Source: Nemertoderma westbladi (taxonomy: Eukaryota; Animalia; Xenacoelomorpha). From it: a DNA stretch of 64,000 nt. The stretch is taken from NCBI GenBank assembly GCA_032718475.1, contig JAUCBJ010008796.1, positions 33,253 through 97,252 on the forward strand. The letters run 5' to 3'. Made by a program: the position numbers and the translations under genes. The first letter of the stretch is position 1, and every line of letters begins with the position of its first letter. The notes beneath the pieces were generated by a model, which did not search any database, was not told where the DNA came from, and saw only the letters and a program-made list of their open reading frames with translations. Positions 1 through 64,000 of the stretch are shown here, one piece after another.

Positions 1-30
1 AACTGCTAAAGGTCTTCAAAAGCGCGAACA
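1..30 (+). repeat. 3' end of the 5' LTR
   Basis: Identical to 18829-18858 and ends in ...AACA; the two copies diverge immediately after it. Confidence 0.9.
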
Positions 31-43
31 ATAACAGTTTATA
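31..43 (+). promoter_or_regulatory. Non-tRNA sequence at the PBS position, complementary to an LTR-internal 13-mer (candidate self-priming site)
   Basis: ataacagtttata is the exact reverse complement of tataaactgttat at 18094-18106 in the LTR. No TGG-type tRNA PBS follows the LTR. Confidence 0.6.
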
Positions 44-95
44 ATCTTATTGCAGTAAGCAATAAGGTTGCAAATACCGTAGTGACCGGTAACCT

Positions 96-226
96 GAACC
101 GGTACTTCTGTAGGTCAGTAGGCCCAACTGCCAGAACCGGTACTGCTGTAGGTCCGTAGGTCCAACTGCCAGAACCGGTACTTCTGTAGGTCTGTAGGCC
201 CAACTGTCCTAACCGGTACTGCTGTA
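96..226 (+). repeat. 38-bp tandem repeat (about 3.4 copies) in the retrotransposon leader
   Basis: Unit gaaccggtacttctgtaggtcagtaggcccaactgcca starts at 96, 134, 172 and 210. Confidence 0.9.
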
Positions 227-451
227 TAAGTACATTAGTATTATTCGAATTTGATTAGTGTATACCGGTAGGTCTTAATACTTAATCAGGGACTGCAGCC
301 CTGAATTTTTATTGAGATTCTACTTATTTCTGTCGGTTTTATTTACTAGTAGGCTAATATTGAGCAGAAGGCGTGTGACCCTGCTCAGATTGTTCAGATA
401 ATTGTAGGGTGAGCTGCTGTCTGACTGTTGTTGAGTTTGGAGAGATTACGG

Positions 452-970
452 CGTGTGTAGAGTTTGTCTGATAAAGTGCCGTTAGTAAGTTGGGGCAGCC
501 ATATGCTGTAAGGTCAATCCCCTCTTAAAGAATAAGTCGTACTACCGTGTTAGAACGCATACTAACTAACTGTTTCAGAATCTGCATATACTGTAGTTTA
601 TTTAGGCTTGATCGTAGTCTGCCAGTGTTTTAGCCTGTGTTTGTTTGTGTGGTCTGTTCAGGTACCGTAATAGTTATTACTCAAATATTTTGTAGGCTGG
701 ATTGTTGTCTAGCTATTCTTAGGCCTGAAGGGATTGCTACGTGTGTAGAGTTGTCTGATAAAGTGCCGTTAGTAAGTTGGGGCAGCCATATGCTGTAAGG
801 TCAATCCCCTCTTAAAGAATAAGTCGTACTACCGTGTTAGAACGCATACTAACTAACAGTTTCAGAATCTGCACATACTGTGGTTTGTTTAGGCTTGATA
901 GTAGTCTGCCAGCGTTTGGTTTGTATTTTGTTTGAGTATTCTGTACGGGTAGCGTAATATTTATTATTCA
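452..970 (+). repeat. About 230-bp direct duplication in the leader (452-685 and 740-970)
   Basis: Near-identical blocks cgtgtgtagagtt(t)gtctgataaagtgccgttagtaagttggggcagcc...gtagtctgccag. Confidence 0.9.
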
Positions 971-2282
971 GAGTTTATGCGATTATTCGCAACATTCATG
1001 TCCCCAAGTTTATCCCTACAGTAATTGTGCTTGTTATACATACCGTTATAGTTAAATTAACCCCGGTACTACACGGGCTGCTTGGCGTAGGACAAGACTG
1101 GTGACATTGTGCCCTGGTCACTCCAGCAGATGCCGTGGTTCTTTTAACTGTTCAAGTATATTTAACTACTGATTATTTGTTATACCGGTACTTGTACCTA
1201 ATTTAGGGTTTAGTGTACAGTGCTTTCCGAAGTAATTAGTGTGTAGGCAGTATATTTGTGTTGTAAAGTGGTTGATAGGCACATTCGTTAGCTCTATTAA
1301 CTTCTAGGTAGGAACAATCCGTGATACATAACGTAGTACCTATAGCGATACGGTTATAGGTCGTCAGGCGGTGGTATTTTCCTATCTGGACAGTGCAATA
1401 TATTTACTACTACTTATTATTTAAATACCGTAGTATTCTGTCAGTTGTAATAACCAGAAATCTAACCCTTTGTTAGACTGGTTTGTAGACTTCCTGTAAA
1501 ATTACCCTAAAAAATTCGTACGTAATATTTTGTTGTGTTTAATTAGAGAATTAATCTCACCCGTATCGTAAGTAATTTGTAGTATTAAGTAACTTAGGTA
1601 AATTAGAATTATCAGTTTTAGTGTCAAATAAATAGCACTTCACTGAGAGCGCACAGCTTCCGTGTAGTGACCCCCAGAAATAATAACATTTATTTCAAAT
1701 ATTGACAAAACCCCTTTTAAACGGGTATATATCTATTATAAATCAACTCAAACGATTTATAAATAGTAGGCCTGCCATACAACAACTAGGTCTCAATATC
1801 AGTTGGACTACTGCTTAAATAACGGTAATAAAGTAAGTTAAAGTAACCAAGTAACCTTAAAATATTCAGAAATTCAATTATTCTAAAAATAATTGACATA
1901 CCGGTACTTACCATAGGCTTATCCTATTTATTTCTATAAATTCGAGCTGAAATCATACCGGTATTCTGTAATTAATTCTAGTTCATAATTATACTTATAT
2001 ATACTATAAGTGTCAGCTGTATACCGGTATTCAAGATGGGCCTATTATATATTTATATATATTTGTGCTAAAATTACATACCGGTACTCTGTGACAAATC
2101 TAGTCTGTAATAATACTTATATATATATTATAAGCATACCGGTATTCTAATATATTGTATATATATCACGTTACACTGAGTAACGGTATCGGTAATAAAT
2201 CGCTAGGCTTGCGGTCATACTGAATTACCAGACTTGCTTTAACTGAAACTATAGTAGTAGACATTCAACTGTATAGCTAAAC

Positions 2283-2732
2283 ATGTCTGACACTCAGCAA
2301 AACCTGTCAGACAGTCTGATCGATACAACTATCTGTGACTCAGATAGGAGTGTGGAGCGATTAAGAAAGGAGTTCAGCTCACCTCCTACTGCAAAAAAGG
2401 TCATCCCTCCAGTAGTATCAGACCCTAGGCTAATCCACCATAGGTCCATCATAGGCACTCGGGCACAGGTCAAACGGAACCAAGAGGCAGTTGTCCTATC
2501 GCAGCAGCATCTTGGTCAAGACCCTACTTCCCAGCGACCCGATAGCTCCAGTAGTTCGGATACTGTAGAGCTGACCCCCGAACGCGGAGTGCAGATGGCT
2601 GCTACAGTCTACTCGGACCCCCTTCTCACCCTTCCTGCTGCAGTCTACTCGGACCCCCTTCTCACCCTTCCTGCTGCAGTTAACTATATTCATTGCGGTG
2701 GAGGAACATCAAGCCGACTGGGCGAGAAATAA
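2283..2732 (+). CDS. Short upstream ORF overlapping gag-pol in a different frame; possible frameshifted gag N-terminus or uORF
   Basis: ATG-initiated 149 aa, S/P-rich, with an in-frame 36-bp duplication (about 2605-2679). The gag-pol frame is open from 2575 and lies +1 relative to this ORF. Confidence 0.45.
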   Translation: MSDTQQNLSDSLIDTTICDSDRSVERLRKEFSSPPTAKKVIPPVVSDPRLIHHRSIIGTRAQVKRNQEAVVLSQQHLGQDPTSQRPDSSSSSDTVELTPERGVQMAATVYSDPLLTLPAAVYSDPLLTLPAAVNYIHCGGGTSSRLGEK

Positions 2733-5700
2733 GCGAGCGACCCAAGATAATTATGCGGGATACGCCAGGGAAGAATTAATGTCTATTGTCGAGTCACAAT
2801 GGAACTTTCCCGGACTCGGACTCCCGTTGGACCTGTCCGAGGCTACTTGGGAAGATATACACAGGATGGGAGTGGCAAAAGATACAATGGATCCAGCTGT
2901 TTGGAAGAGGTCGGCATCAGGATATGTGCAGGGATTCTTCGGCTCCTTGGAGCGATTGGAAGAACAACTGTTTCGACAACCTCAAGGACCTCAAGAGCAG
3001 GAAGAGCTGCTATACCAAGTACGTGAAAGAACCCTACGCATACGACTAATCCTCTCAGCCTTTGAGGAAACTTCCAAAAGAAGACAGGACACGTCGCTGC
3101 AGGTTGCTGTCAAAACTTGGTTACATCGGGTAGATCTCCAAGTACAGGAAACGGCCCAGTGGAAATCCCAGCTGGCTGAGAGATCAACCTATGAAGAACA
3201 AACTGATGTCACCCTTTCTCAAGCGGAAAGCGAAGAGACCGCCGAGAAACCGCGAACTAGAGACGCTATCGACATTTATTTGTCCGACTATCAGCGATTC
3301 CTAGGAGACGAAGAGTTGAGTAGACGGCTGTCTGGACTTTCCCCTAATAGTGAAGGAACCAAGCTTGTGTTGGACTCAATCGATGCCGAAATGTTAGCTG
3401 CAAACCAAGCTGAATGTGATGAAAAACTCCGCCTCACTAGAGTCCGAGAAGAACAAGTAAAGAAAGAATGGATAGAGAAAAGAAAGGTGGCAGCAGCAGC
3501 GGCGGCAGAAGCAGAAGCCAAAAGAAAGGCGGCAGAAGCAGAAGCCGAAAGAAAGGCGGCAGAAGCAGAAGCCGAAAGAAAGTCAGCAGAAGCAGAAGCC
3601 GAAGCCGAAAGAAAGGCGGCAGAAGCAGAAGCAGAAAGAAAAGCAGCAGTGGCAGAAGCAGAAAGTAGAGCTTCTGAGGAGACTATCCAATTGGAGTTGA
3701 AAAATCTGCAAGAGACGCAAGACAGTATAAATAAACAGTTTACTGCTAATCAAATGCAGATGATGAGAAAATCTACTCCCAAGCGCCAGGGATACACATC
3801 CTCGGAGGAAGGCGAGACTACCGATCCTGAAGGCGGAGGAAATAGATCTCATCTAAGTAGGCGTAGAAAAACATCTTACCGCCGCAAATTGCCTGATTTG
3901 CCCCCAGCTGTTAGAAGACAGCTAGCTAGCACAGACTTGAGTAGTATAGAACCCACAGCCCAAAGTATTAAGGTCCAAAGACTCTCTACAATAGTTGATG
4001 AGCCTGAGATAATTAGGCCTGTCGTTCCCAAGGTCACTTCTGTGTTAGAGACCCCTGTACTTCCAGAGCTTAACTCTAAATTCCCTTTACATAGTACTAC
4101 ACTGCCTGTACCCGGTGGAACAGTCCAAGAGAATATCCCTGTCCAGATAGCAGAGAGAGAAATCAAAAATTTGTCTCCCGTCGTCCCGCGTCAGCCCGCT
4201 ACTATGTTGGCGACTCCCGCTTCGGCGGTTGAGTGGGTGGAAGAGGGACGGCGGGGGATGAATCTCCTGCTAGGACAAATGCAGGAGACTGTCCACCAAC
4301 TTAAGGGAACAGTGAGAGAAGGCAGAGCAGAGTTGCAAGAAGTGCAGCAAAGTATCGCACTAGAACGCGATAAATTAGTCAATATACAAAGGGGCATACC
4401 AATACCCCCTGTAACATTGTGTCAACCTGTTAGGTCTGAAGTATTACATGCGCAAGGTGTGGAGCCTACACGCATCTATACTGCTAGTGAAGTTGAAACT
4501 CCTATAACAAACCCTATTAAGGGTGATTATAGACCTGTTATTAATGATATTCCCTATAGACCTGATAATGATCCGAGAAATTTATATACCGATAATTCGA
4601 TATTAAATAACACGATGGCCCAAGAAAGCTTTACGCGTCAGATGGCTAGAACAGAAGCCCGCCAAGCGGTCAAAGTGGGAGAGATCGTCAAATTCAATGG
4701 AGATGAGATGAAATGGTTACCTTTCAACGAATATTACAAAGATAGCATACAGAACTCTGTACTATCTAACGGAGAGAAACTTAGATTCCTCATCAAGTGC
4801 TTGGAAGGACCTCCCAAGTTAATGGCGTTAAAGTTTATTGGACATCCAGATGGGTTAAGACAAGTTTGGGATACATTAAACATCAGGTATGGTAACAAGG
4901 ATAACATAGCTAAGTATTTGTATGCAAAATTAGTAGCCCCTCGACACTTCCTTAGTAGCGGGATTATAGAGTTTTCCGATGAGATTCAAGAGATCTGTAG
5001 ACAATTGGACTGGTTAGGTAAGTCTCATGAATATCAGAGTTCCATGGTTATTGGAGCCGTAGTCTCTACTTTACCAAAGGGTGGAGTATGTACACGCTGG
5101 GACAAGAAAGTGTTGTACATGAATGAACAACAACGACGAAGTCCTACCATGGCTGATCTCATGTCTTTCTTAGATGGTGAAGTCAAACTACAACTCATCA
5201 AGCAGTCCAGAGAAAAAACATCGGAAAATAAGGTAAGTGAGAAACCCACTTCTAGGAGAAGGGTAACACCGGTGTGTTACACTGACGACGGCGAAAGCCA
5301 AGCTTCTCAAGAAGAAGACAGCGGGAAAGACACCGAACGTTCTTACTATGTTGACAAAACCTCCAAGGACGTAAGTAAATACAAGGCTCGAACCAACAAT
5401 AGGAGAGAACAGGTTGCTAAGACCCCTCCTCAGTCTCCTAGCAGAATGCGCGGAAGAAAGCCCGAAGAAAGAACGAGAGTGCATCAGACTACCCAAGGTA
5501 AAGTAAGTAACATAAAACCTAACTGTGCGCTGTGCGACGGGACCCACCGTTTGAGTGCGTGTGCGGAATTTCTAAAGAAATCCCTTGTAGACAGACGTAC
5601 AGTTGTGTGGGACAAGCGGTTATGCTATAATTGCCTCAGACCAGGACACCAACGGCGAACCTGTTACTCCGACATAAAGTGTGAAAAGTGTGGTGCGAAA

Positions 5701-8700
5701 CATCACATCTTGTTACATAGTGAGTTCGAACGAGACAAGCAGAGTCAGGTAAGTGAGTCCGAACTACATGTCCAATTCAGTGATGTAAACGACACTGATC
5801 AGGAGTCTGAGATGGAAGGGTTCTATACTGACGAATTCTCCGACGCCAATGAATCCTGTTATCTAATAAATACCGCGGTGTATCGAGCACTTACTTACGA
5901 AAAGGACATCAACGATGAGTTTTCCCCAACTAATTTCGCCAAACAACCATCTTGGAAAGCTCCAGCTTCCAACGTAGGAATCAGAGAATTTCCTGTAGTT
6001 CAGGTAAGAGTTCACGGTCTTAACAAAAGCTACATAGTGAATGCCCTCCTGGACTCCGGCAGCACAGGAACATTCATCGATCAAGAACTAGCCGAAGATA
6101 TCTTTGCTGGACAACCCAAGTTCCGGACTAAATTGAATATGTCAGGAATTATGCAGGTTTGGAAATCTACCCTAACGGCAGATTACTATGTAGGTGTGTT
6201 GTCCACCCCCCAGGATAAGTTAGGAACACAAGGCATAAGGTCAGTAAAAATGGTGGCTATAAAGAACTTTGCTACTACTCAAGCAGACCTTTATAATTGG
6301 GACGAAGATGAGAGCGTCCAACATCTGAAGATACCTCGATTCCAGACAGATTATCCTGGAGTGCAAATACTTATCGGCCAAAACGCGCACGAGGCGCTCG
6401 AAACATTAGAGAAACGGCCTGCTCAACCACAACCACTGCAAACCTATGCGGTAAGAACTAGAGTAGGTTGGTACTTTACTGGCCCTTCCCGTAGAACTCT
6501 CGAAGAGAGAATGCCACACGAACAAATATATCAAGGAAGTGATTGGGAAGTGGAAAGCAGTGAGGTGGACGAACTAACTGAGGGAACACCATACTCCTCA
6601 GATAATGACGACATCTACCAACTCTTCGAAGAAGAGAACACAATTGACCTACTTACAGAGAATCAAACTTGGAAAAACCAAACGAACCTATGTCAACTGA
6701 TTCGCCCAACGGAATCCATTATTTATAATGACGAACTTAATGACGAGGTAGAGCGCTACAACGCTAGAACTCGGGACGAACTCGCCGTACGATTCTTTAC
6801 CCAAGAATTAGTAGAACCCAATTCATACGACAAAGCCCTGTCAATAGAAGAAGAAAGAGCCAAGCAAATCCAGGAAACAACCACACGTTTTTTAAAAGAT
6901 CAAGGTAGATATGAAATCGGACTACCCTTCCGAAAACGTGAACCCAGATTTATAAATAACAGACCCTTGGCTGAGAAAAGAATCAATCAATTACATCGAC
7001 GTCTTACGGCAAACACTTCAGCTAAGGAAATGTACCAAACTCAGTTGAAGAAATTTATCACAAAGGGATATGCGGAGCGAGTACCGGAAGGAACTCCAAT
7101 AACTGAAAGAACTTATTATCTAACACATCATTACGTTCCCAAGCCCGGTAAACCCCATGAAGTACGAGTCGTATTCGATGGCTCTGCTCTATATATGGGC
7201 CAATCCCTTAATTCCGAGTTGTTACCAGGACCCAATTTACTACAATCTTTGTTGGGAATACTTTTGAGATTAAGACAATATTCCATCGCGTTCGCTTCTG
7301 ATATCGAAGGAATGTTCTTACAAGTCAAGGCGCTGGAGAGAGATAGAGACATCCTGAGATTTCTGTGGTGGCCTGAAGGAGACCTCAACCAGAAACCGGT
7401 GGAGTACTGGATGACCATCCAGGCTTTTGGGATCATATCTAGCCCTTCCAATGCCTGCTCCGTGGTGCGAACCACTGCGAATGACAACCGAGACTCCTTC
7501 TCCAAAGAAGTGATAGACAACATAAAACGCAATATATACATGGACGACAATTTAAGGTCCCTTCCATCAGTAGAAGAAGCCATAGCTGTCGCGAAAGGAA
7601 CGGTAGAGTGTTTGAAAAGAGGTGGATTTCGACTGACGAAATTCACTAGTAACTCCCGTGAGTTTCTGGAAGCCATACCGGTAGAGGATCGCGGAGCGAA
7701 AGACCTAGACTTAATAAAAGACGATCTTCCTGAAACCAAGACGCTAGGCTTGAAGTGGGACACGGAAAGAGATATCCTGTTTTTTCAGCTAAAACAGCGA
7801 GATAATCCAGTTCGGACCAAACGGATTTGTTTAAGTATCCTGAGCACTTATTTCGACCCATTGGGATTTATTAGCCCAGTTATATTGATTGCTCGGAGTT
7901 TAGTACAACAAATGTGGCTTGAAAACCACTCGTGGGACGATCCCCTCAAGGGAGAATTATTAAAGAAATGGATGAAATGGGAGGACTCGCTACCTGCTAT
8001 CGAGAACTTTATAATTTCCCGTTCATATTTTGGTCATGTTCTCCCTACGTATTCCTATCAACTCCATGTATTTGGAGATGCCAGCGATATGGGAATCGGT
8101 ATAGTAGCATACCTGCGAGTCGAAACTCCGGATGGAATCAAAGTTGCCTTGGTTACCTCTAAGGCATTGATTAACAACAAGCTTAAGGTTCCTCGGGCGG
8201 AGTTAAAAGCAGCCTTATACGCTACAGCTATCGGCCGGAATGTAACGGAACAGATCGATTATCCACTGGAGAAAACTGTTTATTGGACCGACGCTTTACT
8301 TGTGTTGGAATATATAACCAATGAAGTCTGTCAGTTCAGCGTCTTTGTTACTAACAGAGTGGCCATTATTCTTAGTCGCACAACGATAGATCAATGGAGA
8401 CATTGCCCTGGTACGATTAACCCAGCTGACATCGCCTCCAGAGGAGCAACTCAACAGGAACTGATAGATACCCCTGACTGGTTGTGTGGACCCGACTTCC
8501 TGAGCAAGGAAGAGGATGAATGGCCTCCTCACCTTACTACGGCTGAGATTAGACAAGCCAAGGGAGCGGAGAAAGTCAAACCCAAAATTAGAACAAGTAA
8601 ATCGAAATTATTTAAACCGACAATCGATCTATCTGTATTACATACTGCCGAAAACGATACTTCGGATCCACAATCCCTCGCCACAAACAAGTCTGTTGTG

Positions 8701-10359
8701 GAAATTAGAGACAGAGATTGGAAATCTGAGATACCAGATGTCTCGCAAGGAATCTCACCCCTGCTGCAGAGAGCACTGCATCATTACAGTTCCTGGAATC
8801 GTCTCTGTAAAGCCATCACATACTTAAAGAGATGTTTTCACCATCATTACTCCAGGAAGCAGACCACTAGTGATCCTGCTCCAGTAACATCTGCGCAAGT
8901 TTATGTTATTAAAGATCTACCGAAGTACAAGATATCAGACCGGTTTCTAAAGGAGAAGATCAGTTACCAGGAGCATGAAGAAACTAATAAGCAGCTACTG
9001 AGACTCCTGCAATGCTATGAGGATTCCGATAGGTACTTTCTGTTGTTGAGAAATCCGCAGATGCGCTTAAGGGATCGCTTCTCTAGCACAATGATAGATG
9101 GGTTAATACGTGTTGGAGGAAGGCTTACAAACGCCCCATTATCCTTTGATACTAAATTCCCTATACTCATTAGTAATCTTGAAGTACAAATCAAGATGAT
9201 TGTAGATGTTCACAGTAAACTGTATCATGCTGGTAGAGAACGAGTTCTTAGCGAAATTCGAACCCGCTATTATTTTCATAAACCGCGTAGAGCTCTGAAT
9301 CAAGTTCTTAGGAACTGCATACCTTGTAGGAAAGTATTCAGTAGGCCTTTAACACAGCGAGAGGCAGAATTACCTATGGAACGAGTAAGCTTTTATGAAC
9401 CACCCTTTACTAATACTGGTGTGGATTTATTTGGCCCTATTGAAGTGTATCGTGCTAGAACTATAATCAAGAGATGGTGTGTAATCTTTGTCTGCATGAC
9501 TTGTAGAGCTATCCATCTCGATATGGTGAACGATCTATCTACTAACAGCTTCGTCTTATGTTTACGACGACAGATCGCTCGTTTCGGCACTAGCAATACG
9601 ATGAGATCCGATAAGGGAACGAACTTCATTGGTGCCAACAACGAAATTCAGGCTTACGTAAAGGACTGGAATCAAAGACAGGTGGACGACCAGCTACGGA
9701 TAACGGCGTCTAGCTGGACCTTTAACGCCGCCGACGCCCCTTGGTGGGGAGGAAGTTGGGAGAGATTAATTCGAAGTGTCAAGACCACATTTCACTTTAT
9801 AGTGCCGTGCCGCGCATATCTCACCGACGAACTTCTACGGACGTTAATGGAGGAAATCGCTGCCTATCTTAACGAGAGACCGCTTATGCCAGTCTCATCG
9901 AGTCCCGACTCCCTGGAAGCGCTAACACCCGCGCACTTCCTACTTAAAAAACCTGTAGCCATGCTCCCACAATCCGAGATTGCCGATGGGGATGAATACT
10001 GTCGTCGAACTTGGCAGCTTATGCAGTTGCTATCCCGTCGTTTCGCTGACCATTTTGAGAAACATTATCTGCCCACGCTACAACTTCGAACTAAGTGGTT
10101 TGCGCAGCAGGAAAATGTCAGCGCCGGAGACATGGTCCTTATTGTAGATCCGGACCTTCCACGTAGACGGTGGCAGATCGGTCGTATCATCGAGACGCAC
10201 ATCTCGGAGGATGGTCTAGTGCGCTCAGTAGAACTCGTCGTAATGCGGCGTAATTTCAAGAAACCCGGTACCCAAGGAGGTGAGGTCTCTATAGGGGTGC
10301 CGGGAACAGGCGGCGGTGGACTCGTGAGGGTCTGGGGGCACGTTAAATCTTTCTTATAG
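2698..10359 (+). CDS. Bel/Pao Gag-Pol polyprotein (coiled coil, DUF1759-like gag, zinc knuckles, aspartic protease, RT, RNase H, integrase); the final 27 or so codons come from an insertion
   Basis: EAERKAA repeats; KFNGDEMKW gag motif (~4690); CALCDGTHRLSAC, CYNCLRPGHQRRTC and CEKCGAKHHILLH (5524-5718); ALLDSGS (~6043); YMDD (7537); FGDAS (8071); NPADIASRG; H-x4-H...CIPC; GVDLFGP, SDKGTNF and WERLI integrase core. The track starts at GTG; the first ATG is at 2779. Confidence 0.96.
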   Translation: MEEHQADWARNKRATQDNYAGYAREELMSIVESQWNFPGLGLPLDLSEATWEDIHRMGVAKDTMDPAVWKRSASGYVQGFFGSLERLEEQLFRQPQGPQEQEELLYQVRERTLRIRLILSAFEETSKRRQDTSLQVAVKTWLHRVDLQVQETAQWKSQLAERSTYEEQTDVTLSQAESEETAEKPRTRDAIDIYLSDYQRFLGDEELSRRLSGLSPNSEGTKLVLDSIDAEMLAANQAECDEKLRLTRVREEQVKKEWIEKRKVAAAAAAEAEAKRKAAEAEAERKAAEAEAERKSAEAEAEAERKAAEAEAERKAAVAEAESRASEETIQLELKNLQETQDSINKQFTANQMQMMRKSTPKRQGYTSSEEGETTDPEGGGNRSHLSRRRKTSYRRKLPDLPPAVRRQLASTDLSSIEPTAQSIKVQRLSTIVDEPEIIRPVVPKVTSVLETPVLPELNSKFPLHSTTLPVPGGTVQENIPVQIAEREIKNLSPVVPRQPATMLATPASAVEWVEEGRRGMNLLLGQMQETVHQLKGTVREGRAELQEVQQSIALERDKLVNIQRGIPIPPVTLCQPVRSEVLHAQGVEPTRIYTASEVETPITNPIKGDYRPVINDIPYRPDNDPRNLYTDNSILNNTMAQESFTRQMARTEARQAVKVGEIVKFNGDEMKWLPFNEYYKDSIQNSVLSNGEKLRFLIKCLEGPPKLMALKFIGHPDGLRQVWDTLNIRYGNKDNIAKYLYAKLVAPRHFLSSGIIEFSDEIQEICRQLDWLGKSHEYQSSMVIGAVVSTLPKGGVCTRWDKKVLYMNEQQRRSPTMADLMSFLDGEVKLQLIKQSREKTSENKVSEKPTSRRRVTPVCYTDDGESQASQEEDSGKDTERSYYVDKTSKDVSKYKARTNNRREQVAKTPPQSPSRMRGRKPEERTRVHQTTQGKVSNIKPNCALCDGTHRLSACAEFLKKSLVDRRTVVWDKRLCYNCLRPGHQRRTCYSDIKCEKCGAKHHILLHSEFERDKQSQVSESELHVQFSDVNDTDQESEMEGFYTDEFSDANESCYLINTAVYRALTYEKDINDEFSPTNFAKQPSWKAPASNVGIREFPVVQVRVHGLNKSYIVNALLDSGSTGTFIDQELAEDIFAGQPKFRTKLNMSGIMQVWKSTLTADYYVGVLSTPQDKLGTQGIRSVKMVAIKNFATTQADLYNWDEDESVQHLKIPRFQTDYPGVQILIGQNAHEALETLEKRPAQPQPLQTYAVRTRVGWYFTGPSRRTLEERMPHEQIYQGSDWEVESSEVDELTEGTPYSSDNDDIYQLFEEENTIDLLTENQTWKNQTNLCQLIRPTESIIYNDELNDEVERYNARTRDELAVRFFTQELVEPNSYDKALSIEEERAKQIQETTTRFLKDQGRYEIGLPFRKREPRFINNRPLAEKRINQLHRRLTANTSAKEMYQTQLKKFITKGYAERVPEGTPITERTYYLTHHYVPKPGKPHEVRVVFDGSALYMGQSLNSELLPGPNLLQSLLGILLRLRQYSIAFASDIEGMFLQVKALERDRDILRFLWWPEGDLNQKPVEYWMTIQAFGIISSPSNACSVVRTTANDNRDSFSKEVIDNIKRNIYMDDNLRSLPSVEEAIAVAKGTVECLKRGGFRLTKFTSNSREFLEAIPVEDRGAKDLDLIKDDLPETKTLGLKWDTERDILFFQLKQRDNPVRTKRICLSILSTYFDPLGFISPVILIARSLVQQMWLENHSWDDPLKGELLKKWMKWEDSLPAIENFIISRSYFGHVLPTYSYQLHVFGDASDMGIGIVAYLRVETPDGIKVALVTSKALINNKLKVPRAELKAALYATAIGRNVTEQIDYPLEKTVYWTDALLVLEYITNEVCQFSVFVTNRVAIILSRTTIDQWRHCPGTINPADIASRGATQQELIDTPDWLCGPDFLSKEEDEWPPHLTTAEIRQAKGAEKVKPKIRTSKSKLFKPTIDLSVLHTAENDTSDPQSLATNKSVVEIRDRDWKSEIPDVSQGISPLLQRALHHYSSWNRLCKAITYLKRCFHHHYSRKQTTSDPAPVTSAQVYVIKDLPKYKISDRFLKEKISYQEHEETNKQLLRLLQCYEDSDRYFLLLRNPQMRLRDRFSSTMIDGLIRVGGRLTNAPLSFDTKFPILISNLEVQIKMIVDVHSKLYHAGRERVLSEIRTRYYFHKPRRALNQVLRNCIPCRKVFSRPLTQREAELPMERVSFYEPPFTNTGVDLFGPIEVYRARTIIKRWCVIFVCMTCRAIHLDMVNDLSTNSFVLCLRRQIARFGTSNTMRSDKGTNFIGANNEIQAYVKDWNQRQVDDQLRITASSWTFNAADAPWWGGSWERLIRSVKTTFHFIVPCRAYLTDELLRTLMEEIAAYLNERPLMPVSSSPDSLEALTPAHFLLKKPVAMLPQSEIADGDEYCRRTWQLMQLLSRRFADHFEKHYLPTLQLRTKWFAQQENVSAGDMVLIVDPDLPRRRWQIGRIIETHISEDGLVRSVELVVMRRNFKKPGTQGGEVSIGVPGTGGGGLVRVWGHVKSFL

Positions 10360-11536
10360 TGCAAGGGAGTTACTGAAGGCCCTCGTGTCTTGCGAACCAT
10401 GAATTGACATGGTGCCGTGGTACCGTCTTGTCGGCCTGTTGCCGTACTGCCAGTCCTGTACACAGTAGGGGTGGTGACTTAGTGTGATCTGTGGTTTATG
10501 TGGTTTATTTGGTAGGTCTATGTTTGGTATGTATGAGTTGACCAGACTCTGTACTGTCTCTGATTGGTTGCCAAAACGTGTTTTTTCCCAGGGTAGCACT
10601 ATTGGAATGGAGGTGTTGCATCGGAATGGACAGGTTCTGATGATTCTGTTGGTACTACTATTGGAATGGAGGTGGCACCCGGAATATCGGCTGCAAGGAG
10701 GGGTTGGTGTTGTAGTGTGGTCCGAGTGAATGATACTCTGGAATCTGTGGTTTGTGTGTGTACGTGGTATACGTGAGTGTATGTATGGCCACTGCGAGTG
10801 GGTATGGGAACCCTTACCGGTTGGTTCAGTCGCCGCTGGTTATTAGTAGGACAATATTTTACTGCGCCCCAGCATACTTTGTGCACACAAAGTTATTTTA
10901 CCCTGTCGGTAAAATAAGGTACTCTAGACTCTTTATCAGTCTATACAATTTTGTCCCCTCTGATTTTGTCACCGATTTTGTCCTCCCCGATTATGTCCTC
11001 TGTGTGTGCGTGGTATGCGTCAGATTGGTGTTTACCTTTTGTGTACTTGATTATCGAACATCTGTTGAGTACACGTGTACAGTGACTGGTAAGTGGTTAC
11101 TTGTTCCTAGCTTTCGAGCTAGTCAGTATTGTTTGCGGAACCGACTTCCCCTCAATACTGCCGGCGAGGCGGGTGAAAACGTGTCAAAATTCCAATGTGG
11201 GTAGCGCAAGCCCGCTTGGGACAAGACCGTCGGTTTGGCTCAAGGGCGACCTTGATGCTCGATCGCTATCGACTGGTCCACCCGCCGGTTGACTCTCTGA
11301 GTTGGCTCAATGTACAGTCAGGCCACAGCAAGTTGACAGTAGCCGACCATCTGGCTACACCGACGAGTTGTGCCGGTGTGATCGGGGGATTGAAAAGTGA
11401 ACCCGGGAAGCATCGGGCTACCCTCCGGCCCGGTCTGATAAAAACATCAGTCGGACTGGCCCCAAGGGTGGTGGGACAGCGTCCGCCTCATGGGTGCGCC
11501 TCGGAGTCATCAGAGAGGAGCCCAGAAGGACGCAAG
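10277..11536. mobile_element. 1260-bp insertion in the integrase C-terminus; possibly a terminal-repeat remnant of a tyrosine-recombinase (Ngaro/PAT-like) retroelement
   Basis: Pol similarity stops after KKPGTQ and resumes in the same frame at 11537. Both junctions read ac(c/g)caag. The GC-rich 3' part has many hairpins. The family assignment is from recall only. Confidence 0.6.
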
Positions 11537-11691
11537 CGATAATCTTTGAGACGCAACAACTCAATCGCCCAGTTGGTCGTTTATGTTTACTGGAAAGAGA
11601 CAGAGAACTCTCTGGAAACTATGGAAGACAAGACACTCTTCCCTCGACCACCTCCCTAATTCCTCAAACATCTAGGGACTCCCAAACGTGA
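11537..11691 (+). CDS. Displaced true C-terminus of the Bel/Pao integrase
   Basis: Reads AIIFETQQLNRPVGRLCLLE..., matching the typical Bel/Pao end motif RPxxKLxxL, in the same frame as gag-pol. Confidence 0.85.
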
Positions 11692-12239
11692 TACGTCTGG
11701 AGTGGGTGTATGACTATGTTATTTATCTATTTTATTACATTTTATATGCGAACTTTATTATGTACTTTATTATAATCGTTTTTATTCAATTTTATTTAGT
11801 GGAATGTTATTTTAGGGATTATTTGGTAGATTAGTGCAATATATTAGTGTTTATTACGTACATAATCACTTATAATATATATTTAGTGCGACGGCGGGAA
11901 ATAATTATTTTTTCTCTTCCCTTACTGTCCGTATCATATTATAAATACGTGACTACAGTAAGATGAAATGTCCGTACTTCTTAAAGTACAATAAAGCCAC
12001 TACTATATTTAAGTATTATTGGTAGGCAGAGTATTAGGAATGCAAAGTTCAGATCCTCGTGTCTCGGCTAAACCAAGCTCTGGGTAGACCTTGGAAACGA
12101 CTTGCCTCTTCACACTGACATTGCTTCGTGCGATATTGCTCTTCTACCTTATAACAAATAATACATATAGTAGCGTGATGTCCCTCTAACAGTAGCGTAA
12201 ATCGCAAATAAATCTGTTAAACTTTTTGACCATCTGTAA

Positions 12240-12510
12240 TTCTAGTCGATTAAGATATCGTGGCACCCACCGATATACTTGAAAGACAAATCCTAGAATC
12301 AGTGGTTAACGTCCCCAGACAAGTTCTGGAATAAATTGGTGCCCATCCTAAATATTAATTTAATATTTATTAAAATCTGTAAAATCCCGATCCTTTAAAA
12401 TTTTTAGTCAATTAAGATATCGCGCAGTATTTACCGATATTCTTAGAAGGACTATTTTATAGAATTAAGGATCCTAAGTCCCCAGATATGCTCTGGAATA
12501 AAATTTGTGT
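12240..12510 (+). repeat. Diverged ~110-bp direct repeat pair in the pol-ORF2 spacer
   Basis: The pattern tagtc.attaagatatcg...accgatat...gtccccaga....tctggaataaa occurs at ~12243-12335 and ~12405-12502. Confidence 0.8.
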
Positions 12511-13129
12511 CAATTTAACATCAAATAATAAAATTCACGGGAATAAATTTAAATTCATATTCAAATGAATTTCATAAATTGTCATTTTGCGCAATTTATA
12601 ACATTCCCAAAATTCCAGTAATTAATAGATCATGGGAGCGGAGATTCATATTGAGTGTACTAGAGTGCGAGAATCTCCAACATATAGTCAATAGCCGATA
12701 AAATTTATAAAATCATGCATAAAGAGGATATTGACAATTAAAGAATTACTATTAAATAACATCCCAGATCTGTATGCATGAGAATTCCCCTAATTCTACC
12801 GCTAGTTTTCCATAATGTCACCATGGCAACACCCACGCTAGAATTAGAAGCAAGTTAAAGGAACAATAAAAAGCTTACCCCATTGCGTAGCATAAGAGTA
12901 TACATAACGCACTATTAGTATCCAAGGATACATAGTAATAACGTGACATTCTGGAAGACACTGACTAACGGACAAATGGCATGCATGTGTGCAGTAAGCA
13001 ATGATTGTATGGAATTTGTGCGTTTATAGGTGAATGTTACTACTAAAGTGTGTTTACAGTAGCTAATCGCAATTGTAAAGTAGCCCTAACTCTACCGAGA
13101 TAACCTCAAGTGGATTCAAGCCTTGGGGA

Positions 13130-13272
13130 CGGACAGTGGTGGGACTTGTGCCGGTTATCGTTGTCGTGCTGTTGCTACATGTTGGCATAAACACTGCGAC
13201 AACGGTACATCGGCGCTGAGAAACCCACTGTCCGGGGGCAAAGCCTAGTAGGCAGCGACGCCCGCTTGCCTA
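13130..13272 (+). promoter_or_regulatory. Long RNA hairpin plus a small hairpin immediately upstream of ORF2
   Basis: Nested stems cggacagtgg/ccactgtccg, gtgccggt/atcggcgc and tatcgttgtcgt/gcgacaacggta, with G-U pairs favouring the + strand. A second hairpin taggcagcg/cgcttgccta lies at 13249-13272. Confidence 0.7.
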
Positions 13273-13315
13273 AAATATTAACTCATATTGATATTAATAA
13301 ACTCAGATAACAGAT

Positions 13316-16300
13316 ATGACGGAATTGATAGAAGATGACCTTGGTATCAGGGAGCGATATACTCTACCTTTACAAGCGTTTGTGGATAGCTTGATACGCG
13401 GTGAAGCCGATCCGACTATTACGGAGGACGATGGTCGTTATATCGAACCGCCGATGTCCCAGGAACAACTTACGCGTGAATTGGACTATAGAAAATTCAC
13501 CGCTCGCTATACGAATCGTAATGGTACGTATATGGACTTCTTAACTACCGGCCATCCTACCGATTTAAATGATACGGAAGATGTAGACACCGAAAGGGAA
13601 ATGGTTTTATTTAAATATCATGCCCAGCGGAATCGTAATGATAAACCGAGAATAGAACACGAGAACTCTATTCGCAACCTACTCGACAGAGAAAACGTTG
13701 AAGAACCCGATAAGCGCCTCAACTTCAACGACTACTTGGAATTTTTGAGAGAAACCTATCTCAATATTGCCAGTCAACAGAACCTAGAGACTCGATATCC
13801 TCAAGGTATACATCACGATCCCATAGTAGAACTCAAACGACTCTATTTCACCATGATGTATCTTACCGCAGATCGTCCACTGCCTGTTGTCCCGGACAGC
13901 TTTGAACAAATGGAAGAGTATTGCAAAACTGGAGAACGATCACCAGCGTTTCCTCTGCAGGACGTACGTCTTTGGTATTATTGTGACTCATGTCCTAGAC
14001 CTAACCAGCAAACGGAAAGACATAAACATCCGCGGAGACGTTGTGCTAAACACAGTTTTACGCGTTATACTTACGGGAGTTTCGAGCGAAACCTGTTCGA
14101 CGTATCACCTACGATCGCCCGTCTAAAACGATCGCTAAATAAACCTATGATCAGAGTTCCGGAATACTCGGTCAGGCCTCCCCATTTCCCCGTGAGACCT
14201 CAAACTCTTGATCCTAACAGTATCACTGATCCTCCCGAGTTATACTCACTGTTCAAAGATTTGGTGTTACCCGAGCAGTTAATCGGTGGTGTTCCAGCGG
14301 TAGGTTCGTTAGATATTCGACCATCCTATTTAACCGGATTGGGACGCGGGCATCTAACATCGCCATTTAATCCTTACAATCGACCAGGATTAACTCCGAT
14401 ACAACCTGCCACGGAAATCGAGGAGAGTGTCATCAGAAACGCTTTAGACGCCATCCGACAGAAAATCGGAAAGGGAACCCAGGATTTTCTAGAGAAACGT
14501 AAATTACAGCAGCAGGTCCAATCGGTGAAAGAGTTAGCCTTGCCGCAGTTTGATAGAGAAATCCAAAACCTCGAAGAGGACATCGAGCTTGGACATACGT
14601 ATTCTCTACAGGAGTTTCTAGAAGAACGCTTACAGAAACAAGCGGAGGAAAATCAACTAGAGGAGAAACATACGGAAATGGATGAGAGAGAGGAAGCCGC
14701 TTTAGCCCAACCCGAAGCTCAGATACTCATAACCGATCTCTACTCTAAAACCGTCCGTCATCCCTCGATGGTTCCGCATTTCGGAGACAAACTTTTCGCA
14801 AAGATACAACCTCAACCGGTTGATATCGGCATAAGGTCGCAAAATCTTATCGCTGACGCTCCTATGTTACAGCGTCCGCCAATCGAGGCCGCTCGAGTTG
14901 ACGGTATACTCGTTGAACCTCCGGACAATCGAGCGGATCTTGTCCGTCGTATGGTACACGATGTCAACATACGCGCTAGACCTTTACAGAACTCTTTTTA
15001 TGGAATTAAAGATCACCCTTATTACGTTAATCTGACTCAATATTATATGGTAAAACCAGAAGATCCGACGCATAATTTAAAGTTTCTACCACTAATAAAT
15101 CCTCTGGACATTGTCGAACTCGAACAATTGCAAAAACATCTGGATCAGTTAGTAAAGGTAAACTCATTTCGAAAACCATATAACGTTTCTCGAATAGAGA
15201 AGGATACAGAACCTCCTTATAATCTCGATGGATTTATTAAAACTCGATTAGTCCATTGGAATCTAGACGTAATATTCGAGGAGGAGAAAATACAAAGATA
15301 TGGAAATGTGGAGACGTATACCACTCGATACATGAAGTATAGTGATCTCCCTGACGCTAATCAATGCGCCACCTTGTGGCATCCAGTAGGGATGACCCTC
15401 GAGAACGCCACCAAAGAGTGGAATGAAACTCTTAATATCATTGAGATGTATGGCGTTGTTACTTACGATAACGAAGGTAGCATTCCAATCGGAGAATTAG
15501 GAACTACGCGCATGATACACATACGCGGATTAGCTGGTTCCACTCACGTGTTTACGCGAGCGTGTTCCGACGTGGTCGATTATTCCTTTGAAACTCTCAC
15601 CGAAACGCAAAAGAATCTCCGACATGGACAATTCGAACTCGCGCAGCGTTACGTCATTGACACCGAACGCAAACCGGCCATGGGTATCGATGGATCGATG
15701 TTACCCCAGCCCGTTCTCGAGATGTTATTCAACGAAAGAATCATTAAAATCGGCTCAGCTGTTTACGGGGATCTCCAAAACGACTTTCGGAATATGGAAA
15801 ATATCCCCTATCCTTTCGTGGATACTCAGCTGATAGCTCCTTGGGCCGAAGGCCGAGGTTTCTTTCGCACCATGTATGCTAATGCGTCTAGCAACGTTAC
15901 AAAGGTGCAACGAACTTCCATCGGACATCTTGCCTTTCAGGAATACGGATGTAATTTCAAGGTCGGAAATCCCATCAACTATCAACAAGTATACGGAGAC
16001 CATTATTCTCGATTATACTTTGACGGACCGTTGACCGCACCTGGCGCCGTGTATAGCTTCATGAGTGTTCCACTCCGTCCCTCCTTAGCTATCTACACGA
16101 TCTTCGAAAACACCGCACTTTCCGGTTGGCTAGCCGATGTGTGCAGTCGTACTATACGCGCCCATCCATTAATCCTTGGGACCAAACTCGCTAAGCTAGA
16201 TGAACATAATAAATTCATCCGCTTTGAATGTTTCCGACGGTTTTTAACCCCGTTTCGCAACGTGGATAGCCAATTCAAAGACCGCGCTTTGACCAAGCTC

Positions 16301-17569
16301 AGCTTAAGAGACTCGGCTGCGGAGAAGTTAGATAGCGCTGGATTTGCTATTTTCAAAGACGTTTGTATAATAAACCTGCACTCCTCGGTTATCCAAAGAC
16401 CTCGGATCCCCACAGGTTATTCTGTCGTGGAAATTCAGACGGTAGGTCCACTTGAGGAGACGGCCATGCCTACCTCAACTATACAAGGGGAAGACGAACC
16501 CATATGTTTAGAATCTGAAGAGATTCAGCCCCCCACGTCTCGGAGTAGCGATAGCGACTACATATTGGAATGGTATCAAGGTCCACAGTGTCTTACTGCG
16601 TATGATTATCGCCATGCCAATTATGTTTCTCGACAACGTTGTCGGCTGTGCGCATCGAGAGACCATATTACGTCTATGGACACCAACGATCTCTGTTCCT
16701 ATTTCCACGAGCAACCGTCGATGGAAATCTATTGTGCATATTGTCGGCTTAATAATTTGCATATTTTTGCTGTCTGCCCCCAATTTATGACTCAATGCCA
16801 TCATTGTCAATTAAAAGGACACGCCAGCTTTGATTGTCCATTTAATCATGATTTAGAGAGCGTAGATGAAATGATTGTACTACGTTATATCAGAGCTTGG
16901 GAAGCGAACGCTGATTTACATTGTGATTCACGCCATCGCTATTACCCTGGACGCGCTTACGAAGGAGTTTATGCGTTCCATCCTTATTTGTTTGCCTCCG
17001 TCGAGCAGAAATCACGCCTATCAAGTTATGAACTACTGAAGCGCGTTGGAGAATGTATTTCAACCAAATATGTACGCAAATTTCTCAGGAGCATTAATCC
17101 GAGTGACATCAATTCTTACAACTTAATAAACTTTATCCGTCAAGATCCGGACTATGGAGACTTATTTGTCAACTCATACCCCGAGTTACAGGAAGTGTAT
17201 CGACGGCCTTACGAGTATCGAGCCCGCGAACGCGAGTTGGAAAGAACCATTAAACCAAGGAAGTTTCTAACTACCTATGGTCCACCCACGGCCCTCGTTC
17301 AGACCACTCGTAAAGGACCCGTAAGAGCGGCTGTCTTGAAACGAGCTCTCAAAGCCGTTAGACCCCTCTCCCCGGACGTTGATGTCAATCGACCCGGTAC
17401 TTCGACCGGCGGATATACCGATCGTAATCCCATACCTTCTGATGCAATCATATTGCACCCTTCACCCAGGAGTTATAGCCCTCCTTGTAAAGTGGCTCGC
17501 CCCAAAGAGAAAAGGACTCTTGCTAGCTTTAAAAAACTGCGTAAACGCCGTCCGCGCAAGAAAGACTAA
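13316..17569 (+). CDS. Retrotransposon accessory ORF2: DEDDy-like 3'-5' exonuclease domain, three CCHC-type zinc knuckles, N-terminal Cys/His motif, basic C-terminal tail
   Basis: Uninterrupted 1417 aa inside the LTRs. ExoI VVTYDNEG (D718/E720); LPQPVLEMLFNERIIKIGSAVYGDL (ExoII D819); FVDTQ; SIGHLA; PLRPSLAIYTIFE (Y927/E931, ExoIII-like). Knuckles CRLCASRDH..C, CAYCRLNNLHIFAVC and CHHCQLKGHASFDC; ends KKLRKRRPRKKD. Confidence 0.85.
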   Translation: MTELIEDDLGIRERYTLPLQAFVDSLIRGEADPTITEDDGRYIEPPMSQEQLTRELDYRKFTARYTNRNGTYMDFLTTGHPTDLNDTEDVDTEREMVLFKYHAQRNRNDKPRIEHENSIRNLLDRENVEEPDKRLNFNDYLEFLRETYLNIASQQNLETRYPQGIHHDPIVELKRLYFTMMYLTADRPLPVVPDSFEQMEEYCKTGERSPAFPLQDVRLWYYCDSCPRPNQQTERHKHPRRRCAKHSFTRYTYGSFERNLFDVSPTIARLKRSLNKPMIRVPEYSVRPPHFPVRPQTLDPNSITDPPELYSLFKDLVLPEQLIGGVPAVGSLDIRPSYLTGLGRGHLTSPFNPYNRPGLTPIQPATEIEESVIRNALDAIRQKIGKGTQDFLEKRKLQQQVQSVKELALPQFDREIQNLEEDIELGHTYSLQEFLEERLQKQAEENQLEEKHTEMDEREEAALAQPEAQILITDLYSKTVRHPSMVPHFGDKLFAKIQPQPVDIGIRSQNLIADAPMLQRPPIEAARVDGILVEPPDNRADLVRRMVHDVNIRARPLQNSFYGIKDHPYYVNLTQYYMVKPEDPTHNLKFLPLINPLDIVELEQLQKHLDQLVKVNSFRKPYNVSRIEKDTEPPYNLDGFIKTRLVHWNLDVIFEEEKIQRYGNVETYTTRYMKYSDLPDANQCATLWHPVGMTLENATKEWNETLNIIEMYGVVTYDNEGSIPIGELGTTRMIHIRGLAGSTHVFTRACSDVVDYSFETLTETQKNLRHGQFELAQRYVIDTERKPAMGIDGSMLPQPVLEMLFNERIIKIGSAVYGDLQNDFRNMENIPYPFVDTQLIAPWAEGRGFFRTMYANASSNVTKVQRTSIGHLAFQEYGCNFKVGNPINYQQVYGDHYSRLYFDGPLTAPGAVYSFMSVPLRPSLAIYTIFENTALSGWLADVCSRTIRAHPLILGTKLAKLDEHNKFIRFECFRRFLTPFRNVDSQFKDRALTKLSLRDSAAEKLDSAGFAIFKDVCIINLHSSVIQRPRIPTGYSVVEIQTVGPLEETAMPTSTIQGEDEPICLESEEIQPPTSRSSDSDYILEWYQGPQCLTAYDYRHANYVSRQRCRLCASRDHITSMDTNDLCSYFHEQPSMEIYCAYCRLNNLHIFAVCPQFMTQCHHCQLKGHASFDCPFNHDLESVDEMIVLRYIRAWEANADLHCDSRHRYYPGRAYEGVYAFHPYLFASVEQKSRLSSYELLKRVGECISTKYVRKFLRSINPSDINSYNLINFIRQDPDYGDLFVNSYPELQEVYRRPYEYRARERELERTIKPRKFLTTYGPPTALVQTTRKGPVRAAVLKRALKAVRPLSPDVDVNRPGTSTGGYTDRNPIPSDAIILHPSPRSYSPPCKVARPKEKRTLASFKKLRKRRPRKKD

Positions 17570-17639
17570 CTGTTTAGAGTATTTTTATATTTTAGAAACT
17601 GTGATTTTGTATATTTTATAGACTTAAATCCCATTTTCT

Positions 17640-17647
17640 GGGAGCGG
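17640..17647 (+). promoter_or_regulatory. Short polypurine tract
   Basis: gggagcgg directly precedes the TGT start of the 3' LTR. Confidence 0.6.
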
Positions 17648-18858
17648 TGTAAAAGCTTTTGTGGGATAACTGATTCGTTTGCCTTGCTGGCCAGTTCCCC
17701 CCCGGTCGCTAGAATACTCTAAAAGGGATCTATAGGTAAAATAGTGCAAGCTACCAGCTTATTGGCTGATGTGCTGTACTGAGGTATCTGGGTTCCGTTT
17801 AATCGGCCAACCAGCTTAGAGAGGTTGCCTTAGCCCTGCTGTCCGTATCGGCCAATAGAATTTGAGTGGGCGTTGATTTCGACCTATCCCAGAGCTACTG
17901 AACTGAATTTTCCTATCTCACTGCTCATCCTCTGTGTTGGACGGGAGCTTCGGGGAATAAGGGTAGTTGGTATCCTCGTATAGGGATTCTAGTCTTATGA
18001 TTCTTCATATGATTCTGTTGTTGTGTTCCCATTTTTCGCCATAACACCGGCTTTTGGGAAGAACTCTAGTAAAACTGCTTAAATTATCGAAGGTATAAAC
18101 TGTTATCCTATCAACCTACCATCCTACCTACTAATCAATCAATCAACCTGATTCTGTTGCTAATCATATTGTTTGTACTGTTATTTACCGTCAGTTATTA
18201 ATTGTATCTATTTGTTGATGGAAATATTGCTCTTTGGAGAATACGGATAAATCACCCAAATTTCCCAATTTTCTTGATACACTACAGGTTAGAGAGACAG
18301 GCTATATATAACAATTGCGATTTATATTAATGTGGTGTGTATTGAATCTAATGTTATTTAGCAGACCCTACATGAGTCAATTGCTGCTCTCTTTATGTGT
18401 GATCAAATTTACTGACGGTCGGCAGAATAGTGTGCATGATTGTAATTGATAACAAAGTATTTCCTAAAGAATACGCTTTATACTTTAATCATAAGCAGTA
18501 TCGTTGCGTTTAGTATAAGTCCTAGTCCTGTTTAAATAGATAGAGCGCCACGTCCTAAAGGAACTGTTAATATTTCCCGAAAGCCAATAATATCTGTCAG
18601 AAATTAATTAATAACGATCAATCGAATAATACAGTAAGTTTACACTGCAACCTTACACTGCAATAATAAAATTTAAGCAGCCGAATTCAGCCTCCCGGGT
18701 GTAGATCCATCGGGTGAATGATCGCGCATGGGCTGTCTTCGGGTAATGTTTTGTTTAATAGCATAAAATATTGTCGTATGCTAAAGGTGTTTTAATTAAC
18801 TAGAAGACATATAAATTTTGGCAGGTTGAACTGCTAAAGGTCTTCAAAAGCGCGAACA
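17648..18858 (+). repeat. 3' LTR (1211 bp)
   Basis: Termini TGTaaaaGCTTTTG ... CAAAAGCgcgaACA form an imperfect inverted repeat. The end matches bases 1-30. CCAAT-like boxes at ~17761 and ~17852; AATAAA at 18665. Confidence 0.85.
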
Positions 18859-19330
18859 TTCTCCTCGACCCTTTTCATATTACCGTGTTTAGTACAGACC
18901 CTGATACATTCAGTACAAGATTGTTCTTTGATACAAATTCAGATACTGCCTCTAAGGTTGAAAACAATATAATATAAATTTACCTATTCTGACTATTGAA
19001 CCTGGTGGTGCTTCGATTAATTCCTTTTCTATATCATTCACACCCTTCTTAGTGTATGTTATCACTTTTGTAATAACACATTTGTGGACAATCTTGCAAA
19101 TGTCATTAAAATCAGGGGTTGGGGATAGTGGGTTAGATCCAATAACACGATCTAGTACACGTTTTATTGTACCGCTAATCCCATCGGCTGGACCATTGCC
19201 ATGTCCAGCTTCCATAAAAACCCACTGCATCTCGATTCTAGTTGTTTTACAATATTCTATAAAAAGTTTGAAAATTGAACGGTTCCTATACTGGGCTGAT
19301 GGGGAATCTGTCACTATAATAATGCTAGTG
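18859..19330 (-). pseudogene. DNA transposase fragment (Sola-like DDD motif), directly abutting the 3' LTR
   Basis: TDSPSAQYRN...FMEAGHGNGPADGISGTIKR motif, followed by a SCTECIRVCTKH Cys/His tail running up to the LTR end. The superfamily assignment is tentative. Confidence 0.6.
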
Positions 19331-19384
19331 ATACCAGGGGCCGGTTTTGGTGGACAAGGGTGGCCTCAGAATTGGGTTGATGGT

Positions 19385-19590
19385 TCAACTCAGGTTCAGA
19401 TGGATGGACAAGGTGACAGACACTCAGGTTCGGGTTCAGATGGATGGACAAGGTGACACTCAAGGTTCAGGTTAAGATGGAAGGACAAGGTGACACTCAG
19501 GTTCGGGTTCAGACGGACAGACAAGGTGACACTCAGGTTCGTGTTCAGATGGACAGACAAGGTGCGACACTCAGGTTCGTGTTCAGATGG
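19385..19590 (+). repeat. Minisatellite, ~33-bp unit
   Basis: Repeats of ggatggacaaggtgacactcaggttcgggttcaga. Confidence 0.85.
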
Positions 19591-20078
19591 GCAACTGAAC
19601 CCGGTTCTCCACTATATGTAATAATCATTGGATGTAAAGACAATCTCTCCTTTGAATAGTAGGCGGAATGAATCTCTGCCAGTCTTTGTGTTGAGTAGTT
19701 CTCACTCCAGTCCACCCTAAGTCTCGACGCTCGACGCTAACGCTCGACTATGCCCTATATTGATTTATACGCCGCATTACGTGATCTTTCAGGTCTGCCA
19801 GTTCTTCTAGTTTATTGTTCATAAATGATCATATACAATTATAGTAATTATAGTTATAGACCAATAATACATTAAATTAAATTTCGATCTAGATATAAAC
19901 ATAAACCCAATCCTATACAGTAATACAGTAGATACTTTACAATAACACAGTCCAATCCAAACGTGTATGTATATACTATACAGTAGTTAATATTGACAAA
20001 TTACAACCGAAATTGCCATCAAAAATCAAATTAACCCACAAACTCCCGGCGCGATAGATGACACAGAACCTGATAGAT

Positions 20079-20673
20079 GGGTATAACTTTTCGCCGTATC
20101 CGTATCCGTATGCATTTGCCGTATCCGTATGTACATACGCGTATGTGCCGTATGTAATGGATTCCTATGGAGAATAATCCGTATGTGATTTTAGAGATTA
20201 GGCATTGCGGACCAGTAAGAAGTGCACAACACACATGCAGACTGAAGACAGGTAGGCCTACTTAAAGCTAAGTGATTTAAAGAGTGTGGCTGCCGCTACC
20301 TTATGTCAGCGAGTGCAACTGGGTGCCAGTAATTAATCTAAGTCCAACCGGGCGGCCAGGTGTCAGTTTGTACAATAAAACAAGCGCTGTGGCGCATCCC
20401 GGGACTGAAGGACATCATCTGTCACTCATCCTGGACCTACAATGTTTAGTTGACGTAAGGTAGCCACACTCTTTAAATCACTTAGCTTTAAGTAGGCCTA
20501 CCTGTCTTCAGTCTGCATGTGTGTTGTGCACTTCTTACTGGTCCGCAATGCCTAATCTTTAAAATCACATACGGATTATTCTCCATAGGAATCCATTACA
20601 TACGCACATATCCGTATGTGCATACGGATACGGCAAATGCATACGGATACGGATATGGCGAAAAGTTATACCC
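20079..20673. mobile_element. MITE with ~230-bp terminal inverted repeats
   Basis: gggtataacttttcgcc... is inverted to ...ggcgaaaagttataccc; flanked on both sides by tgataga(t), a 7-8 bp TSD-like sequence. Confidence 0.9.
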
Positions 20674-21489
20674 TTGATAGATGACACCGAACTCCAGAAT
20701 ATCATTAAATTAATAGCTTAATATACATAATAAACCGTATTATACACAAATAGTAATAGTACACTGTTATTTACTATTACACCTTTCCGAACTCCTTCAT
20801 ACAATCATGCACAAACCCTCCAACATTGAAATTTAAGTAATCACTACCATAAAAAAAGTTTGTATATCAACACTGTTTTTGGATCATAACCTAGGAATAG
20901 CACGTGGTGTTCATCCTGAACTCCGCCTATTGCACAGTTGCAAACTCGACTTTCTCTTGCTAGTGGGACCATCTTCCTGTCCCTACACGTAACCAGTGTG
21001 ATGAGAGACGGAATCTGGTGCATGCCAACCGGTGTTTATTAATTATATTTGCACACCTATTAATAGACAAACTTGGGTTGATCTTTCTGTATTTTCGTAT
21101 TATCGTTTTGTCTTATTGGATGAGTTTACAATGTGTTTTATCAGCGAAAAATAGTTTTCTCTATTATGCGCACAATCTAAGCACGAATATAACTCTGTAG
21201 ATAAAGAAAAACCTTCAATAACACTGTAAAACGACGCGAAGTGGGCAATCATCAGGCAACATAGAAACTTTTTTCAGAAATGATTCTCATCTATCCAAAA
21301 TTAATGCTTTTAAGTGCAGAAATCCACTTCCAATGTAAATTAATTCATTGGGGGTAGACTTCCTAACGCCCAACAATGTTTTTAGAATCTGTTGGTATTG
21401 GTCTTCAACAGATTTTAAATTGCCCACCCAGGACTCGCACCCATATAATATAGATGAGAAAAGAGCTGTTCTGCGACTCTCTTCTTAAT

Positions 21490-22990
21490 TAATCATGGCA
21501 CATCAACATTTTTATTTATAAAGGCAGTGAATTACAAAATATGTTTGTATTTTGCCTTTAAATGTAAGTCAAGGGCAGACTTAAACTCCCCATCCTGAGT
21601 AAAAAAAGCCGGTAATATACGTATTCCCCTGTAATTGTTGCACATAGCCCTACTACCCCTCTTAAAAATATTAATTAAACGAGACTTAGACCATTCAGAA
21701 GGATAAACAGCACTCGAGAATACAAGAATAAATAATGCTGTGATATATATTAACCACTGGATAGGTAGAAAACGTAGAAACCCTGGTGCGTATCCATCCG
21801 GCCCACTACCCGTACCACTCTGGTGCGTATCCGTCCGGCCCACTACCTGTACCACTACCCAGCCCACTACCCGGCCCACTCTGGTGCGTATCCGTCCGGC
21901 CCACTACCCGTACCACTCTGGTGCGTATCCGTCCGGCCCACTACCCGTACCACTCTGGTGCGTATCCGTCCGGCCCACTACCCGTACCACTACCCAGCCC
22001 ACTACCCGGCCCACTCTGGTGTGTATCCGTCCGGCCCACTACCCGTACCACTCTGGTGCGTATCCGTCCGGCCCACTACCCGTACCACTACCCGGCCCAC
22101 TACCGGCCCACTCTGGTGCGTATCCGTCCGGCCCACTACCCGTACCGCTCTGGTGCGTATCCATCCGGCCCACTACCCATACCGCTCTGGTGCGTATCCA
22201 TCCGGCCCACTACCCGTACCACTCTGGTGCGTATCCATCCGGCCCACTTCCCGTACCACTCTTAATTTTCCCTACTGCCTCAGTTAGCTCGCCGACTGTA
22301 ATATAATCGTCAAGGCATGGAATATATGGCAAGGGTGACGCATCTCGGTCGAGATGGATATGGTCTATGTCTGGTTGAGTGACGTTCAAGACTTTCTCAT
22401 AGTGTAATTTAAACTCCTCATCACTCAGTTGAATCTCAGACGCAGTTGTACCATCCTGGAGACTGCCCCTCCAGTTGATAGCACTCCAGCAGCGTTATCC
22501 TTCTATAGCAACTGAGTCCACCTGTTATGTGAGTCTCGCGAACCTCCAGCCATCGAGCTGACTTGAGCAGATTCAGCAAAATTATACTTGACTTAGAAGC
22601 AGATTTATACAGAGAGTTAGTAATAGACTCAATGGTTGCATCAACACTGGCTTCCTGTGGCACAGATATTGCAGTCGACTCCTATACACTTGATTGGTTT
22701 ATTACCCATAACCAGAGTGTGCATGCGCAAGCTACAGGCAAACTCATGATGACTACCCAACTCTACACCATGCCCATATATATATATTCGCCAACCATTG
22801 TATCTGCTAAGAGTGTTGCTACCAGGCGGGGATGGTTGGATGGGATTCTCCGGTCAGTTATCACTTTGACAGCCTGTGAAAAATCCAAGCACTCTGGTGA
22901 AGTAATACACAGATCGATTTCTGATATCCATACTTCACGCTGTCTAAAAGTAAGACCGGTACTGAGACAACCCATTTCTATAACTAAATG
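21490..22990 (-). mobile_element. Degenerate non-LTR retrotransposon fragment (end of APE endonuclease and start of RT)
   Basis: SEIDLC...PSNH endonuclease end; YPSEWSKSRLINIFKRG...NNYRGI RT N-terminal motif; interrupted by a minisatellite. Confidence 0.75.
21783..22262 (+). repeat. GC-rich minisatellite, ~37-bp unit
   Basis: ctggtgcgtatccgtccggcccactacccgtaccact repeated about 11 times with variant subunits. Confidence 0.95.
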
Positions 22991-23771
22991 ATTAGCTACT
23001 ACTAATCCTGTTTATTTTATTATCCCGCATAATTTGTGTTAATTATGATGTTAATGATGTTAATCCAAGTGATAGTTTCATTTTTTATTTAAATCTGATT
23101 GTGCTTATACATTCTCCATATCTAAGTAAATATCCAAAAAGTTAAAGATTCATATCTCATTGAATCGTATCGTAGGTATCCATAACATTGTTATTATTAT
23201 GATAAAAACCTTTTATATTTACTTTTCCGTATCCAGTCAAGATTTTACACCTTTTCAATTTATTTATCCGCATCCAGTCAAGATTTTAGATTAGTTTTTA
23301 GACATTAGCCAAAGTAATTCTACATAAACTGTTCTCAGTATCTCAGTCAGTTTGTCATTATATTTATTTCCGGATAGGGAATCGTGAAATCAAAGTAATC
23401 GGTCAAACTTGTTGTCTAAATCAATTTATAGCGGACGTGAGCAAACCAAGCGGGAAATTATTGAATAGAACAATTTTGGAATGGCGTTTTTCTCTGTTAA
23501 GAGGTGTACTCCCATGGCTCCTTAAAAGTCTCATAAAGTACAAGTCTCATAAATTTACCAAGATTTATAACCTGAAATATACTATACTCACTGATACAAA
23601 ACCCATTAGCTGACCTCATCTGTCCTTACCGAGCAACTAAAATAATAAACGTAATTATTTACTATTTTACTTCTATAAACCAGTACGATACATCCCTGCC
23701 GTATCCTTTGTATGTTGTATTAATTCTCTATATTAATTGATAATTCCTTCTATAATTGTTTCATCCGATAG

Positions 23772-23950
23772 ATATGAGCAATCTACCAGCTTTAACTATA
23801 CAAACTAATAAAGCATCACTGCATTGGGGCACATCTTTTATCTTGGATTGCACATTTGCATTTAAGCCTCTGAAGGACTCCCCTATAACAATGAAATGGT
23901 ACAGAAATGGTACGGAAATGTTTATTCACACAGATCCTCGTTACTTTCAG
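23772..23950 (+). CDS. Host Ig-domain gene exon (first half of Ig domain 1)
   Basis: ag|ATATG...TTTCAG|gtaaaa; encodes FILDC...MKWYRNG (Ig B-strand Cys and C-strand Trp); phase 1 to 0. Confidence 0.85.
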
Positions 23951-24430
23951 GTAAAATTATATTGTATGAAATGTATATTTTATGGTGAATTTTAATTTAT
24001 AGTAAAGTAAAGTTAAGTGAACGTGTGAAAAACGAAACAATGGAGGCAATCCGAAGGTTCCTCTCTCTTGGCTGTTACCTATAAGGTATGGAGCCACACT
24101 AACTCCCAAGAGTGAACACACCATAACTATACAACCCTTTCTTTACTTCCCCAGCAGAATCTAGCTCCCCATTATTGTACAGCTGTATTTGCGTAATCAC
24201 TAATGTCTAAAGTGTCTTGCATTTAACTGCAACATATCAAAATCCCCTTGTCACAAATACCCAGTTTTACAGGTCTGCATCTAACATAAAATAAGTTAAC
24301 TAATTATCAACTGAGTTTAAACAGGTCACTACAATATATCATGAAAAAAGTACATAAAATCGCATTGCATAAACTTATGAATTTTTCCTACTATTTGTTT
24401 ATAACATACCGACTTATTCTCATCCAATAG

Positions 24431-24566
24431 GTTATTGGTACCGCTGGACATTCTTTGACGATTACTGACGTTGTTTACTCAGATATTGGTGTCTATAAAT
24501 GCGCTATCCGAGGTTACGATGGATCTACCAAGTTCAGCCTTGAAGTTTCCATAGGCGTTTTAGAAC
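24431..24566 (+). CDS. Host Ig-domain gene exon (second half of Ig domain 1)
   Basis: ag|GTTATT...GAAC|gtaag; encodes SLTITDVVYSDIGVYKC (DxGxYxC); phase 0 to 1. Confidence 0.85.
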
Positions 24567-25374
24567 GTAAGGACAAATATTATTATCAAAAAAAATTATT
24601 TGTTCGCAAAATATGGTAGTTTAATCCACCCACTTTGGAAAAATTGTTAATGATACAAAAGTAGATAATTAAGCGCCGATATTTATGTTTAGATTTAATT
24701 AACTTGGTATTTAGTAAGTATTTATGAATTTATTTGAAATGATAATTTTTTTAATTAAACACCGCATTAATGAAAAACAAATTATGGTTACGAGTTTAAA
24801 TGTACATTTGGTAGTATGGATCTAGTATGAACTTGAAGGTCAGATCTGCACAACACTAAAGAACATAGAGCTAAGCTACTAGCTACATTATCTTTGTCCA
24901 CCTCTCAAACTCACAAAGTTGTTCAGTTACTATTGCCAAATTTTTCATGTAAATCCAAAACACAATACAGCAAACCTTGAATATAAACTACAATTTAATA
25001 TAATGTTAACTGTTAAATTATGTGAAAGAAAAACAAATACAGTATTTTGCTAAGCTTCATAACCATAACTAGAGCATAATTATTCGAAGCAGAGAGGTGC
25101 TCAAAAAATATGATATAGCATCATATTTCCATAAAATTATTTCCGTAAAGTAAACCAGTATATATACTTCCTAAAAAAGAGACATGTTGGGCACAAGAAG
25201 TTGATCTAATTCTTCCAATTCTTTGTATGTTTCCCACAAATCCATCCCATGATTAAATTAAGAGTAATCCCTATCTCCACCAGTGTAGGAGGTTTCTTCG
25301 ATATTAACATGGTCGATTCTGGTCAATTCCAACTGAATTTAAGATACGTTCACACATCATGAACGTTCACATTC

Positions 25375-25622
25375 ATGAACGCAGATTAAGATTCAGTGGG
25401 CACTGCTGGTGAAGTAAAGACGAGGTCATACCAGATCTACTTTTCTGGCAACCAACTCATGGAAAGCGTAGTCGTGGACGACCGGCCATAACATATATAG
25501 ATCAACTTGAAAGGGATACTGAACTTGGGAGAAACGAAATTGCGACAACTATGGAGAATCGGGAAGCCTGGAAGGATCTCATTTCCACTGTCCGAGTTCG
25601 CTCGACCTAGTAGTAGTAGTAG
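25375..25622 (+). mobile_element. 5'-truncated RTE-like LINE 3' end
   Basis: RLRFSGHCW...LLFWQPTHGKRSRGRPAITYIDQL...MENREAW followed by a (TAG)n tail. Confidence 0.8.
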
Positions 25623-25852
25623 TTCACAATAATATCATATCAACATCAATATCATGTCATGATAGAAAACTTAATCCAAATATGGATATATTGGATGCAA
25701 CTTTATTGGCGTAATAAATGTGTGAATCAATAATAATACATCAGTGAATAAATCAGTATAAATAAACAAGACAGCTTTATCTATTTTAGATCGAATTCAG
25801 ATATGAATTTTGAAGCAAAAATATGAAATAATTATGGTTTATTTTTTACCAG

Positions 25853-26025
25853 CGATCGTTCTACCCGATATATGGATGGACCGTGTTAGTTCCATAATCT
25901 ACGAATCAATGCAACTGACTTGCCACTTTTCTGAAACACCTAAGAATAATGGCGATATTGTTACTCTGAAATGGATACAAAATGATGTTGAGATTTCTGT
26001 GTCAAATGCTAATCATTACGAACAG
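25853..26025 (+). CDS. Host Ig-domain gene exon (first half of Ig domain 2)
   Basis: ag|CGATC...AACAG|gtttg; encodes MQLTCHF...LKWIQND; phase 1 to 0. Confidence 0.82.
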
Positions 26026-26503
26026 GTTTGAAAACCATAACAACAATAAATGATATGGTACTGTTCTTGTGCGAGATATACGAGCAAAAATTGTAGCAAT
26101 ACAGAATTAAACTAATTATTTTATTTATTTTAAATTTTTTTCTCTATTTAGACTTATGTGGATATTAGTAGTATAATATGTAAAGTATAATATACTACTA
26201 GGATCGGCATGCTACATTGCAGCTGTATTTTTAAGAATGCTGTGCCGGTATATTAAGTATAATATAGTAAGTAATTATAATATAATATTTTATAATAAAA
26301 TTATATTTTGAAAATCTAATCTTAGGTTGATCGAAATATATTTTTGACAGACCAATATCAAGCAAGTAAAATTAATTGGAAACAGAGAAACAACATGTTG
26401 CTATCTGTTCAACTGTAAGTAGTCATCATTTTGTTTAAGCAGGGACACGAAGTGCAACCCTGTTTAAATACTGTAAGTAAAATTATCACATTGGTTACAT
26501 TTT

Positions 26504-26545
26504 TGCATACGTGTTTCGCCGGGATTTGGCTCATCAGCTACACTA
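26504..26545 (-). ncRNA. Minimal type I hammerhead ribozyme core (possibly degenerate)
   Basis: The minus strand reads tgtag CTGATGA GCC aaatccc GGC GAAAC ac GTA tgca. The core and stem II are good; stem I is imperfect. Confidence 0.55.
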
Positions 26546-26670
26546 ACCCGTGCATGCCACATGTTAATCCAACTAACTACACCTAAATCCAGCTAAATAC
26601 ACACACATACATATAAACAAAATAGCATAACATATTTGTTGGCCATAGCTTTTTCAAATTCGGCAATGAT

Positions 26671-26733
26671 GTCCAGGTGGGATCAAACTGGTGACCTCCG
26701 AGTTGGAAGTCTGACGCTCTAACCATTCAGCTA
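26671..26733 (-). mobile_element. tRNA-derived SINE head
   Basis: Minus strand TAGCTGAATGGTTAGAGCG (A box) ... AGTTTGATCCC (degenerate B box); no intact acceptor stem. Confidence 0.7.
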
Positions 26734-26740
26734 GTTTTGG

Positions 26741-29700
26741 ATGAACAACATGTGGAGATCTTACGTGCAGCGGAGGCGAGAAAGGATGCCGAGTGAGAAG
26801 AGGAGCGCAGTCGCAGAGTTGAGGCAAAACTGCAGGAGTTGGAAGACACACGTAAGCGCAAGGAACTCAAACGCGAACGCAAAGAACGCGAACACAAACA
26901 TAGGAAACTCGAATGCGAATTCGAAAGTGAAGAACGCAACGCAAGGAATGTGAACTTGAACACGAATGGGAAGAATGCGAACTTGAACTCTAACGCGAAC
27001 GTGAAGAACACAAACGCGAGGATAGGCAGATACAATGCAAAATTGAACATGAGCGTGAGCGACGATTGCTACGTGAGGAACAAGTGAACTTGAAGGCAGA
27101 AACCACTGCGAGAATTGCTAAGAAAGTAGAACAACGACAGTTAGCCAAACTAGAAAGTGTGAGGTTAGACTAGACTTAGACAAGTACTCCGATCGCGAAA
27201 CCGTTTTCTGCATATCGCATACCTGTTGGTATTAGTGCCTCACTGATTGCACAAGGTCTGCGCTATCAAGAGGATGCTTCAAGGTTAGAATATTACTGCG
27301 ACTCAGACGAGATGATAGAAGAAACTCCAAGAGGACAAAGATTGGACAAACCAAAACCAAGGGTTTGGAATCTGCCAATGGATTATGTCAGACCAGTTCG
27401 AGAGAAAACTTCCGAGTTAAACCGGAGGAAGGATCTTATGAAAGGAAACATCTTAGCCAAATAGAGCCAACAACAAAATTGAGTCAGGAATTTGTCACAA
27501 GAGAGAAGATGAGCGCTGGTATAGTGCAAGCTATAGCCCCGCACATCCAACCTATTACGGATATACTAAGCAACCTACAACTGATATATGCTGCTCAACT
27601 AAAGACTGATTTTAATCCGAGTAGACAAGAACAAGGTAGAGCCCAGTCTGGTGCACGAGTATGTATATCGGAGGCACAATTCTACAAAGACCTCAGGTAA
27701 GGACACCTGTTCCTACAATTTACAATCCCGATTTCTTGCACTCGGATGAAAGATTTATAGAAGGGGCTTGGATTAGAGCTTCAGGCTGTAAACCACTTCG
27801 AGATCAGGTAAGCAGTAGTGACTCGAGTGAGGAAGGCGAAGATTTAAGATGGCAGAAATCCTATAACCGGAAGGGAGGAAGAACAATAGTCGAGCAGGTG
27901 AGTTAAACCCATGGGTGGGGGCCAAACTCGACAACCCTGCAGAGTTGACTAACTTATTAACTAGGAATTATGCCACCCTCAGGGACATTGGTAAGTTTGC
28001 CGCCAGGCAGGGATTGCTGGCGCAACAACCCCAAAAGTTTATGGGCAACCATAAACATTGGAGGAAGTTTAACACTTATGTCAATGAGCAGTTAACAAAC
28101 AGTACCTTTACCCCCAATGAAAAATTAAATTACTTATTGCAAATGCTCCATCGTGAGCCAAGAGCCATTGCTGACAATTTCGTTGGAAACAAAAGGGCAT
28201 CTGAACTAACAATGAGACCCTTAGCGACATCTATGGGAATAAGACCAAAATGGCACAATCAATAGTAGAGGATTTGGGGAAAGGTGGAAAAATCACAACA
28301 CCTTTAGAACTGTTAAACTTGGCCAATGCCATTTCAAATGCCTTAGATATTTTAAAAACAGTGAATTTACCACACCATGGTGATCACGCTGAGGTTTTAA
28401 AGAGTATAATAAGACGCCTGAACATGTGTTATCAGCAAAAATGGCGAAAATTAGAGAACAGGTTGGAGGGTCAGGATAAGGTGTTAACACTAAGACATAT
28501 TCATGATATGACAGCTAAGTCAAACTTCTCAGAAGTGAATATGAGAGAAACTAAACCTGCTTTGGGAAGGTCTATGGTAAGTTTCAATGAAGACAAACAG
28601 ACTGTGACATTTAACTCGGTAGATAAATAGCGGAACAATAAATGGAGCGGAACAGCTGATCACACACCAAATATGGGAAACAAGACCAGCCGAGCCTTAT
28701 GTCAATTTGCCACACGCCCACAGGACTATATTGGGTTGGTATACACGGCACACGCGTACCTATCGCATATGAGTTCCCAAGTGGCGACAAGCTAATCGAT
28801 GTATACGATGACTCGCAAACTATACCTCAGACAGCACCTAACCCATGCAATTCCGTAGAACAAATGGATATAGACAATTTCAGAAGAACCTGTATCGATC
28901 ATTACAGTGATTTTAGCAAATCAGAGGAAGAGTTATATCCTGGTAATGTGAAATTGTCAGAACCACTCTATAATGATCGAACAGACAGTGAACTCAAGGA
29001 CTACTGTTATCAGACCCGTGGGTCTGGTTCAGTAGCTCACTTGACATACTTAAGTAACGTCATCACATATACCAACAAAGTTGAAGGTCAGGTGGCGAAA
29101 TATCGAGACCTCGATATTTTTCAATTAAGCAAAGAAGAATTGAATAAAGAACAGATTCGTCAAGACCTTGTGATGGGAGCTAGGACTATAGAATGGTTAA
29201 ACAAGGATGCAATGGAACCTGGATGATACGATGTGACCATATCTGCAGACAAGAAGAGATCTATAGAGATAATGGAAGATACTATACATCTTTTGCCAAG
29301 CGGACATTTTGAGGTCCAAATGTTGTGGCATCAACAGCCTCTAAAATTAGAAAATAATTACAGCCTGCCATTAAAACAATTGACTGGGGTGAGGGTGCGG
29401 CTGTTAAGGAATCAGGACATGAAGGAGAAATATTGCACTCAGATAAACAATTATCTGACAAAGGGATTCGCCGGAAAGGTAGAGAACCCAGAGATTGAGT
29501 CCAACCAGACTTATCTCCCACATCACTACGTAACCTATCCAGATAAACCTAACAAAGTCCGCATAGTAAATGATTACGCTTCAGTTTATAAGGGTATGTC
29601 CTTAAACTCGGAACTTATGGACAGTCCCAATCTGAATAACTATTTAATCGGGATATTGGTAAGCTTCAGACAGCACCGATTTGCATTTACATGCGACATT

Positions 29701-31640
29701 GAGGCAATGTTTCATCAAGTGCGAGCCTGCAAGGCTGATCAGGACAGCCTCAGATTTCTCTGGTATGAGAACGAAGACTTATCAGGTCCAGTGGTTACAT
29801 ACCAGATGTATGTTAGGATATTCAGTGCTCGCAACAGCCCAAACGGCATATTATTTGTTCTAAAGAAGACCGCAATGGCCCAAATTGGGAATTATCCGGC
29901 TGATGTCATTGAGTCGATCCTTAAGAACTTCTATATGGATGACGGATTAGTTTCCACGATTCGTAGATTAACTAATATATATAAAGTAACCGAAGTTATT
30001 TATATATTGGAGGATATTTAAAGGACAATAATGAAGGGATATATCCCTGAAGAGCCATGGAGAAGGTGAACCACAAAGGAGGATGCAGCACTGCCATTCG
30101 CCCGCCATGGCAACATTTATTACCATCAGCGATCTGTGGTGGAGCTAAACACAGAAATAAACACAATTATGACAAGGGTATGAGAAAGGAGAGGTTAAAG
30201 GCGGTGGAAGATAGGATGGAAGTGTTGAGGCGGGAGTATAGAAGTCAATATCCGTATGATTTCACTGCAGATATATATGATATAAGCGTAAACCCTGGTG
30301 AAGAGATTGCAAAGATGTATCATATGAACATGTTCTTATCACATGATGAACCCTTATCTGCCATAAGTGACCATTTCGATGGAATGCATTTGTATAGAAG
30401 GACGCGATGAGATGACGAGGAAATGCCAAAGGTCTTTAGCGTGTATAAATTGTTCTATAAGTGCTGTGAATGCATGAACAAACAAGATGTTTCCATTCGT
30501 GATTGTGTGAATGAAGAAAGACCCGACCCAATATTGACACGGTGTAAAGCACATCAATTCCTCAGGAACAACAAAGGAGGATATTCAATGAGTAATCCGA
30601 TGATAACCATAGATTTCAGCAGAAAGAAGCCACCAGCGCCTATTACACCAAGGATTACGACTCCGGATCCTTATAGTGAGATTGGAACTCGTACTACTTC
30701 TGCTTTAGTGGAAATGACTGCTGCCATGTTGCTTTATCGAGCGTATAAAGATTTGGAGGCGCAACGCGAAGCTGCACAGGACTCGGGAACATAACCCACG
30801 GGTTGGGAACTCTCGAGTCCTTGGTCAACTTTCGATCCACAACCTCCAGATAGAAAGCTCACGCATGAGCATCAGGATGAGATAGAGGCATTACAGCAAG
30901 AAGAACAAGCGGTGAAGGTGAAAAAGCTTTTCAAGAAACGATTAGTCGAGTACAACAGGAATGCAGAGAGACGCCAAGGAGAGGTAGTGAGAGTCATGGG
31001 GTTCGTCCCACAAGCTATATCTCAACCTAAACCAACGCCAATGGAGAAGGATGGAGGAGTCGTTGGAGGATTGGAAATTAATGTTCTATGATAATGAAGG
31101 AGGGTCACACCAGGAATGTTTGACCAGCAAGTGTATCCAGATCTGGGTGGCCGATGGTGTAACTCATGTGTTCATGCGCATGAGGGCGGACGGAGATAGA
31201 CCAGAGCTGATTATAACGACCCAATAAAGAAGGGGAAAGGACCCGAGAGAGCAGATTTTGAAAGTGTGTAGACGCGGAGGGATGCATGGAGCAGAGAGGA
31301 TAGATGCGAGGATGTTGCCTAAGAAGGTTAGGGAGGCGATATTAAACCAGGATTATGTGAAGGTAGAATCAGGTGTCCAGAGCGATTTGGAGAGCGATTT
31401 TAACGCTATGGAGGACCCGGAAGACCGGCTACCGAGACCCTTCGTCAACACAAAACTATTATTGTTATGGTCGCAGGATGTTAGGATATACAGGGAATAT
31501 CCTATGTCAGCTAAGACTGGTATGGGTGTTTTATAGCGCACCCATTATATAATTGGGATTTTAAATTAAAGCCGCAGAAGAAGTATGAGGAGGCATATGG
31601 TAAGAATACAGCTACATCAACGATTAAATTAGAGCCCTTT
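26741..31640 (+). mobile_element. Degenerate, internally deleted second Bel/Pao element with an ORF2 homologue
   Basis: Coiled-coil and gag fragments (KFMGNHKHWRKF...EKLNYL); RT fragment YLPHH...KVRIVND...DIEAMF...FYMDD (29233-29950); then an abrupt junction to ORF2-like sequence. Many stops and frameshifts; LTRs not recognised. Confidence 0.88.
30180..31640 (+). pseudogene. Pseudogenised homologue of the exonuclease ORF2
   Basis: NPGEEIAKMYHMNMFLSHDEPL, LFYKCCEC..RCKAHQF, FYDNEG (31084-31101), GVTHVF and IDARMLPKKVREAILNQDYVKVESGVQSDLESDFNAME..PFVNT align in order to ORF2 at 13316-17569. Confidence 0.85.
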
Positions 31641-32689
31641 TCACCAGACAAATGAATTAAAGGAAGTGAATCCACTTTGGCATCCGATGAGTCGGATAGC
31701 TGGAAAAGGGGGCACAAAAAAACAAGTAACACGCGAACCGAGTTCAGAAGAACTTGTAAAAAAAACTACAAGTAATTCTAATTCAATGCAGATATGTTTT
31801 GGATTTGTCATTCTTGTATTTCTTATTGTATTTACAGAGGTTCAAATAGGTTGGTGCACAATGTCTCTTTATGGACAACATAATGAGATAGAAGCAAAAT
31901 TTGTTAAACAACAAGCCGAACAATAGGAGTTATTGATGCACCAGGATAAAGAATGAGATTGTTAGGGCACAGTGTAGTCTAGTGCATCCAGATGTAGATA
32001 GAATAATGAATAAACAGTAGGAAGTTCAGAAACTAATAGAGGAAAGTTTGAGTTTATAGTTTATATGATCAATGCAAGTCATGTATGTAACTGGAATTGA
32101 ACCTTGGAAAAAGTCCAAGTTGTGGTCCATGGTTTTTAAGAAGAAGATGAAACTATGGATAAGTATCATGTATTCATGGCAGTATTTGGAGATCCAAGAA
32201 AAGAGTTTTGGATAGGTTTAGATGTAATACATCAGGCAACAGAAAAACTCTCTTGAACTTGAACTTGAAATTTATTTGCCATATAGACAGAATATACGTA
32301 AGTGTTGCAAAGCACCCCAACACCAAAGATTTTACCGAAATCATGGAGTGAGTGGGTGAGAGTATGATATGTCTATGATGGCCTGGATGGCAGCTAATAG
32401 CATTGCTAGTAAGAGCTACCACCCAGAAAGTGAGCAAATGCATGATGCTGAATATGTGCAAAGAAGTAATGAGGGGTGGGTGTAGGGGGAGGGTGGGGTG
32501 GTTAGGGGAGACCTGTCAGCAAAAAAAGAAATTAATCGATTTCAACTTTATATTATAATATAGTAGAATTATTTAGAATAATGTTGAACGGACGCAATAG
32601 AGAGACTAAAGATTTTAATAAAGAGTGTATGTATATACTAAACTTTAAATTATACACTGTTTGTATGTAAACTGTAGCTACCGTATAAA

Positions 32690-35600
32690 GTACAGTATAT
32701 ATATTTATATTCTATAGATTAGAAAGTAAGTAATGTTTGAAGCTTTTGGAAAAGCATTGCTTCGAAGGAGATTGCTTGATAGTCTGAGGAATACTATTCC
32801 AAATGGTAGGACCGAGATAATTAATAGATCGCTGTGCGATATCTAATCTAATGAGGGGGATAAGGAAATTACCGTGAGCTGATGACCGAGTATGATACTG
32901 ATGAGAGGCTGAGGTTTTTCTAAAAAGTAATCCTAAATCTGACAGAGGATTAATCCTATGGGAATATATGTCGTGCATGAATAGAACAGTCTGATGTTTA
33001 AATAGACATTGTAAAGGAAGGATATTAAGTGACTTATATAAAGGAGCTGATGAGGCCTGATAATGGTTGAAGGTCATACAACGTAGTAGTTTGTTGATTT
33101 TAATTCTGAGAGATTTGAATGTAGTAGAATCAGTACTGCCCCATAGTAGGAATCCGTAGTGTAAGCAGGGGACTGAAATATAGCTGGCGAAGAATATATA
33201 GAGGAAAGATATGACGTTTTATAGAATAGCCTGGACGTTCTAGAAATTTTCTTAAGAATATATTTAACGTGTGGTTGCCAAGATAACTTATTGTCAACCC
33301 AAACTCCAAGGAATTTTGTGCTGGCTGAGTAATTAATTTTTGATTGTTAATTTGGAGGCCTGGAATTTGGGTCACATCATTAATTATGTCAGAAAATATT
33401 GAATATTCAGTTTTGGAAAGGTTAAGTGATAAACAATTGGCCTTTAACCAATCGGCAACTTTATTTAGTTGGATAATAGTGTTATAAATGAGTTCGTTAG
33501 AATTTGGGTTGGAATAGTATAGAGTCGTGTCATCTGCGAACAGTGTGGACAATAAGGTTGTAGAATTAGGTAGGTCGTTAATATAAAGTAGAAATAGAAT
33601 AGTACGCTACCTTGCCGTACTCCGCAGAGCAGAGGTTCAAGAGACGAGGTATGGTTATTGATAGAGACGTATTGAAATCTACAGGATAGAAAACTAGCAA
33701 AGAGTAGGTTAGGAGTACCTCTGGCACCGTAGGATTCTAGCATAGAAATTAGTATTTTATGGTTTAGCGTATCAAAGCCCTTTTTTAGATCTATATAAAT
33801 AGCACAAGTAGAATTTCTTTGGTCTAAAGCCTGGCGTATTTTTTCTATTACTATAAGTAGCACATGCAATGTAGAAGTTTTAGCACGGAACCCAAATTGA
33901 GCTTTGGTTAACATATTATATTTAGCTAAGTAGGATTGCAGTTGCGATTTGATTATTATTTCGTAGATTTTAGATAAACCTGGGAGTAGAGAGATGGGCC
34001 TGTAGTTATTAGAATCACTCGGTTCTCCGCCTTTGTATAACGGTATGACTTTAGCAAATTTTAGAGAGTTGGGGAACAAGCCCCGAGTGATAGATAGATT
34101 AATTAGGTAGCTTAGATGTATAGATAGCGTTTCTGCCGCATGTTTAAGTAGTTTAGTTGGAAAGGAGTCATTAGTAGAAGAGGTAGGATCGAGATTAAGT
34201 AGATGGTACTGGACTTATTCAGGGGAAGTTTCTAGAAGGGAAAAGGTGTACTTAGGTGTTCTTAATGTAATGAGTTAGTGATTGCCTGGATTTAGGAATA
34301 TCAGCTGCTAATTTTGGACCAATGGAAGCGAAGTGACTATTTAGAGTAGAAGCTATTTGAGATGGATCTGTAATAGTTACAATGTCATCTCCTATGCGTG
34401 TAACTAATTTTTTTGGTGTTTTGAGTTTATTTGATCTATGTAGCGCTGTGTTTATTATGAGCCACGTCTTTCGGGGGTTTTTTGAATTGGCCTGAAACTG
34501 AGTTGAATAGTAAGATTTTTGCGCTGTACGTAAAATCGAGGTTAATTAATTCCTGTATTGAGTAAATTTTAGTTTATTACACTCAGTAGGATTATTTATG
34601 TAAATTCGGTATAATTTATTTTTAACTTTAGTGCATTTTAATAAGTTCGCGGTCATCCATGGTTTAATAGGAATTTTTCGGGGAGGAATGGATTTCTGGG
34701 TTACATAAATAGAGCAGATGAGGTTTAAATCTGAATAAAAAACATCAAATTTTTCAGTGGTTGGGATTGTAGGATCGGTGTAAGTCCATGAGATTTTAGA
34801 TTTTATTTCTTCCATTAATTTATTCCGATTGTAATTGGAGTAGTCATAGATTAACTTTTCTTTTGGTTTATTAAAATAGCAAGATGAGTTTTGGAAGCCT
34901 GTAAATGTTGGATAATGATCAGTGGTGCCAATTAAAAGGTGGAACACTCCAGCTGATGAACAAGATGAAGTGATGTTGGTGATAACATGGTCTATTAAGC
35001 ACACTTCGAAGCAGTCATCATCAACATCACTGACTAGTCAAATGTTTAGTAAGATATTATCCCCCAGTGAACCCATAAAAATACAGTTTATAGTAATAAA
35101 AAATACCTAATATAAATAAAATTTATAAAACACAAATAAATAACAATATAAATTTATGTATAGATAATTAATTAATATATCAGATAATGCCAAAAATCGC
35201 AGTCGACCGCATTTGCTTTTTACTCATTCGGCATTTCTAACTCTTCCAAGAATATTCTATCCTACCTTTCTCTATTCTCCTATCTACCCTATCCTATCCT
35301 ATCTTACTCTATCCTACCCTATCATATCATGTCCTACTCTATCCACCTAACCTACCCAGCCTATCCTAACCCTATCCTATCTAACCCTATTATAATCTAA
35401 CTATATCCTTGTCCCATTCCCTTCCCCTGAAGTATCCATCCACCCTCCCTGGTGGGCAGCCGTCCACTAGCAATGCTACTAGGTTGCCCTCCTATACCTA
35501 TACCTATATATATATATATTATATTTATATATATACTCATATATATTACAATAATTATGTGTGCTTTAATTATTATGTATATGTTTATTATGTATGTTTA

Positions 35601-36440
35601 TATGGGTAAAAATAAATAAATCAATCAATCAATCAATCTATTAAGGATTTCGACTAAGGGGTTACACATCTAGGCTTGTTAATCAGTTGGATAAACCCAT
35701 ATGAGTTTAGTGTATTAATATTTTGCATTGCTTTAGATTAAGTTTTTAAAAGATCGATATTGAAGTCACCTGCGATTATTAGGTCATACTTAAGGTTAGT
35801 TAATTTAGCTAGAGTATCATCTAGGAGAGTAATAAAAGTGTCAGTATTAAAAGCGTCAGGGCGATAAATAGAACCAATTATTATCGGTTTGGAATGGGGA
35901 CGTGAGATTTCGAGCCAGGAGTTTTCCACACCCTTAATACGTAAGTCAGTCCTTTCAGAAATGTCAAGGGCTTTATTAACGTAGATAGCGGTGCCACCTC
36001 GATGGAGCCTACCAGTAGTTATATTGTGGAAGAATGGGTCACAGTATCCAAGGGAATCTAAGTTCAGAATGTCCGTTAAGTCGCCGTCACTAATAAATGT
36101 CTCGGTGAAAGTGAGGATATCAAATTTAGCAGTGATATTGAGTAGGAAATCAGTTATAGCTGGTAGGTTAGACTATGGCAATTTCAGTTAAACATGGATA
36201 GTGACCTAGCATTAGTGGTTTTGCTAAATTCAGCGTTAAATTTATCCTCTGTGTAATAATAATCTTTATAAATATTTAGATTTATAAGATTATTATCGGG
36301 GTCTAAATTGCTAAAAGTCTGATTTAAGATATCTGATGAATTTGAGTCAGGCCCAAAAGTGGACCCAGGATGAAAAATGTCGATATCATCAGTGCTGACC
36401 TGGAGAAAGGAAATAAGTCAGAGTAGCAATTGTAACAAAA
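32690..36440 (-). mobile_element. Degenerate CR1/L2-like LINE (APE endonuclease and RT), split by a nested insertion
   Basis: GSIYRP...GDFNID and LIDHVITN..TDH endonuclease motifs; NYRPISLL, QFGFR, IDLKKGFDT, GVRQGS and LFADDT RT motifs; WNSIP near the 3' end. Confidence 0.9.
35020..35638 (+). mobile_element. Nested insertion with low-complexity (CTATC)n sequence and an AATAAA-(TCAA)n tail, probably a retroposon 3' end
   Basis: Interrupts the LINE endonuclease region and ends in aataaataaatcaatcaatcaatcaatc. Confidence 0.5.
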
Positions 36441-36477
36441 TAAAGAATCTCTCCATAATATAGAGTCTCTTGAATCA

Positions 36478-37046
36478 CAGGGACCGAATTGTCTGGGACC
36501 GAATTGTCTGGGACCGAATTGTCTGGAACCGAATTGTCTGGAACCGAATTGTCTGGAACCGGTTCCTGATAGAAACTTTTTATCGTTTATAGGGATTTTT
36601 TGATATTAGTGAATGTGCTACAACATTATCAGATATATTTTTATATGGTAACTAGTATGTTTTTTAATAGCTAGAATTTTTTGAAATTTAAAAATACGGT
36701 ATTTTTGTTATTGGTAGCAAAGTGTTTTTTTTTACTAGCTAGTATTTTTTTGAAATTATAAAAAAATTTGTGAAAACATTGATATTTCAGAATTAGGCCT
36801 AAACTGTTGCAGAATATATTAATTACCGGTACCAAAAATATTGATGATATTATAACAGCTGAATATCATGTGGCGGTACAGTTTTCTGAATCAAATTCAG
36901 CAAAGTGTCCCTAAATGAGATCCAGCTATTATATGGGATAATGATTTAGGCTTGTTAATCAACCAAAAACACACATATTTACATGCAACATATTTAAAAA
37001 AAATCAGTATATATATTTTAAATACATACTATTACTAGCTAGTAAA
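36478..37046. mobile_element. Partial copy of a MITE with 15-bp subterminal repeats
   Basis: An array of (gg)accgaattgtctgg followed by an internal region matching 45650-46115. Confidence 0.75.
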
Positions 37047-37370
37047 TAGATAGATAGATAGATTTATTTATACATTATGTAAAAACAATAACAAATACAC
37101 CAAACAATGTACCGGTATAAAGGTATTGTCCAACATAACATATAGGATTACCCCTAAAGCTTTGCAGCTTATTTCCAAGGGGGTCCAAATAACACCGTCT
37201 CCACTCCATAAAAACACCATATAGCCATATAACTAAAAATGTAAAATAAAAATGTAAAAATATAAATCACAATGACTTGCGCGAGCCACATAGTAAGCAA
37301 AGGATTTGTAAACTGACCGGGTTTATGAGGTCAGACACCCGCTAGCGGGTGAAAGTGTCTAAACATTAAA
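37047..37370 (-). mobile_element. LINE/SINE 3' tail fragment inserted into the MITE
   Basis: An (ATAG)n tail at 37047 interrupts similarity to the 45-46 kb MITE; a stem-loop-like cccct...agggg follows. Confidence 0.45.
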
Positions 37371-38549
37371 CAACCTCGATGTCATTGTTGTCAGTTATAA
37401 GTGTTGTATGAATAATAATATCATAATCCAATTTAATAATAGTAATTAAGTAATTTAATCTTAATTAATAACCATCCGGCATTTAAGACATCAAGTAGTA
37501 CAACACCATGTAATAATATAAAGCAATAATACAGAAATCACTGACTCACAGAACGGTATAGCAGTAGACAGTATTCATTAATCTCCTATCAGGAACCTAG
37601 GCCTAGGTATACTCTGTGGGGCGAGCCACGTTATACCACCACCAGTATTATTACTAATTCTAGACCTTACATCAGTCCCTTCAAAACATTTAATTGGGAA
37701 TATGCATGCAAAATATAATATTATTTGTTTACAGAAGATGTCAAAGAATTATTTAATGTTACTTTCTAAATGTTAAAGGGTTAACTTGGTACATAGAGTA
37801 GATTAACTTCATGAGTGCTTGAGGTACAGTACATAGAGTAGATTAACTTCATGAGTGCTTTGAAGAGAGGCCCTCAAGGGAAGGGTTCAGAGTTCCTACT
37901 GTAGGAGTAGGATGGAGGAAGCATTGCTTAATATGGTGACCAATAATGGCGCTTCATACAGAAATAGATATAGGCCTATAAATATTATAGCTGCCAATTG
38001 GCGAGTGACTGAAATTTAGTGTTGTGTGGTATTTTTATTTCATTAGTGCCACACTAATCAAATACATTTGGTTATAACGGTGATTCAAAATAAAATAAAT
38101 ATAAAATTATATAATATTATTATTTTTTGCCACAGCCAATGCCAAACGGCTTGGGCGACATGAAAGGTACACATCAGTATTTTAGACATTGGAAAAGACT
38201 TAGCTAATGCATATCATTAAGCATCGTCGTCATCAGTCATAAAGATAATATCCCTTCTCATTGAATCCCCCACCTTCCAACATGCCATTTGAAACAATTC
38301 TTATCAATTTATAAATCCTGCGCCATAAGAATTATCTGACTTATCATCACTTATAAGTGATGAGAGAGAAATACCACCAGCATGTGATGAACCATATATA
38401 TGATAGCACATTAAATTGTCATCAGCAGCATCAACGCTACCTGTTGAATATTATGCTGTTGAATATTATTTAACAGATACTTGAGCTAGTGGAATTTAAC
38501 TTTTATAAGTCAGTAACTACCAGTACCAGCTCCTTTGCCCCAATCAACA

Positions 38550-38652
38550 TCCCTTTTGGCAATTAGGCCGAACCGAAACAACTTTTGGCAATTAGGACGA
38601 ACCAACACCCCTTTTGGTAATTAGGCCGAACCGACACCCCTTTTGGCAATGG
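38550..38652. repeat. Short tandem array (cttttggcaattaggccgaacc, about 3-4 copies)
   Basis: Directly visible repeats with a period of about 29 bp. Confidence 0.75.
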
Positions 38653-38836
38653 AAGGGTATCAACCAATAAGGCATGCTTATTTACGGAAAAGCAATGAGA
38701 AGCCCAGAAATAGTTCCATAGGCTAAAACGACACCCCCAATTGGAAATATGCATTACGTACATGAAAGTGATCAGTCACCATTTACAATAACTGAAATAC
38801 TCAAATTGTCCAGATGTTATATTTCTATTATTTCAG

Positions 38837-38972
38837 GTTGTTAACGATACTGGTGGTTATTTATCTATTCAAAATGTTAACAGCGATGATGAAGGACGTT
38901 ATAAATGCACCATTTATGGAAATGATGGTTCAAGTGTAGAAAGTGAATATGTTCCAGTTGTAGTTCTAGGAG
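38837..38972 (+). CDS. Host Ig-domain gene exon (second half of Ig domain 2)
   Basis: tttcag|GTTGTT...GGAG|gtaaat; encodes YLSIQNVNSDDEGRYKC; same 136-bp length and phases as the 24431 exon. Confidence 0.88.
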
Positions 38973-39549
38973 GTAAATATAAAATAATTATTGTATAAGT
39001 CATTAATGTAATCATGACATTGATTCGTATGATTGGCCATAAGTTATGAAAACATAGAATATCCTTCATTGATCTCTTTATACAACTGCGAAATACTCAG
39101 ACTATGAAAGTTTCGAAAATTTTGAATTTTGAAATTTTACCCTATCTGAAGCAGAGTGCTTTACTCCAATATACCGATTTAATAAATATGGAAAGATTGC
39201 TTTTAATTTCTATAATTTTTTAATCTAATTACCTCCAAATGGATGAAAAATATTTACGATATACTAAATAACTGCACCGCAATTATACAACAATTTTACA
39301 TTGTAGGAATAAACTGTGGACTTTGAATAAACTCATGTGCTCCAAAGTCTCGCCAACATAACCTTCATACATAGCTAATAAATTAACATACTTTTTACTT
39401 CCAATCGTCCAGAACTAGCTTCTGAAATTCCCATCCTCCCAATAGAAGCACTGAACAGTTCAGTAGAACAGCACAGTACAGTTTTTAATTATTTGATTTT
39501 GCTGTATAATGTTTTATTTTTAACATTGTTCTGGAGGTTTACTCTACAT

Positions 39550-40395
39550 ACATCCAAACTGTCCATATTCTTATTGAGTGCAGAACTTAACTCAAACTTC
39601 GTCCAAACTGTCAATTTTCTTATTGAGTGCAAAACTAAATTCAAGCTTCATCCAAACTGTCCATTTTCTTATTAGTGTGTTACGTGGCTAATACGCTGAT
39701 GTGGTTGTCACTAAGGCTTGGGGCTGAAAGGCCGAAGGCTGGTATAATAAAGTTCTGAGTTTTAGGGAAAACCCAATTAGAAGTATGGGTACTGGTAATA
39801 TAGCACAATCAGTATTGCACATTAATAGCAGCAACGATGACGGTTTAAACCATTTAACTTCTACTCTGATATTAGCCAACTGAATCATAATTAACACTGA
39901 GTAACAGTTATATGGATATAACCGATATATATTACATGGAGGTTACACACATTGCTTAATGTATTGACCTACCAATAAATCCGCGCTAATTGATAGTGTA
40001 CCGCCCTGCTATTGGTTGGTTTATCTCCCTTGGCCACTCCCTGTCTTTCCTGGCCCTGTGTTGGCTACCCCCTGAGATGTGCTGGTATCTCTCTCTCTGG
40101 CTGGCAATGTGTATTGCCTCGTTCCCTCTAGTATGCAATATTGCGTTAGGCAATATTGCATATCTAATCGTGATTCGTAAATCACAACTTTCCCCATTCT
40201 CTGCTGGGTAGTGCAGCGGATTGGATCCGCTAACATTATGCACTCAAACTTCGTCCAAAGTGTCCATTTTCTAATTGAGAGCAAAACTACACGCAACCTT
40301 CGCCCAAATTGTCCATTTTCTTATTGAGTGCAGAATTAACTCAACCTTTGTCCAATCTGTCCATTTTCTAAATGAGTGCAGAATTATTAAACTCA
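39550..40395. repeat. ~48-bp tandem repeat interrupted by a ~560-bp TGTTA...TAACA-bounded insert (possible solo LTR, 39678-40235)
   Basis: Unit tccaaactgtccattttcttattgagtgcagaacttaactcaaacttcg on both sides of the insert; no clean TSD. Confidence 0.55.
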
Positions 40396-41323
40396 ACATT
40401 GGTTCTAATAATACAGGGAAGATGTCTTCCCTCGGCTTGAATGTTATATGTACTAATCACTGAAGAAACGCATCACTGTGCGAGAAATTTACAGTTTGTG
40501 AATGCTATGAGTGATGTAGCCAATGTCAGTGTCTCGTTACTTCCAAAGAAGAGGAAAAGTTTCCTATGGACTGTCAAACGCATTCAGAATGTGTATAATT
40601 TTGAAAAAATCAGTCATTTATTTTAGAAAATGATTTGACTTTGCAGGAAAATACTAATCATAAGCTGCTTATTTGATTTTATTTTATTTAGTCTGCCGCA
40701 AGGCAGTACGGTAAGTGATGGAGTGGTAAAATGCTTTGCTTCTAGCTGATCCAGCTATAATTCCGTCATGTCATTGGTGCACCAGAACCAACCCAGTTAT
40801 ATTGAAACATGGCTTCTCCAGGAGGACAAAACAGAAGTATTGAATATTTACAGAGCTTTCACCCTTGCATGTAACGAACTCGATAAGTTCTAACAAGAAC
40901 ATATGGGTTTTATCACTGCTTTTGCACTAAGCGAGCTGGTTTTCACGAGAGATCGGACACATCTATCTATCGTTTCTGATGCCAGTCAGCCGATAACCTC
41001 TGTCAAGTTTTGATCTGCTCAGCTTGCGCATCTGTAGCTGGACTTGCGTGTAACTCAATCACCAAATGATGTAGCTACTTAATTTACTTTTATATTTACT
41101 GACTTTATTTACTTGTGGGGTGGATGATTTCCACCACACCATCTACCCCCAACTTTGCAGTGTAATTATTTAATTATATTACTCATATTGCCTAAAATAT
41201 CTTGGTATTTGACTAACATTCATTTACTAACCATCCTACCCTACCTCTTTTTTACCTGTACGTTTGCATGTTACTAAGACCTGTAATTTGTGTTAATCTA
41301 ATAAGATGCGTTCTCTTTGCCAG

Positions 41324-41462
41324 ATGATCGCTGTGAGACTATTGAACTCCAGAGAAAAGATGGTAAATTCGATGATTCTGTTAAATATGTCCGCAAACAA
41401 CCTCCCCTTCTTGGAAATTTTTATATATTTGGATGCAATGTTCTAGTTGAAGGCGCGATTGG
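41324..41462 (+). CDS. Host gene exon following the Ig domains
   Basis: ttctctttgccag|AT...ATTGG|gtaaga; open frame DDRCETIELQ...FGCNVLVEGAIG; phase 1 to 2 fits both neighbours. Confidence 0.7.
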
Positions 41463-44400
41463 GTAAGAATTATTCATAGTTGCTTACCGGTAGGTACTAC
41501 TGCTGGATTGTGTCCTTCCTTAACCTATTCGTTCATATCTCCCATAAAATCTATATACTGTATTTATTGAAACCGCTGTTTTTATTGCGGAGGAAGATTT
41601 GAATCTATTATTATTGATGTAACTCCAACATTAATTATCCACATTTTACACAAAGTTGGTCCATTGCTCAGCACAAACTTATGTTCAATGTCAACTCGAA
41701 AGAATTATAAGCAAAATATAAGCAGATATATCTCCTAATCACTTTACACCTAAAGGCAGACTGGGAAGGGGGAAGCTGCAGTTGATTTAAGACCTCACAA
41801 AAAGTTTGAATGACACAGCTAGTGTTCTAGAACAAATCTGCCAAGTTTCAGCTTGAATAGATTAAAACCTAAGAAATTGGAGACATTTAATGTTTATACA
41901 TATCTAGCGTGAGACTATTGAACTGATGGTGTCTAAAAGTCAGTCGTTGAATAAATCTAATCTTTTGGTCTCATATTGATTTGATGATGCCTACAAATTT
42001 TTAAATCGACAGCTTTAAATCCGACAGAGTTATTAGCATGTCAAAGTCGTAACGACAACAACAATTTGCCAAAATTGAGTGTCAGTTCACCAAGGCGTCA
42101 CAATTAACCAACAAACTTCCTTCCAACCGATCCTTACTGTAATTTTTCATAGACGTAACTGTTACTGTGTTATGCTCCCCGGAAAAAATGAATTTTGAGA
42201 TTTTTCTAGTGCAAAATAACTATAAACTGATCGCTTAGACCTATAGGTAAAACCCCAGATCTATTGGAGATCCAAAACCCGCGAAATCTATTATGGGTGT
42301 GATCTTGCAGAGTAGAAATTTTACTGGTAATTCTAGTAGAATCTCGAATAATTGGTTTAAACCAAACAAATTTGAAATGTTTTGGTATTGTCTACAGATG
42401 GGGGATGCTTTGTGATAGTAACAGATATTAAAATCTGCTAAGAAATATATTTCAGTTAGACCTAAGATTACATTAATAATTGTGTGCGATGTTGAAGTAT
42501 GGAATTGTGCGCGCAATACGCATGCGGATTGGATGCGAAATGCAATTTTTTATAAATTTTTAAAAGTGATGTACTGATGTACTAAAAAAAAACTGATGTA
42601 CTAATATGTACAAAATTCAAATATGTTTAGTTTGACCTTGCTGTTTGGTGCATCCTTTCGCCTCAGATCTATCTTGGAGAGTTATTAATGTTATTTCTTC
42701 TTTACTTCTTTACTTACATATGTATTTCACATATACATACAGTTATATATTCGCCGATAGCAAAATCATTCAAGTTTATTTCATCACCCTCCAAATATTA
42801 CGTCGTTAAACAGTAGAGGGTGAGTGTTTACTATACTACCGGTGGTGCGGTGGTCACGACCGGTCACGACCGGGAATTACGTCAACCCTTACGGCTACTG
42901 GAGTACGGATGCTGGTTAGGCAATAGAAAGTTGGGCTCTTCACAGACATGATTTAACTGTTATGTGCACTGTGCGGTGTGCAGGCCTCATTATTTTTGAG
43001 AAATCGCAAATTTATCAAAAATAAGCTATTTTTGAGATATTTTTCATTTTATTTTTGCTATTTTTGCGATGTTGTCTAAATCATCCTGTAATGATATGTA
43101 TTATTGTAAATATTGAAACATGTTTTTTTTTTGAGTAAAACCGACACTACAGTACCGACGTACAGTGTTTAACAAACTATTGAAACTTGTTTGTTACATA
43201 CTGTATGTAGTCCTATAGTATTTTATCTAATTAATTAGGTCTACAGTTTGTCTTGGATAGCCTTTGACTGACACTTAACATAACTACAGTATCAGTACTC
43301 TCTTTTGTACTGCCTTTGCCTTTAGTGCCATTTTTTGGACATTCTAAAGTAATGTTAATAAAATAACGATCTTATCTTATATTATCTTACAAGAACTGCA
43401 GTACGGTAGTTATTTCTATAAGTAAACACTTTCACTTTAGAGTAACTCACTGACATGTAGCAGTATCAGAGTATGCGGAGAACCATAGTAGCCTACCAGA
43501 CCACCACCACCACCACCACCCATTTTCTGTCTCTATCGGAAGTATTTTTTTTTTAACTTTAATGTGACAAATTTATGTTAATATAAGTTTATGTAAATAA
43601 ATATAACTACTGCATGCAAATATTAGTGGCCGGTAAAATAAAAATTTTGAAAATTTTTTAAAATTGAAAGTTTTCCATGTGACTGTGTATCCCATTCCAT
43701 CTGCAGTACTGCAGTATAGGCAATATAGGCAATAAATTATAGGCAATCTTTCTAGCTGGTTGAAATAGCAGTTATTTATTGATCGAAATTGAAATTATTA
43801 GATTATTATATAACGAAATGTGCCTTTAAACTCAACAAAACAAGAATATGTTATTTTTGTGATTTTTCCAATTTTAAATTTGCTACTTTTGACGTTTTTG
43901 ACAAAATAGTCACAAATAATGTGGCCTGGTTATGTGTAATGGACATTAATATATCTGTACAGTGATGGATAAGTTGAATTTGTGACAACACCCCAAAACT
44001 GGTGACAAACACTGAAAATTGAGACACCGCTCAACAGTCGAAAATGGCCACACAATGTGAATAATAGTAGATCGCAGTTTCAAAGGTAATTCAACTAAGT
44101 TTCGGTTCTGTGTAACACCGACAAGTCAACTAGAAAACAGTCAAATGTCAGGAGACAACACTCAAATTAATATTTTTTTTTAAATTAAAGTAAGCAATCA
44201 TACACATATATGCACAAATATTATACTCCCTCTTTCCTGGGTGAGCCAGAATTTTTATTTTTGCTTTCATTCTTTAACTACGTGCGTATAAAAAAAGGTG
44301 TTACACCAGTTTACGCCACAGTTATTTTCATAGGCGTATAGGATGGCCTATAGTGCAGGGGTTGCAATTCCCCCCCACCCCCAGCAAATTTTTAGGGGGC

Positions 44401-45430
44401 GAAATTACAGGCATAAAGAGGAGCGAAATGTTTGAGTAGTAAAGCTTTTTCCAACCATTATATTCCAATTATATCTAATTCAATTCCGAAGGGGGTGAAG
44501 GAGGGTGAAAATTTGGCCTATTCTACGTCAGTGGAAGTGGTTCCAGTATGCTTATGGTTAGGGATGTACCCGGATGCATTTCCTGCCATTTTGGAGAGAT
44601 TCCGGTTCCAGCCGGAATGAATTTTTTTATAAGCGTTTTAATAAAGGATTTTAATACAGCGTGTCAGAAAATGACACTATAAGTTACAACGTATAATAAT
44701 ATATTATAATATATCAAAATAAAATTTTATTTAAAACGGATTCTGTGTCCTATATTGGCTCTCTGAAGATATCAAATTTGCTTCGAGATTTTGACATGAG
44801 ATTTTGTCATTGGAACAATCTTTTGTAATAAAACCAATATCTAAAGACGATTCAATGAAAATTTCAAATGAAATGAAATGAATTAGGGAGGACTAGCATT
44901 TAGAAAATGCTTCTATAGAAATTTGCTTGCTTACTATTTATTCAGAAAAATCTTATTAAAATTTTCTAATATGTTCATAATTCATCTAGTGTTGCAATGG
45001 GATCCTGATCCCGAAAATCGGGATCCCGCTCCCGTCCCGAGACTGATGGAAAAAATATCGGGTTTTTTCGGGGTTTGCTACGTCTGAATTTATATGCCAT
45101 GCAGCTTACAATTTGTAAAATTGTATAAAAATGTAAAATTTTTGCAAAATAACAATTTGTAAAATTACAAAAACAAAAATTTTAGTCAAAAACAAAATTA
45201 AAGAATAATAAAGTAAAAGTATAGGTAACGGTTTTGCTTTTACAACTACCTACAGGGCTACAGAGATCTACATAAAGATATTTCCGAACATTATTTAATA
45301 TAATAATTAAAATAACAACAATTTTAATAATGAGGTGGTCCAGAATAGTACATGATAATAGAGTGTGTCCTTGCGATGGCACCTCAGTACAGGATGAACC
45401 ACACTTCTTATTACATTGTGTACTGGGATG

Positions 45431-46425
45431 TAGGACAATTCGGTCCTGGACAATTCGGTCCCGGACAATTCGGTCCGGACAATTCGGTCGCGGACAATTC
45501 GGTCCCGGATAATTCGGTCCCAAAACACTAAATAAATGGGACCGAATTGTCCGGGACCGAATTGTCCCAGGACCGAATTGTCCTAGGACCGAATTGTCCG
45601 GGACCGAATTGTCTGGGACAGAATTGTCCTAGGACCAAAATGTCCGGTTCCTAATAGCAACTTTTTAGTGCTTTTTTGATATTGGTGAATGTTCTAGAAC
45701 ATTAGTAGAGATATTTTTTATGGTAGCTAGTGTTGTTTACTTGCTATAATTTTTTGAAATTTTAAAAATACTGTATTTTTTTTTATTTTTGTTATTGGTA
45801 GTGTTCGAGAACATTTTATATATAATTTATTAAGGTGAAGCTAGTGTTTTTTTTTACTAGCTAGCATTTCCTTGAAATTATAAAAAAACTTGTGAAAACA
45901 TTGATATTTCAGAATTAGGCCTAAACTGTTGCTGATTATATTAATTACCAACAATATTAATGATATTATATCAGTCCCTGAATGAGATCCAGCTATTATC
46001 TAGGATAATAATTTAGGCGTGTTAACCAACCAACAACACATACAGTATATACATACGCAATATATAAAAAAATCCAGTTTTAAACATTTTAAATACATAC
46101 TATTACTAGCTAGTAAATAATTCACAAGCTCCATAAAAACACCATAATAGCTACCATAACTAATAATGTTAACAAAAAAAGTAAAATTTTTTTTATTTTC
46201 GAAAAAATTCTAGCTGGTAAAAAAAAACACTAGCTATCATATAATAATATATATTAAGGTTCTAGAACATTCACCATTATATAATACCAATTAAATTTGG
46301 TCCTGGACAATTCGGTCCCGGACAATTCGGTCCCAAAACACAAAATTAATGGGACCGAATTGTCCGGGACCGAATTGTCAGGGACCGAATTGTCCGGACC
46401 GAATAGTCCGGGACCGAATTGTCCT
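45431..46425. mobile_element. MITE with inverted arrays of 14-15-bp repeats at both ends
   Basis: ggacaattcggtcc arrays face ggaccgaattgtcc arrays at 45433-45650 and 46297-46425; the AT-rich internal region is partly palindromic. Confidence 0.8.
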
Positions 46426-46794
46426 GCTTCCGGCACTGACCAATAATTTACGGAAGTACTGCAATTTAAAAGAAAATTTGATTCATGCTCCCTTCTATTT
46501 TCCTCAAATGATAACTTAGCCGATCTATGCAATTTTATTTACTCACTGTAAAAATTTACGATACGAATTAATAAATAACATTATCATTAAATCATTAATA
46601 TCATTAAATTTCTAGAATTTTGAGTAAGAGAGGGTGAATAAATTTTCAGAGTTAATTTTCAGAGTGAATTTTTATTATATACTAGCTATTACGTAATTGT
46701 TACTACAAAAATAAGATAAAATAGGAACCTTAACATGATATAGGCCTAGTATAATGATGTTAATTTATGTTATATTGCCCACCAAATGTATGTT

Positions 46795-48774
46795 GGGCAA
46801 TTCCACCATTGATGTAACACTTATGTCGAAAATAAAAAGTCATCTAATCAGCATAATTTTGGTATCAAAGTGACGAGAAAGAATTAAATTTTTAATAAAA
46901 GTGACGGATTCTTAATTTTTTTGAGGGTAACAACTGGTTTTTCATTATTGAATATGAGAAATTTTTTTTACGTATTTTCAAATTTGCAGAAATTATTACA
47001 TGTCATTTTTGACATAATCTTACTACCATTGAAATTGTCTGATTAGGACAGGTAATTACACCACCCGAAAATTCAACATTTATTAGAAGCTATTGATGAT
47101 AAAAATTTGAATATTGACATAATAGCATTGTGTATTCAAAATTTCAAAAATTTTAGATTTGGCTTACAGAAATATGTGAGTCCGTAACGAAAAGTACTTA
47201 AAGTTTTAATTTGGAGTACACCCCGCATGTGTATTGCACTGACAATCATTTTCCTTTGGGTTTACAACCAATCAAAACCATCCATTAGGTCTCTATGGTC
47301 TGTATTACAGCTGAACTGTTTAAGAATAGCGTTACGGACTCACAAATTTTCCGTTACGGACTCACCAGGCGGTAGGTTAGGTAAGAATCATTCTGCTTTG
47401 TATACATTATTCACTATGTAAACTGAAAGTATTCAGCTCCTTTTAGTCTGACAATTGTCCATCGACAGTACATTCGAACGCATTCATTCATACATCATCC
47501 TAATGTACGACATTCTTCATTGCGCCCGTTTAATCCTGTCTCTTACGTCTAATACTCACATTTCTGGGCCGAAAGGGCCAAACGGCATATATCACGGATG
47601 ACAGAAGTTACTGACCAAGATGGTATAGTATGATACACTCGAAGTTCGCCAAGATTTCATGAAACGAGTGAGCGAATGATGGATTGAGATACAAAAAAAT
47701 CTTCCGTTAGGCCAGGGATTACGAACAAAGTCTCAATAATAAAGTGTATATTTCCAGTGCGGCCCCCTCCTATATTCCCCAGAGGAAACTCCAGTTCTCA
47801 TTTAGCTACCATTTACGGAAGGAAGAGATGCGCCCTGGCTAATAAGTCCCTTTATGGTCTTTAAAGTATTCGTGCCGAAACGAAAACTACCCTAGCCCTC
47901 ATGATGGGATCGAACCCACGACCCAAGGAGAGATGTGATTTAAATGCCACCGATTTAACCAACTACGCCAAGTTGGAATAACTTAAGTACAATGCTAATA
48001 ATTATCGTAAATCATAAATACAACGAAATACTGTTCAAAATTTATTTTCCAGTATAAAAAATTGTCCGTGAACGTGGTATTTATGTTGTTAAAGAATTAG
48101 AAATTGGTCATTTTAACAAATTATGGTCATATGAACTTATAGGATATTAAATATACACTACTATACACACACCAAATATGCCTACTCAAAATATGAACAC
48201 TACTAAAGATATATCTAATAGTGATACTTAAGGTACATTGTGAAAGCGAAAGGTATATAAGCAATAAATATATTTATTGAATAAATACCATAAACAGTCA
48301 TTGGTCATTGCTCTTTTTTTTCTAAACAATATAACGAGTGCATAACGATTTTAAGTGTGAGTCTGTAACAATTTTTTCTGTGAGTCCGTAACGAACAATT
48401 TCTCTATAAATGAGGTTTACCACCATATGTTTCTGCTATTTATTAACTTATAAATTTACAAAATTTGATGTATCTACCTCGCATTGTGAAAGTTATAACG
48501 TATGGCGTTAAACATTTCAAGAGAATTTGTCAAAATACAATTGGGTAATTTTTCTTTGTCCATTTGCATGTGAGTCCGTAACGGGCACTATATTTACAAT
48601 ATCCTATGAATCAAATGAGATACAACTCTTTTTTATAAGTCAAAGTAAAGATGTACCATTAATCCATCAGCCACCATAGATGAATGTTATTTATATTGTA
48701 AAGTTATTAATTAAATATGCCAATTAAATTTGAAAATTGCGTATGAATGTGAGTCCGTAACGATGGAATTGCCC
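46795..48774. mobile_element. Non-autonomous DNA transposon with GGGCAATTCCA termini
   Basis: 11-bp perfect TIR (gggcaattcca / tggaattgccc); internal repeated gtgagtccgtaac motif in both orientations; no clear TSD. Confidence 0.7.
47440..47972 (-). mobile_element. tRNA-derived SINE nested in the DNA transposon
   Basis: Minus-strand head TGGCGTAGTTGGTTAA (A box) ... GGGTTCGATCCC (B box) at 47897-47972; the 3' boundary is approximate. Confidence 0.65.
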
Positions 48775-48832
48775 ATTACATGTTTTATTGGACTTTCGCC
48801 CAACAACTAGTTGATCTACTTACACCTGTAAA

Positions 48833-51800
48833 ATGAATTCAAGCTGCATCGACCTTACCGAATCGCTACTCTCGAATGACGTCACCCCCAATTATGTAAA
48901 CACATACAATTATGAAGGTTTTACACTCTCAGAAAGGGATATTGGAAGCTTGGACGGCCAAAATTGGGTAACAGATAACATTATAGAAAGTGTCATTGGT
49001 GTAATGTGCATTGAGAATGTACAGAAAGTACGAGTTTTCAGCACTCGCTTTCTTTATATACTAAGGAGCAAAGGAGGTTATGAATCATTAAAAAGATGGA
49101 CCAGATTAAGTGACTTTTCATTAGATTATTTATTCTTTCCCATCCATTGTAACAACCATTGGACACTGCTTACCTTTTCACCCGCTACATGGGAGATTTG
49201 CTATTTTAACTCACTTGGTGGATTGGACTTAAAACTCATAGATGAATTCAAATTATGGCTATCTAATGAGGCTAATCGTTTCAGTATCCCTCTATGTGAT
49301 TTTCATATTTCTCCTCCACTCCCTAAGCTCCAGTACAATGGTTATCAATGTGATATCTACGTCTGTAAGTTTGCACAACTCATCCTAAATAAGGAGTCGA
49401 TTGAAACAGTTAACGATACCTCTATCCAGTCCTTTCGTGTATATCTTCATTCCTTGGTGTCATCAAAATCAGTTCTAGTGAAAGCTGCAGACTCAGTCCC
49501 CTCACAACCCACTAACACCCAGTCACCTACCACCCAATCAGTTTCTGCTCCAACCCATCAACCCTCCCCAACTCAGCAAGGTTCTCTTAACCAGCCTCCT
49601 ATTGCACAAACTGGCAAAAATCTATGCCCTTCCTGCCAAAAAATGATTGCAGCCAATCAAAGTGGTAAGTTGCGGAAGCATAAGAATGTGAAGGCTGCAT
49701 CCTGTATAGGATCTGGTTTTATAATTTCCCATTTAACTCCTTTCATATCTAAACCTCAAAATCCAGTAATTACATCTAGAGTGGGGGATACTATAGCAAT
49801 AGCAGAAGATCCAAGTACCACCAAGGTAAGTGTGCAATCACCCTCGGCAGACTCAAAAGTATATGGTATTGAACCTGATCTTCCTGATTATAATCCATCA
49901 CATGCCCCTAATTTCTTTTGGGGACCCATTTGTGGCAAAGATCTTGTTATTTCAGTTGATGAACTATACTCTACTGTTGTACATTGGCGTAAGAACTGCT
50001 TCAAGTTGCCTTCAGGTAAAGCAGGGAAAGATTATGTTGAGGAAACTAACCGTCTTCTGTCCGGCTGGGAGTCAGGCTCTCCTTTAGAGGGTGTAGCATT
50101 CAAACTTGTCTCTATTATGCCCCATCTTCTTCTACAAAAACCCCATTCAAAGTCTATATCTTCAGAACATTGCACTGTCCTTTCCTCTAGGTTAAAGCTG
50201 TGGGCATGTGGAAAATTCGAGGATTTACTTCGTGACTCTCTAGCAATTCAAAAAAAGATTCAACAATCATATCCTGCTAAAAAACCTACGGATACTGCCA
50301 GGATTTTTAGTAAACTTGTGTTTGAAGGTAAGATAAGTGCAGCGATTAGATTACTTGAGAATTCAGGTGAGGGGTTCCTAGATCTCAGCAGCAGCGTTGT
50401 TGAAGAATTATATTCGAAACATCCACCAGCTGCCGGATTCTCACTTGATTATGCACTAAGGGGTCCTACTGAACTAATTCCTCCCAGCACCTTCTCATCT
50501 ATTACAGGTGAAATGGTTTTCAAAGCTGCTTTAGGGATAAGAGGGGGTTCGGGTCCTTCTGGCCTTGATGCAGAATCTTTAAAGAGGATTCTCTGCTCAA
50601 AAGAGTTTCGCTCAAAGTCAACTGACCTCTGCCGAACTATCGCTAAAGTAGCCCAGCGCCTTGCTACAGAGCCTGTTGACCCTAATAGCATTGAAGCCCT
50701 TGTAGCCTCTCGTCTTATACCTTTAAACAAAAATCCTGGAGTTCGTCCTATAGGTGTTGGGGAAGTCCTTAAGCGGCTAATAGGTAGAATTATAGTAAGT
50801 GTTGTGAGAGAGGAGGTACAACACACTGCTGGGCCTCTACAGACGGCGGGAGGGCATTCAGCTGGAGTAGAAGCAGCAATACATTCTTTGGTTGAAGAGT
50901 TTAACCAGGACGAGAATGAGGGTATTTTAATGATTGATGCATCGAATGCCTTTAACATGTTGAACAGATCAGTAGCCCTCCACAACATCAGAATTCTTTG
51001 CCCTGCTATATCCCTATATGTCATTAACACTTATTGTAGGAAAATACTCCTTTTCTGTGGTGTCATCGAGCTTGAGTCCAATGAAGGAACAACCCAAGGT
51101 GACCCGTTAGCATTCCCCTGGTACGGCATATCCATTAATCCACTTATCTATCATCACCACACTCGAATAAAATCCGTCTGGTTTGCTGACGACTCCAATG
51201 GCATAGGTAATCTTCTAGATATCAGGAAATGGTGGGATTTCATTTCTTCACGTGGCCCCAGATTTGGATATCACCCCAAAGCTGAAAAATCATGGTTGGT
51301 AGTCAAACCTGTTCTAGTTGAGAAAGCTCAGTCAATTTTTGAGGGCATTGATGTTCATATTACTGACCAGGGTCAGCGCCTATTGGGGAGTGTAATTGGA
51401 ACAGCTGAGTTCTCCACCACTTATGCGAAGGGCAAGGTCCTAGGGTGGTGTAAGCTTCTTGACAATTTAGCGCAGGTGGCTGAGACACAACCACATGCTG
51501 CATATGCTGCTTTCACCCATGGGCTGAGCTCAAAGTGGACTTTTTTTCAACGTTGCTTTGGTGGAGATAGCAGTATATTTCAACCTCTAGAGGACTCCAT
51601 TCGAAATCGGCTTATACCTGCCCTTATTGGCTCTGTATGTGATGATGGGCTTAGAGATATTATTAATCTGCCAGTTCGTTTTGGGGGCCTTGGTTTGGTA
51701 AATCCTGTCTCATCAACCAGCGATCAGTTCAATACATCACTGAGAATATCTGAACCTCTTAAAAAGGCAATAGTGGAGCAACAACATGTGTTATCCTCGT

Positions 51801-52744
51801 CGATTATGAAGGGTCAGGTTGAGGTAATTGCCACCATGCGTGCACTCAAAACAGCATCTTGGAAAAACAAGGCATTAAAGATTAAGGAGGTTAGTGACAC
51901 ACTTATGGTGCGTGCATTAGACCATGCCTCTCATAAAGGCGAAGTGCCTTTAAGAGGAAGAGCTGTTAGCCAAGAGGAAGTCTCTTGGCTAACAGCTCTT
52001 CCTCTTGATGCTGAAGGATTTGTACTAAATAAGTCAGACTTTCGAGATGCACTTGCAATGCGCTACAACTTGCCGATCACTGGCCTCCCAACTACATGTG
52101 TTTGCTCAGCATCCTTTACCCCTGACCATGCCCTTATTTGCAAGAAAGGCGGTTTTATCGCATTGAGACACAATGAAAAGCGCGATATAATTGCCAATCT
52201 GCTTAAGGAAGTCTGTGTGGATGTTGGTGTAGAACCTAGTCTGCTACCACTGTCTGGCGAGGTATTAACACCTTCCTCTGGCGTTTCTGGAAATGAAGCT
52301 CGTCTTGATGTGTCAGCAACAGGTTTTTGGAGCCGCCACTCCAAGTCATTCTTTGATGTACGGGTATTCTATCCCAATGCTGCAACCTATCTCCCATCTA
52401 CCATAGACAATTTATTAAAGAACCAAGAGGCTGAGAAGCGACGGAAATATAATGATAGGGTACTGAATGTAGAACGTGCATCATTTACTCCTCTCGTTTT
52501 TACCTCGAGTGGTACTGCAGGACCTGAGTGTGGCCGATTTTTAACGCATCTTGCTGGTCGTCTGGCGGAGAAGCGTGATTCCACATATTCATCGGTTGCA
52601 CATTGGTTGCGATGTCGACTTTCCTTCAGCTTACTCCGTACAACTGGGCTTTGCCTTCGAGGTCACCGTAGTCCTCTTTCCTATACCACCGTGCCAGCAG
52701 AGGATCCGCGGCTTACTTCCAACCTATGCCCCTCTTTTTCCTGA
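48833..52744 (+). CDS. CRE-like non-LTR retrotransposon single ORF: Ulp1/C48-like protease, RT, zinc motif, restriction-like endonuclease
   Basis: Ulp1-like WVTDNII..FPIHCNNHWTL..YFNSL..QYNGYQC; RT motifs GVRPIGVGE, IDASNAFN, GTTQGDP and WFADD; CVC..DHALICKKGG..RHN; RLE motifs ARLD..FDVRV..EAEKRRKY..FTPLVF. Intact 1303 aa; AATAAA near 53046. Confidence 0.92.
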   Translation: MNSSCIDLTESLLSNDVTPNYVNTYNYEGFTLSERDIGSLDGQNWVTDNIIESVIGVMCIENVQKVRVFSTRFLYILRSKGGYESLKRWTRLSDFSLDYLFFPIHCNNHWTLLTFSPATWEICYFNSLGGLDLKLIDEFKLWLSNEANRFSIPLCDFHISPPLPKLQYNGYQCDIYVCKFAQLILNKESIETVNDTSIQSFRVYLHSLVSSKSVLVKAADSVPSQPTNTQSPTTQSVSAPTHQPSPTQQGSLNQPPIAQTGKNLCPSCQKMIAANQSGKLRKHKNVKAASCIGSGFIISHLTPFISKPQNPVITSRVGDTIAIAEDPSTTKVSVQSPSADSKVYGIEPDLPDYNPSHAPNFFWGPICGKDLVISVDELYSTVVHWRKNCFKLPSGKAGKDYVEETNRLLSGWESGSPLEGVAFKLVSIMPHLLLQKPHSKSISSEHCTVLSSRLKLWACGKFEDLLRDSLAIQKKIQQSYPAKKPTDTARIFSKLVFEGKISAAIRLLENSGEGFLDLSSSVVEELYSKHPPAAGFSLDYALRGPTELIPPSTFSSITGEMVFKAALGIRGGSGPSGLDAESLKRILCSKEFRSKSTDLCRTIAKVAQRLATEPVDPNSIEALVASRLIPLNKNPGVRPIGVGEVLKRLIGRIIVSVVREEVQHTAGPLQTAGGHSAGVEAAIHSLVEEFNQDENEGILMIDASNAFNMLNRSVALHNIRILCPAISLYVINTYCRKILLFCGVIELESNEGTTQGDPLAFPWYGISINPLIYHHHTRIKSVWFADDSNGIGNLLDIRKWWDFISSRGPRFGYHPKAEKSWLVVKPVLVEKAQSIFEGIDVHITDQGQRLLGSVIGTAEFSTTYAKGKVLGWCKLLDNLAQVAETQPHAAYAAFTHGLSSKWTFFQRCFGGDSSIFQPLEDSIRNRLIPALIGSVCDDGLRDIINLPVRFGGLGLVNPVSSTSDQFNTSLRISEPLKKAIVEQQHVLSSSIMKGQVEVIATMRALKTASWKNKALKIKEVSDTLMVRALDHASHKGEVPLRGRAVSQEEVSWLTALPLDAEGFVLNKSDFRDALAMRYNLPITGLPTTCVCSASFTPDHALICKKGGFIALRHNEKRDIIANLLKEVCVDVGVEPSLLPLSGEVLTPSSGVSGNEARLDVSATGFWSRHSKSFFDVRVFYPNAATYLPSTIDNLLKNQEAEKRRKYNDRVLNVERASFTPLVFTSSGTAGPECGRFLTHLAGRLAEKRDSTYSSVAHWLRCRLSFSLLRTTGLCLRGHRSPLSYTTVPAEDPRLTSNLCPSFS

Positions 52745-53120
52745 ATGATTTTAAGGGGTGCGGCGATCGAAAGGTGATGAAAAGCTACTGCGACACAATG
52801 CCTACGGTGCCTGTAGACTAATATGATTTGATAATAATATTGTTTTACAATAACATTGTTGAATTATTTATTTTTCTTTTTTTTGTATAATCACTTGACC
52901 CAGAGTGATTAATAGCAATTCCTCTTTACTAAAATTATTTGAATATTTGGACGTTTTTAGGAGTTTATCGTACCTTGATTTCTATTGTGAATATTTACAT
53001 GTTTTGTTATGTTATATATAATGTCAACTATAACCTAATAATGTCAATAAACCTATCTAACTAACTACAACATTACACAATATCTGAACTTCCTACATTT
53101 AGTGAATTGTTTTATTCCAG

Positions 53121-53209
53121 GTTTTATGGCAACAGCGGTGGCACTAAGGTACATCCAGATAATTGTGAAGTATTCCCAGGGGAAAAAAGCGTTTCGCTGC
53201 TTTATGATG
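53121..53209 (+). CDS. Host gene exon
   Basis: ttttattccag|G TTT TAT...GAT G|gtttgt; the phase-2 start continues the 41324 exon as GFYGNSGGTKVHPDNCEVFPGEKSVSLLYD. Confidence 0.6.
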
Positions 53210-53274
53210 GTTTGTAACAAATAACAACACTATTATTATTTATAAAAGGATGAGAGTTAGGGGGGGGGGGGGGG

Positions 53275-54387
53275 TGTAGCGCTTTTTCTGACCAAAAAGT
53301 CGTATTTTTGAAACATATCCTATCTGATGAAAAATGTCATGCTGAATCCAAATATGGAAACCGTTTTCCAATTAGTTTTATATTATTATCCATATCCAAC
53401 TAGTATTCAATTAGTTTTCGAGATATCTGGGATAGAAGATACTGGTATCGCGATATCGGTAAATGCGATGAAGTTTGGGGTTTGCATTCAATTTCTGCAA
53501 ATTTCTATGCTCAGTGGTGCCAAATTGATTTCTGCACGAGAAAGATGATAAAATTTTAATTGAGAAGATATTTTTTTATGATTATTGGACCTACTGGTCA
53601 GTTTATAAGACAACTTCAATCTATGGAAAAACGACGGGACTCGAATAAGCGAAAAATAATAATAAAATAAAATAATAAAATAAAATATTTGCGGTCTTTG
53701 CGGGATTACACGGAATGGACTTATCGGTCATCGGAGATCTTCAAAATACATAATCTCAAAGTTCGTTTTAGGCTCATTCGAAAGCTCTTTTCTCAGAGAA
53801 CAAAGTTACCATTTGGTTTGGCAAACTCTTGAAAGCTGACTGAGCAATATTAACTTAAACAATTTTTACAAGGCATACCCAAATTCATGTTATGTTGCAT
53901 CACAACCATTTTATCGTAAATCAAATGGTAACTGTGTTCTCGGAGAAAAGAGCTAAAAATGAACTTCGTATGACCACTAGAACCTGGAGATTATACATTT
54001 TGAAGACCTCCGATGAGCGATAAGTCTATTCTGTGTAATCCCTCATAAACAGCAGAGTCGCTTATTCGAGTCCCGTCATTGTTCCGGAGACTTGAAGTTG
54101 TCTTATAAACTGACAAGTAGGTCCAATAATCATAAAAAAATATGTTCTCAATTAAAACTTTGTGCTCATTCTGACCACAGAAATTTGTAGAAATTGAATG
54201 CAAACCCCAAACTTCATCGCCTTTACCGAAATCGCGATATATCGGAGCCAGTATTTTCTACCCAGATATCTCGAAAACTAAGCAAGATATGAGAAAAAAG
54301 CTTCCATATTTTGATTCAGCATGAAATTCTGCATCAGATAGGGTATGTTTCAAAAATTCGACTTTTTGGTCAGAAAATTCGCTACGT
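53275..54387. mobile_element. Fold-back/MITE with ~500-bp imperfect inverted arms
   Basis: gtagcg...ttttctgaccaaaaagtcg is inverted to cgactttttggtcagaaaattcgctac; internal blocks (ataagacaacttcaa, cgggactcgaataagcga) are also mirrored. Confidence 0.85.
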
Positions 54388-56229
54388 TTAAGGCATAATT
54401 TTTAAATTTAAAATTTAATATTAAAAAAATAAATTTCTAAATTTGAGGCTTAATTTTAGTATTTTACTACTATTCTACTATTCTGATTTTTTAAACTTAT
54501 TTTTATAATTCGTTTAAAATTAAGTATTATATTTGTAAATTATTTATAAATTGAAGCGATTATATGCAATACTGTTGGGATTTATATTAGCTTTTACGAA
54601 AATTCTTCCCATATTGTATCTCACGGGGGGGATCCACAACAATAGGGGCGCGTGGCGCCGCGCACCATATAATTTTTGAAAAAGAAAATAAAAAGAATTC
54701 AGGAAAAAAATTATTCATAGTTACGCTAAAACATACAAGGGCCGTCATCACTCGCAAGCGGAATCCACATTTATTAACCACAAATTCCATCTCGATACCA
54801 TCCCCAATATATAATCGTTGTAAACCTTCCCAAGAAGGGCGCGCTCCATGTAGGCGGGAGGGGTATCACCTTGGCGTAATATAGATCAACAGTATGGCTT
54901 TATGGGTTGGCTATACATTGTATGAAATCTATGCACGGCCTTTGCTTTACATACATTATCTGATTATTGGGATTGGGGTGCCTATTTGAACTGACAGACC
55001 GAAAGACCACTAACAACCTATGTATGTACAACCTATGTACAACCTATGGTAAAGCATCAATCATGGGGCTATGTGTAGTGTAATAACTAGTTACATACTT
55101 GTGTGTAAAGTAGCACTTTACAGTGTGATGATCCGACTCGCTTTGTTACAGGAACGAACGTTAGTTAGTGAGTGAAAATAAAGCCACGAGGATCAGAACA
55201 CTGTAAAGTACTTTGCAACAAGTATGAATGTAGTTTTATTTCAAAATTTTAACATTACGAAATGATTGTATATATATTATAAGTGATAGAAACTGCACAA
55301 ATTATATTAGTTGCTGTATAAATAAATGTAAAAATGACATAAATTATGTTATAAATAAGTTAGCTTATATTTATGGTGGCATTTGGAGCCATGTTATAAT
55401 AATATAGCTAGGCCCTACTGGTTATTAGTAGCTATACCACGCCTACCGGTAGGTAATGCAGTAGGCATATCTGGCTGTCAGGCAAATTTCCTAATTTCCA
55501 CCTATTGTTTACGTGGTAACCAATGATGGCGTCAAGTAATGTCCACTAAGGGGACATTACTTAATATTAATTACTTAGCATTACTTAATTTTCTTTATCT
55601 ACAGGTTATGCCCAATGGCAAATTTGGCACATATTACAAATATCCCGCAGTTTTCTAAATGAACCAATGAAAGATGATACCTAATGAACCCAAACATTTG
55701 CCACGAAAGCGTACACAAGCAAGACCTATTTTTACTCGCGTGTCCCCCCCAATTTCGTTTAATCTCCGATTGACTTGCGGTATATAATTTATTTACAAAC
55801 AAGTCAGGTTCAAATGGGAATACAAATAATTTATTCCTTCCTTCCCAATTTGTTATACTGTTACCTATGAAGCAGTACTATATCTCATAGGACGTATTGT
55901 TACCCATTTAGCCCCCCAAAACCGATCTGTTAGCCCAAAATAAGCCCCATACTTCCCTTGACTATTTCCAATGTACGTGGAGGCGTCGAAGTGCACTGGT
56001 TCAATGTGCACGGCACCAGTACGAAGTGCTCTGCAACAATGCAAAGTGCACTAATTCACTGGTGCAATGTGGTCTAGATCATTATACAGCATTCAAGATC
56101 GTCTATACAGCAGCAGCCTGTAGCATAAGTCTCCAAATTAATATAAATATAAATTACAATTTTAAATTGTATTTTTTATAATTTTTAAATTACAAATTTA
56201 CAAATTAATAAATACTTATACTGTAATAT

Positions 56230-58300
56230 GTCATATTACCAAAGGTTCAGGAAAGTGTTGCACAGACTCAAGTTACTTAATAATAATGCAGATTATAATG
56301 ATAATGATGATATTGTTCTTGGAAGAAGTACCTCTCTTCTATCAGATTGGAAGACGGAAACAAGGATGCTAATGTTTCCAATAAAATGTCTATTTGGTTA
56401 TGGTGACCCTGTAGAGTTAAAGGTGTTGGTAATGTGGAAGGGTATAAACACGTGCTTCAATTGTCAATGGGGAAACATTCCTCACCTGAGAATGTTTTAC
56501 AGATGGTTGATATCTTATCCAAACAGGAAGTCCTTAACACCACTTATCTTAGACTCAGTCAACTACAACAGCACATATCGAGAAATATCAATGAAGTTAC
56601 AAAAGATGAATTACGTAACTATATTCAAGGTGAGAACAGTTCAGGACGCGCAAGTCTATTGGGGAAACAAAAAAAATTGTCTGGACTAAAATGGGGATCT
56701 AATAAACAAGATCAGACTGGCAAACCTGGACTATTTGGTTACTTAAGGCATACTTTGCTTTTCCAGGGCCAGCTAGTTGTGGTGCTCTCCATCTTCATTC
56801 ACTAATGCACTATTTACAACTATTGCATTTTTCAGATACAATAATGAAATCCTCGATTCCAAATGCTGCAATTGCTGTAATGATTTAGAACAGCTCCCAA
56901 TCTCCAGTGAGGCCAAGAAACATTCATTTGGCAGAGTGGAAGAACCAGTTGTCACTGAATCCAGGAAATGTAAAAAAGGTCACGTCATCGGAACTCATAG
57001 ACTTTGCTTTAGCCAAAGGTTTCACTGATGGAAATAACAGAGGGAGAAGCACAAATCAATCTCAACATCTCCACTCCACCAGAGAATCCAGAACATGTCC
57101 CCGATCAAAGAACAGAACCCATTACCACCATCCATCATAGGCAGGAAAGTAGTTATTGTTATTCCTGACATCATAGGACTGTGACTACCAGATGTACACG
57201 TGATCATGCCCATTTTGAATTTTACTTTCAACTAGCACCTATAATTACGAAACCATTTAGATCATTTAAGGATCTCTGTAATGCAACAATGTGGTCTAGC
57301 AGTTTTTCTTTATGGATTGACAAATGGGATGACTCTAGGAGATCGTCATGTTCTTGAACAAAGGCAAGAATATTATATAGGCCAAGAAGAAGCTAGAAAA
57401 CAACAATTACTACTTAGATAGATATCATGTTGATGAAACAAATATGGTCAACGAGGGCATTGCTGATAATAATGACTAGTGATTTTGAAAATGCTGGTGA
57501 CGATCCAACAGAAGATATTTCAACATTACTGTCTACCTTCCAACTATCTAGTAATATTAAAGAAAATATTGCAGAAGTTAATGTGATGAAAAGACTTTGT
57601 GAGCTTGAAATTAATTATAGTGACCCAAGATTCATGTTGGGTGAATTTTTCTTTAGAAATTGGAAATTCACTTCCTTCAGTCGACTCCTCACAAGTGCGA
57701 AGAAGAAAATCATGAAGTACATTTGCATTGACCAATGAGAAGGTTTACTACCTTGGTAGATACATTGGTATGCCCATCATCGTCACCCAAAATATTGGAG
57801 TTGAACTGGGAATTGCAAATGGAACCTTAGCAACAGTAACCGGAGTTAAGTTTCCTCGAGGAACAAAGTATAAATAAGGATTAAATGTAACCAAAAAGGT
57901 AAATCGAGCATCAAATTTACCAGATTATATACTCAGAGAAACTTTATTCACTAAATTCCCTGTCAAATTTTCAAATATTCCAAAATCGATCGAAACTCAA
58001 AATTAAAATAGAAGTTGCAGGTAATCATTCATTCAGCGTAAGTATGACACAGTTGTCTCTAGTGCCATCATCTGCACTCTCTACATTTAACTTTCAAGGT
58101 CTCACTTTCACTAAGATAATCATCAGTGATTGGGGTGCTGGATCGAGATGGAGCGGTTTTAATGGTCAAGGCAATCTCTAGAGTTATTAAACTTTCTGGG
58201 TAATACTTATTATCACCTTTGGATGCCAATATAGTAAAGAAATTCAAACCTACCACTAATCAAATTGCAAAAATTGATAAATTAATCAAACTCTCCTTTT
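56230..58300 (+). pseudogene. Highly degraded Helitron/Helentron-type Rep-Pif1 helicase remnant
   Basis: KPFRSFKDL (~57250), GMPIIVTQNIGVELGIANGTLATV (~57765) and QLSLVP..STFNFQGLT...AISRV (58045-58200) resemble RepHel/Pif1 motifs. The 5' limit is approximate. Confidence 0.65.
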
Positions 58301-58987
58301 TTTCTATTTATATTATTTTTTATTATTATTTCTTATATTCTATCTTTGTATAAATACCCAGTACCACTCTGCAGTGCCATTCTAATGCCCCATATCCTTT
58401 TATCAATCACCTCTAACTCACATTTACATCCCATCTCAGCTTACTACACAATCCATCTCAGCATGTTTGCTTAATTTGTTACTCATATTACGTGGGGCCC
58501 GCATATAGAGACTTTGTGGAGTTAAACACTCATTTAAACACGTAATTAAGAACAATTTGTTACACTTGATTGCACTCTTTTTAAGTTTTTCGCACATGCA
58601 CACAACCCCATTGAATGGCGGGGTAATTTGGGTCGGAATATCATTGCAGACTGGGACGCACTGCTCGAGGCTGAGTGTTGACTATTAGAGTCCAACTGAG
58701 GATGTTGGATCATTGTCATGGGATCAGCATCGTATGTTCTCTGAATTTGTTGGGACCAATAAATTAATGTTAATAACCATCCCCCCAAACGTCACATTTT
58801 TCCCTTCGAAAAAATGGTCCACATCCTCACAGTTTACAACTCCCTTCCTCACTCCCCTTTCTGAAACATGATTGCATTGTTATACCCAATCGGTGGAACA
58901 ATAATGTAGATAAGGAAAGGAGTTGTGTTCCGAAGTAATCATTATCCATCTCTATCTTTGTGGGTGCATTCGTTATCAAACAATCTC

Positions 58988-59275
58988 GACTGGAATCGAA
59001 CCCGGAAGGACTCGGAAAGTTGCTCGGTGTCAGTCCAGCAGTAGAAGAGATATTTAATAGACCCCCTGTTGGTTCAAATTCCCTACGATCCCGACTGGAA
59101 TCGCACCCAGAAAGACCCGGCGGAAAGTCGTGTCAGTCCAGCGGTAGAGGAGATATTCGATAGACCCCCTTTTGTTTCAAATGCCCTATGATTCGGACTG
59201 GAATCAAACCCGGAAAGACCCAGAAAGTCACTCAGTGTTAGTCTGGCGGTAGAGGAGGTATTCGATAGATCCATC
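58988..59275. repeat. ~104-bp tandem repeat (about 2.8 copies) with B-box-like motifs
   Basis: Units start gactggaatc(g/a)(a/c)accc at ~58988, 59092 and 59195. Confidence 0.85.
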
Positions 59276-59479
59276 ATCGTAGTCTAGTGCTGTTTTTAGT
59301 CTGTGCGATTTTGTGCTATATAGTCTGCAGTTTCCAGTCATTACAAATTAGGCCACTTATTTTCGTATTTCATAATAACTTCTGTATAGGACTGTATGCA
59401 TTGATAATGACGGCCATTACCGTCAATAATATAGTTGATATATAATATATATATATTATATATCAATTTTGCTAAGATC

Positions 59480-59990
59480 CAATACATCAGAATTTTCTTG
59501 AGCAGATCTATCTATGATCTATTCTCAAAATCTTCTAGTTTAATTCTATAAACCTCTCCCTGATGCCTTTTATTAAATATAATAATATAACTTAATACAA
59601 CTTCGTTTAATTCGCCCCATGCTGAGTTATAATTGACATTGTTTGAGTTGCTCAGTTGTATTGATAGTACCTGAATATTGGTAATTAAATACTGACTGAA
59701 TTTTACAGTATCTTTGGTTGTTGGTAAAAGATTGAGGTTTCCTCCGCCATCTCTCATGTAGTGGTCTAAGGGCATGAGAACTTACTAGCTCTGTCCAGTT
59801 GCAAAGAGTTGCTTAAATTGTTTTGCCCATACTTGTTCTTCCGAGTTATTGCTCTAAACCATGGACATTGAGTAATAAAGACAGTTTATTTATAGTATGT
59901 CCTAGTTTAAATTCTAAAGATGGTTTCTCATACATATGTCTGTCCTCATCAAAACCAGCAACCTTATAGTTAGTTTATTATTGACCAATA
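59480..59990 (-). pseudogene. Tyrosine-recombinase-like (Crypton-type) transposon protein fragment
   Basis: VAGFDE..YEKPSLEFKLGHT and LPTTKD..WGELNEVVLSYIIIFNKRHQGEV resemble the FNxRRxGE motif of this family; family call from recall. Confidence 0.55.
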
Positions 59991-60249
59991 AATCGGTCCA
60001 AGTGGGACGGAATACATATATATATCTGAATACACTCAAGCACTTATTATAATAACCAGTAAAATACGCGGCCGCGGTACTCTCAAATCCTAAATTAAAA
60101 GTTACTTAGTATACATAAACCAGCATAGCAATGGCCATATTCAAATAATTTAATATATGCTGATCCGTATATATAACGTTACGTACAAATAACTTACTAA
60201 TAAATATTAAATAAATATAAATACATAATAGAGTTAAACCAATTTAATT

Positions 60250-61715
60250 AATAATTCTAAATCTCTAAAAGTTCGTCTATATATTGCATCGTGGTACACA
60301 GGGGGTCACTGGATAGAACAGAGCATGGGGATGAATAATCTAATTGGTATTTATTCCTTAGGCCTACTGCCTCTACAAATGAACATGTACAAATAACATG
60401 TGATTCGGATTGGGGCGAACCACACTTGCAAAAACGTCGATCATATGGGACTCGGTTCCATCTCCCTATCTCTACGCTGAGATTGGTCGATAGAAGCCGG
60501 AACCTGGTCCACGCCTTGCGGTGCGACTCCCGGATATCCTGTTGCAGGCGAATATAAAGTATCTAATGACGGATTAAACGATCTGTATGTCATAGGCCTC
60601 GTTGAATCGCTGATTAGAACTCTGTTGCGTATCTCGGACAGTTTCGTTTGGGCAGGGTCATCCTGACTGTTTAAAAGCCCAGAAATGACCCTACCCATAG
60701 GGGTCCCAGCCTCGCGGCAGAGCTCAATCGCGAATATAGCGGGTCTATGCAGGTCTCTCCTTGCCATAAGTTTAAGCAATAGGTTTCGCTGGCTAGAACG
60801 AAACATTGCCGTTGGGTCGGGTTGCCCCGATTCTATGTCCAATATGTCTCTGCAAATGTTATTACGTACACCTAACGCAGCGCACAATAGGTTATTGTAA
60901 TGTACTGTAATTGTCGAAGCTGAATTACCAATCCAAGTCTCGCAACCGTAGCAGATTGCGGCCACAGCTGCGGCTTGGAATACTTTCAGTTTTACGAAAA
61001 TTGGTGCTTCTGAATGCTTTGATAGAAAAGCAAAATACTTATTAACATGCTTAATTTTATCCTTTGTGTGTACAGCAATTACGGTGTTCATTGAACCGTC
61101 CTGCGTTATCGGTGACCCTAGATAAATATATGAATCACAATTCTCGATTGTAAGACCCCCATACATATTATTGGTTACAAGTATATCATGTTTCTCGCCC
61201 GGAGTTATTTTAACAATTATCATAAATTTGTTTTTTTTACGGTTTATGATCATTCCAGACCGGGCACAAAAATTTAATAATACACCAAGTTTCTCAACAC
61301 AACGGACGCGGTTGGTTGCTAAAATTACTGAGTCGTCCATGAGGATTAGAGAGTGCAGCCAATTTAAAAAACCATCGGGTAAACAACACCGTAGCATACG
61401 GATTAACGGGTTTATAAAAAAAAAGTGAACAAAAAGCAGCTACTTGATGAACCTTGCAGAACACCTATGTTAGTTAGTATTTTAACAGATCCTAGAATAC
61501 TCTTTGTACCAGTATATAAACATATCAGTGCTGTAAGCATTCTCGCTCCACATCCCGTTGATTTCAATAAATTGAAAAGGGATGATCGGGGGACTTTGTC
61601 ATAAGCGGTTGAAAAATCTATAAAAACAATATACAACTTTAATTTCTTGAAAATTACGTAGTCTATAAGTAACCGTATAGTTAAAATGTGTTCCGCACAA
61701 CTACGATATTTCTGA
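60250..61715 (-). mobile_element. Degenerate non-LTR retrotransposon RT and 3' region
   Basis: FIDFSTAYDKV, GVLQGSSSS, LMDDSVI, YIYLGS and YGCETW motifs; frameshifted. Confidence 0.85.
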
Positions 61716-62584
61716 GGTTAACCACAGCAGCTACAATCAGGTTGAGCGATTCAGGGTGAATAAATTGTGATATCTGAGCACTTTGTTGAAATCCAATGTG
61801 ACCTCATGCAAAGCCATCTCAACGAACAAGCTCTCTAAGTGTTTCTCTAATATAGGAATAATTTTCAGTGTTATGGCCTAGTTTATTAATTTGCCGTTTA
61901 GCAAGATTATTATTAATCCCTTTTGAATTAAAACTTATCTATATTGTGAGTCTTTCTCATCAAAAATTTATTGAAATTAAATCGAACGGGCTGGCCGTTT
62001 ATATACTTATGGCGTACTATCTTTGTTGGAACCTGATTTTATCCTCCCTCAACTTGTAGCAGTAGTGAAGTTTTCTTCGATCAGACAATAATTTTGTGTC
62101 TTTTACTCTAATGACTATAATTTAACAGTAGGCCTATATAAATGATTTTCGTACGGTACGGTACTCTACAGTACTCTTTTCTGTTATTTCTATTGATACC
62201 ATGCTTTGTTGGATAAACCCCATTGGTATGTTTTTTTTTGCTTTTTGCTACATCCGCTGTCTTTAATTTAGGTATATACTGTGCAGATTTTTTCGCACTT
62301 CCCCGATCCCATTTTTTACCTTCCCTCCTGCCCCCTTCCCGCATGAATATCCCGCCTCCTCCTTCAAGGAAAACGTATTTTTTAAGTAATGAGGATAATT
62401 TCAGCTGCTGTATTTACGAATCCAGCTATCATTTGCCTTGTGGCACGTTTTTAAATAAAAAATAAGTAAATAGTCAAGGTGATATCTATTGTATTTACTG
62501 TGTTAATGATATATTTCCCTTCTTCAGTGTCGACTTTAATGACAGTGACATTTTTACCGATATAATTATCCAAAAAATGAAACG

Positions 62585-63535
62585 ATGATTTTCAATGATC
62601 AAAATGCTATTTTTTCTCAAATAGATCCTGATAAAAATATTGTTATTATATCAGACATTGGGGACTATCATTCAACTGAAAAGTTTAATTCAGAATTCGC
62701 TAATCCAGAGTATAAAGATTCATTTTCCGTATTAAATATTAACTCGCGAAGTTTAAATCAAAATTTTGTAGACACAGTATCTTACCTAGAAACACTTAGT
62801 AAGAAATTCGATATTATTGGTATCACAGAAACGTTTTTAACTGATAAATCTAATCTCGGGCTGTTCCGTATCGAAGGCTATCAACCACTAATAGTAGACA
62901 ACAGACGATATGGGAAACGTTTATCTCATGGTGGGGTCGCTCTATATGTACGAAACGGTTTAGAGTAAAAGCTACGTGAGGATCTCCAGACAAGTAACTG
63001 GAAATATTTGGATCCAATTAAAATTGAGCTCAAGTGAGAAACCCCTAGTAGTTGGTTGTATATATCGGCCTGAAAAAATACAATGTGAATTAATTGTTCC
63101 TAGAAAATCTCGAATCTCAGCTAGAGAAAATTGCGAGAACAAATTTTAATAGTGTTTTATTTGGTGATTTTAATATTGATGTGCTGATACATAATTCTGA
63201 GACACATAATTATTTAAATATATTACATTCACTTGGTTTTTCACAAGTAATTAAAGCAGGCTACGAGATTATCTGAATTTCGTAAATCGGCAATTAATAA
63301 TCATATAGTTACTAATTTATACGATACCTTTGTTAAGCCAGGTGTTTTCCTCACAGAACTATGAATTCACAAAACCACAGAATTCTATATTGCACCGATA
63401 CTCAAAGCAGTCGTTTCCGAAAAAGTTAATTACCTCGATCAATAATATTGATCAAACGGTCACTGAACCGAAAACTTATAGCTGCCAAGTTATTAGTTTT
63501 TTTACGTCTATAGGTCCACAGCTCTCGAAACAACT
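62585..63535 (+). mobile_element. CR1/L2-like LINE endonuclease fragment
   Basis: IDPDKN, NINSRSL, IIGITETF, GGVALYV and GDFNID motifs; stops and frameshifts present. Confidence 0.85.
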
Positions 63536-63544
63536 ACCTGGTTT

Positions 63545-63915
63545 AAGGACTATTCCGACCCGGACAACTCCGAAACGGACAATTGCGTGAGTTGGTTGGT
63601 TGGTTGGGTGAATTCTTAGCACGCAGGTATTCTTAGCCCACGAGTATTCTTAGCCCACGAGTATTCTTAGCCCGCGAGTTAGTAAAGGAGCAGGTTTCAG
63701 AGGCGTATTGAGGGAACCAAAACAATAAAAGTTATTGTTTTGCTGGCTAAGAATACCCACGGGCTAAGAATTCTCGTGGGCTAAGAATACTCGCGGGCTA
63801 AGAATTCCTGAGACCATTGCGACCCAGACAATTCCGACCCATTCAAAGATATAATTAAATTTTCATTGGTCGGAATTGTCCTGTTGGAATTGTCTGGGTC
63901 GGAATTGTCAGGATC
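63545..63915. mobile_element. Nested small MITEs with short inverted repeat arrays
   Basis: A tattcttagccc/gggctaagaat array element (~63610-63810) sits inside an acaattccgacc/ggtcggaattgt array element. Confidence 0.7.
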
Positions 63916-64000
63916 CAAATAAATAAAAACAATTAATAGAATTTATCGGTAATCAATAACAAAAATATGTGTCTAGATAATATAATAATATTTTTCTTAA

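Follow-up and report, generated by a model that had tools for sequence, protein, structure and literature searches.

A perfect complement of its own LTR at the primer-binding position of a BEL/Pao retrotransposon from Nemertoderma westbladi: a candidate case of self-priming

What primes reverse transcription in a BEL/Pao retrotransposon whose primer-binding site (PBS) position matches its own long terminal repeat (LTR) in place of a tRNA? The initial annotation of the locus analyzed here held that BEL/Pao elements are generally described as tRNA-primed. This agrees with the ICTV description of the Belpaoviridae, which gives an 18-nt PBS for tRNA-Arg or tRNA-Gly, tRNA priming and genomes of 4.2-10 kb, and calls replication in the family poorly understood (PMC8742986). 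In the accessible text of the sources compared below, self-priming is demonstrated for Tf1 and is a prediction for its group and for some plant lineages. The analyzed stretch, hereafter the window, comprises 64,000 nt of the forward strand of Nemertoderma westbladi contig JAUCBJ010008796.1 (positions 33,253 to 97,252); coordinates of the features under discussion are collected in Table 1.

Table 1. Positions within the window of the element's features and of the predicted RNA structures.
Feature	Position	Strand	Remarks
5' LTR, last 30 nt	1..30	+	identical to 18829-18858; remainder upstream of window
PBS position without TGG	31..43	+	complement of LTR 18094-18106; core shared with sister copies likely 32-43
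Predicted leader hairpin	44..68	+	10 bp, -10.0 kcal/mol; alternative to leader-LTR duplex
Leader arms 47-56 and 63-72	47..72	+	exact complements of LTR 18657-18666 and 18646-18655
Short ORF opened by first ATG	2283..2732	+	overlaps long ORF in another frame
BEL/Pao gag-pol frame, 2594 aa	2575..10359	+	DUF1759, weak protease match, Peptidase_A17, integrase zinc finger, DUF5641
Extra ORF, 1422 aa	13301..17569	+	weak leads: 3'-5' exonuclease-like domain, CCHC knuckles
Polypurine tract, 8 nt, purine-rich	17640..17647	+	abuts 3' LTR; similar tracts in relatives
3' LTR, 1211 bp, TGT...ACA	17648..18858	+	
Candidate self-primer as read in 3' LTR	18094..18106	+	starts with TATA-like hexamer; overlaps weak donor at 18093
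Best TATA-like box of LTR	18303..18311	+	209 nt downstream of primer start; rival promoter
LTR partner of leader arms	18646..18666	+	two predicted 10-bp helices, -24.6 kcal/mol
Only AATAAA of LTR	18665..18670	+	558 nt downstream of primer
Predicted stem-loop	18803..18845	+	-16.6 kcal/mol, z -3.5; ends 13 nt before LTR end

By its polyprotein domains, the element is a BEL/Pao retrotransposon. Pfam matches on the 2594-aa frame include Peptidase_A17 (E 4e-36), DUF5641 (3e-19) and DUF1759 (1e-11), and the chromodomain, part of the Tf1/sushi polyprotein criterion, is absent from the Pfam results. Among the best 120 of 1,293 homologues of the RT-RH region, all carry PF05380, most share 38-44% identity with the element (the outliers are one at 31% and one at 36% over 43% of the region), the best of those spanning the full region are at about 40-44%, and the named sources are mostly cnidarians, echinoderms and molluscs. 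A tree of 97 RT-RH rows, built without named BEL/Pao references (Sinbad/Sparrow/Surcouf, Suzu, Tas, BEL, Pao), sets the element on a long branch (1.23), at no more than 45% identity and with no supported placement. As in the Belpaoviridae, a Gag-PR-RT-RH-IN order with DUF1759, Peptidase_A17 and DUF5641 is combined with a TGT...ACA LTR and a polypurine tract, and the LTR length agrees with the family range of 0.2-1.2 kb, the 5' LTR being represented by 30 nt in the window. Unlike the Belpaoviridae of the ICTV description, the element has no TGG site, carries an extra ORF without an envelope match and reaches about 20 kb, a figure that assumes a full-length 5' LTR and that doubles the upper bound of the family's 4.2-10 kb size range.

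The short ORF at the start of the coding region is probably the beginning of Gag. Its frame overlaps the gag-pol frame across a tandem repeat, so that this copy is broken, frameshifting or spliced there. The 1422-aa ORF returned no Pfam match and no envelope match. Its features match a 3'-5' exonuclease cluster in an atlas (0.92; PF01612 on 50% of members), and a homologue (P0124; E 1e-6, 32% identity) was found, with exonuclease and CCHC matches below threshold. By eye, its motifs resemble those of WRN/EXD-type nucleases, except that the third acidic one seems to be altered; a single-sequence structure model of this ORF was unusable (pLDDT 30). The leader (31-2282) is unusually long at 2.25 kb, non-coding, and contains a 288-bp duplication (402-683/690-970) and short tandem repeats, and a 2.9-kb spacer (10360-13300) separates the gag-pol ORF from the 1422-aa ORF. 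Acceptor-like AGs lie upstream of both the 2283 ATG and the ATG of the 1422-aa ORF. A canonical GTAAGT donor is located in the LTR at 18634, 31 nt upstream of its only AATAAA and beside the leader-pairing segment; spliced mRNAs might use it, or it might suppress the 5' poly(A) site.

The initial annotation had reported a 13-nt complement of the element's own LTR at the PBS position, with no TGG PBS nearby, and both observations were reproduced. The reverse complement of 31-43 stands, letter for letter, at 18094-18106 (LTR offset 447-459), and with up to one mismatch allowed the whole window has no match besides these two. The 13-mer was read in the 3' LTR copy; the 5' LTR copy lies upstream of the window. 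The first TGG past the 5' LTR is at 438, with none in 31-437. Mature tRNAs end in CCA and hence cannot pair by their 3' ends with the PBS position. The element thus lacks the 18-nt PBS for a tRNA 3' end that the ICTV describes, which questions that description and not the BEL/Pao placement, because the family is placed by Pol. Searches for tRNA genes in the window and for Rfam families in 1-19000 returned nothing, and hence no candidate for a tRNA-like primer encoded by the element.

A complement of at least 10 nt at the PBS position is one criterion for Tf1-type priming, and the element presents 13 nt in this copy and 12 nt in the sister rows described below. In LTRs simulated with a first-order model, a complement of at least 13 nt at offset 0 arose in 4 of 20,000 cases and one of at least 12 nt at offsets 0-5 in 31 of 20,000; 12 of 62,636 other 12-mers in the window are complementary to the LTR. 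The AU-rich duplex has a predicted energy of -12.3 (13 bp) or -11.2 (12 bp) kcal/mol, and the primer segment is the best LTR partner of the PBS (-13.2, against -9.8 for the next segment in the same scan). The predicted probability of this helix is unstable: it swings between about 1 and about 0, depending on how much leader is included, as it also does in one relative (L077). A spliced primer for the window element (donor 18102, acceptor 18287) would pair over 12 nt but with a poor donor; 5 of 150 nulls do as well, and no such primer remains when donors must be canonical. It was rejected, which leaves the element in a contiguous class. Searches for the 25-nt LTR-end pattern in metagenome contigs, and for relatives of the element in viral contigs, returned no match.

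The element belongs to a multi-copy family in its host. Contigs from four runs cover all 30 bins, with 137,261 (X1) and 36,602 (X3) aligned and many at 90-99% identity; the depth figure itself is no copy number. At a 3% share, sister contigs on 18030-18170 number 156, 70, 2 and 1 per run. In three runs and with the same share, 18030-18105 shows one substitution row (18061), four indel rows (18051-18071) and no row within 18094-18105; soft-clipping of variants next to the divergent 3' side biases this empty substitution table. In X1 the summed depth is 89,385 at 18100-18104 and 474 at 18110-18114, a dip that is not evidence alone; the loose ends of the alignments are. These form 17 rows in all, of which 13 were displayed, and 8 of the displayed rows cross the primer site. 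All eight keep 18100-18105, and most diverge right after; in six of them 18106 is C instead of T and is followed by differing sequence, while the other two are uninformative. Conservation among sister copies therefore ends at the predicted 3' end of the primer, and the shared complement is likely 12 nt (18094-18105 with 32-43): the 13-nt complement originally reported is exact in this copy, and its thirteenth pair (A31 with T18106) is not kept in the sister rows. Three sister rows, from one subfamily, have one A fewer in 18097-18099, a change that, if uncompensated, would leave a bulged duplex. Run X5, possibly RNA, gave one contig on 18030-18170 and no joint, and the 40 of 4,039 variant rows listed, an uninformative sample, include none at the primer or PBS site.

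Sister contigs also differ from this copy in structure. Their joints skip 10265-11539, 6611-8387 and 8574-11554; this copy has about 1.27 kb that is absent from many sister copies, and internally deleted derivatives without RT-RH or integrase sequence occur in several runs.

An alignment of 35 Pol sequences led to 73 plus 26 loci of distant BEL/Pao relatives, 34 of the 99 with repeats flanking pol. In 14 of these 34 the repeat set the LTR end and they were used for analysis (the end is the contig end in L018 and was set by hand in L046); nine fixed the LTR start only, and 11, in which the repeat did not mark the LTR termini, were excluded. A perfect own-LTR complement of at least 10 nt is present at the PBS position in 11 of the 14. 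In nine (L011, L015, L018, L046, L047, L051, L082, L084 and L085; 10-12 nt) the PBS position finds its complement only where two exons of the element's own LTR would be joined across a canonical GT-AG intron, and in two the complement is contiguous (L020, 10 nt; L077, 11 nt). Among the remaining three, L075 scored 8 nt, with 10 of 11 across a junction by eye, and L021 and L088, which have TGG sites, show a complement of at most 4 nt. As controls, 206 swapped pairs and 300 shifted windows each yielded a single complement of at least 10 nt. Since L011/L047 and L084/L085 are sister pairs, the 11 relatives represent about nine independent families (L032 also belongs to the L011 family). Where the LTR start alone was fixed, a spliced match was found in six of the nine loci, among 160 candidate ends.

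Complementarity in sister families and compensatory changes within them had been put forward as checks on self-priming, and the relatives provide both. The complement recurs in the 11 loci with different letters, and at the two bases where the PBS of L084 departs from that of L085, the paired bases at the exon ends have changed too. In these sequences, distant BEL/Pao elements commonly have a self-complement, and those with a tRNA site have none. The relatives' complements start 0-4 nt from the LTR end, which makes the 1-nt offset of the 12-mer in the window element ordinary; their LTRs extend 44-216 nt past the primer, versus 752 nt in the window element. Because the branch of the window element is long and unplaced, the relatives support it by analogy and not by demonstrated descent. 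In L084 and L085 an AATAAA lies directly 3' of the primer. The 26 loci L074-L099 come from bacterial genome records, mostly metagenome-assembled, and are probably animal DNA in those assemblies.

The reading that we favor, with a probability of roughly 0.6, is that minus-strand DNA synthesis would be primed by a 12-nt piece of the RNA copied from the element's own 5' LTR, in the manner of Tf1. Self-priming in a BEL/Pao element, as the initial annotation had proposed, draws its support from the own-LTR complements of the relatives, the matched changes between L084 and L085, and the TGG-bearing elements without a complement. Transcription would start within the 5' LTR, no further downstream than offset 447, and the 12-mer would anneal to 32-43, one base from the LTR end. 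Leader 47-72 would then pair with the 5' LTR copy of 18646-18666, stabilizing an unusually long loop of about 750 nt and partly covering the poly(A) signal of the 5' LTR. A cut at the 3' end of the duplex, presumably by the element's RNase H as in Tf1, would release a 3'-OH, and the resulting strong-stop DNA of about 750 nt would jump to the 3' LTR. In this scheme the R region would end after 18670, placing the poly(A) site of the 3' LTR downstream of the primer, as strand transfer requires. The length of LTR remaining after the primer may be the reason for a clamp of this kind.

The leader-LTR duplex was searched for because Tf1 requires flanking duplexes adjacent to its PBS. Two ordered 10-mers such as those of the leader arms appeared in 1 of 20,000 simulations, a post hoc statistic, and the energy null gave 1 of 300; 1 of 19 other leader windows pairs with the LTR as strongly, and the two helices are partly linked via a tandem repeat in the LTR. 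What is new here is that the leader can, in the predicted fold, form these two helices beside the only AATAAA of the LTR, covering its first two bases. We infer from the likeness to Tf1 that this duplex is an analogue of the Tf1 flanking duplex. Across the relatives, a second duplex is significant in 1 of 12 (L015 alone).

Pairing of the leader with the LTR excludes the hairpin adjoining the PBS, which had been taken to compete with the primer. The hairpin is indeed predicted, at -11.9 kcal/mol when extended to 42-70, and the fold of 20-120 has a z of -2.5. Its core lies outside the PBS, which it enters with a 2-base extension (42-43) worth 1.9 kcal/mol, and the better reading is that it alternates with the leader-LTR duplex and hardly competes with the primer. 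On the opposite side of the PBS, the stem-loop near the LTR end is a possible U5-IR analogue; the U5 end has no significant long-range partner (31 of 60 and 8 of 60 nulls), and shuffled versions of the LTR sequence downstream of the primer fold equally well (z -0.24). Neither a hairpin after the PBS nor a terminal U5 stem is general among the relatives.

The comparison with Tf1 can be made feature by feature. Its primer is an 11-nt LTR segment released by an RNase H cut between bases 11 and 12 (accessible text of PMC7175516), and in its "pretzel" structure PBS-adjacent sequence pairs with the LTR downstream of the primer, the flanking duplexes being required (accessible text of PMC10085805). 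The window element shares with Tf1 a PBS-adjacent sequence that is predicted to pair with the LTR downstream of the primer. It differs in that the stem upstream of the PBS forms a local hairpin, which stops 13 nt short of the LTR end, and not a PBS-adjacent duplex, in that its primer is a candidate whose place at the RNA 5' end is putative, and in that its primer and PBS lie about 750 nt apart. In nine of the 14 relatives, unlike in Tf1, a primer would form only after splicing.

The start site is the weak step of the proposed mechanism. TATA-like boxes in the LTR occur at 0, +209/+211 and +716 relative to the primer, with none upstream, and these positions argue mildly against a primer at the 5' end of the transcript. 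An upstream TATA-like box is present in 5 of 11 relatives, at -31 to -235, and in L015 it lies 31 nt upstream of the primer, so that the start would coincide with the primer; three of the 11 have TATA-like boxes downstream as well or only. The start site matters for self-priming, given that Tf2 transcripts starting downstream cannot support reverse transcription (accessible text of PMC5341516).

The box positions speak for an alternative geometry of self-priming, in which the 18094 hexamer or the 18303 box is the promoter and the 12-mer lies in U3, present only at the 3' end of the RNA; it would then pair with the PBS over a long range or on the partner RNA of a dimer, or else a separate LTR transcript would supply it and priming would be in trans. 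Such a promoter could be what the conserved block upstream of 18105 represents. Against this, sister rows differ in the stretch past 18105, which would be the spacer between TATA and start, and the hexamer has a shorter A run in a variant. A cut in U3 would moreover sever R from the template, and the junction-type primers of the relatives fit the 5' copy better, because splicing of the 3' copy would be expected to delete the intron from progeny LTRs. We consider this geometry unlikely.

The pairing might instead have a structural or regulatory role, in packaging or in hiding a promoter element or the donor at 18093, with a tRNA fragment or another host RNA acting as primer. The 13-mer does overlap a donor-like GT, as the initial annotation had pointed out in suggesting donor masking, and half-tRNA primers are described for some copia lineages in the accessible text of PMC6317226. 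Donor masking fares poorly on inspection: AAG|GTATAA agrees with 6 of 9 consensus positions, a mediocre score that ties it with nine other GTs of the LTR and leaves it below four better ones, and two sister rows lose its -1 G and keep the 12-mer. The complement in the relatives is also always 0-4 nt from the LTR end, has unrelated letters and is absent from the elements that have a TGG site, and a structural role without self-priming seems improbable to us. A chance match, to which AT-rich sequence and the many features examined per window would lend themselves, or a relic of an inverted-repeat insertion with 13-bp ends at LTR offset 447 and just past the LTR, is very improbable given the anchored simulations, a family conservation that stops at the primer 3' end, a signature in 11 of 14 relatives versus 2 of 506 controls and the absence of the 13-mer after the 3' LTR.

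A short LTR complement at the PBS and the absence of a tRNA site are likewise found in Tf1 and Tf2 of S. pombe, Tj1, Tosmo1-3, Tcry1 and the Tf1/sushi group. These are Ty3/gypsy chromoviruses, whereas the window element has a BEL/Pao polyprotein: the mechanism would be alike, and the element is not a member of the group. Self-priming has also been predicted for plant Tcn1 (gypsy) and TAR/Houba/Osr-1 (copia) from a complement of at least 10 nt lying 0-5 nt past the 5' LTR (accessible text of PMC6317226), a computational criterion under which the window element presents 12-13 nt; these elements belong to other superfamilies and hosts, and their cases are predictions, not biochemistry. The comparison also draws on the accessible parts of PMC4600332, PMC3601003, PMC5443660, PMC2864245, PMC7472051 and PMC8220671. 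By term look-up, PBS and tRNA are absent from the accessible text of four BEL/Pao surveys (PMC554778, PMC3118150, PMC8556966, PMC6238403). No title or abstract describing self-priming in BEL/Pao was found in a search that left subscription papers and Repbase mostly uncovered, so that a prior description is possible.

If self-priming by the 5' LTR copy is correct, it would extend this mechanism to a third LTR superfamily and to animals outside the sushi group, and would explain BEL/Pao elements without a findable tRNA site. It would also free BEL/Pao elements from tRNA supply and from silencing by tRNA fragments. A broader reading, which we offer as speculative and rather doubtful, is that much of BEL/Pao dispenses with tRNA priming, with spliced self-primers in most lineages and, in the window element, an intron-free primer, a two-state switch in the leader and an exonuclease-like ORF. 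In one state of the switch the hairpin would form; in the other, a duplex would mask the 5' poly(A) signal and hold the primer on the PBS, so that priming would be tied to full-length transcription. The exonuclease-like product might trim or protect the primer end.

Elsewhere in the window, an intact non-LTR retrotransposon ORF of 1309 aa (48815-52744) combines an N-terminal Ulp1 (Peptidase_C48) domain with an RT. Long palindromes and inverted repeats at 53276-54385, 45431-45631, 63610-63807 and 20079-20673 are probably non-autonomous DNA transposons.

Follow-up and report, generated by a model that had tools for sequence, protein, structure and literature searches.

A BEL/Pao retrotransposon of about 20 kb, present in multiple copies, carries between pol and the 3' LTR a third gene (ORF3) whose product combines a predicted RNase D/DEDDy-type exonuclease domain with three CCHC-type zinc knuckles. 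The element was found in a window of 64,000 nucleotides from Nemertoderma westbladi. ORF3 is a family-level gene, carried by many copies and not by this copy alone, and its nuclease region is under purifying selection. To our knowledge, the extra genes of animal retrotransposons have almost always been interpreted as env. If the function proposed below is true, ORF3 would be a counter-defence enzyme of an animal retrotransposon occupying the usual env slot. Being one protein that can be expressed by itself, ORF3 also lends itself to the question of whether transposons of animals code for enzymes directed at small-RNA silencing.

Positions are given as window coordinates, and features are on the + strand unless indicated otherwise. 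The window contains the last 30 nt of the 5' LTR (1..30; the remainder lies outside), which match 18829-18858 at 100%, AACA being the 3' end of both LTRs. The 3' LTR (17648..18858, about 1.2 kb) has a demonstrated 3' end, whereas its start was placed at the TGT behind a short purine-rich tract (17640..17647), the presumed PPT; the termini would thus be TG...CA. No further LTR copy was found between 1-30 and 18829-18858, and read depth drops approximately 200- to 500-fold past 18858 in runs X1 and X3. ORF3 is inside the LTR pair. The polyprotein upstream of it (2779..10359, 2526 aa) is BEL/Pao Gag-Pol (Pfam Peptidase_A17, 4e-36; DUF5641; DUF1759), with the Pao-type Gag and Pol domains PF03564, PF05380 and PF18701. 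It contains three Gag knuckles, the protease motif LLDSGS, the RT motif YMDD, RNase H (PF05380) and integrase in the order PR-RT-RH-IN (motifs at aa 916, 949, 968, 1090, 1587, 1765 and 2216). In this copy a segment that few other copies contain (10269..11538, unstranded) breaks up pol close to its 3' end, as seen from low read depth at 10401-11050 and from joints spanning the interruption in runs X1, X3 and X4.

ORF3 (13316..17569, 1417 aa) is uninterrupted and enclosed by the LTR pair, in agreement with the preliminary description, which had reported an intact reading frame of this length in this place. Its N-terminal part contains an unnamed domain (aa 168-300, 13817..14215) with a CxxC...CxxH arrangement (CxxC at aa 223, CxxH at aa 243); the domain is common to a second family of the window (BLASTP pair, E 1e-6 and 3e-4) and has no Pfam family. 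The predicted exonuclease domain occupies aa 700-945 (15413..16150). All nuclease motifs listed earlier were located in ORF3: ExoI D718/E720 (15467-15475) within YDNEG (aa 717-721), ExoII D819 (15770-15772) with IKIG at aa 810 and FVDT at aa 834, and the ExoIII-like Y927...E931 (16094-16108) within IYTIFE (aa 926-931), with Glu at the last position. The three knuckles (aa 1109-1174, 16640..16837) start at aa 1109, 1140 and 1161. They are all present as described, but only the third (CX2CX4HX4C) has canonical spacing, the second being CX2CX6HX4C and the first CX2CX4HX9C. The N-terminal CxxC..C..H motif was likewise recovered, as was the basic C-terminal tail (17498..17566, KKLRKRRPRKKD), which judged from its sequence is NLS-like. 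No significant Pfam match was obtained on ORF3. The highest 19-residue Kyte-Doolittle mean was 1.36, so neither a transmembrane helix nor a signal peptide is evident, in line with the preliminary description, and on this hydropathy scan the interpretation of ORF3 as an env fusogen was rejected. Origin of the knuckles by duplication of those of Gag was also rejected, as BLASTP gave no match at E<1.

The second BEL/Pao family of the window is decayed. It is represented by a gag piece (DUF1759, E 9e-4) and an RT piece (27945..29955), the latter 38% identical to the first element, and by an ORF3 homologue at 30051..31601 (tblastn 29% over 174 aa, E 7e-14). This homologue comprises the N-terminal domain and the ExoI-ExoII part, contains stops and ends short of ExoIII; YDNEG, D819 and D823 are kept. 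Outside the window one relative in 1.84 billion was found, P0003 (E 7e-7), whose layout matches that of ORF3: a nuclease domain, three knuckles (score 67 against a shuffle mean of 32, reached by none of 1000 shuffles) and also a basic run at the C-terminus. D718, E720 and D819 are kept across all three sequences at approximately 30% identity, while between the two window families just 8 of the 19 acidic residues that could be aligned are the same. At the level of alignment, conservation of D718, E720, D819 and YxxxE931 among the homologues was shown. Word-based protein searches gave no further relatives, none of the protein searches brought up a rotifer sequence, and scanning contigs from metagenomes, viruses and genomes at the DNA level also gave none; a single plasmid match was judged to be due to chance. 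The Atlas matches of P0003, to be taken as leads only, were to PF01612+CCHC proteins (0.86) and EXD1-like piRNA proteins (0.77). The top cluster (Euglenozoa, PF01612 + zf-CCHC) probably corresponds to TbRND.

Several sequence signals, weak but concordant, make membership of the RNase D/DEDDy group, with the corresponding fold, very probable. The NCBIfam RNase D model TIGR01388 matched aa 798-843 (E 0.0016). In hhalign comparisons with 40 bacterial PF01612 domains the ORF3 + P0003 pair reached 78% and P0003 reached 90% over ExoI and ExoII (best of 60 shuffles, 2.7%), whereas ORF3 alone gave 7.6%; the profile match was 17% against a WRN-like set, compared with 78% against the mixed set. The only PDB match of a three-sequence profile at E<=10 was E. 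coli RNase D (E 1.4); neither single sequences nor the MAFFT pair retrieved a nuclease from PDB. Atlas features indicated PF01612 in 25 of 30 matches, and PHROGs gave one weak, unnamed match. With an in-house HMM the score of ORF3 was no better than those of shuffles, and two AlphaFold models had pLDDT values of 28 and 34.

The three motifs differ in how well they could be placed. The ExoII block with its Asp was the top score in both ORF3 and P0003, reached by none of 100 shuffles. ExoI and ExoIII were assigned from their spacing and from the fact that two homologues conserve them. For ExoI, a D-x-E after a hydrophobic strand reads YDNE in both window families, and IDVE of P0003 aligned with FDTE of the PF01612 family. 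The block score of ORF3 alone was not significant, and the pairing with P0003, obtained with 14 of 25 gap settings, was absent from MAFFT. An alternative ExoI, IDTE (aa 781-784), scored equal to YDNE; it was rejected because it lies too near ExoII and the second family has not retained it. ExoIII block scores did not exceed those of shuffles in either protein; L-x6-Y-x3-[DE] occurs once in ORF3, at 920-931, and ORF3 and P0003 both have Y-x3-E, with Glu at a position that is Asp in all 40 bacterial members. Large insertions separate the motifs (ExoI-II spacing 101 versus 57-69, ExoII-III 112 versus 69-77). By its motifs the domain is a putative DEDE variant, DEDDy-like and not a canonical member. 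The earlier interpretation is supported as far as a DEDDy/RNase D-type domain is concerned that, with its knuckles, forms a selected non-env third gene; catalytic activity is at most predicted, given the Glu at ExoIII that had also been noted before.

Selection was assessed from variants among copies. Within 15380-16240, 33 of the 40 variants with the best support, out of 166, were synonymous; the expected share was 31.6% (p 5e-11). These 40 included no indel. Twelve indels listed across the element (of 189) comprised ten in non-coding sequence, two adjacent ones in pol and none in ORF3, and none of 15 listed joints (of 120) removed the whole of ORF3. In the whole-element table, six of the eight ORF3 differences listed were non-synonymous; all eight had an X1 share of at least 0.84 and were read as drift of this copy itself. 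Run X4 contained an abundant derivative lacking ORF3 aa 122-1058. The preliminary description had made its proposal depend on occurrence beyond this copy and on purifying selection; ORF3 was found in other copies and in the second family, and purifying selection was detected. On the evidence of variants across copies, depth and joints, and the second-family homologue, a single-copy passenger was rejected.

DEDDy third genes are described in the Juno/Vesta LTR elements and the Athena/Terminons of bdelloid rotifers (Rodriguez et al. 2017, PMC5408684), confirming the precedent named in the preliminary description. In the passages cited, the rotifer ORF3 is likewise a separate non-env ORF after pol, a predicted RNase D-like exonuclease with an altered acid tetrad (DEED in the paper), and in both cases activity is only predicted (PMC5408684). 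The rotifer hosts are Ty3/gypsy or Penelope-like, whereas the present one is BEL/Pao; the same passages do not mention BEL or Pao, and their statements on knuckles concern Gag and Pol only (PMC5408684). ORF3, likened to the rotifer proteins by description only, differs in its 1417 aa, its three knuckles, its N-terminal domain and its change at ExoIII. The rotifer neutrality result came, in the part cited, from env- and GDSL-type ORF3s (the primer table has only Vesta1 and TelKA), in contrast to the strong selection seen here. The selection evidence is an addition, as the cited part of the rotifer study reports no such test on its DEDDy ORFs (PMC5408684). No exonuclease ORF in BEL/Pao was found in a literature search that had Repbase, Dfam and subscription journals outside its scope. 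With a DEDDy-type third gene present in two BEL/Pao families that are far apart, the rotifer observation now covers one more superfamily. Third genes of BEL/Pao are known from roo and from mosquito elements with Chuviridae-like glycoproteins; as described in the cited passages these env genes encode membrane fusogens, unlike ORF3, in which no transmembrane helix is evident, and the usual BEL/Pao length is 4.2-10 kb, compared with about 20 kb here (PMC13524379, PMC3118150).

Among cellular proteins there is a close likeness in layout to TbRND, the trypanosome RNase D that trims mitochondrial gRNAs, in which a DEDD exonuclease domain is followed by tandem CCHC knuckles; these bind single-stranded RNA and, according to the passages cited, increase RNA binding and cleavage (PMC7797062). 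TbRND is cellular and has four regular knuckles after a 28-aa linker (PMC7797062), whereas ORF3 is encoded by a mobile element and has an ExoIII Glu and three irregular knuckles approximately 160 aa downstream. Egalitarian and EXD1 share the DEDDy domain and D-x-E-G at ExoI and have roles in RNA localisation or in the piRNA pathway; they are host genes and, in the sections cited, bind RNA by other, added surfaces (bioRxiv 10.1101/2025.08.03.668247).

The 5' end of the element holds a candidate self-priming site. No TGG/tRNA-type primer site follows the 5' LTR, and the window contains no tRNA genes. Instead, the 13 nt directly after the LTR (31..43) are the exact reverse complement of 18094..18106 in the element's own LTR. 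This was the longest such match among 2239 leader starts; it was reached by none of 1600 spacer and none of 12000 flank starts, and 5 of 20000 Markov LTRs held one. The arrangement resembles a Tf1-like self-priming signature. In Tf1/sushi elements the primer-binding position likewise pairs with a segment of the element's own LTR, over 11 nt in Tf1 as against 13 nt here. In the sources as cited, self-priming is known from gypsy chromoviruses, and some copia lineages have been proposed to use it (PMC7175516, PMC4600332, PMC6317226). The present case differs in being BEL/Pao, with a loop of about 750 nt and an unmapped transcription start. Self-priming in BEL/Pao was not found in the literature outside subscription journals, in which "BEL/Pao" with its slash was unsearchable. 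The site is another point, open to test, at which the element deviates from the BEL/Pao cycle of the textbooks.

Tentatively, and with somewhat less than even confidence, we read ORF3 as an accessory, RNA-directed nuclease acting in trans, most likely against host silencing RNA. Expressed separately and imported into the nucleus by its basic tail, the protein would use exonuclease domain and knuckles jointly on RNA, the knuckles holding on to single-stranded RNA in the manner of TbRND, and would shorten or tie up host silencing RNAs. By analogy, RNA is quite likely to be the substrate held in this way. Residual catalysis despite the ExoIII Glu is slightly favoured, while host piRNAs, siRNAs or their precursors are a possible target that we would not put at even chances. 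Action in trans fits the separate ORF, the basic tail and the abundant X4 derivative, and capture of DEDDy domains by unrelated element classes (rotifer gypsy, Athena, Dada) fits a general host-facing role. Hen1 methylation counters Nibbler at piRNA 3' ends, as the cited passage states (PMC4760310), so mature piRNAs would be shielded, which counts against a piRNA target. It is doubtful whether all parts of a bolder proposition hold together, namely a giant self-priming BEL/Pao lineage with its own RNA 3'-5' exonuclease, derived from the Egalitarian/EXD1/RNase D branch and serving, in the env slot, to suppress piRNA silencing actively.

A catalytically weak or dead domain might instead serve as an Egalitarian- or EXD1-like RNA-binding adaptor or decoy, which would localise, package or shield element RNA or compete with host piRNA factors. 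The change of Asp to Glu at ExoIII in both full-length members, the large insertions between the Exo motifs and the EXD1-like Atlas lead for P0003 speak for it, as does precedent: in the passages cited, Egalitarian keeps all five residues without needing them and Exd1 has lost catalysis (bioRxiv 10.1101/2025.08.03.668247). We consider it rather unlikely, given that Asp to Glu is a conservative change and that D718, E720 and D819 are kept in three sequences, against identity at 8 of 19 aligned acidic positions between the window families. The self-priming signature gives the role in primer processing suggested earlier a concrete substrate. After cutting of the self-primer loop, an active exonuclease would trim the unpaired 3' tail of the element's own RNA back to the 13-bp duplex, leaving a flush 3'-OH for reverse transcriptase. 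RNase D-type enzymes are trimmers of single-stranded 3' tails, and the absent tRNA-type site and the exact self-complement from the first base past the LTR agree with such a role. It is nevertheless unlikely: RNase H alone makes the Tf1 primer according to the cited passage (PMC7175516), and in the second family, whose LTR was not located, none of 112 ACA sites upstream gave a self-priming match.

That the DEDDy likeness is superficial, or that ORF3 is a passenger, or a nested element in its own right, without function for the retrotransposon, appears highly improbable; the lack of a curated family at cut-off and the low pLDDT values are outweighed by purifying selection, the second-family homologue, the listed joints that all spare part of ORF3 and several concordant fold signals. 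Also very unlikely is a WRN-like DNA 3'-5' exonuclease with a part in proofreading or in trimming cDNA ends ahead of integration, proofreading being the least likely of the roles proposed in the preliminary description. The 20-kb genome, a role on cDNA proposed in the source passage for the Dada exonuclease, and an ExoII block of the K-I/V-G type, as in 17 WRN-like bacterial domains, would suit it. Against it, ORF3 is not fused to RT, its profile matched the WRN-like set less well than the mixed set, and an RNA enzyme of the RNase D type is suggested by its FVDTQ block and its knuckles, which are of retroviral type.

ORF3, the predicted third-gene protein (P0001) of the BEL/Pao element, is encoded on the plus strand at 13316-17569. 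An ORF scan of the window found 1417 codons without an internal stop, confirming the intact frame reported in the preliminary description, and a sequence check located every motif claimed there in its place. Three CCHC-type knuckles were indeed present; canonical spacing was found in the third only. The maximum hydropathy over 19 residues was just 1.36, therefore ORF3 is not an env protein, in line with the earlier failure to see a TM helix. GC3 was 0.43 in both ORF3 and gag-pol.

The Gag-Pol ORF (2779-10359, 2526 aa) contained the BEL/Pao markers PF05380, the RNase H of this group (PMC3985635), PF03564 and PF18701 in a Pfam search, and a motif search gave three Gag knuckles and the domain order PR-RT-RH-IN. 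A 151-aa frame at 2277-2729 may be the true gag start; it contains a 36-nt duplication and overlaps the Gag-Pol frame where the latter begins. Window bases 1-30, the end of the 5' LTR, were identical to 18829-18858, both ending in AACA, and sequence comparison found no further LTR copy between them. The 3' LTR probably starts with TGT at 17648. Were the 5' LTR equally long, the whole element would measure about 20 kb, whereas 4.2-10 kb is usual for the group (PMC3118150).

The DEDDy-type nuclease proposed earlier was supported by concordant profile signals, each of them weak, so that no one test is strong. The NCBIfam RNase D profile matched ORF3 aa 798-843 with E 0.0016, far under the cut-off. 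By Atlas features, PF01612 clusters made up 25 of 30 matches (0.92; 167 shared features, the tool's mark being 170). For hhalign, 40 of about 150 bacterial PF01612 matches were chosen to span WRN-like, NrnC-like, RNase D and Pol I types. Against these, ORF3 paired with its outside relative P0003 gave 78% over ExoI and ExoII, P0003 alone 90% over the same blocks, and P0001 alone 7.6%; the top of 60 column shuffles was 2.7%. The single PDB match of a three-sequence profile at E<=10 was E. coli RNase D (E 1.4). In each of the two proteins the ExoII block (D819 in ORF3) scored above all 100 shuffles, whereas the ExoI block (D718/E720 in ORF3) stood above shuffles in P0003 only (score reached by 2/100), and the ExoIII block in neither. 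ExoIII (Y927, E931) was placed by the pattern L-x6-Y-x3-[DE], picked after the data were seen, which occurs in 34/40 references and once in P0001, at the site matching P0003. Its acid is Glu in ORF3, as noted before, and likewise in P0003, against the canonical Asp in 40/40 references. No match to an HRDC family appeared. ORF3 aa 700-945 thus very probably adopts an RNase D/DEDDy fold.

P0003 (648 aa, ENA-derived) was the sole HMMER match to ORF3 among 1.84 billion representatives (E 7e-7, 32%). It shares the nuclease blocks, three knuckles (score reached by 0/1000 shuffles) and basic tail. More informative, tblastn detected a homologue within the window, at 31036-31542 (29%, E 7e-14). Upstream of it lie gag and RT remnants from another BEL/Pao family, with an RT 38% identical to that of the first element. 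The homologue retains YDNEG, D819, D823 and the N-terminal domain (ORF3 aa 168-300), carries stops and ends short of ExoIII. Because this homologue accompanies a second family, ORF3 either predates the split of the two families or has passed between them.

In the nuclease region (15380-16240), 33 of the best-supported 40 of 166 differences were synonymous and 7 non-synonymous, against an expected synonymous share of 31.6% from the mutation spectrum (p 5e-11); as the best-supported rows were picked, this is no formal dN/dS. It favours purifying selection, a check suggested in the preliminary description. Among the same 40, the 35 with a share <0.95 in sequencing run X1 were 32 synonymous and 3 non-synonymous, the 5 near-fixed ones 1 and 4; none touched codons 718, 720, 819 or 931, and none was an indel. 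Contigs 11-15% diverged spanned parts of ORF3 ungapped, and the 12 listed of 189 element-wide indels included none in ORF3. Counting against purifying selection, 6 of the 8 ORF3 differences listed in the whole-element table were non-synonymous; all 8 were near-fixed (share >=0.84) and are read as the window copy's own drift.

The element stretch was present in six runs from four studies, the best of which may be where the window itself comes from; four of the runs were compared. Summed depth was high in all 29 bins within the element, including ORF3, and fell past 18858; in run X3 individual ORF3 contigs had depths of 4,900-14,000 against 28.8 for a flank contig. This depth, which is no copy number, points to a large family. 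High depth over ORF3, the divergent ORF3 contigs and the second-family homologue dispel the concern that ORF3 occurs in one copy only. One deep X4 contig (2918) joins both ends of 13678-16488 and represents an abundant derivative without ORF3 aa 122-1058. Other derivatives omit parts of pol (6611-8387, 8574-11554), and in the window copy a stretch rare among copies breaks pol close to the 3' end of that gene. Flank contigs of X1 and X3 align from 18858 on and not to the LTR, the record coordinates being ambiguous in orientation; this may indicate that the insertion is recent and that an empty-site allele exists.

No TGG-type primer site was found past the 5' LTR, in the bases from 31. Bases 31-43, which begin at the first base past the LTR, are the exact 13-nt reverse complement of LTR 18094-18106, extending to 16 pairs with one bulge. 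This match was the longest among 2239 leader starts; 13 nt was reached by 0/13,600 control starts, and 5/20,000 simulated LTRs contained the complement. For a BEL/Pao element, the pair is a candidate signature of Tf1-like self-priming. The leader (31-2270) is unusually long and non-coding; a stretch of 288 nt is duplicated within it (402-970), and it also contains short repeats.

Rotifer elements of the Juno/Vesta and Athena types are already described as carrying DEDDy ORF3s (PMC5408684), which bears out the precedent named in the preliminary description. The available text of that paper mentions neither BEL nor Pao, and its neutrality test, as described there, took in other ORF3 types. BEL/Pao third genes known so far are described as fusogens (PMC13524379). 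Literature searches, with Repbase, Dfam and subscription journals outside their scope, showed no exonuclease ORF for BEL/Pao among the papers listed.

The nearest protein layout to ORF3, a nuclease followed by CCHC knuckles, is that of TbRND, whose C-terminal knuckles are reported to bind single-stranded RNA and increase cleavage (PMC7797062); by this analogy the substrate of ORF3 is likely RNA. The separate ORF, the basic tail and the abundant nuclease-less derivative fit a protein that would act in trans, possibly in the nucleus. Catalytic activity of the predicted domain has slightly better than even chances. ORF3 might instead be a non-catalytic adaptor, by analogy with Egalitarian or EXD1 (bioRxiv 10.1101/2025.08.03.668247), which we regard as rather doubtful; that it has no nuclease role at all is improbable.

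Among the nuclease roles, trimming of the primer or of the element's own RNA is unlikely, self-priming in Tf1 being reported to require no exonuclease (PMC7175516), and DNA proofreading would be quite surprising. Since self-priming elsewhere manages without an exonuclease and DEDDy domains recur among unrelated elements (the rotifer ones, PMC5408684, and Dada), a host-facing role is placed above all these rivals, the non-catalytic adaptor included, tentatively and at less than an even chance: ORF3 would work against host silencing RNA, its putative target. Precursors or unmethylated intermediates would be likelier substrates than mature piRNAs because Hen1 methylation counteracts trimming of the latter (PMC4760310).

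Elsewhere in the window, a 216-nt MITE-like inverted repeat pair (20079-20673), a 37-nt tandem array (21780-22262) and a GGGACCGAATTGTC repeat family in inverted arrangement (36459-46395) were found. A short frame at 32140-32253 gave a weak fibrinogen C-terminal match (E 0.007, under the cut-off). Decayed LINE-like endonuclease and RT pieces lie at 32712-36172, 60441-61439 (RVT_1 match at 60441-61397) and 62549-62968. An uninterrupted 1303-aa ORF at 48833-52744 combines a Ulp1-type protease (PF02902, 3e-12) with an RT and presumably belongs to a CRE/NeSL-like non-LTR element.

Follow-up and report, generated by a model that had tools for sequence, protein, structure and literature searches.

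A homologue of a Bel/Pao accessory ORF for a predicted exonuclease lies beside a second, degenerate Bel/Pao element in Nemertoderma westbladi

The two Bel/Pao elements of the window

The window, a stretch of 64,000 nt of Nemertoderma westbladi DNA (GCA_032718475.1, contig JAUCBJ010008796.1, positions 33,253-97,252 of the forward strand), was found to hold two Bel/Pao elements: element 1 at 1-18858, and element 2, a second and degenerate element at about 26.7-31.6 kb (Table 1). Element 1 is about 20 kb long, with 17,617 nt of internal sequence and LTRs of 1.2 kb. Its ORF1 reads in the order DUF1759 gag, LLDSG protease, YMDD RT, RNase H, integrase, DUF5641, and four Pfam families scored above cut-off: Peptidase_A17 (E 4e-36), DUF5641 (3e-19), DUF1759 (1e-11) and Integrase_H2C2 (4e-7). 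Direct LTRs around the genes (30 nt of the 5' copy in the window), gag followed by PR-RT-RH-IN, and Pao-type domains identify element 1 as a member of Belpaoviridae, whose ICTV profile lists LTRs, gag-pol, the same domain order and Pao-specific Pfam families (PMC8742986). That profile gives a size of 4.2-10 kb and gag, pol and env-like genes only (PMC8742986), whereas element 1 reaches twice the upper figure, in a trait that is descriptive and not defining, and carries an extra ORF that is not env-like. Further criteria of the family are a primer-binding site for tRNA-Arg or tRNA-Gly and a polypurine tract; 7 of the 12 nt just before the 3' LTR are purines, and ARAGORN found no tRNA gene within the window.

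The layout of element 1 also includes a 2.2-kb leader and a 2.9-kb spacer separating pol from ORF2. A 151-codon frame with an early Met (2277-2732) overlaps the start of ORF1 in a different frame, and a short tandem duplication lies beside it near 2600-2680. Within 10230-11700, the pol tail after DGLVRSVE is Gly-rich, an ending that we take to differ from the usual Pao end. A G+C-rich island (0.56-0.59 at 11100-11500) follows the tail and is possibly inserted DNA; 11380-11580 is predicted to fold (z -2.2), and Rfam gave no match in 10300-13400.

Table 1. Features of the two Bel/Pao elements (window coordinates)
Feature	Position	Strand	Basis or remark
Element 1 5' LTR, last 30 nt	1..30	+	30/30 nt identical to 18829-18858; ends CA; window begins inside LTR
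Element 1 ORF1, gag-pol, 2594 aa stop to stop	2575..10359	+	Pfam and motif order
Element 1 ORF2, 1422 open codons, first Met 13316	13301..17569	+	between pol and 3' LTR
ORF2 N-terminal Cys/His signature C228-x2-C231-x16-C248-x2-H251, predicted zinc site	13982..14053	+	4/4 residues kept in element 2
ORF2 predicted DEDDy-type 3'-5' exonuclease domain: D723, E725, D824, probably Y932/E936	15413..16108	+	profile, Atlas, alignment
ORF2 tandem Cys/His knuckles, aa 1114-1183, nucleocapsid-like	16640..16849	+	Pfam, profile A2
Element 1 3' LTR, about 1211 nt, TG...CA	17648..18858	+	end fixed by repeat; start is our reading
Element 2 gag fragment, matching ORF1 688-757	27981..28190	+	tblastn E 1e-7, 31%
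Element 2 short pre-RT piece	28677-28742	+	order of element 1
Element 2 RT fragment, stopping just past YMDD (29932)	29134..29955	+	E 2e-48, 38%; 97 identities, 40%
Element 2 homologue of ORF2 ~144-310	30210..30680	+	Cys/His signature C 30462, C 30471, C 30543, H 30552; one in-frame stop
Element 2 linker-like segment, weakly similar to ORF2 278-310	30588..30900	+	score 46; no third-position bias among copies
Element 2 nuclease block, matching ORF2 705-872	31036..31542	+	YDNEG and Exo II Asp; one in-frame stop; middle aligns poorly
Element 2 last homologous piece, matching ORF2 877-899, other frame	31530..31601	+	weak alone; support from P0004

In element 2, gag and RT were recognised as Pao-type by comparison with element 1 (E-values in Table 1); Pfam gave no match to the RT piece alone, no LTR of element 2 was found in the window, and RNase H and integrase are missing from this copy. 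Gag, RT, the Cys/His block and the nuclease block lie on one strand and in the order of element 1. The distances between them are 487 nt from gag to RT (1566 nt in element 1), 255 nt from RT residue 1662 to ORF2 residue 144 (6170 nt) and 356 nt for the linker (1185 nt); since these spacings are all shorter than in element 1, element 2 has presumably undergone internal deletions.

Upstream of element 2, 26300-26735 is very highly repeated. Within it, 26670-26735 resembles antisense tRNA-derived sequence by eye, uncalled by ARAGORN or Rfam, and the Rfam search of 26200-26900 gave a chance-level match only. A candidate 5' LTR of element 2 at 26312-26632 was dropped, as it has no second copy in the window. 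After element 2, 31770-32260 contains a broken fibrinogen C-like piece (32050-32260; Pfam E 0.016) together with a hydrophobic stretch; these represent either a host pseudogene or further cargo. Elsewhere in the window, an intact 1309-codon ORF of a non-LTR retrotransposon (48815-52744) encodes an RT and, at its N-terminus, a protease of the Ulp1 (SUMO) type (Pfam E 3e-12); Ulp1 occurs in NeSL-type elements. Decayed LINE-type elements with RT matches lie at 32712-36172 (-) and 60441-61439 (-), and MITE-like sequences with long terminal inverted repeats at 20079-20673, 45426-46431 and 53276-54385.

ORF2 and its predicted nuclease

No transmembrane segment was found in ORF2, where the highest 19-residue hydropathy is 1.36; ORF2 is therefore not env-like, and an env assignment was ruled out. 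The preliminary description had assigned an exonuclease to it, an identity that now appears likely from three sources. Firstly, the NCBIfam RNase D model TIGR01388 matched ORF2 803-848 with E 0.0014. Secondly, residues 690-1000 were placed by ESM Atlas at 0.92 to a PF01612 cluster (163 common features; PF01612 on 50% of its members), with three unnamed clusters also among the neighbours, which include fungal and plant proteins. Thirdly, PF01612 matched the outside homologue P0004, described below, weakly (E 0.2). All nuclease profile matches, in ORF2 as in P0004, lie below the curated cut-offs, and Pfam recognised no nuclease in ORF2 itself.

The candidate catalytic residues were located by alignment. 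Exo I, D-x-E, corresponds to D723/E725 after a hydrophobic strand, its D and E being invariant in alignment A2, and the YDNEG that contains it is present in both window copies. The Exo II Asp, D824, is invariant in 8 of 8 rows of alignment A5 and falls within the RNase D profile match. For Exo III, the Y-x3-E of P0004 was paired with Y932-x3-E936 by BLAST and with Y918-x3-S922 by MAFFT; the fourth acid of the nuclease is probably E936, following Y932. AlphaFold models were of low confidence (pLDDT 30.6 and 32.0), and fold searches with the second gave an uninformative best Z of 4.1. Searches of PDB sequences returned no match for the nuclease and matched the knuckles alone: the knuckles of profile A2 met HIV-1 nucleocapsid chains at E 0.002-0.004. 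Pfam zf-CCHC_3 was found on the knuckles at E 0.0018, below cut-off. Taken together, these findings make a 3'-5' exonuclease of the RNase D/DEDDy type, with CCHC knuckles behind it, the likely identity of ORF2.

The N-terminal block, C-x2-C-x16/23-C-x2-H, had been suggested to be a conserved domain without a name. Both elements retain it, and no Pfam, NCBIfam or Atlas entry matched it, a blank that is not proof of novelty. At the C-terminus of ORF2 (17530-17569) a basic run, KKLRKRRPRKKD, resembles a nuclear localisation signal, and the end of P0004 is likewise basic.

Homology of the element 2 pieces to ORF2

The preliminary description had proposed that translated pieces behind the RT fragment of element 2 are homologous to ORF2, and a tblastn search of the whole window with ORF2 bore this out. 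Two non-self matches had E <1, all others lying at E > 1: the nuclease block 31036-31542 against ORF2 705-872 (29% identity over 174 columns, E 7e-14) and the Cys/His block 30291-30668 against ORF2 173-306 (25%, E 4e-6). In shuffle controls none of 500 scored as high for either block, the Cys/His block (block A) scoring 111 against a shuffle mean of 38 and maximum of 59, and the nuclease block (block B) 167 against a mean of 36 and maximum of 58. Furthermore, 60 shuffled ORF2s reached at most 28.9 bits against the window, as compared with 68.6 and 42.7 for the real ORF2, and the nuclease block was also recovered without ORF2, by P0004 and by a profile of P0004 and P0005.

All six motif pairs earlier read as colinear with ORF2 were found in place: NPGEE at 30291, LFYKCCEC at 30450, RCKAH at 30540, YDNEG at 31087, THVF at 31162, IDARM at 31300, SDLESDF at 31381, PFVNT at 31438, YNWDFK at 31548 and YEEAYG at 31584. 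The Cys/His and nuclease blocks are significant, but the last pair, YNWDFK..YEEAYG, is weak alone: the 31530-31640 pair was equalled by 34 of 500 shuffles against the whole of ORF2 and by 4 of 2000 within the colinear 70 residues. It is backed by P0004, which joins it to block B with a sum E of 0.002 in the window. A proposed match of 30588-31040 to ORF2 900-1120 was dropped, since 71-265 of 500 shuffles score equally.

The homology of the pieces in 30210-31601 to ORF2 is real. Element 2 retains ORF2 ~144-310 and ~705-899 only, in two frames and with in-frame stops; similarity ends before Exo III, which is wholly absent, and before the knuckles, and Asn stands at the position of ORF2 D839. As blastn of element 1 against element 2 showed no meaningful DNA similarity, element 2 as a recent duplication of element 1 was ruled out. 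With 25-30% identity between the two copies and RTs 40% identical, the gene is old, as had been claimed, and common to two families.

Homologues outside the window

A phmmer search with ORF2 of 1.84 billion representatives gave two matches at E <= 0.001, P0004 (648 aa) and P0005 (575 aa), both whole unnamed ENA proteins on contigs of up to 9-11 kb. Their layout is that of ORF2: a nuclease comes first, then a low-complexity linker, then the Cys/His knuckles and lastly a tail that is conserved, at about 30% identity across the matched stretches. Unlike ORF2, both are without the N-terminal 650 aa and hence without the Cys/His block, so that the gene is modular, and P0005 differs from ORF2 in having a canonical Y-x3-D. 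In trees of two short blocks and four sequences, the two window copies cluster apart from P0004 and P0005 with bootstrap values of 88 and 60; the informative columns that join them number 4 of 4 in one block and none in the other. Word-seeded protein searches covered 7993 and 438 candidates without a match at E <= 0.01, and a profile search returned P0004 alone (1 of 7988 scored). No relative was confirmed in viral contigs, where the RT alignment was also used, or in metagenome contigs, prokaryote genomes and plasmids.

Junction and relatives of element 2 in public runs

Public runs X1, X2, X3 and X5 were searched; X1-X3 derive from two samples, which belong to two studies and of which one may be the source sample. 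Contigs with 0-6 differences bridge the junction of RT and ORF2 homologue (29880/29899-30682/30694) in X1, X2 and X3, and these near-identical spanning contigs in two samples rule out an assembly artefact. Among the run contigs, the link between RT and ORF2 homologue is confined to this allele and absent from every contig of a diverged relative. A 610-nt contig of a relative (X5 record 25) matches 29911-29956 and then continues into other sequence, and 6 contigs of X2 and 4 of X3 depart from the window sequence at 31601. The departures at 29956 and 31601 fit breaks private to this copy of element 2. In X5 record 26, 30588-30716 is placed 216 nt downstream of 31509-31601, i.e. behind the nuclease block, a layout that represents either a tandem unit or a different order.

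Many relatives of the ORF2 homologue, 80-95% alike, were found in these runs. Over 29880-31900, contigs less than 95% alike make up 172 of 192 in X1, 138 of 150 in X2, 145 of 160 in X3 and 4 of 4 in X5; the ORF2 homologue is therefore multi-copy in the second family, summed contig depth being left out as a copy-number measure. Of 236 variants, 40 were listed, and 10 of these 40 lie outside the fixed-frame blocks and are unclassed. Among those listed, 5 of 7 in the nuclease blocks are synonymous, where neutrality would give a share of 0.34 (one-sided p 0.046), both of the two in the Cys/His block are non-synonymous, and 6 of 21 in the linker are synonymous, with no third-position bias. The nuclease-block variants give a hint, not proof, of purifying selection on the nuclease blocks of the second family.

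Comparison with known retroelement exonucleases

Juno and Vesta are Gypsy-like elements. In these bdelloid-rotifer elements a DEDDy exonuclease ORF3 lies downstream of pol; according to Rodriguez, Kenefick and Arkhipova 2017 (PMC5408684), it was gained at least twice and is shared with Athena/Terminon, no exonuclease had previously been reported in retrotransposons, and the role of such cargo has been an open question since 2017. PMC6431247, PMC6338049 and PMC5718144 mention the rotifer cargo again. ORF3 resembles ORF2 in being a separate ORF between pol and the 3' LTR, in place of env, in having a DEDDy domain of RNase D type whose acidic residues are retained, and in having no transmembrane segment; both are known from sequence, with a predicted activity (PMC5408684). 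ORF2 differs from ORF3 in its Bel/Pao carrier, its 1422 aa, its N-terminal C-C-C-H block and its C-terminal knuckles. The acids are D-E-D-E in ORF2 and DEED in ORF3 (PMC5408684).

Among cellular proteins, the PF01612 exonucleases, grouped as in PMC3985635 and PMC5408684 (RNase D, Rrp6, WRN-exo; mut-7/Nibbler, EXD1), share Exo I D-x-E with ORF2. Also shared are the ORF2 stretch LP...L....IIK.G....D, the F-D-T motif and the weak RNase D profile match. ORF2 differs from them in lying below all curated cut-offs and in the knuckles that follow; Pfam found no HRDC domain in it. Of the Bel/Pao papers, PMC3118150, PMC554778 and PMC9094657 mention env-like extras only in their accessible parts, and those of PMC11662393, PMC3985635 and PMC5029228 mention no Bel/Pao exonuclease. 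No Bel/Pao exonuclease cargo was found in the literature searched, which covers older and subscription papers thinly. An exonuclease-like accessory ORF may have been noted in the C. elegans Cer (Bel/Pao) elements around 2000-2001.

Origin of the element 2 homologue

The sequence at 30210-31601 is probably, with some reserve on our part, a broken homologue of ORF2, that is, an accessory gene for a predicted exonuclease of a second multi-copy Bel/Pao family, brought beside the RT by internal deletion. The preliminary description went further and took the gene to define a Bel/Pao sub-lineage, a claim that goes beyond the two families sampled from one genome; one old capture inherited by both families and an exchange between them both fit.

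The strongest alternative, in our judgement unlikely, is that the gene marks no sub-lineage and is a swappable cassette, which two not especially close Bel/Pao families obtained separately from a common pool of retroelement DEDDy ORFs or passed across long ago. The at least two gains of the rotifer ORF in Juno and Vesta, and its presence in Athena, speak for such mobility (PMC5408684), as does the modular gene of the outside homologues, which are without the N-terminal block. The RT identity of 40% is, moreover, below the 45% between the distinct elements Sinbad and Saci-1 (PMC554778). Against this, the window copies are nearest each other among the four sequences and have the N-terminal block, YDNEG and THVF in common; the ORF2 identity of 25-30%, below that of the RTs, fits joint ageing; and a recent exchange would leave DNA similarity, of which blastn found none.

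Alternatively, a different repeat or a host pseudogene might be the source of the ORF2-like pieces, nested insertion and deletion having then joined them to the RT fragment. This we regard as very unlikely: strand and order agree with element 1 across four to five blocks, and the pieces have many diverged relatives, like the gag and RT parts, although no LTR of element 2 was found in the window, the junction is bridged by this allele only and one relative's contig has a different order. The fibrinogen-like pseudogene piece downstream (32050-32260) also favours such joining, as it implies that the region gathers debris. A further alternative sees in the nuclease-knuckle protein chiefly a family of host genes, copied into the elements as a passenger without benefit. 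This is scarcely credible, as ORF2 is open across 1422 codons inside LTRs, catalytic-type residues are kept at 29% identity and nuclease-block variants lean synonymous; in its favour, P0004 and P0005 are complete proteins (648 and 575 aa, with contigs of up to 9-11 kb), and fungal and plant proteins are among the Atlas neighbours.

For the accessory gene of a second Bel/Pao family, as we prefer to read the pieces, we infer that both families kept it from one old capture because it is useful to them.

Proposed function and significance

For the ORF2 product we predict a two-metal 3'-5' exonuclease of the RNase D/DEDDy type, linked to knuckles of nucleocapsid kind and to a zinc site near the N-terminus. 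Through its knuckles the enzyme would be kept on the RNA or single-stranded cDNA of the element itself, and there it may trim or clean 3' ends while the genome of about 20 kb is reverse-transcribed. This role is put forward tentatively, as a possibility to be weighed and not as the expected outcome, because nucleocapsid-like knuckles suggest RNA binding and the element is unusually long. Only a little less probable is a role of ORF2 against small-RNA silencing, which may be considered because the cellular relatives mut-7 and EXD1 act in small-RNA pathways (PMC5408684). RNA binding without catalysis seems improbable. Similarly doubtful is the broadest proposal, in which giant Bel/Pao elements of about 20 kb would form an old clade defined by an exonuclease of their own, equipped with nucleocapsid-like knuckles and, at its N-terminus, a zinc domain not described before. 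By editing reverse-transcription intermediates, this predicted enzyme would permit a genome of twice the size usual for the family. Reverse transcriptases are without proofreading, and large nidoviruses possess a proofreading ExoN, which the putative editing by a Bel/Pao exonuclease would parallel.

In conclusion, an intact 1422-codon example in a different superfamily, and a second family in which the same residues are kept at about 29% identity, show that this cargo is old and not a rotifer oddity. ORF2 offers a defined domain, with four residues, for assay, and the second copy makes ORF2 a family instead of a single odd ORF and marks the residues that matter, including those of the unnamed Cys/His block.
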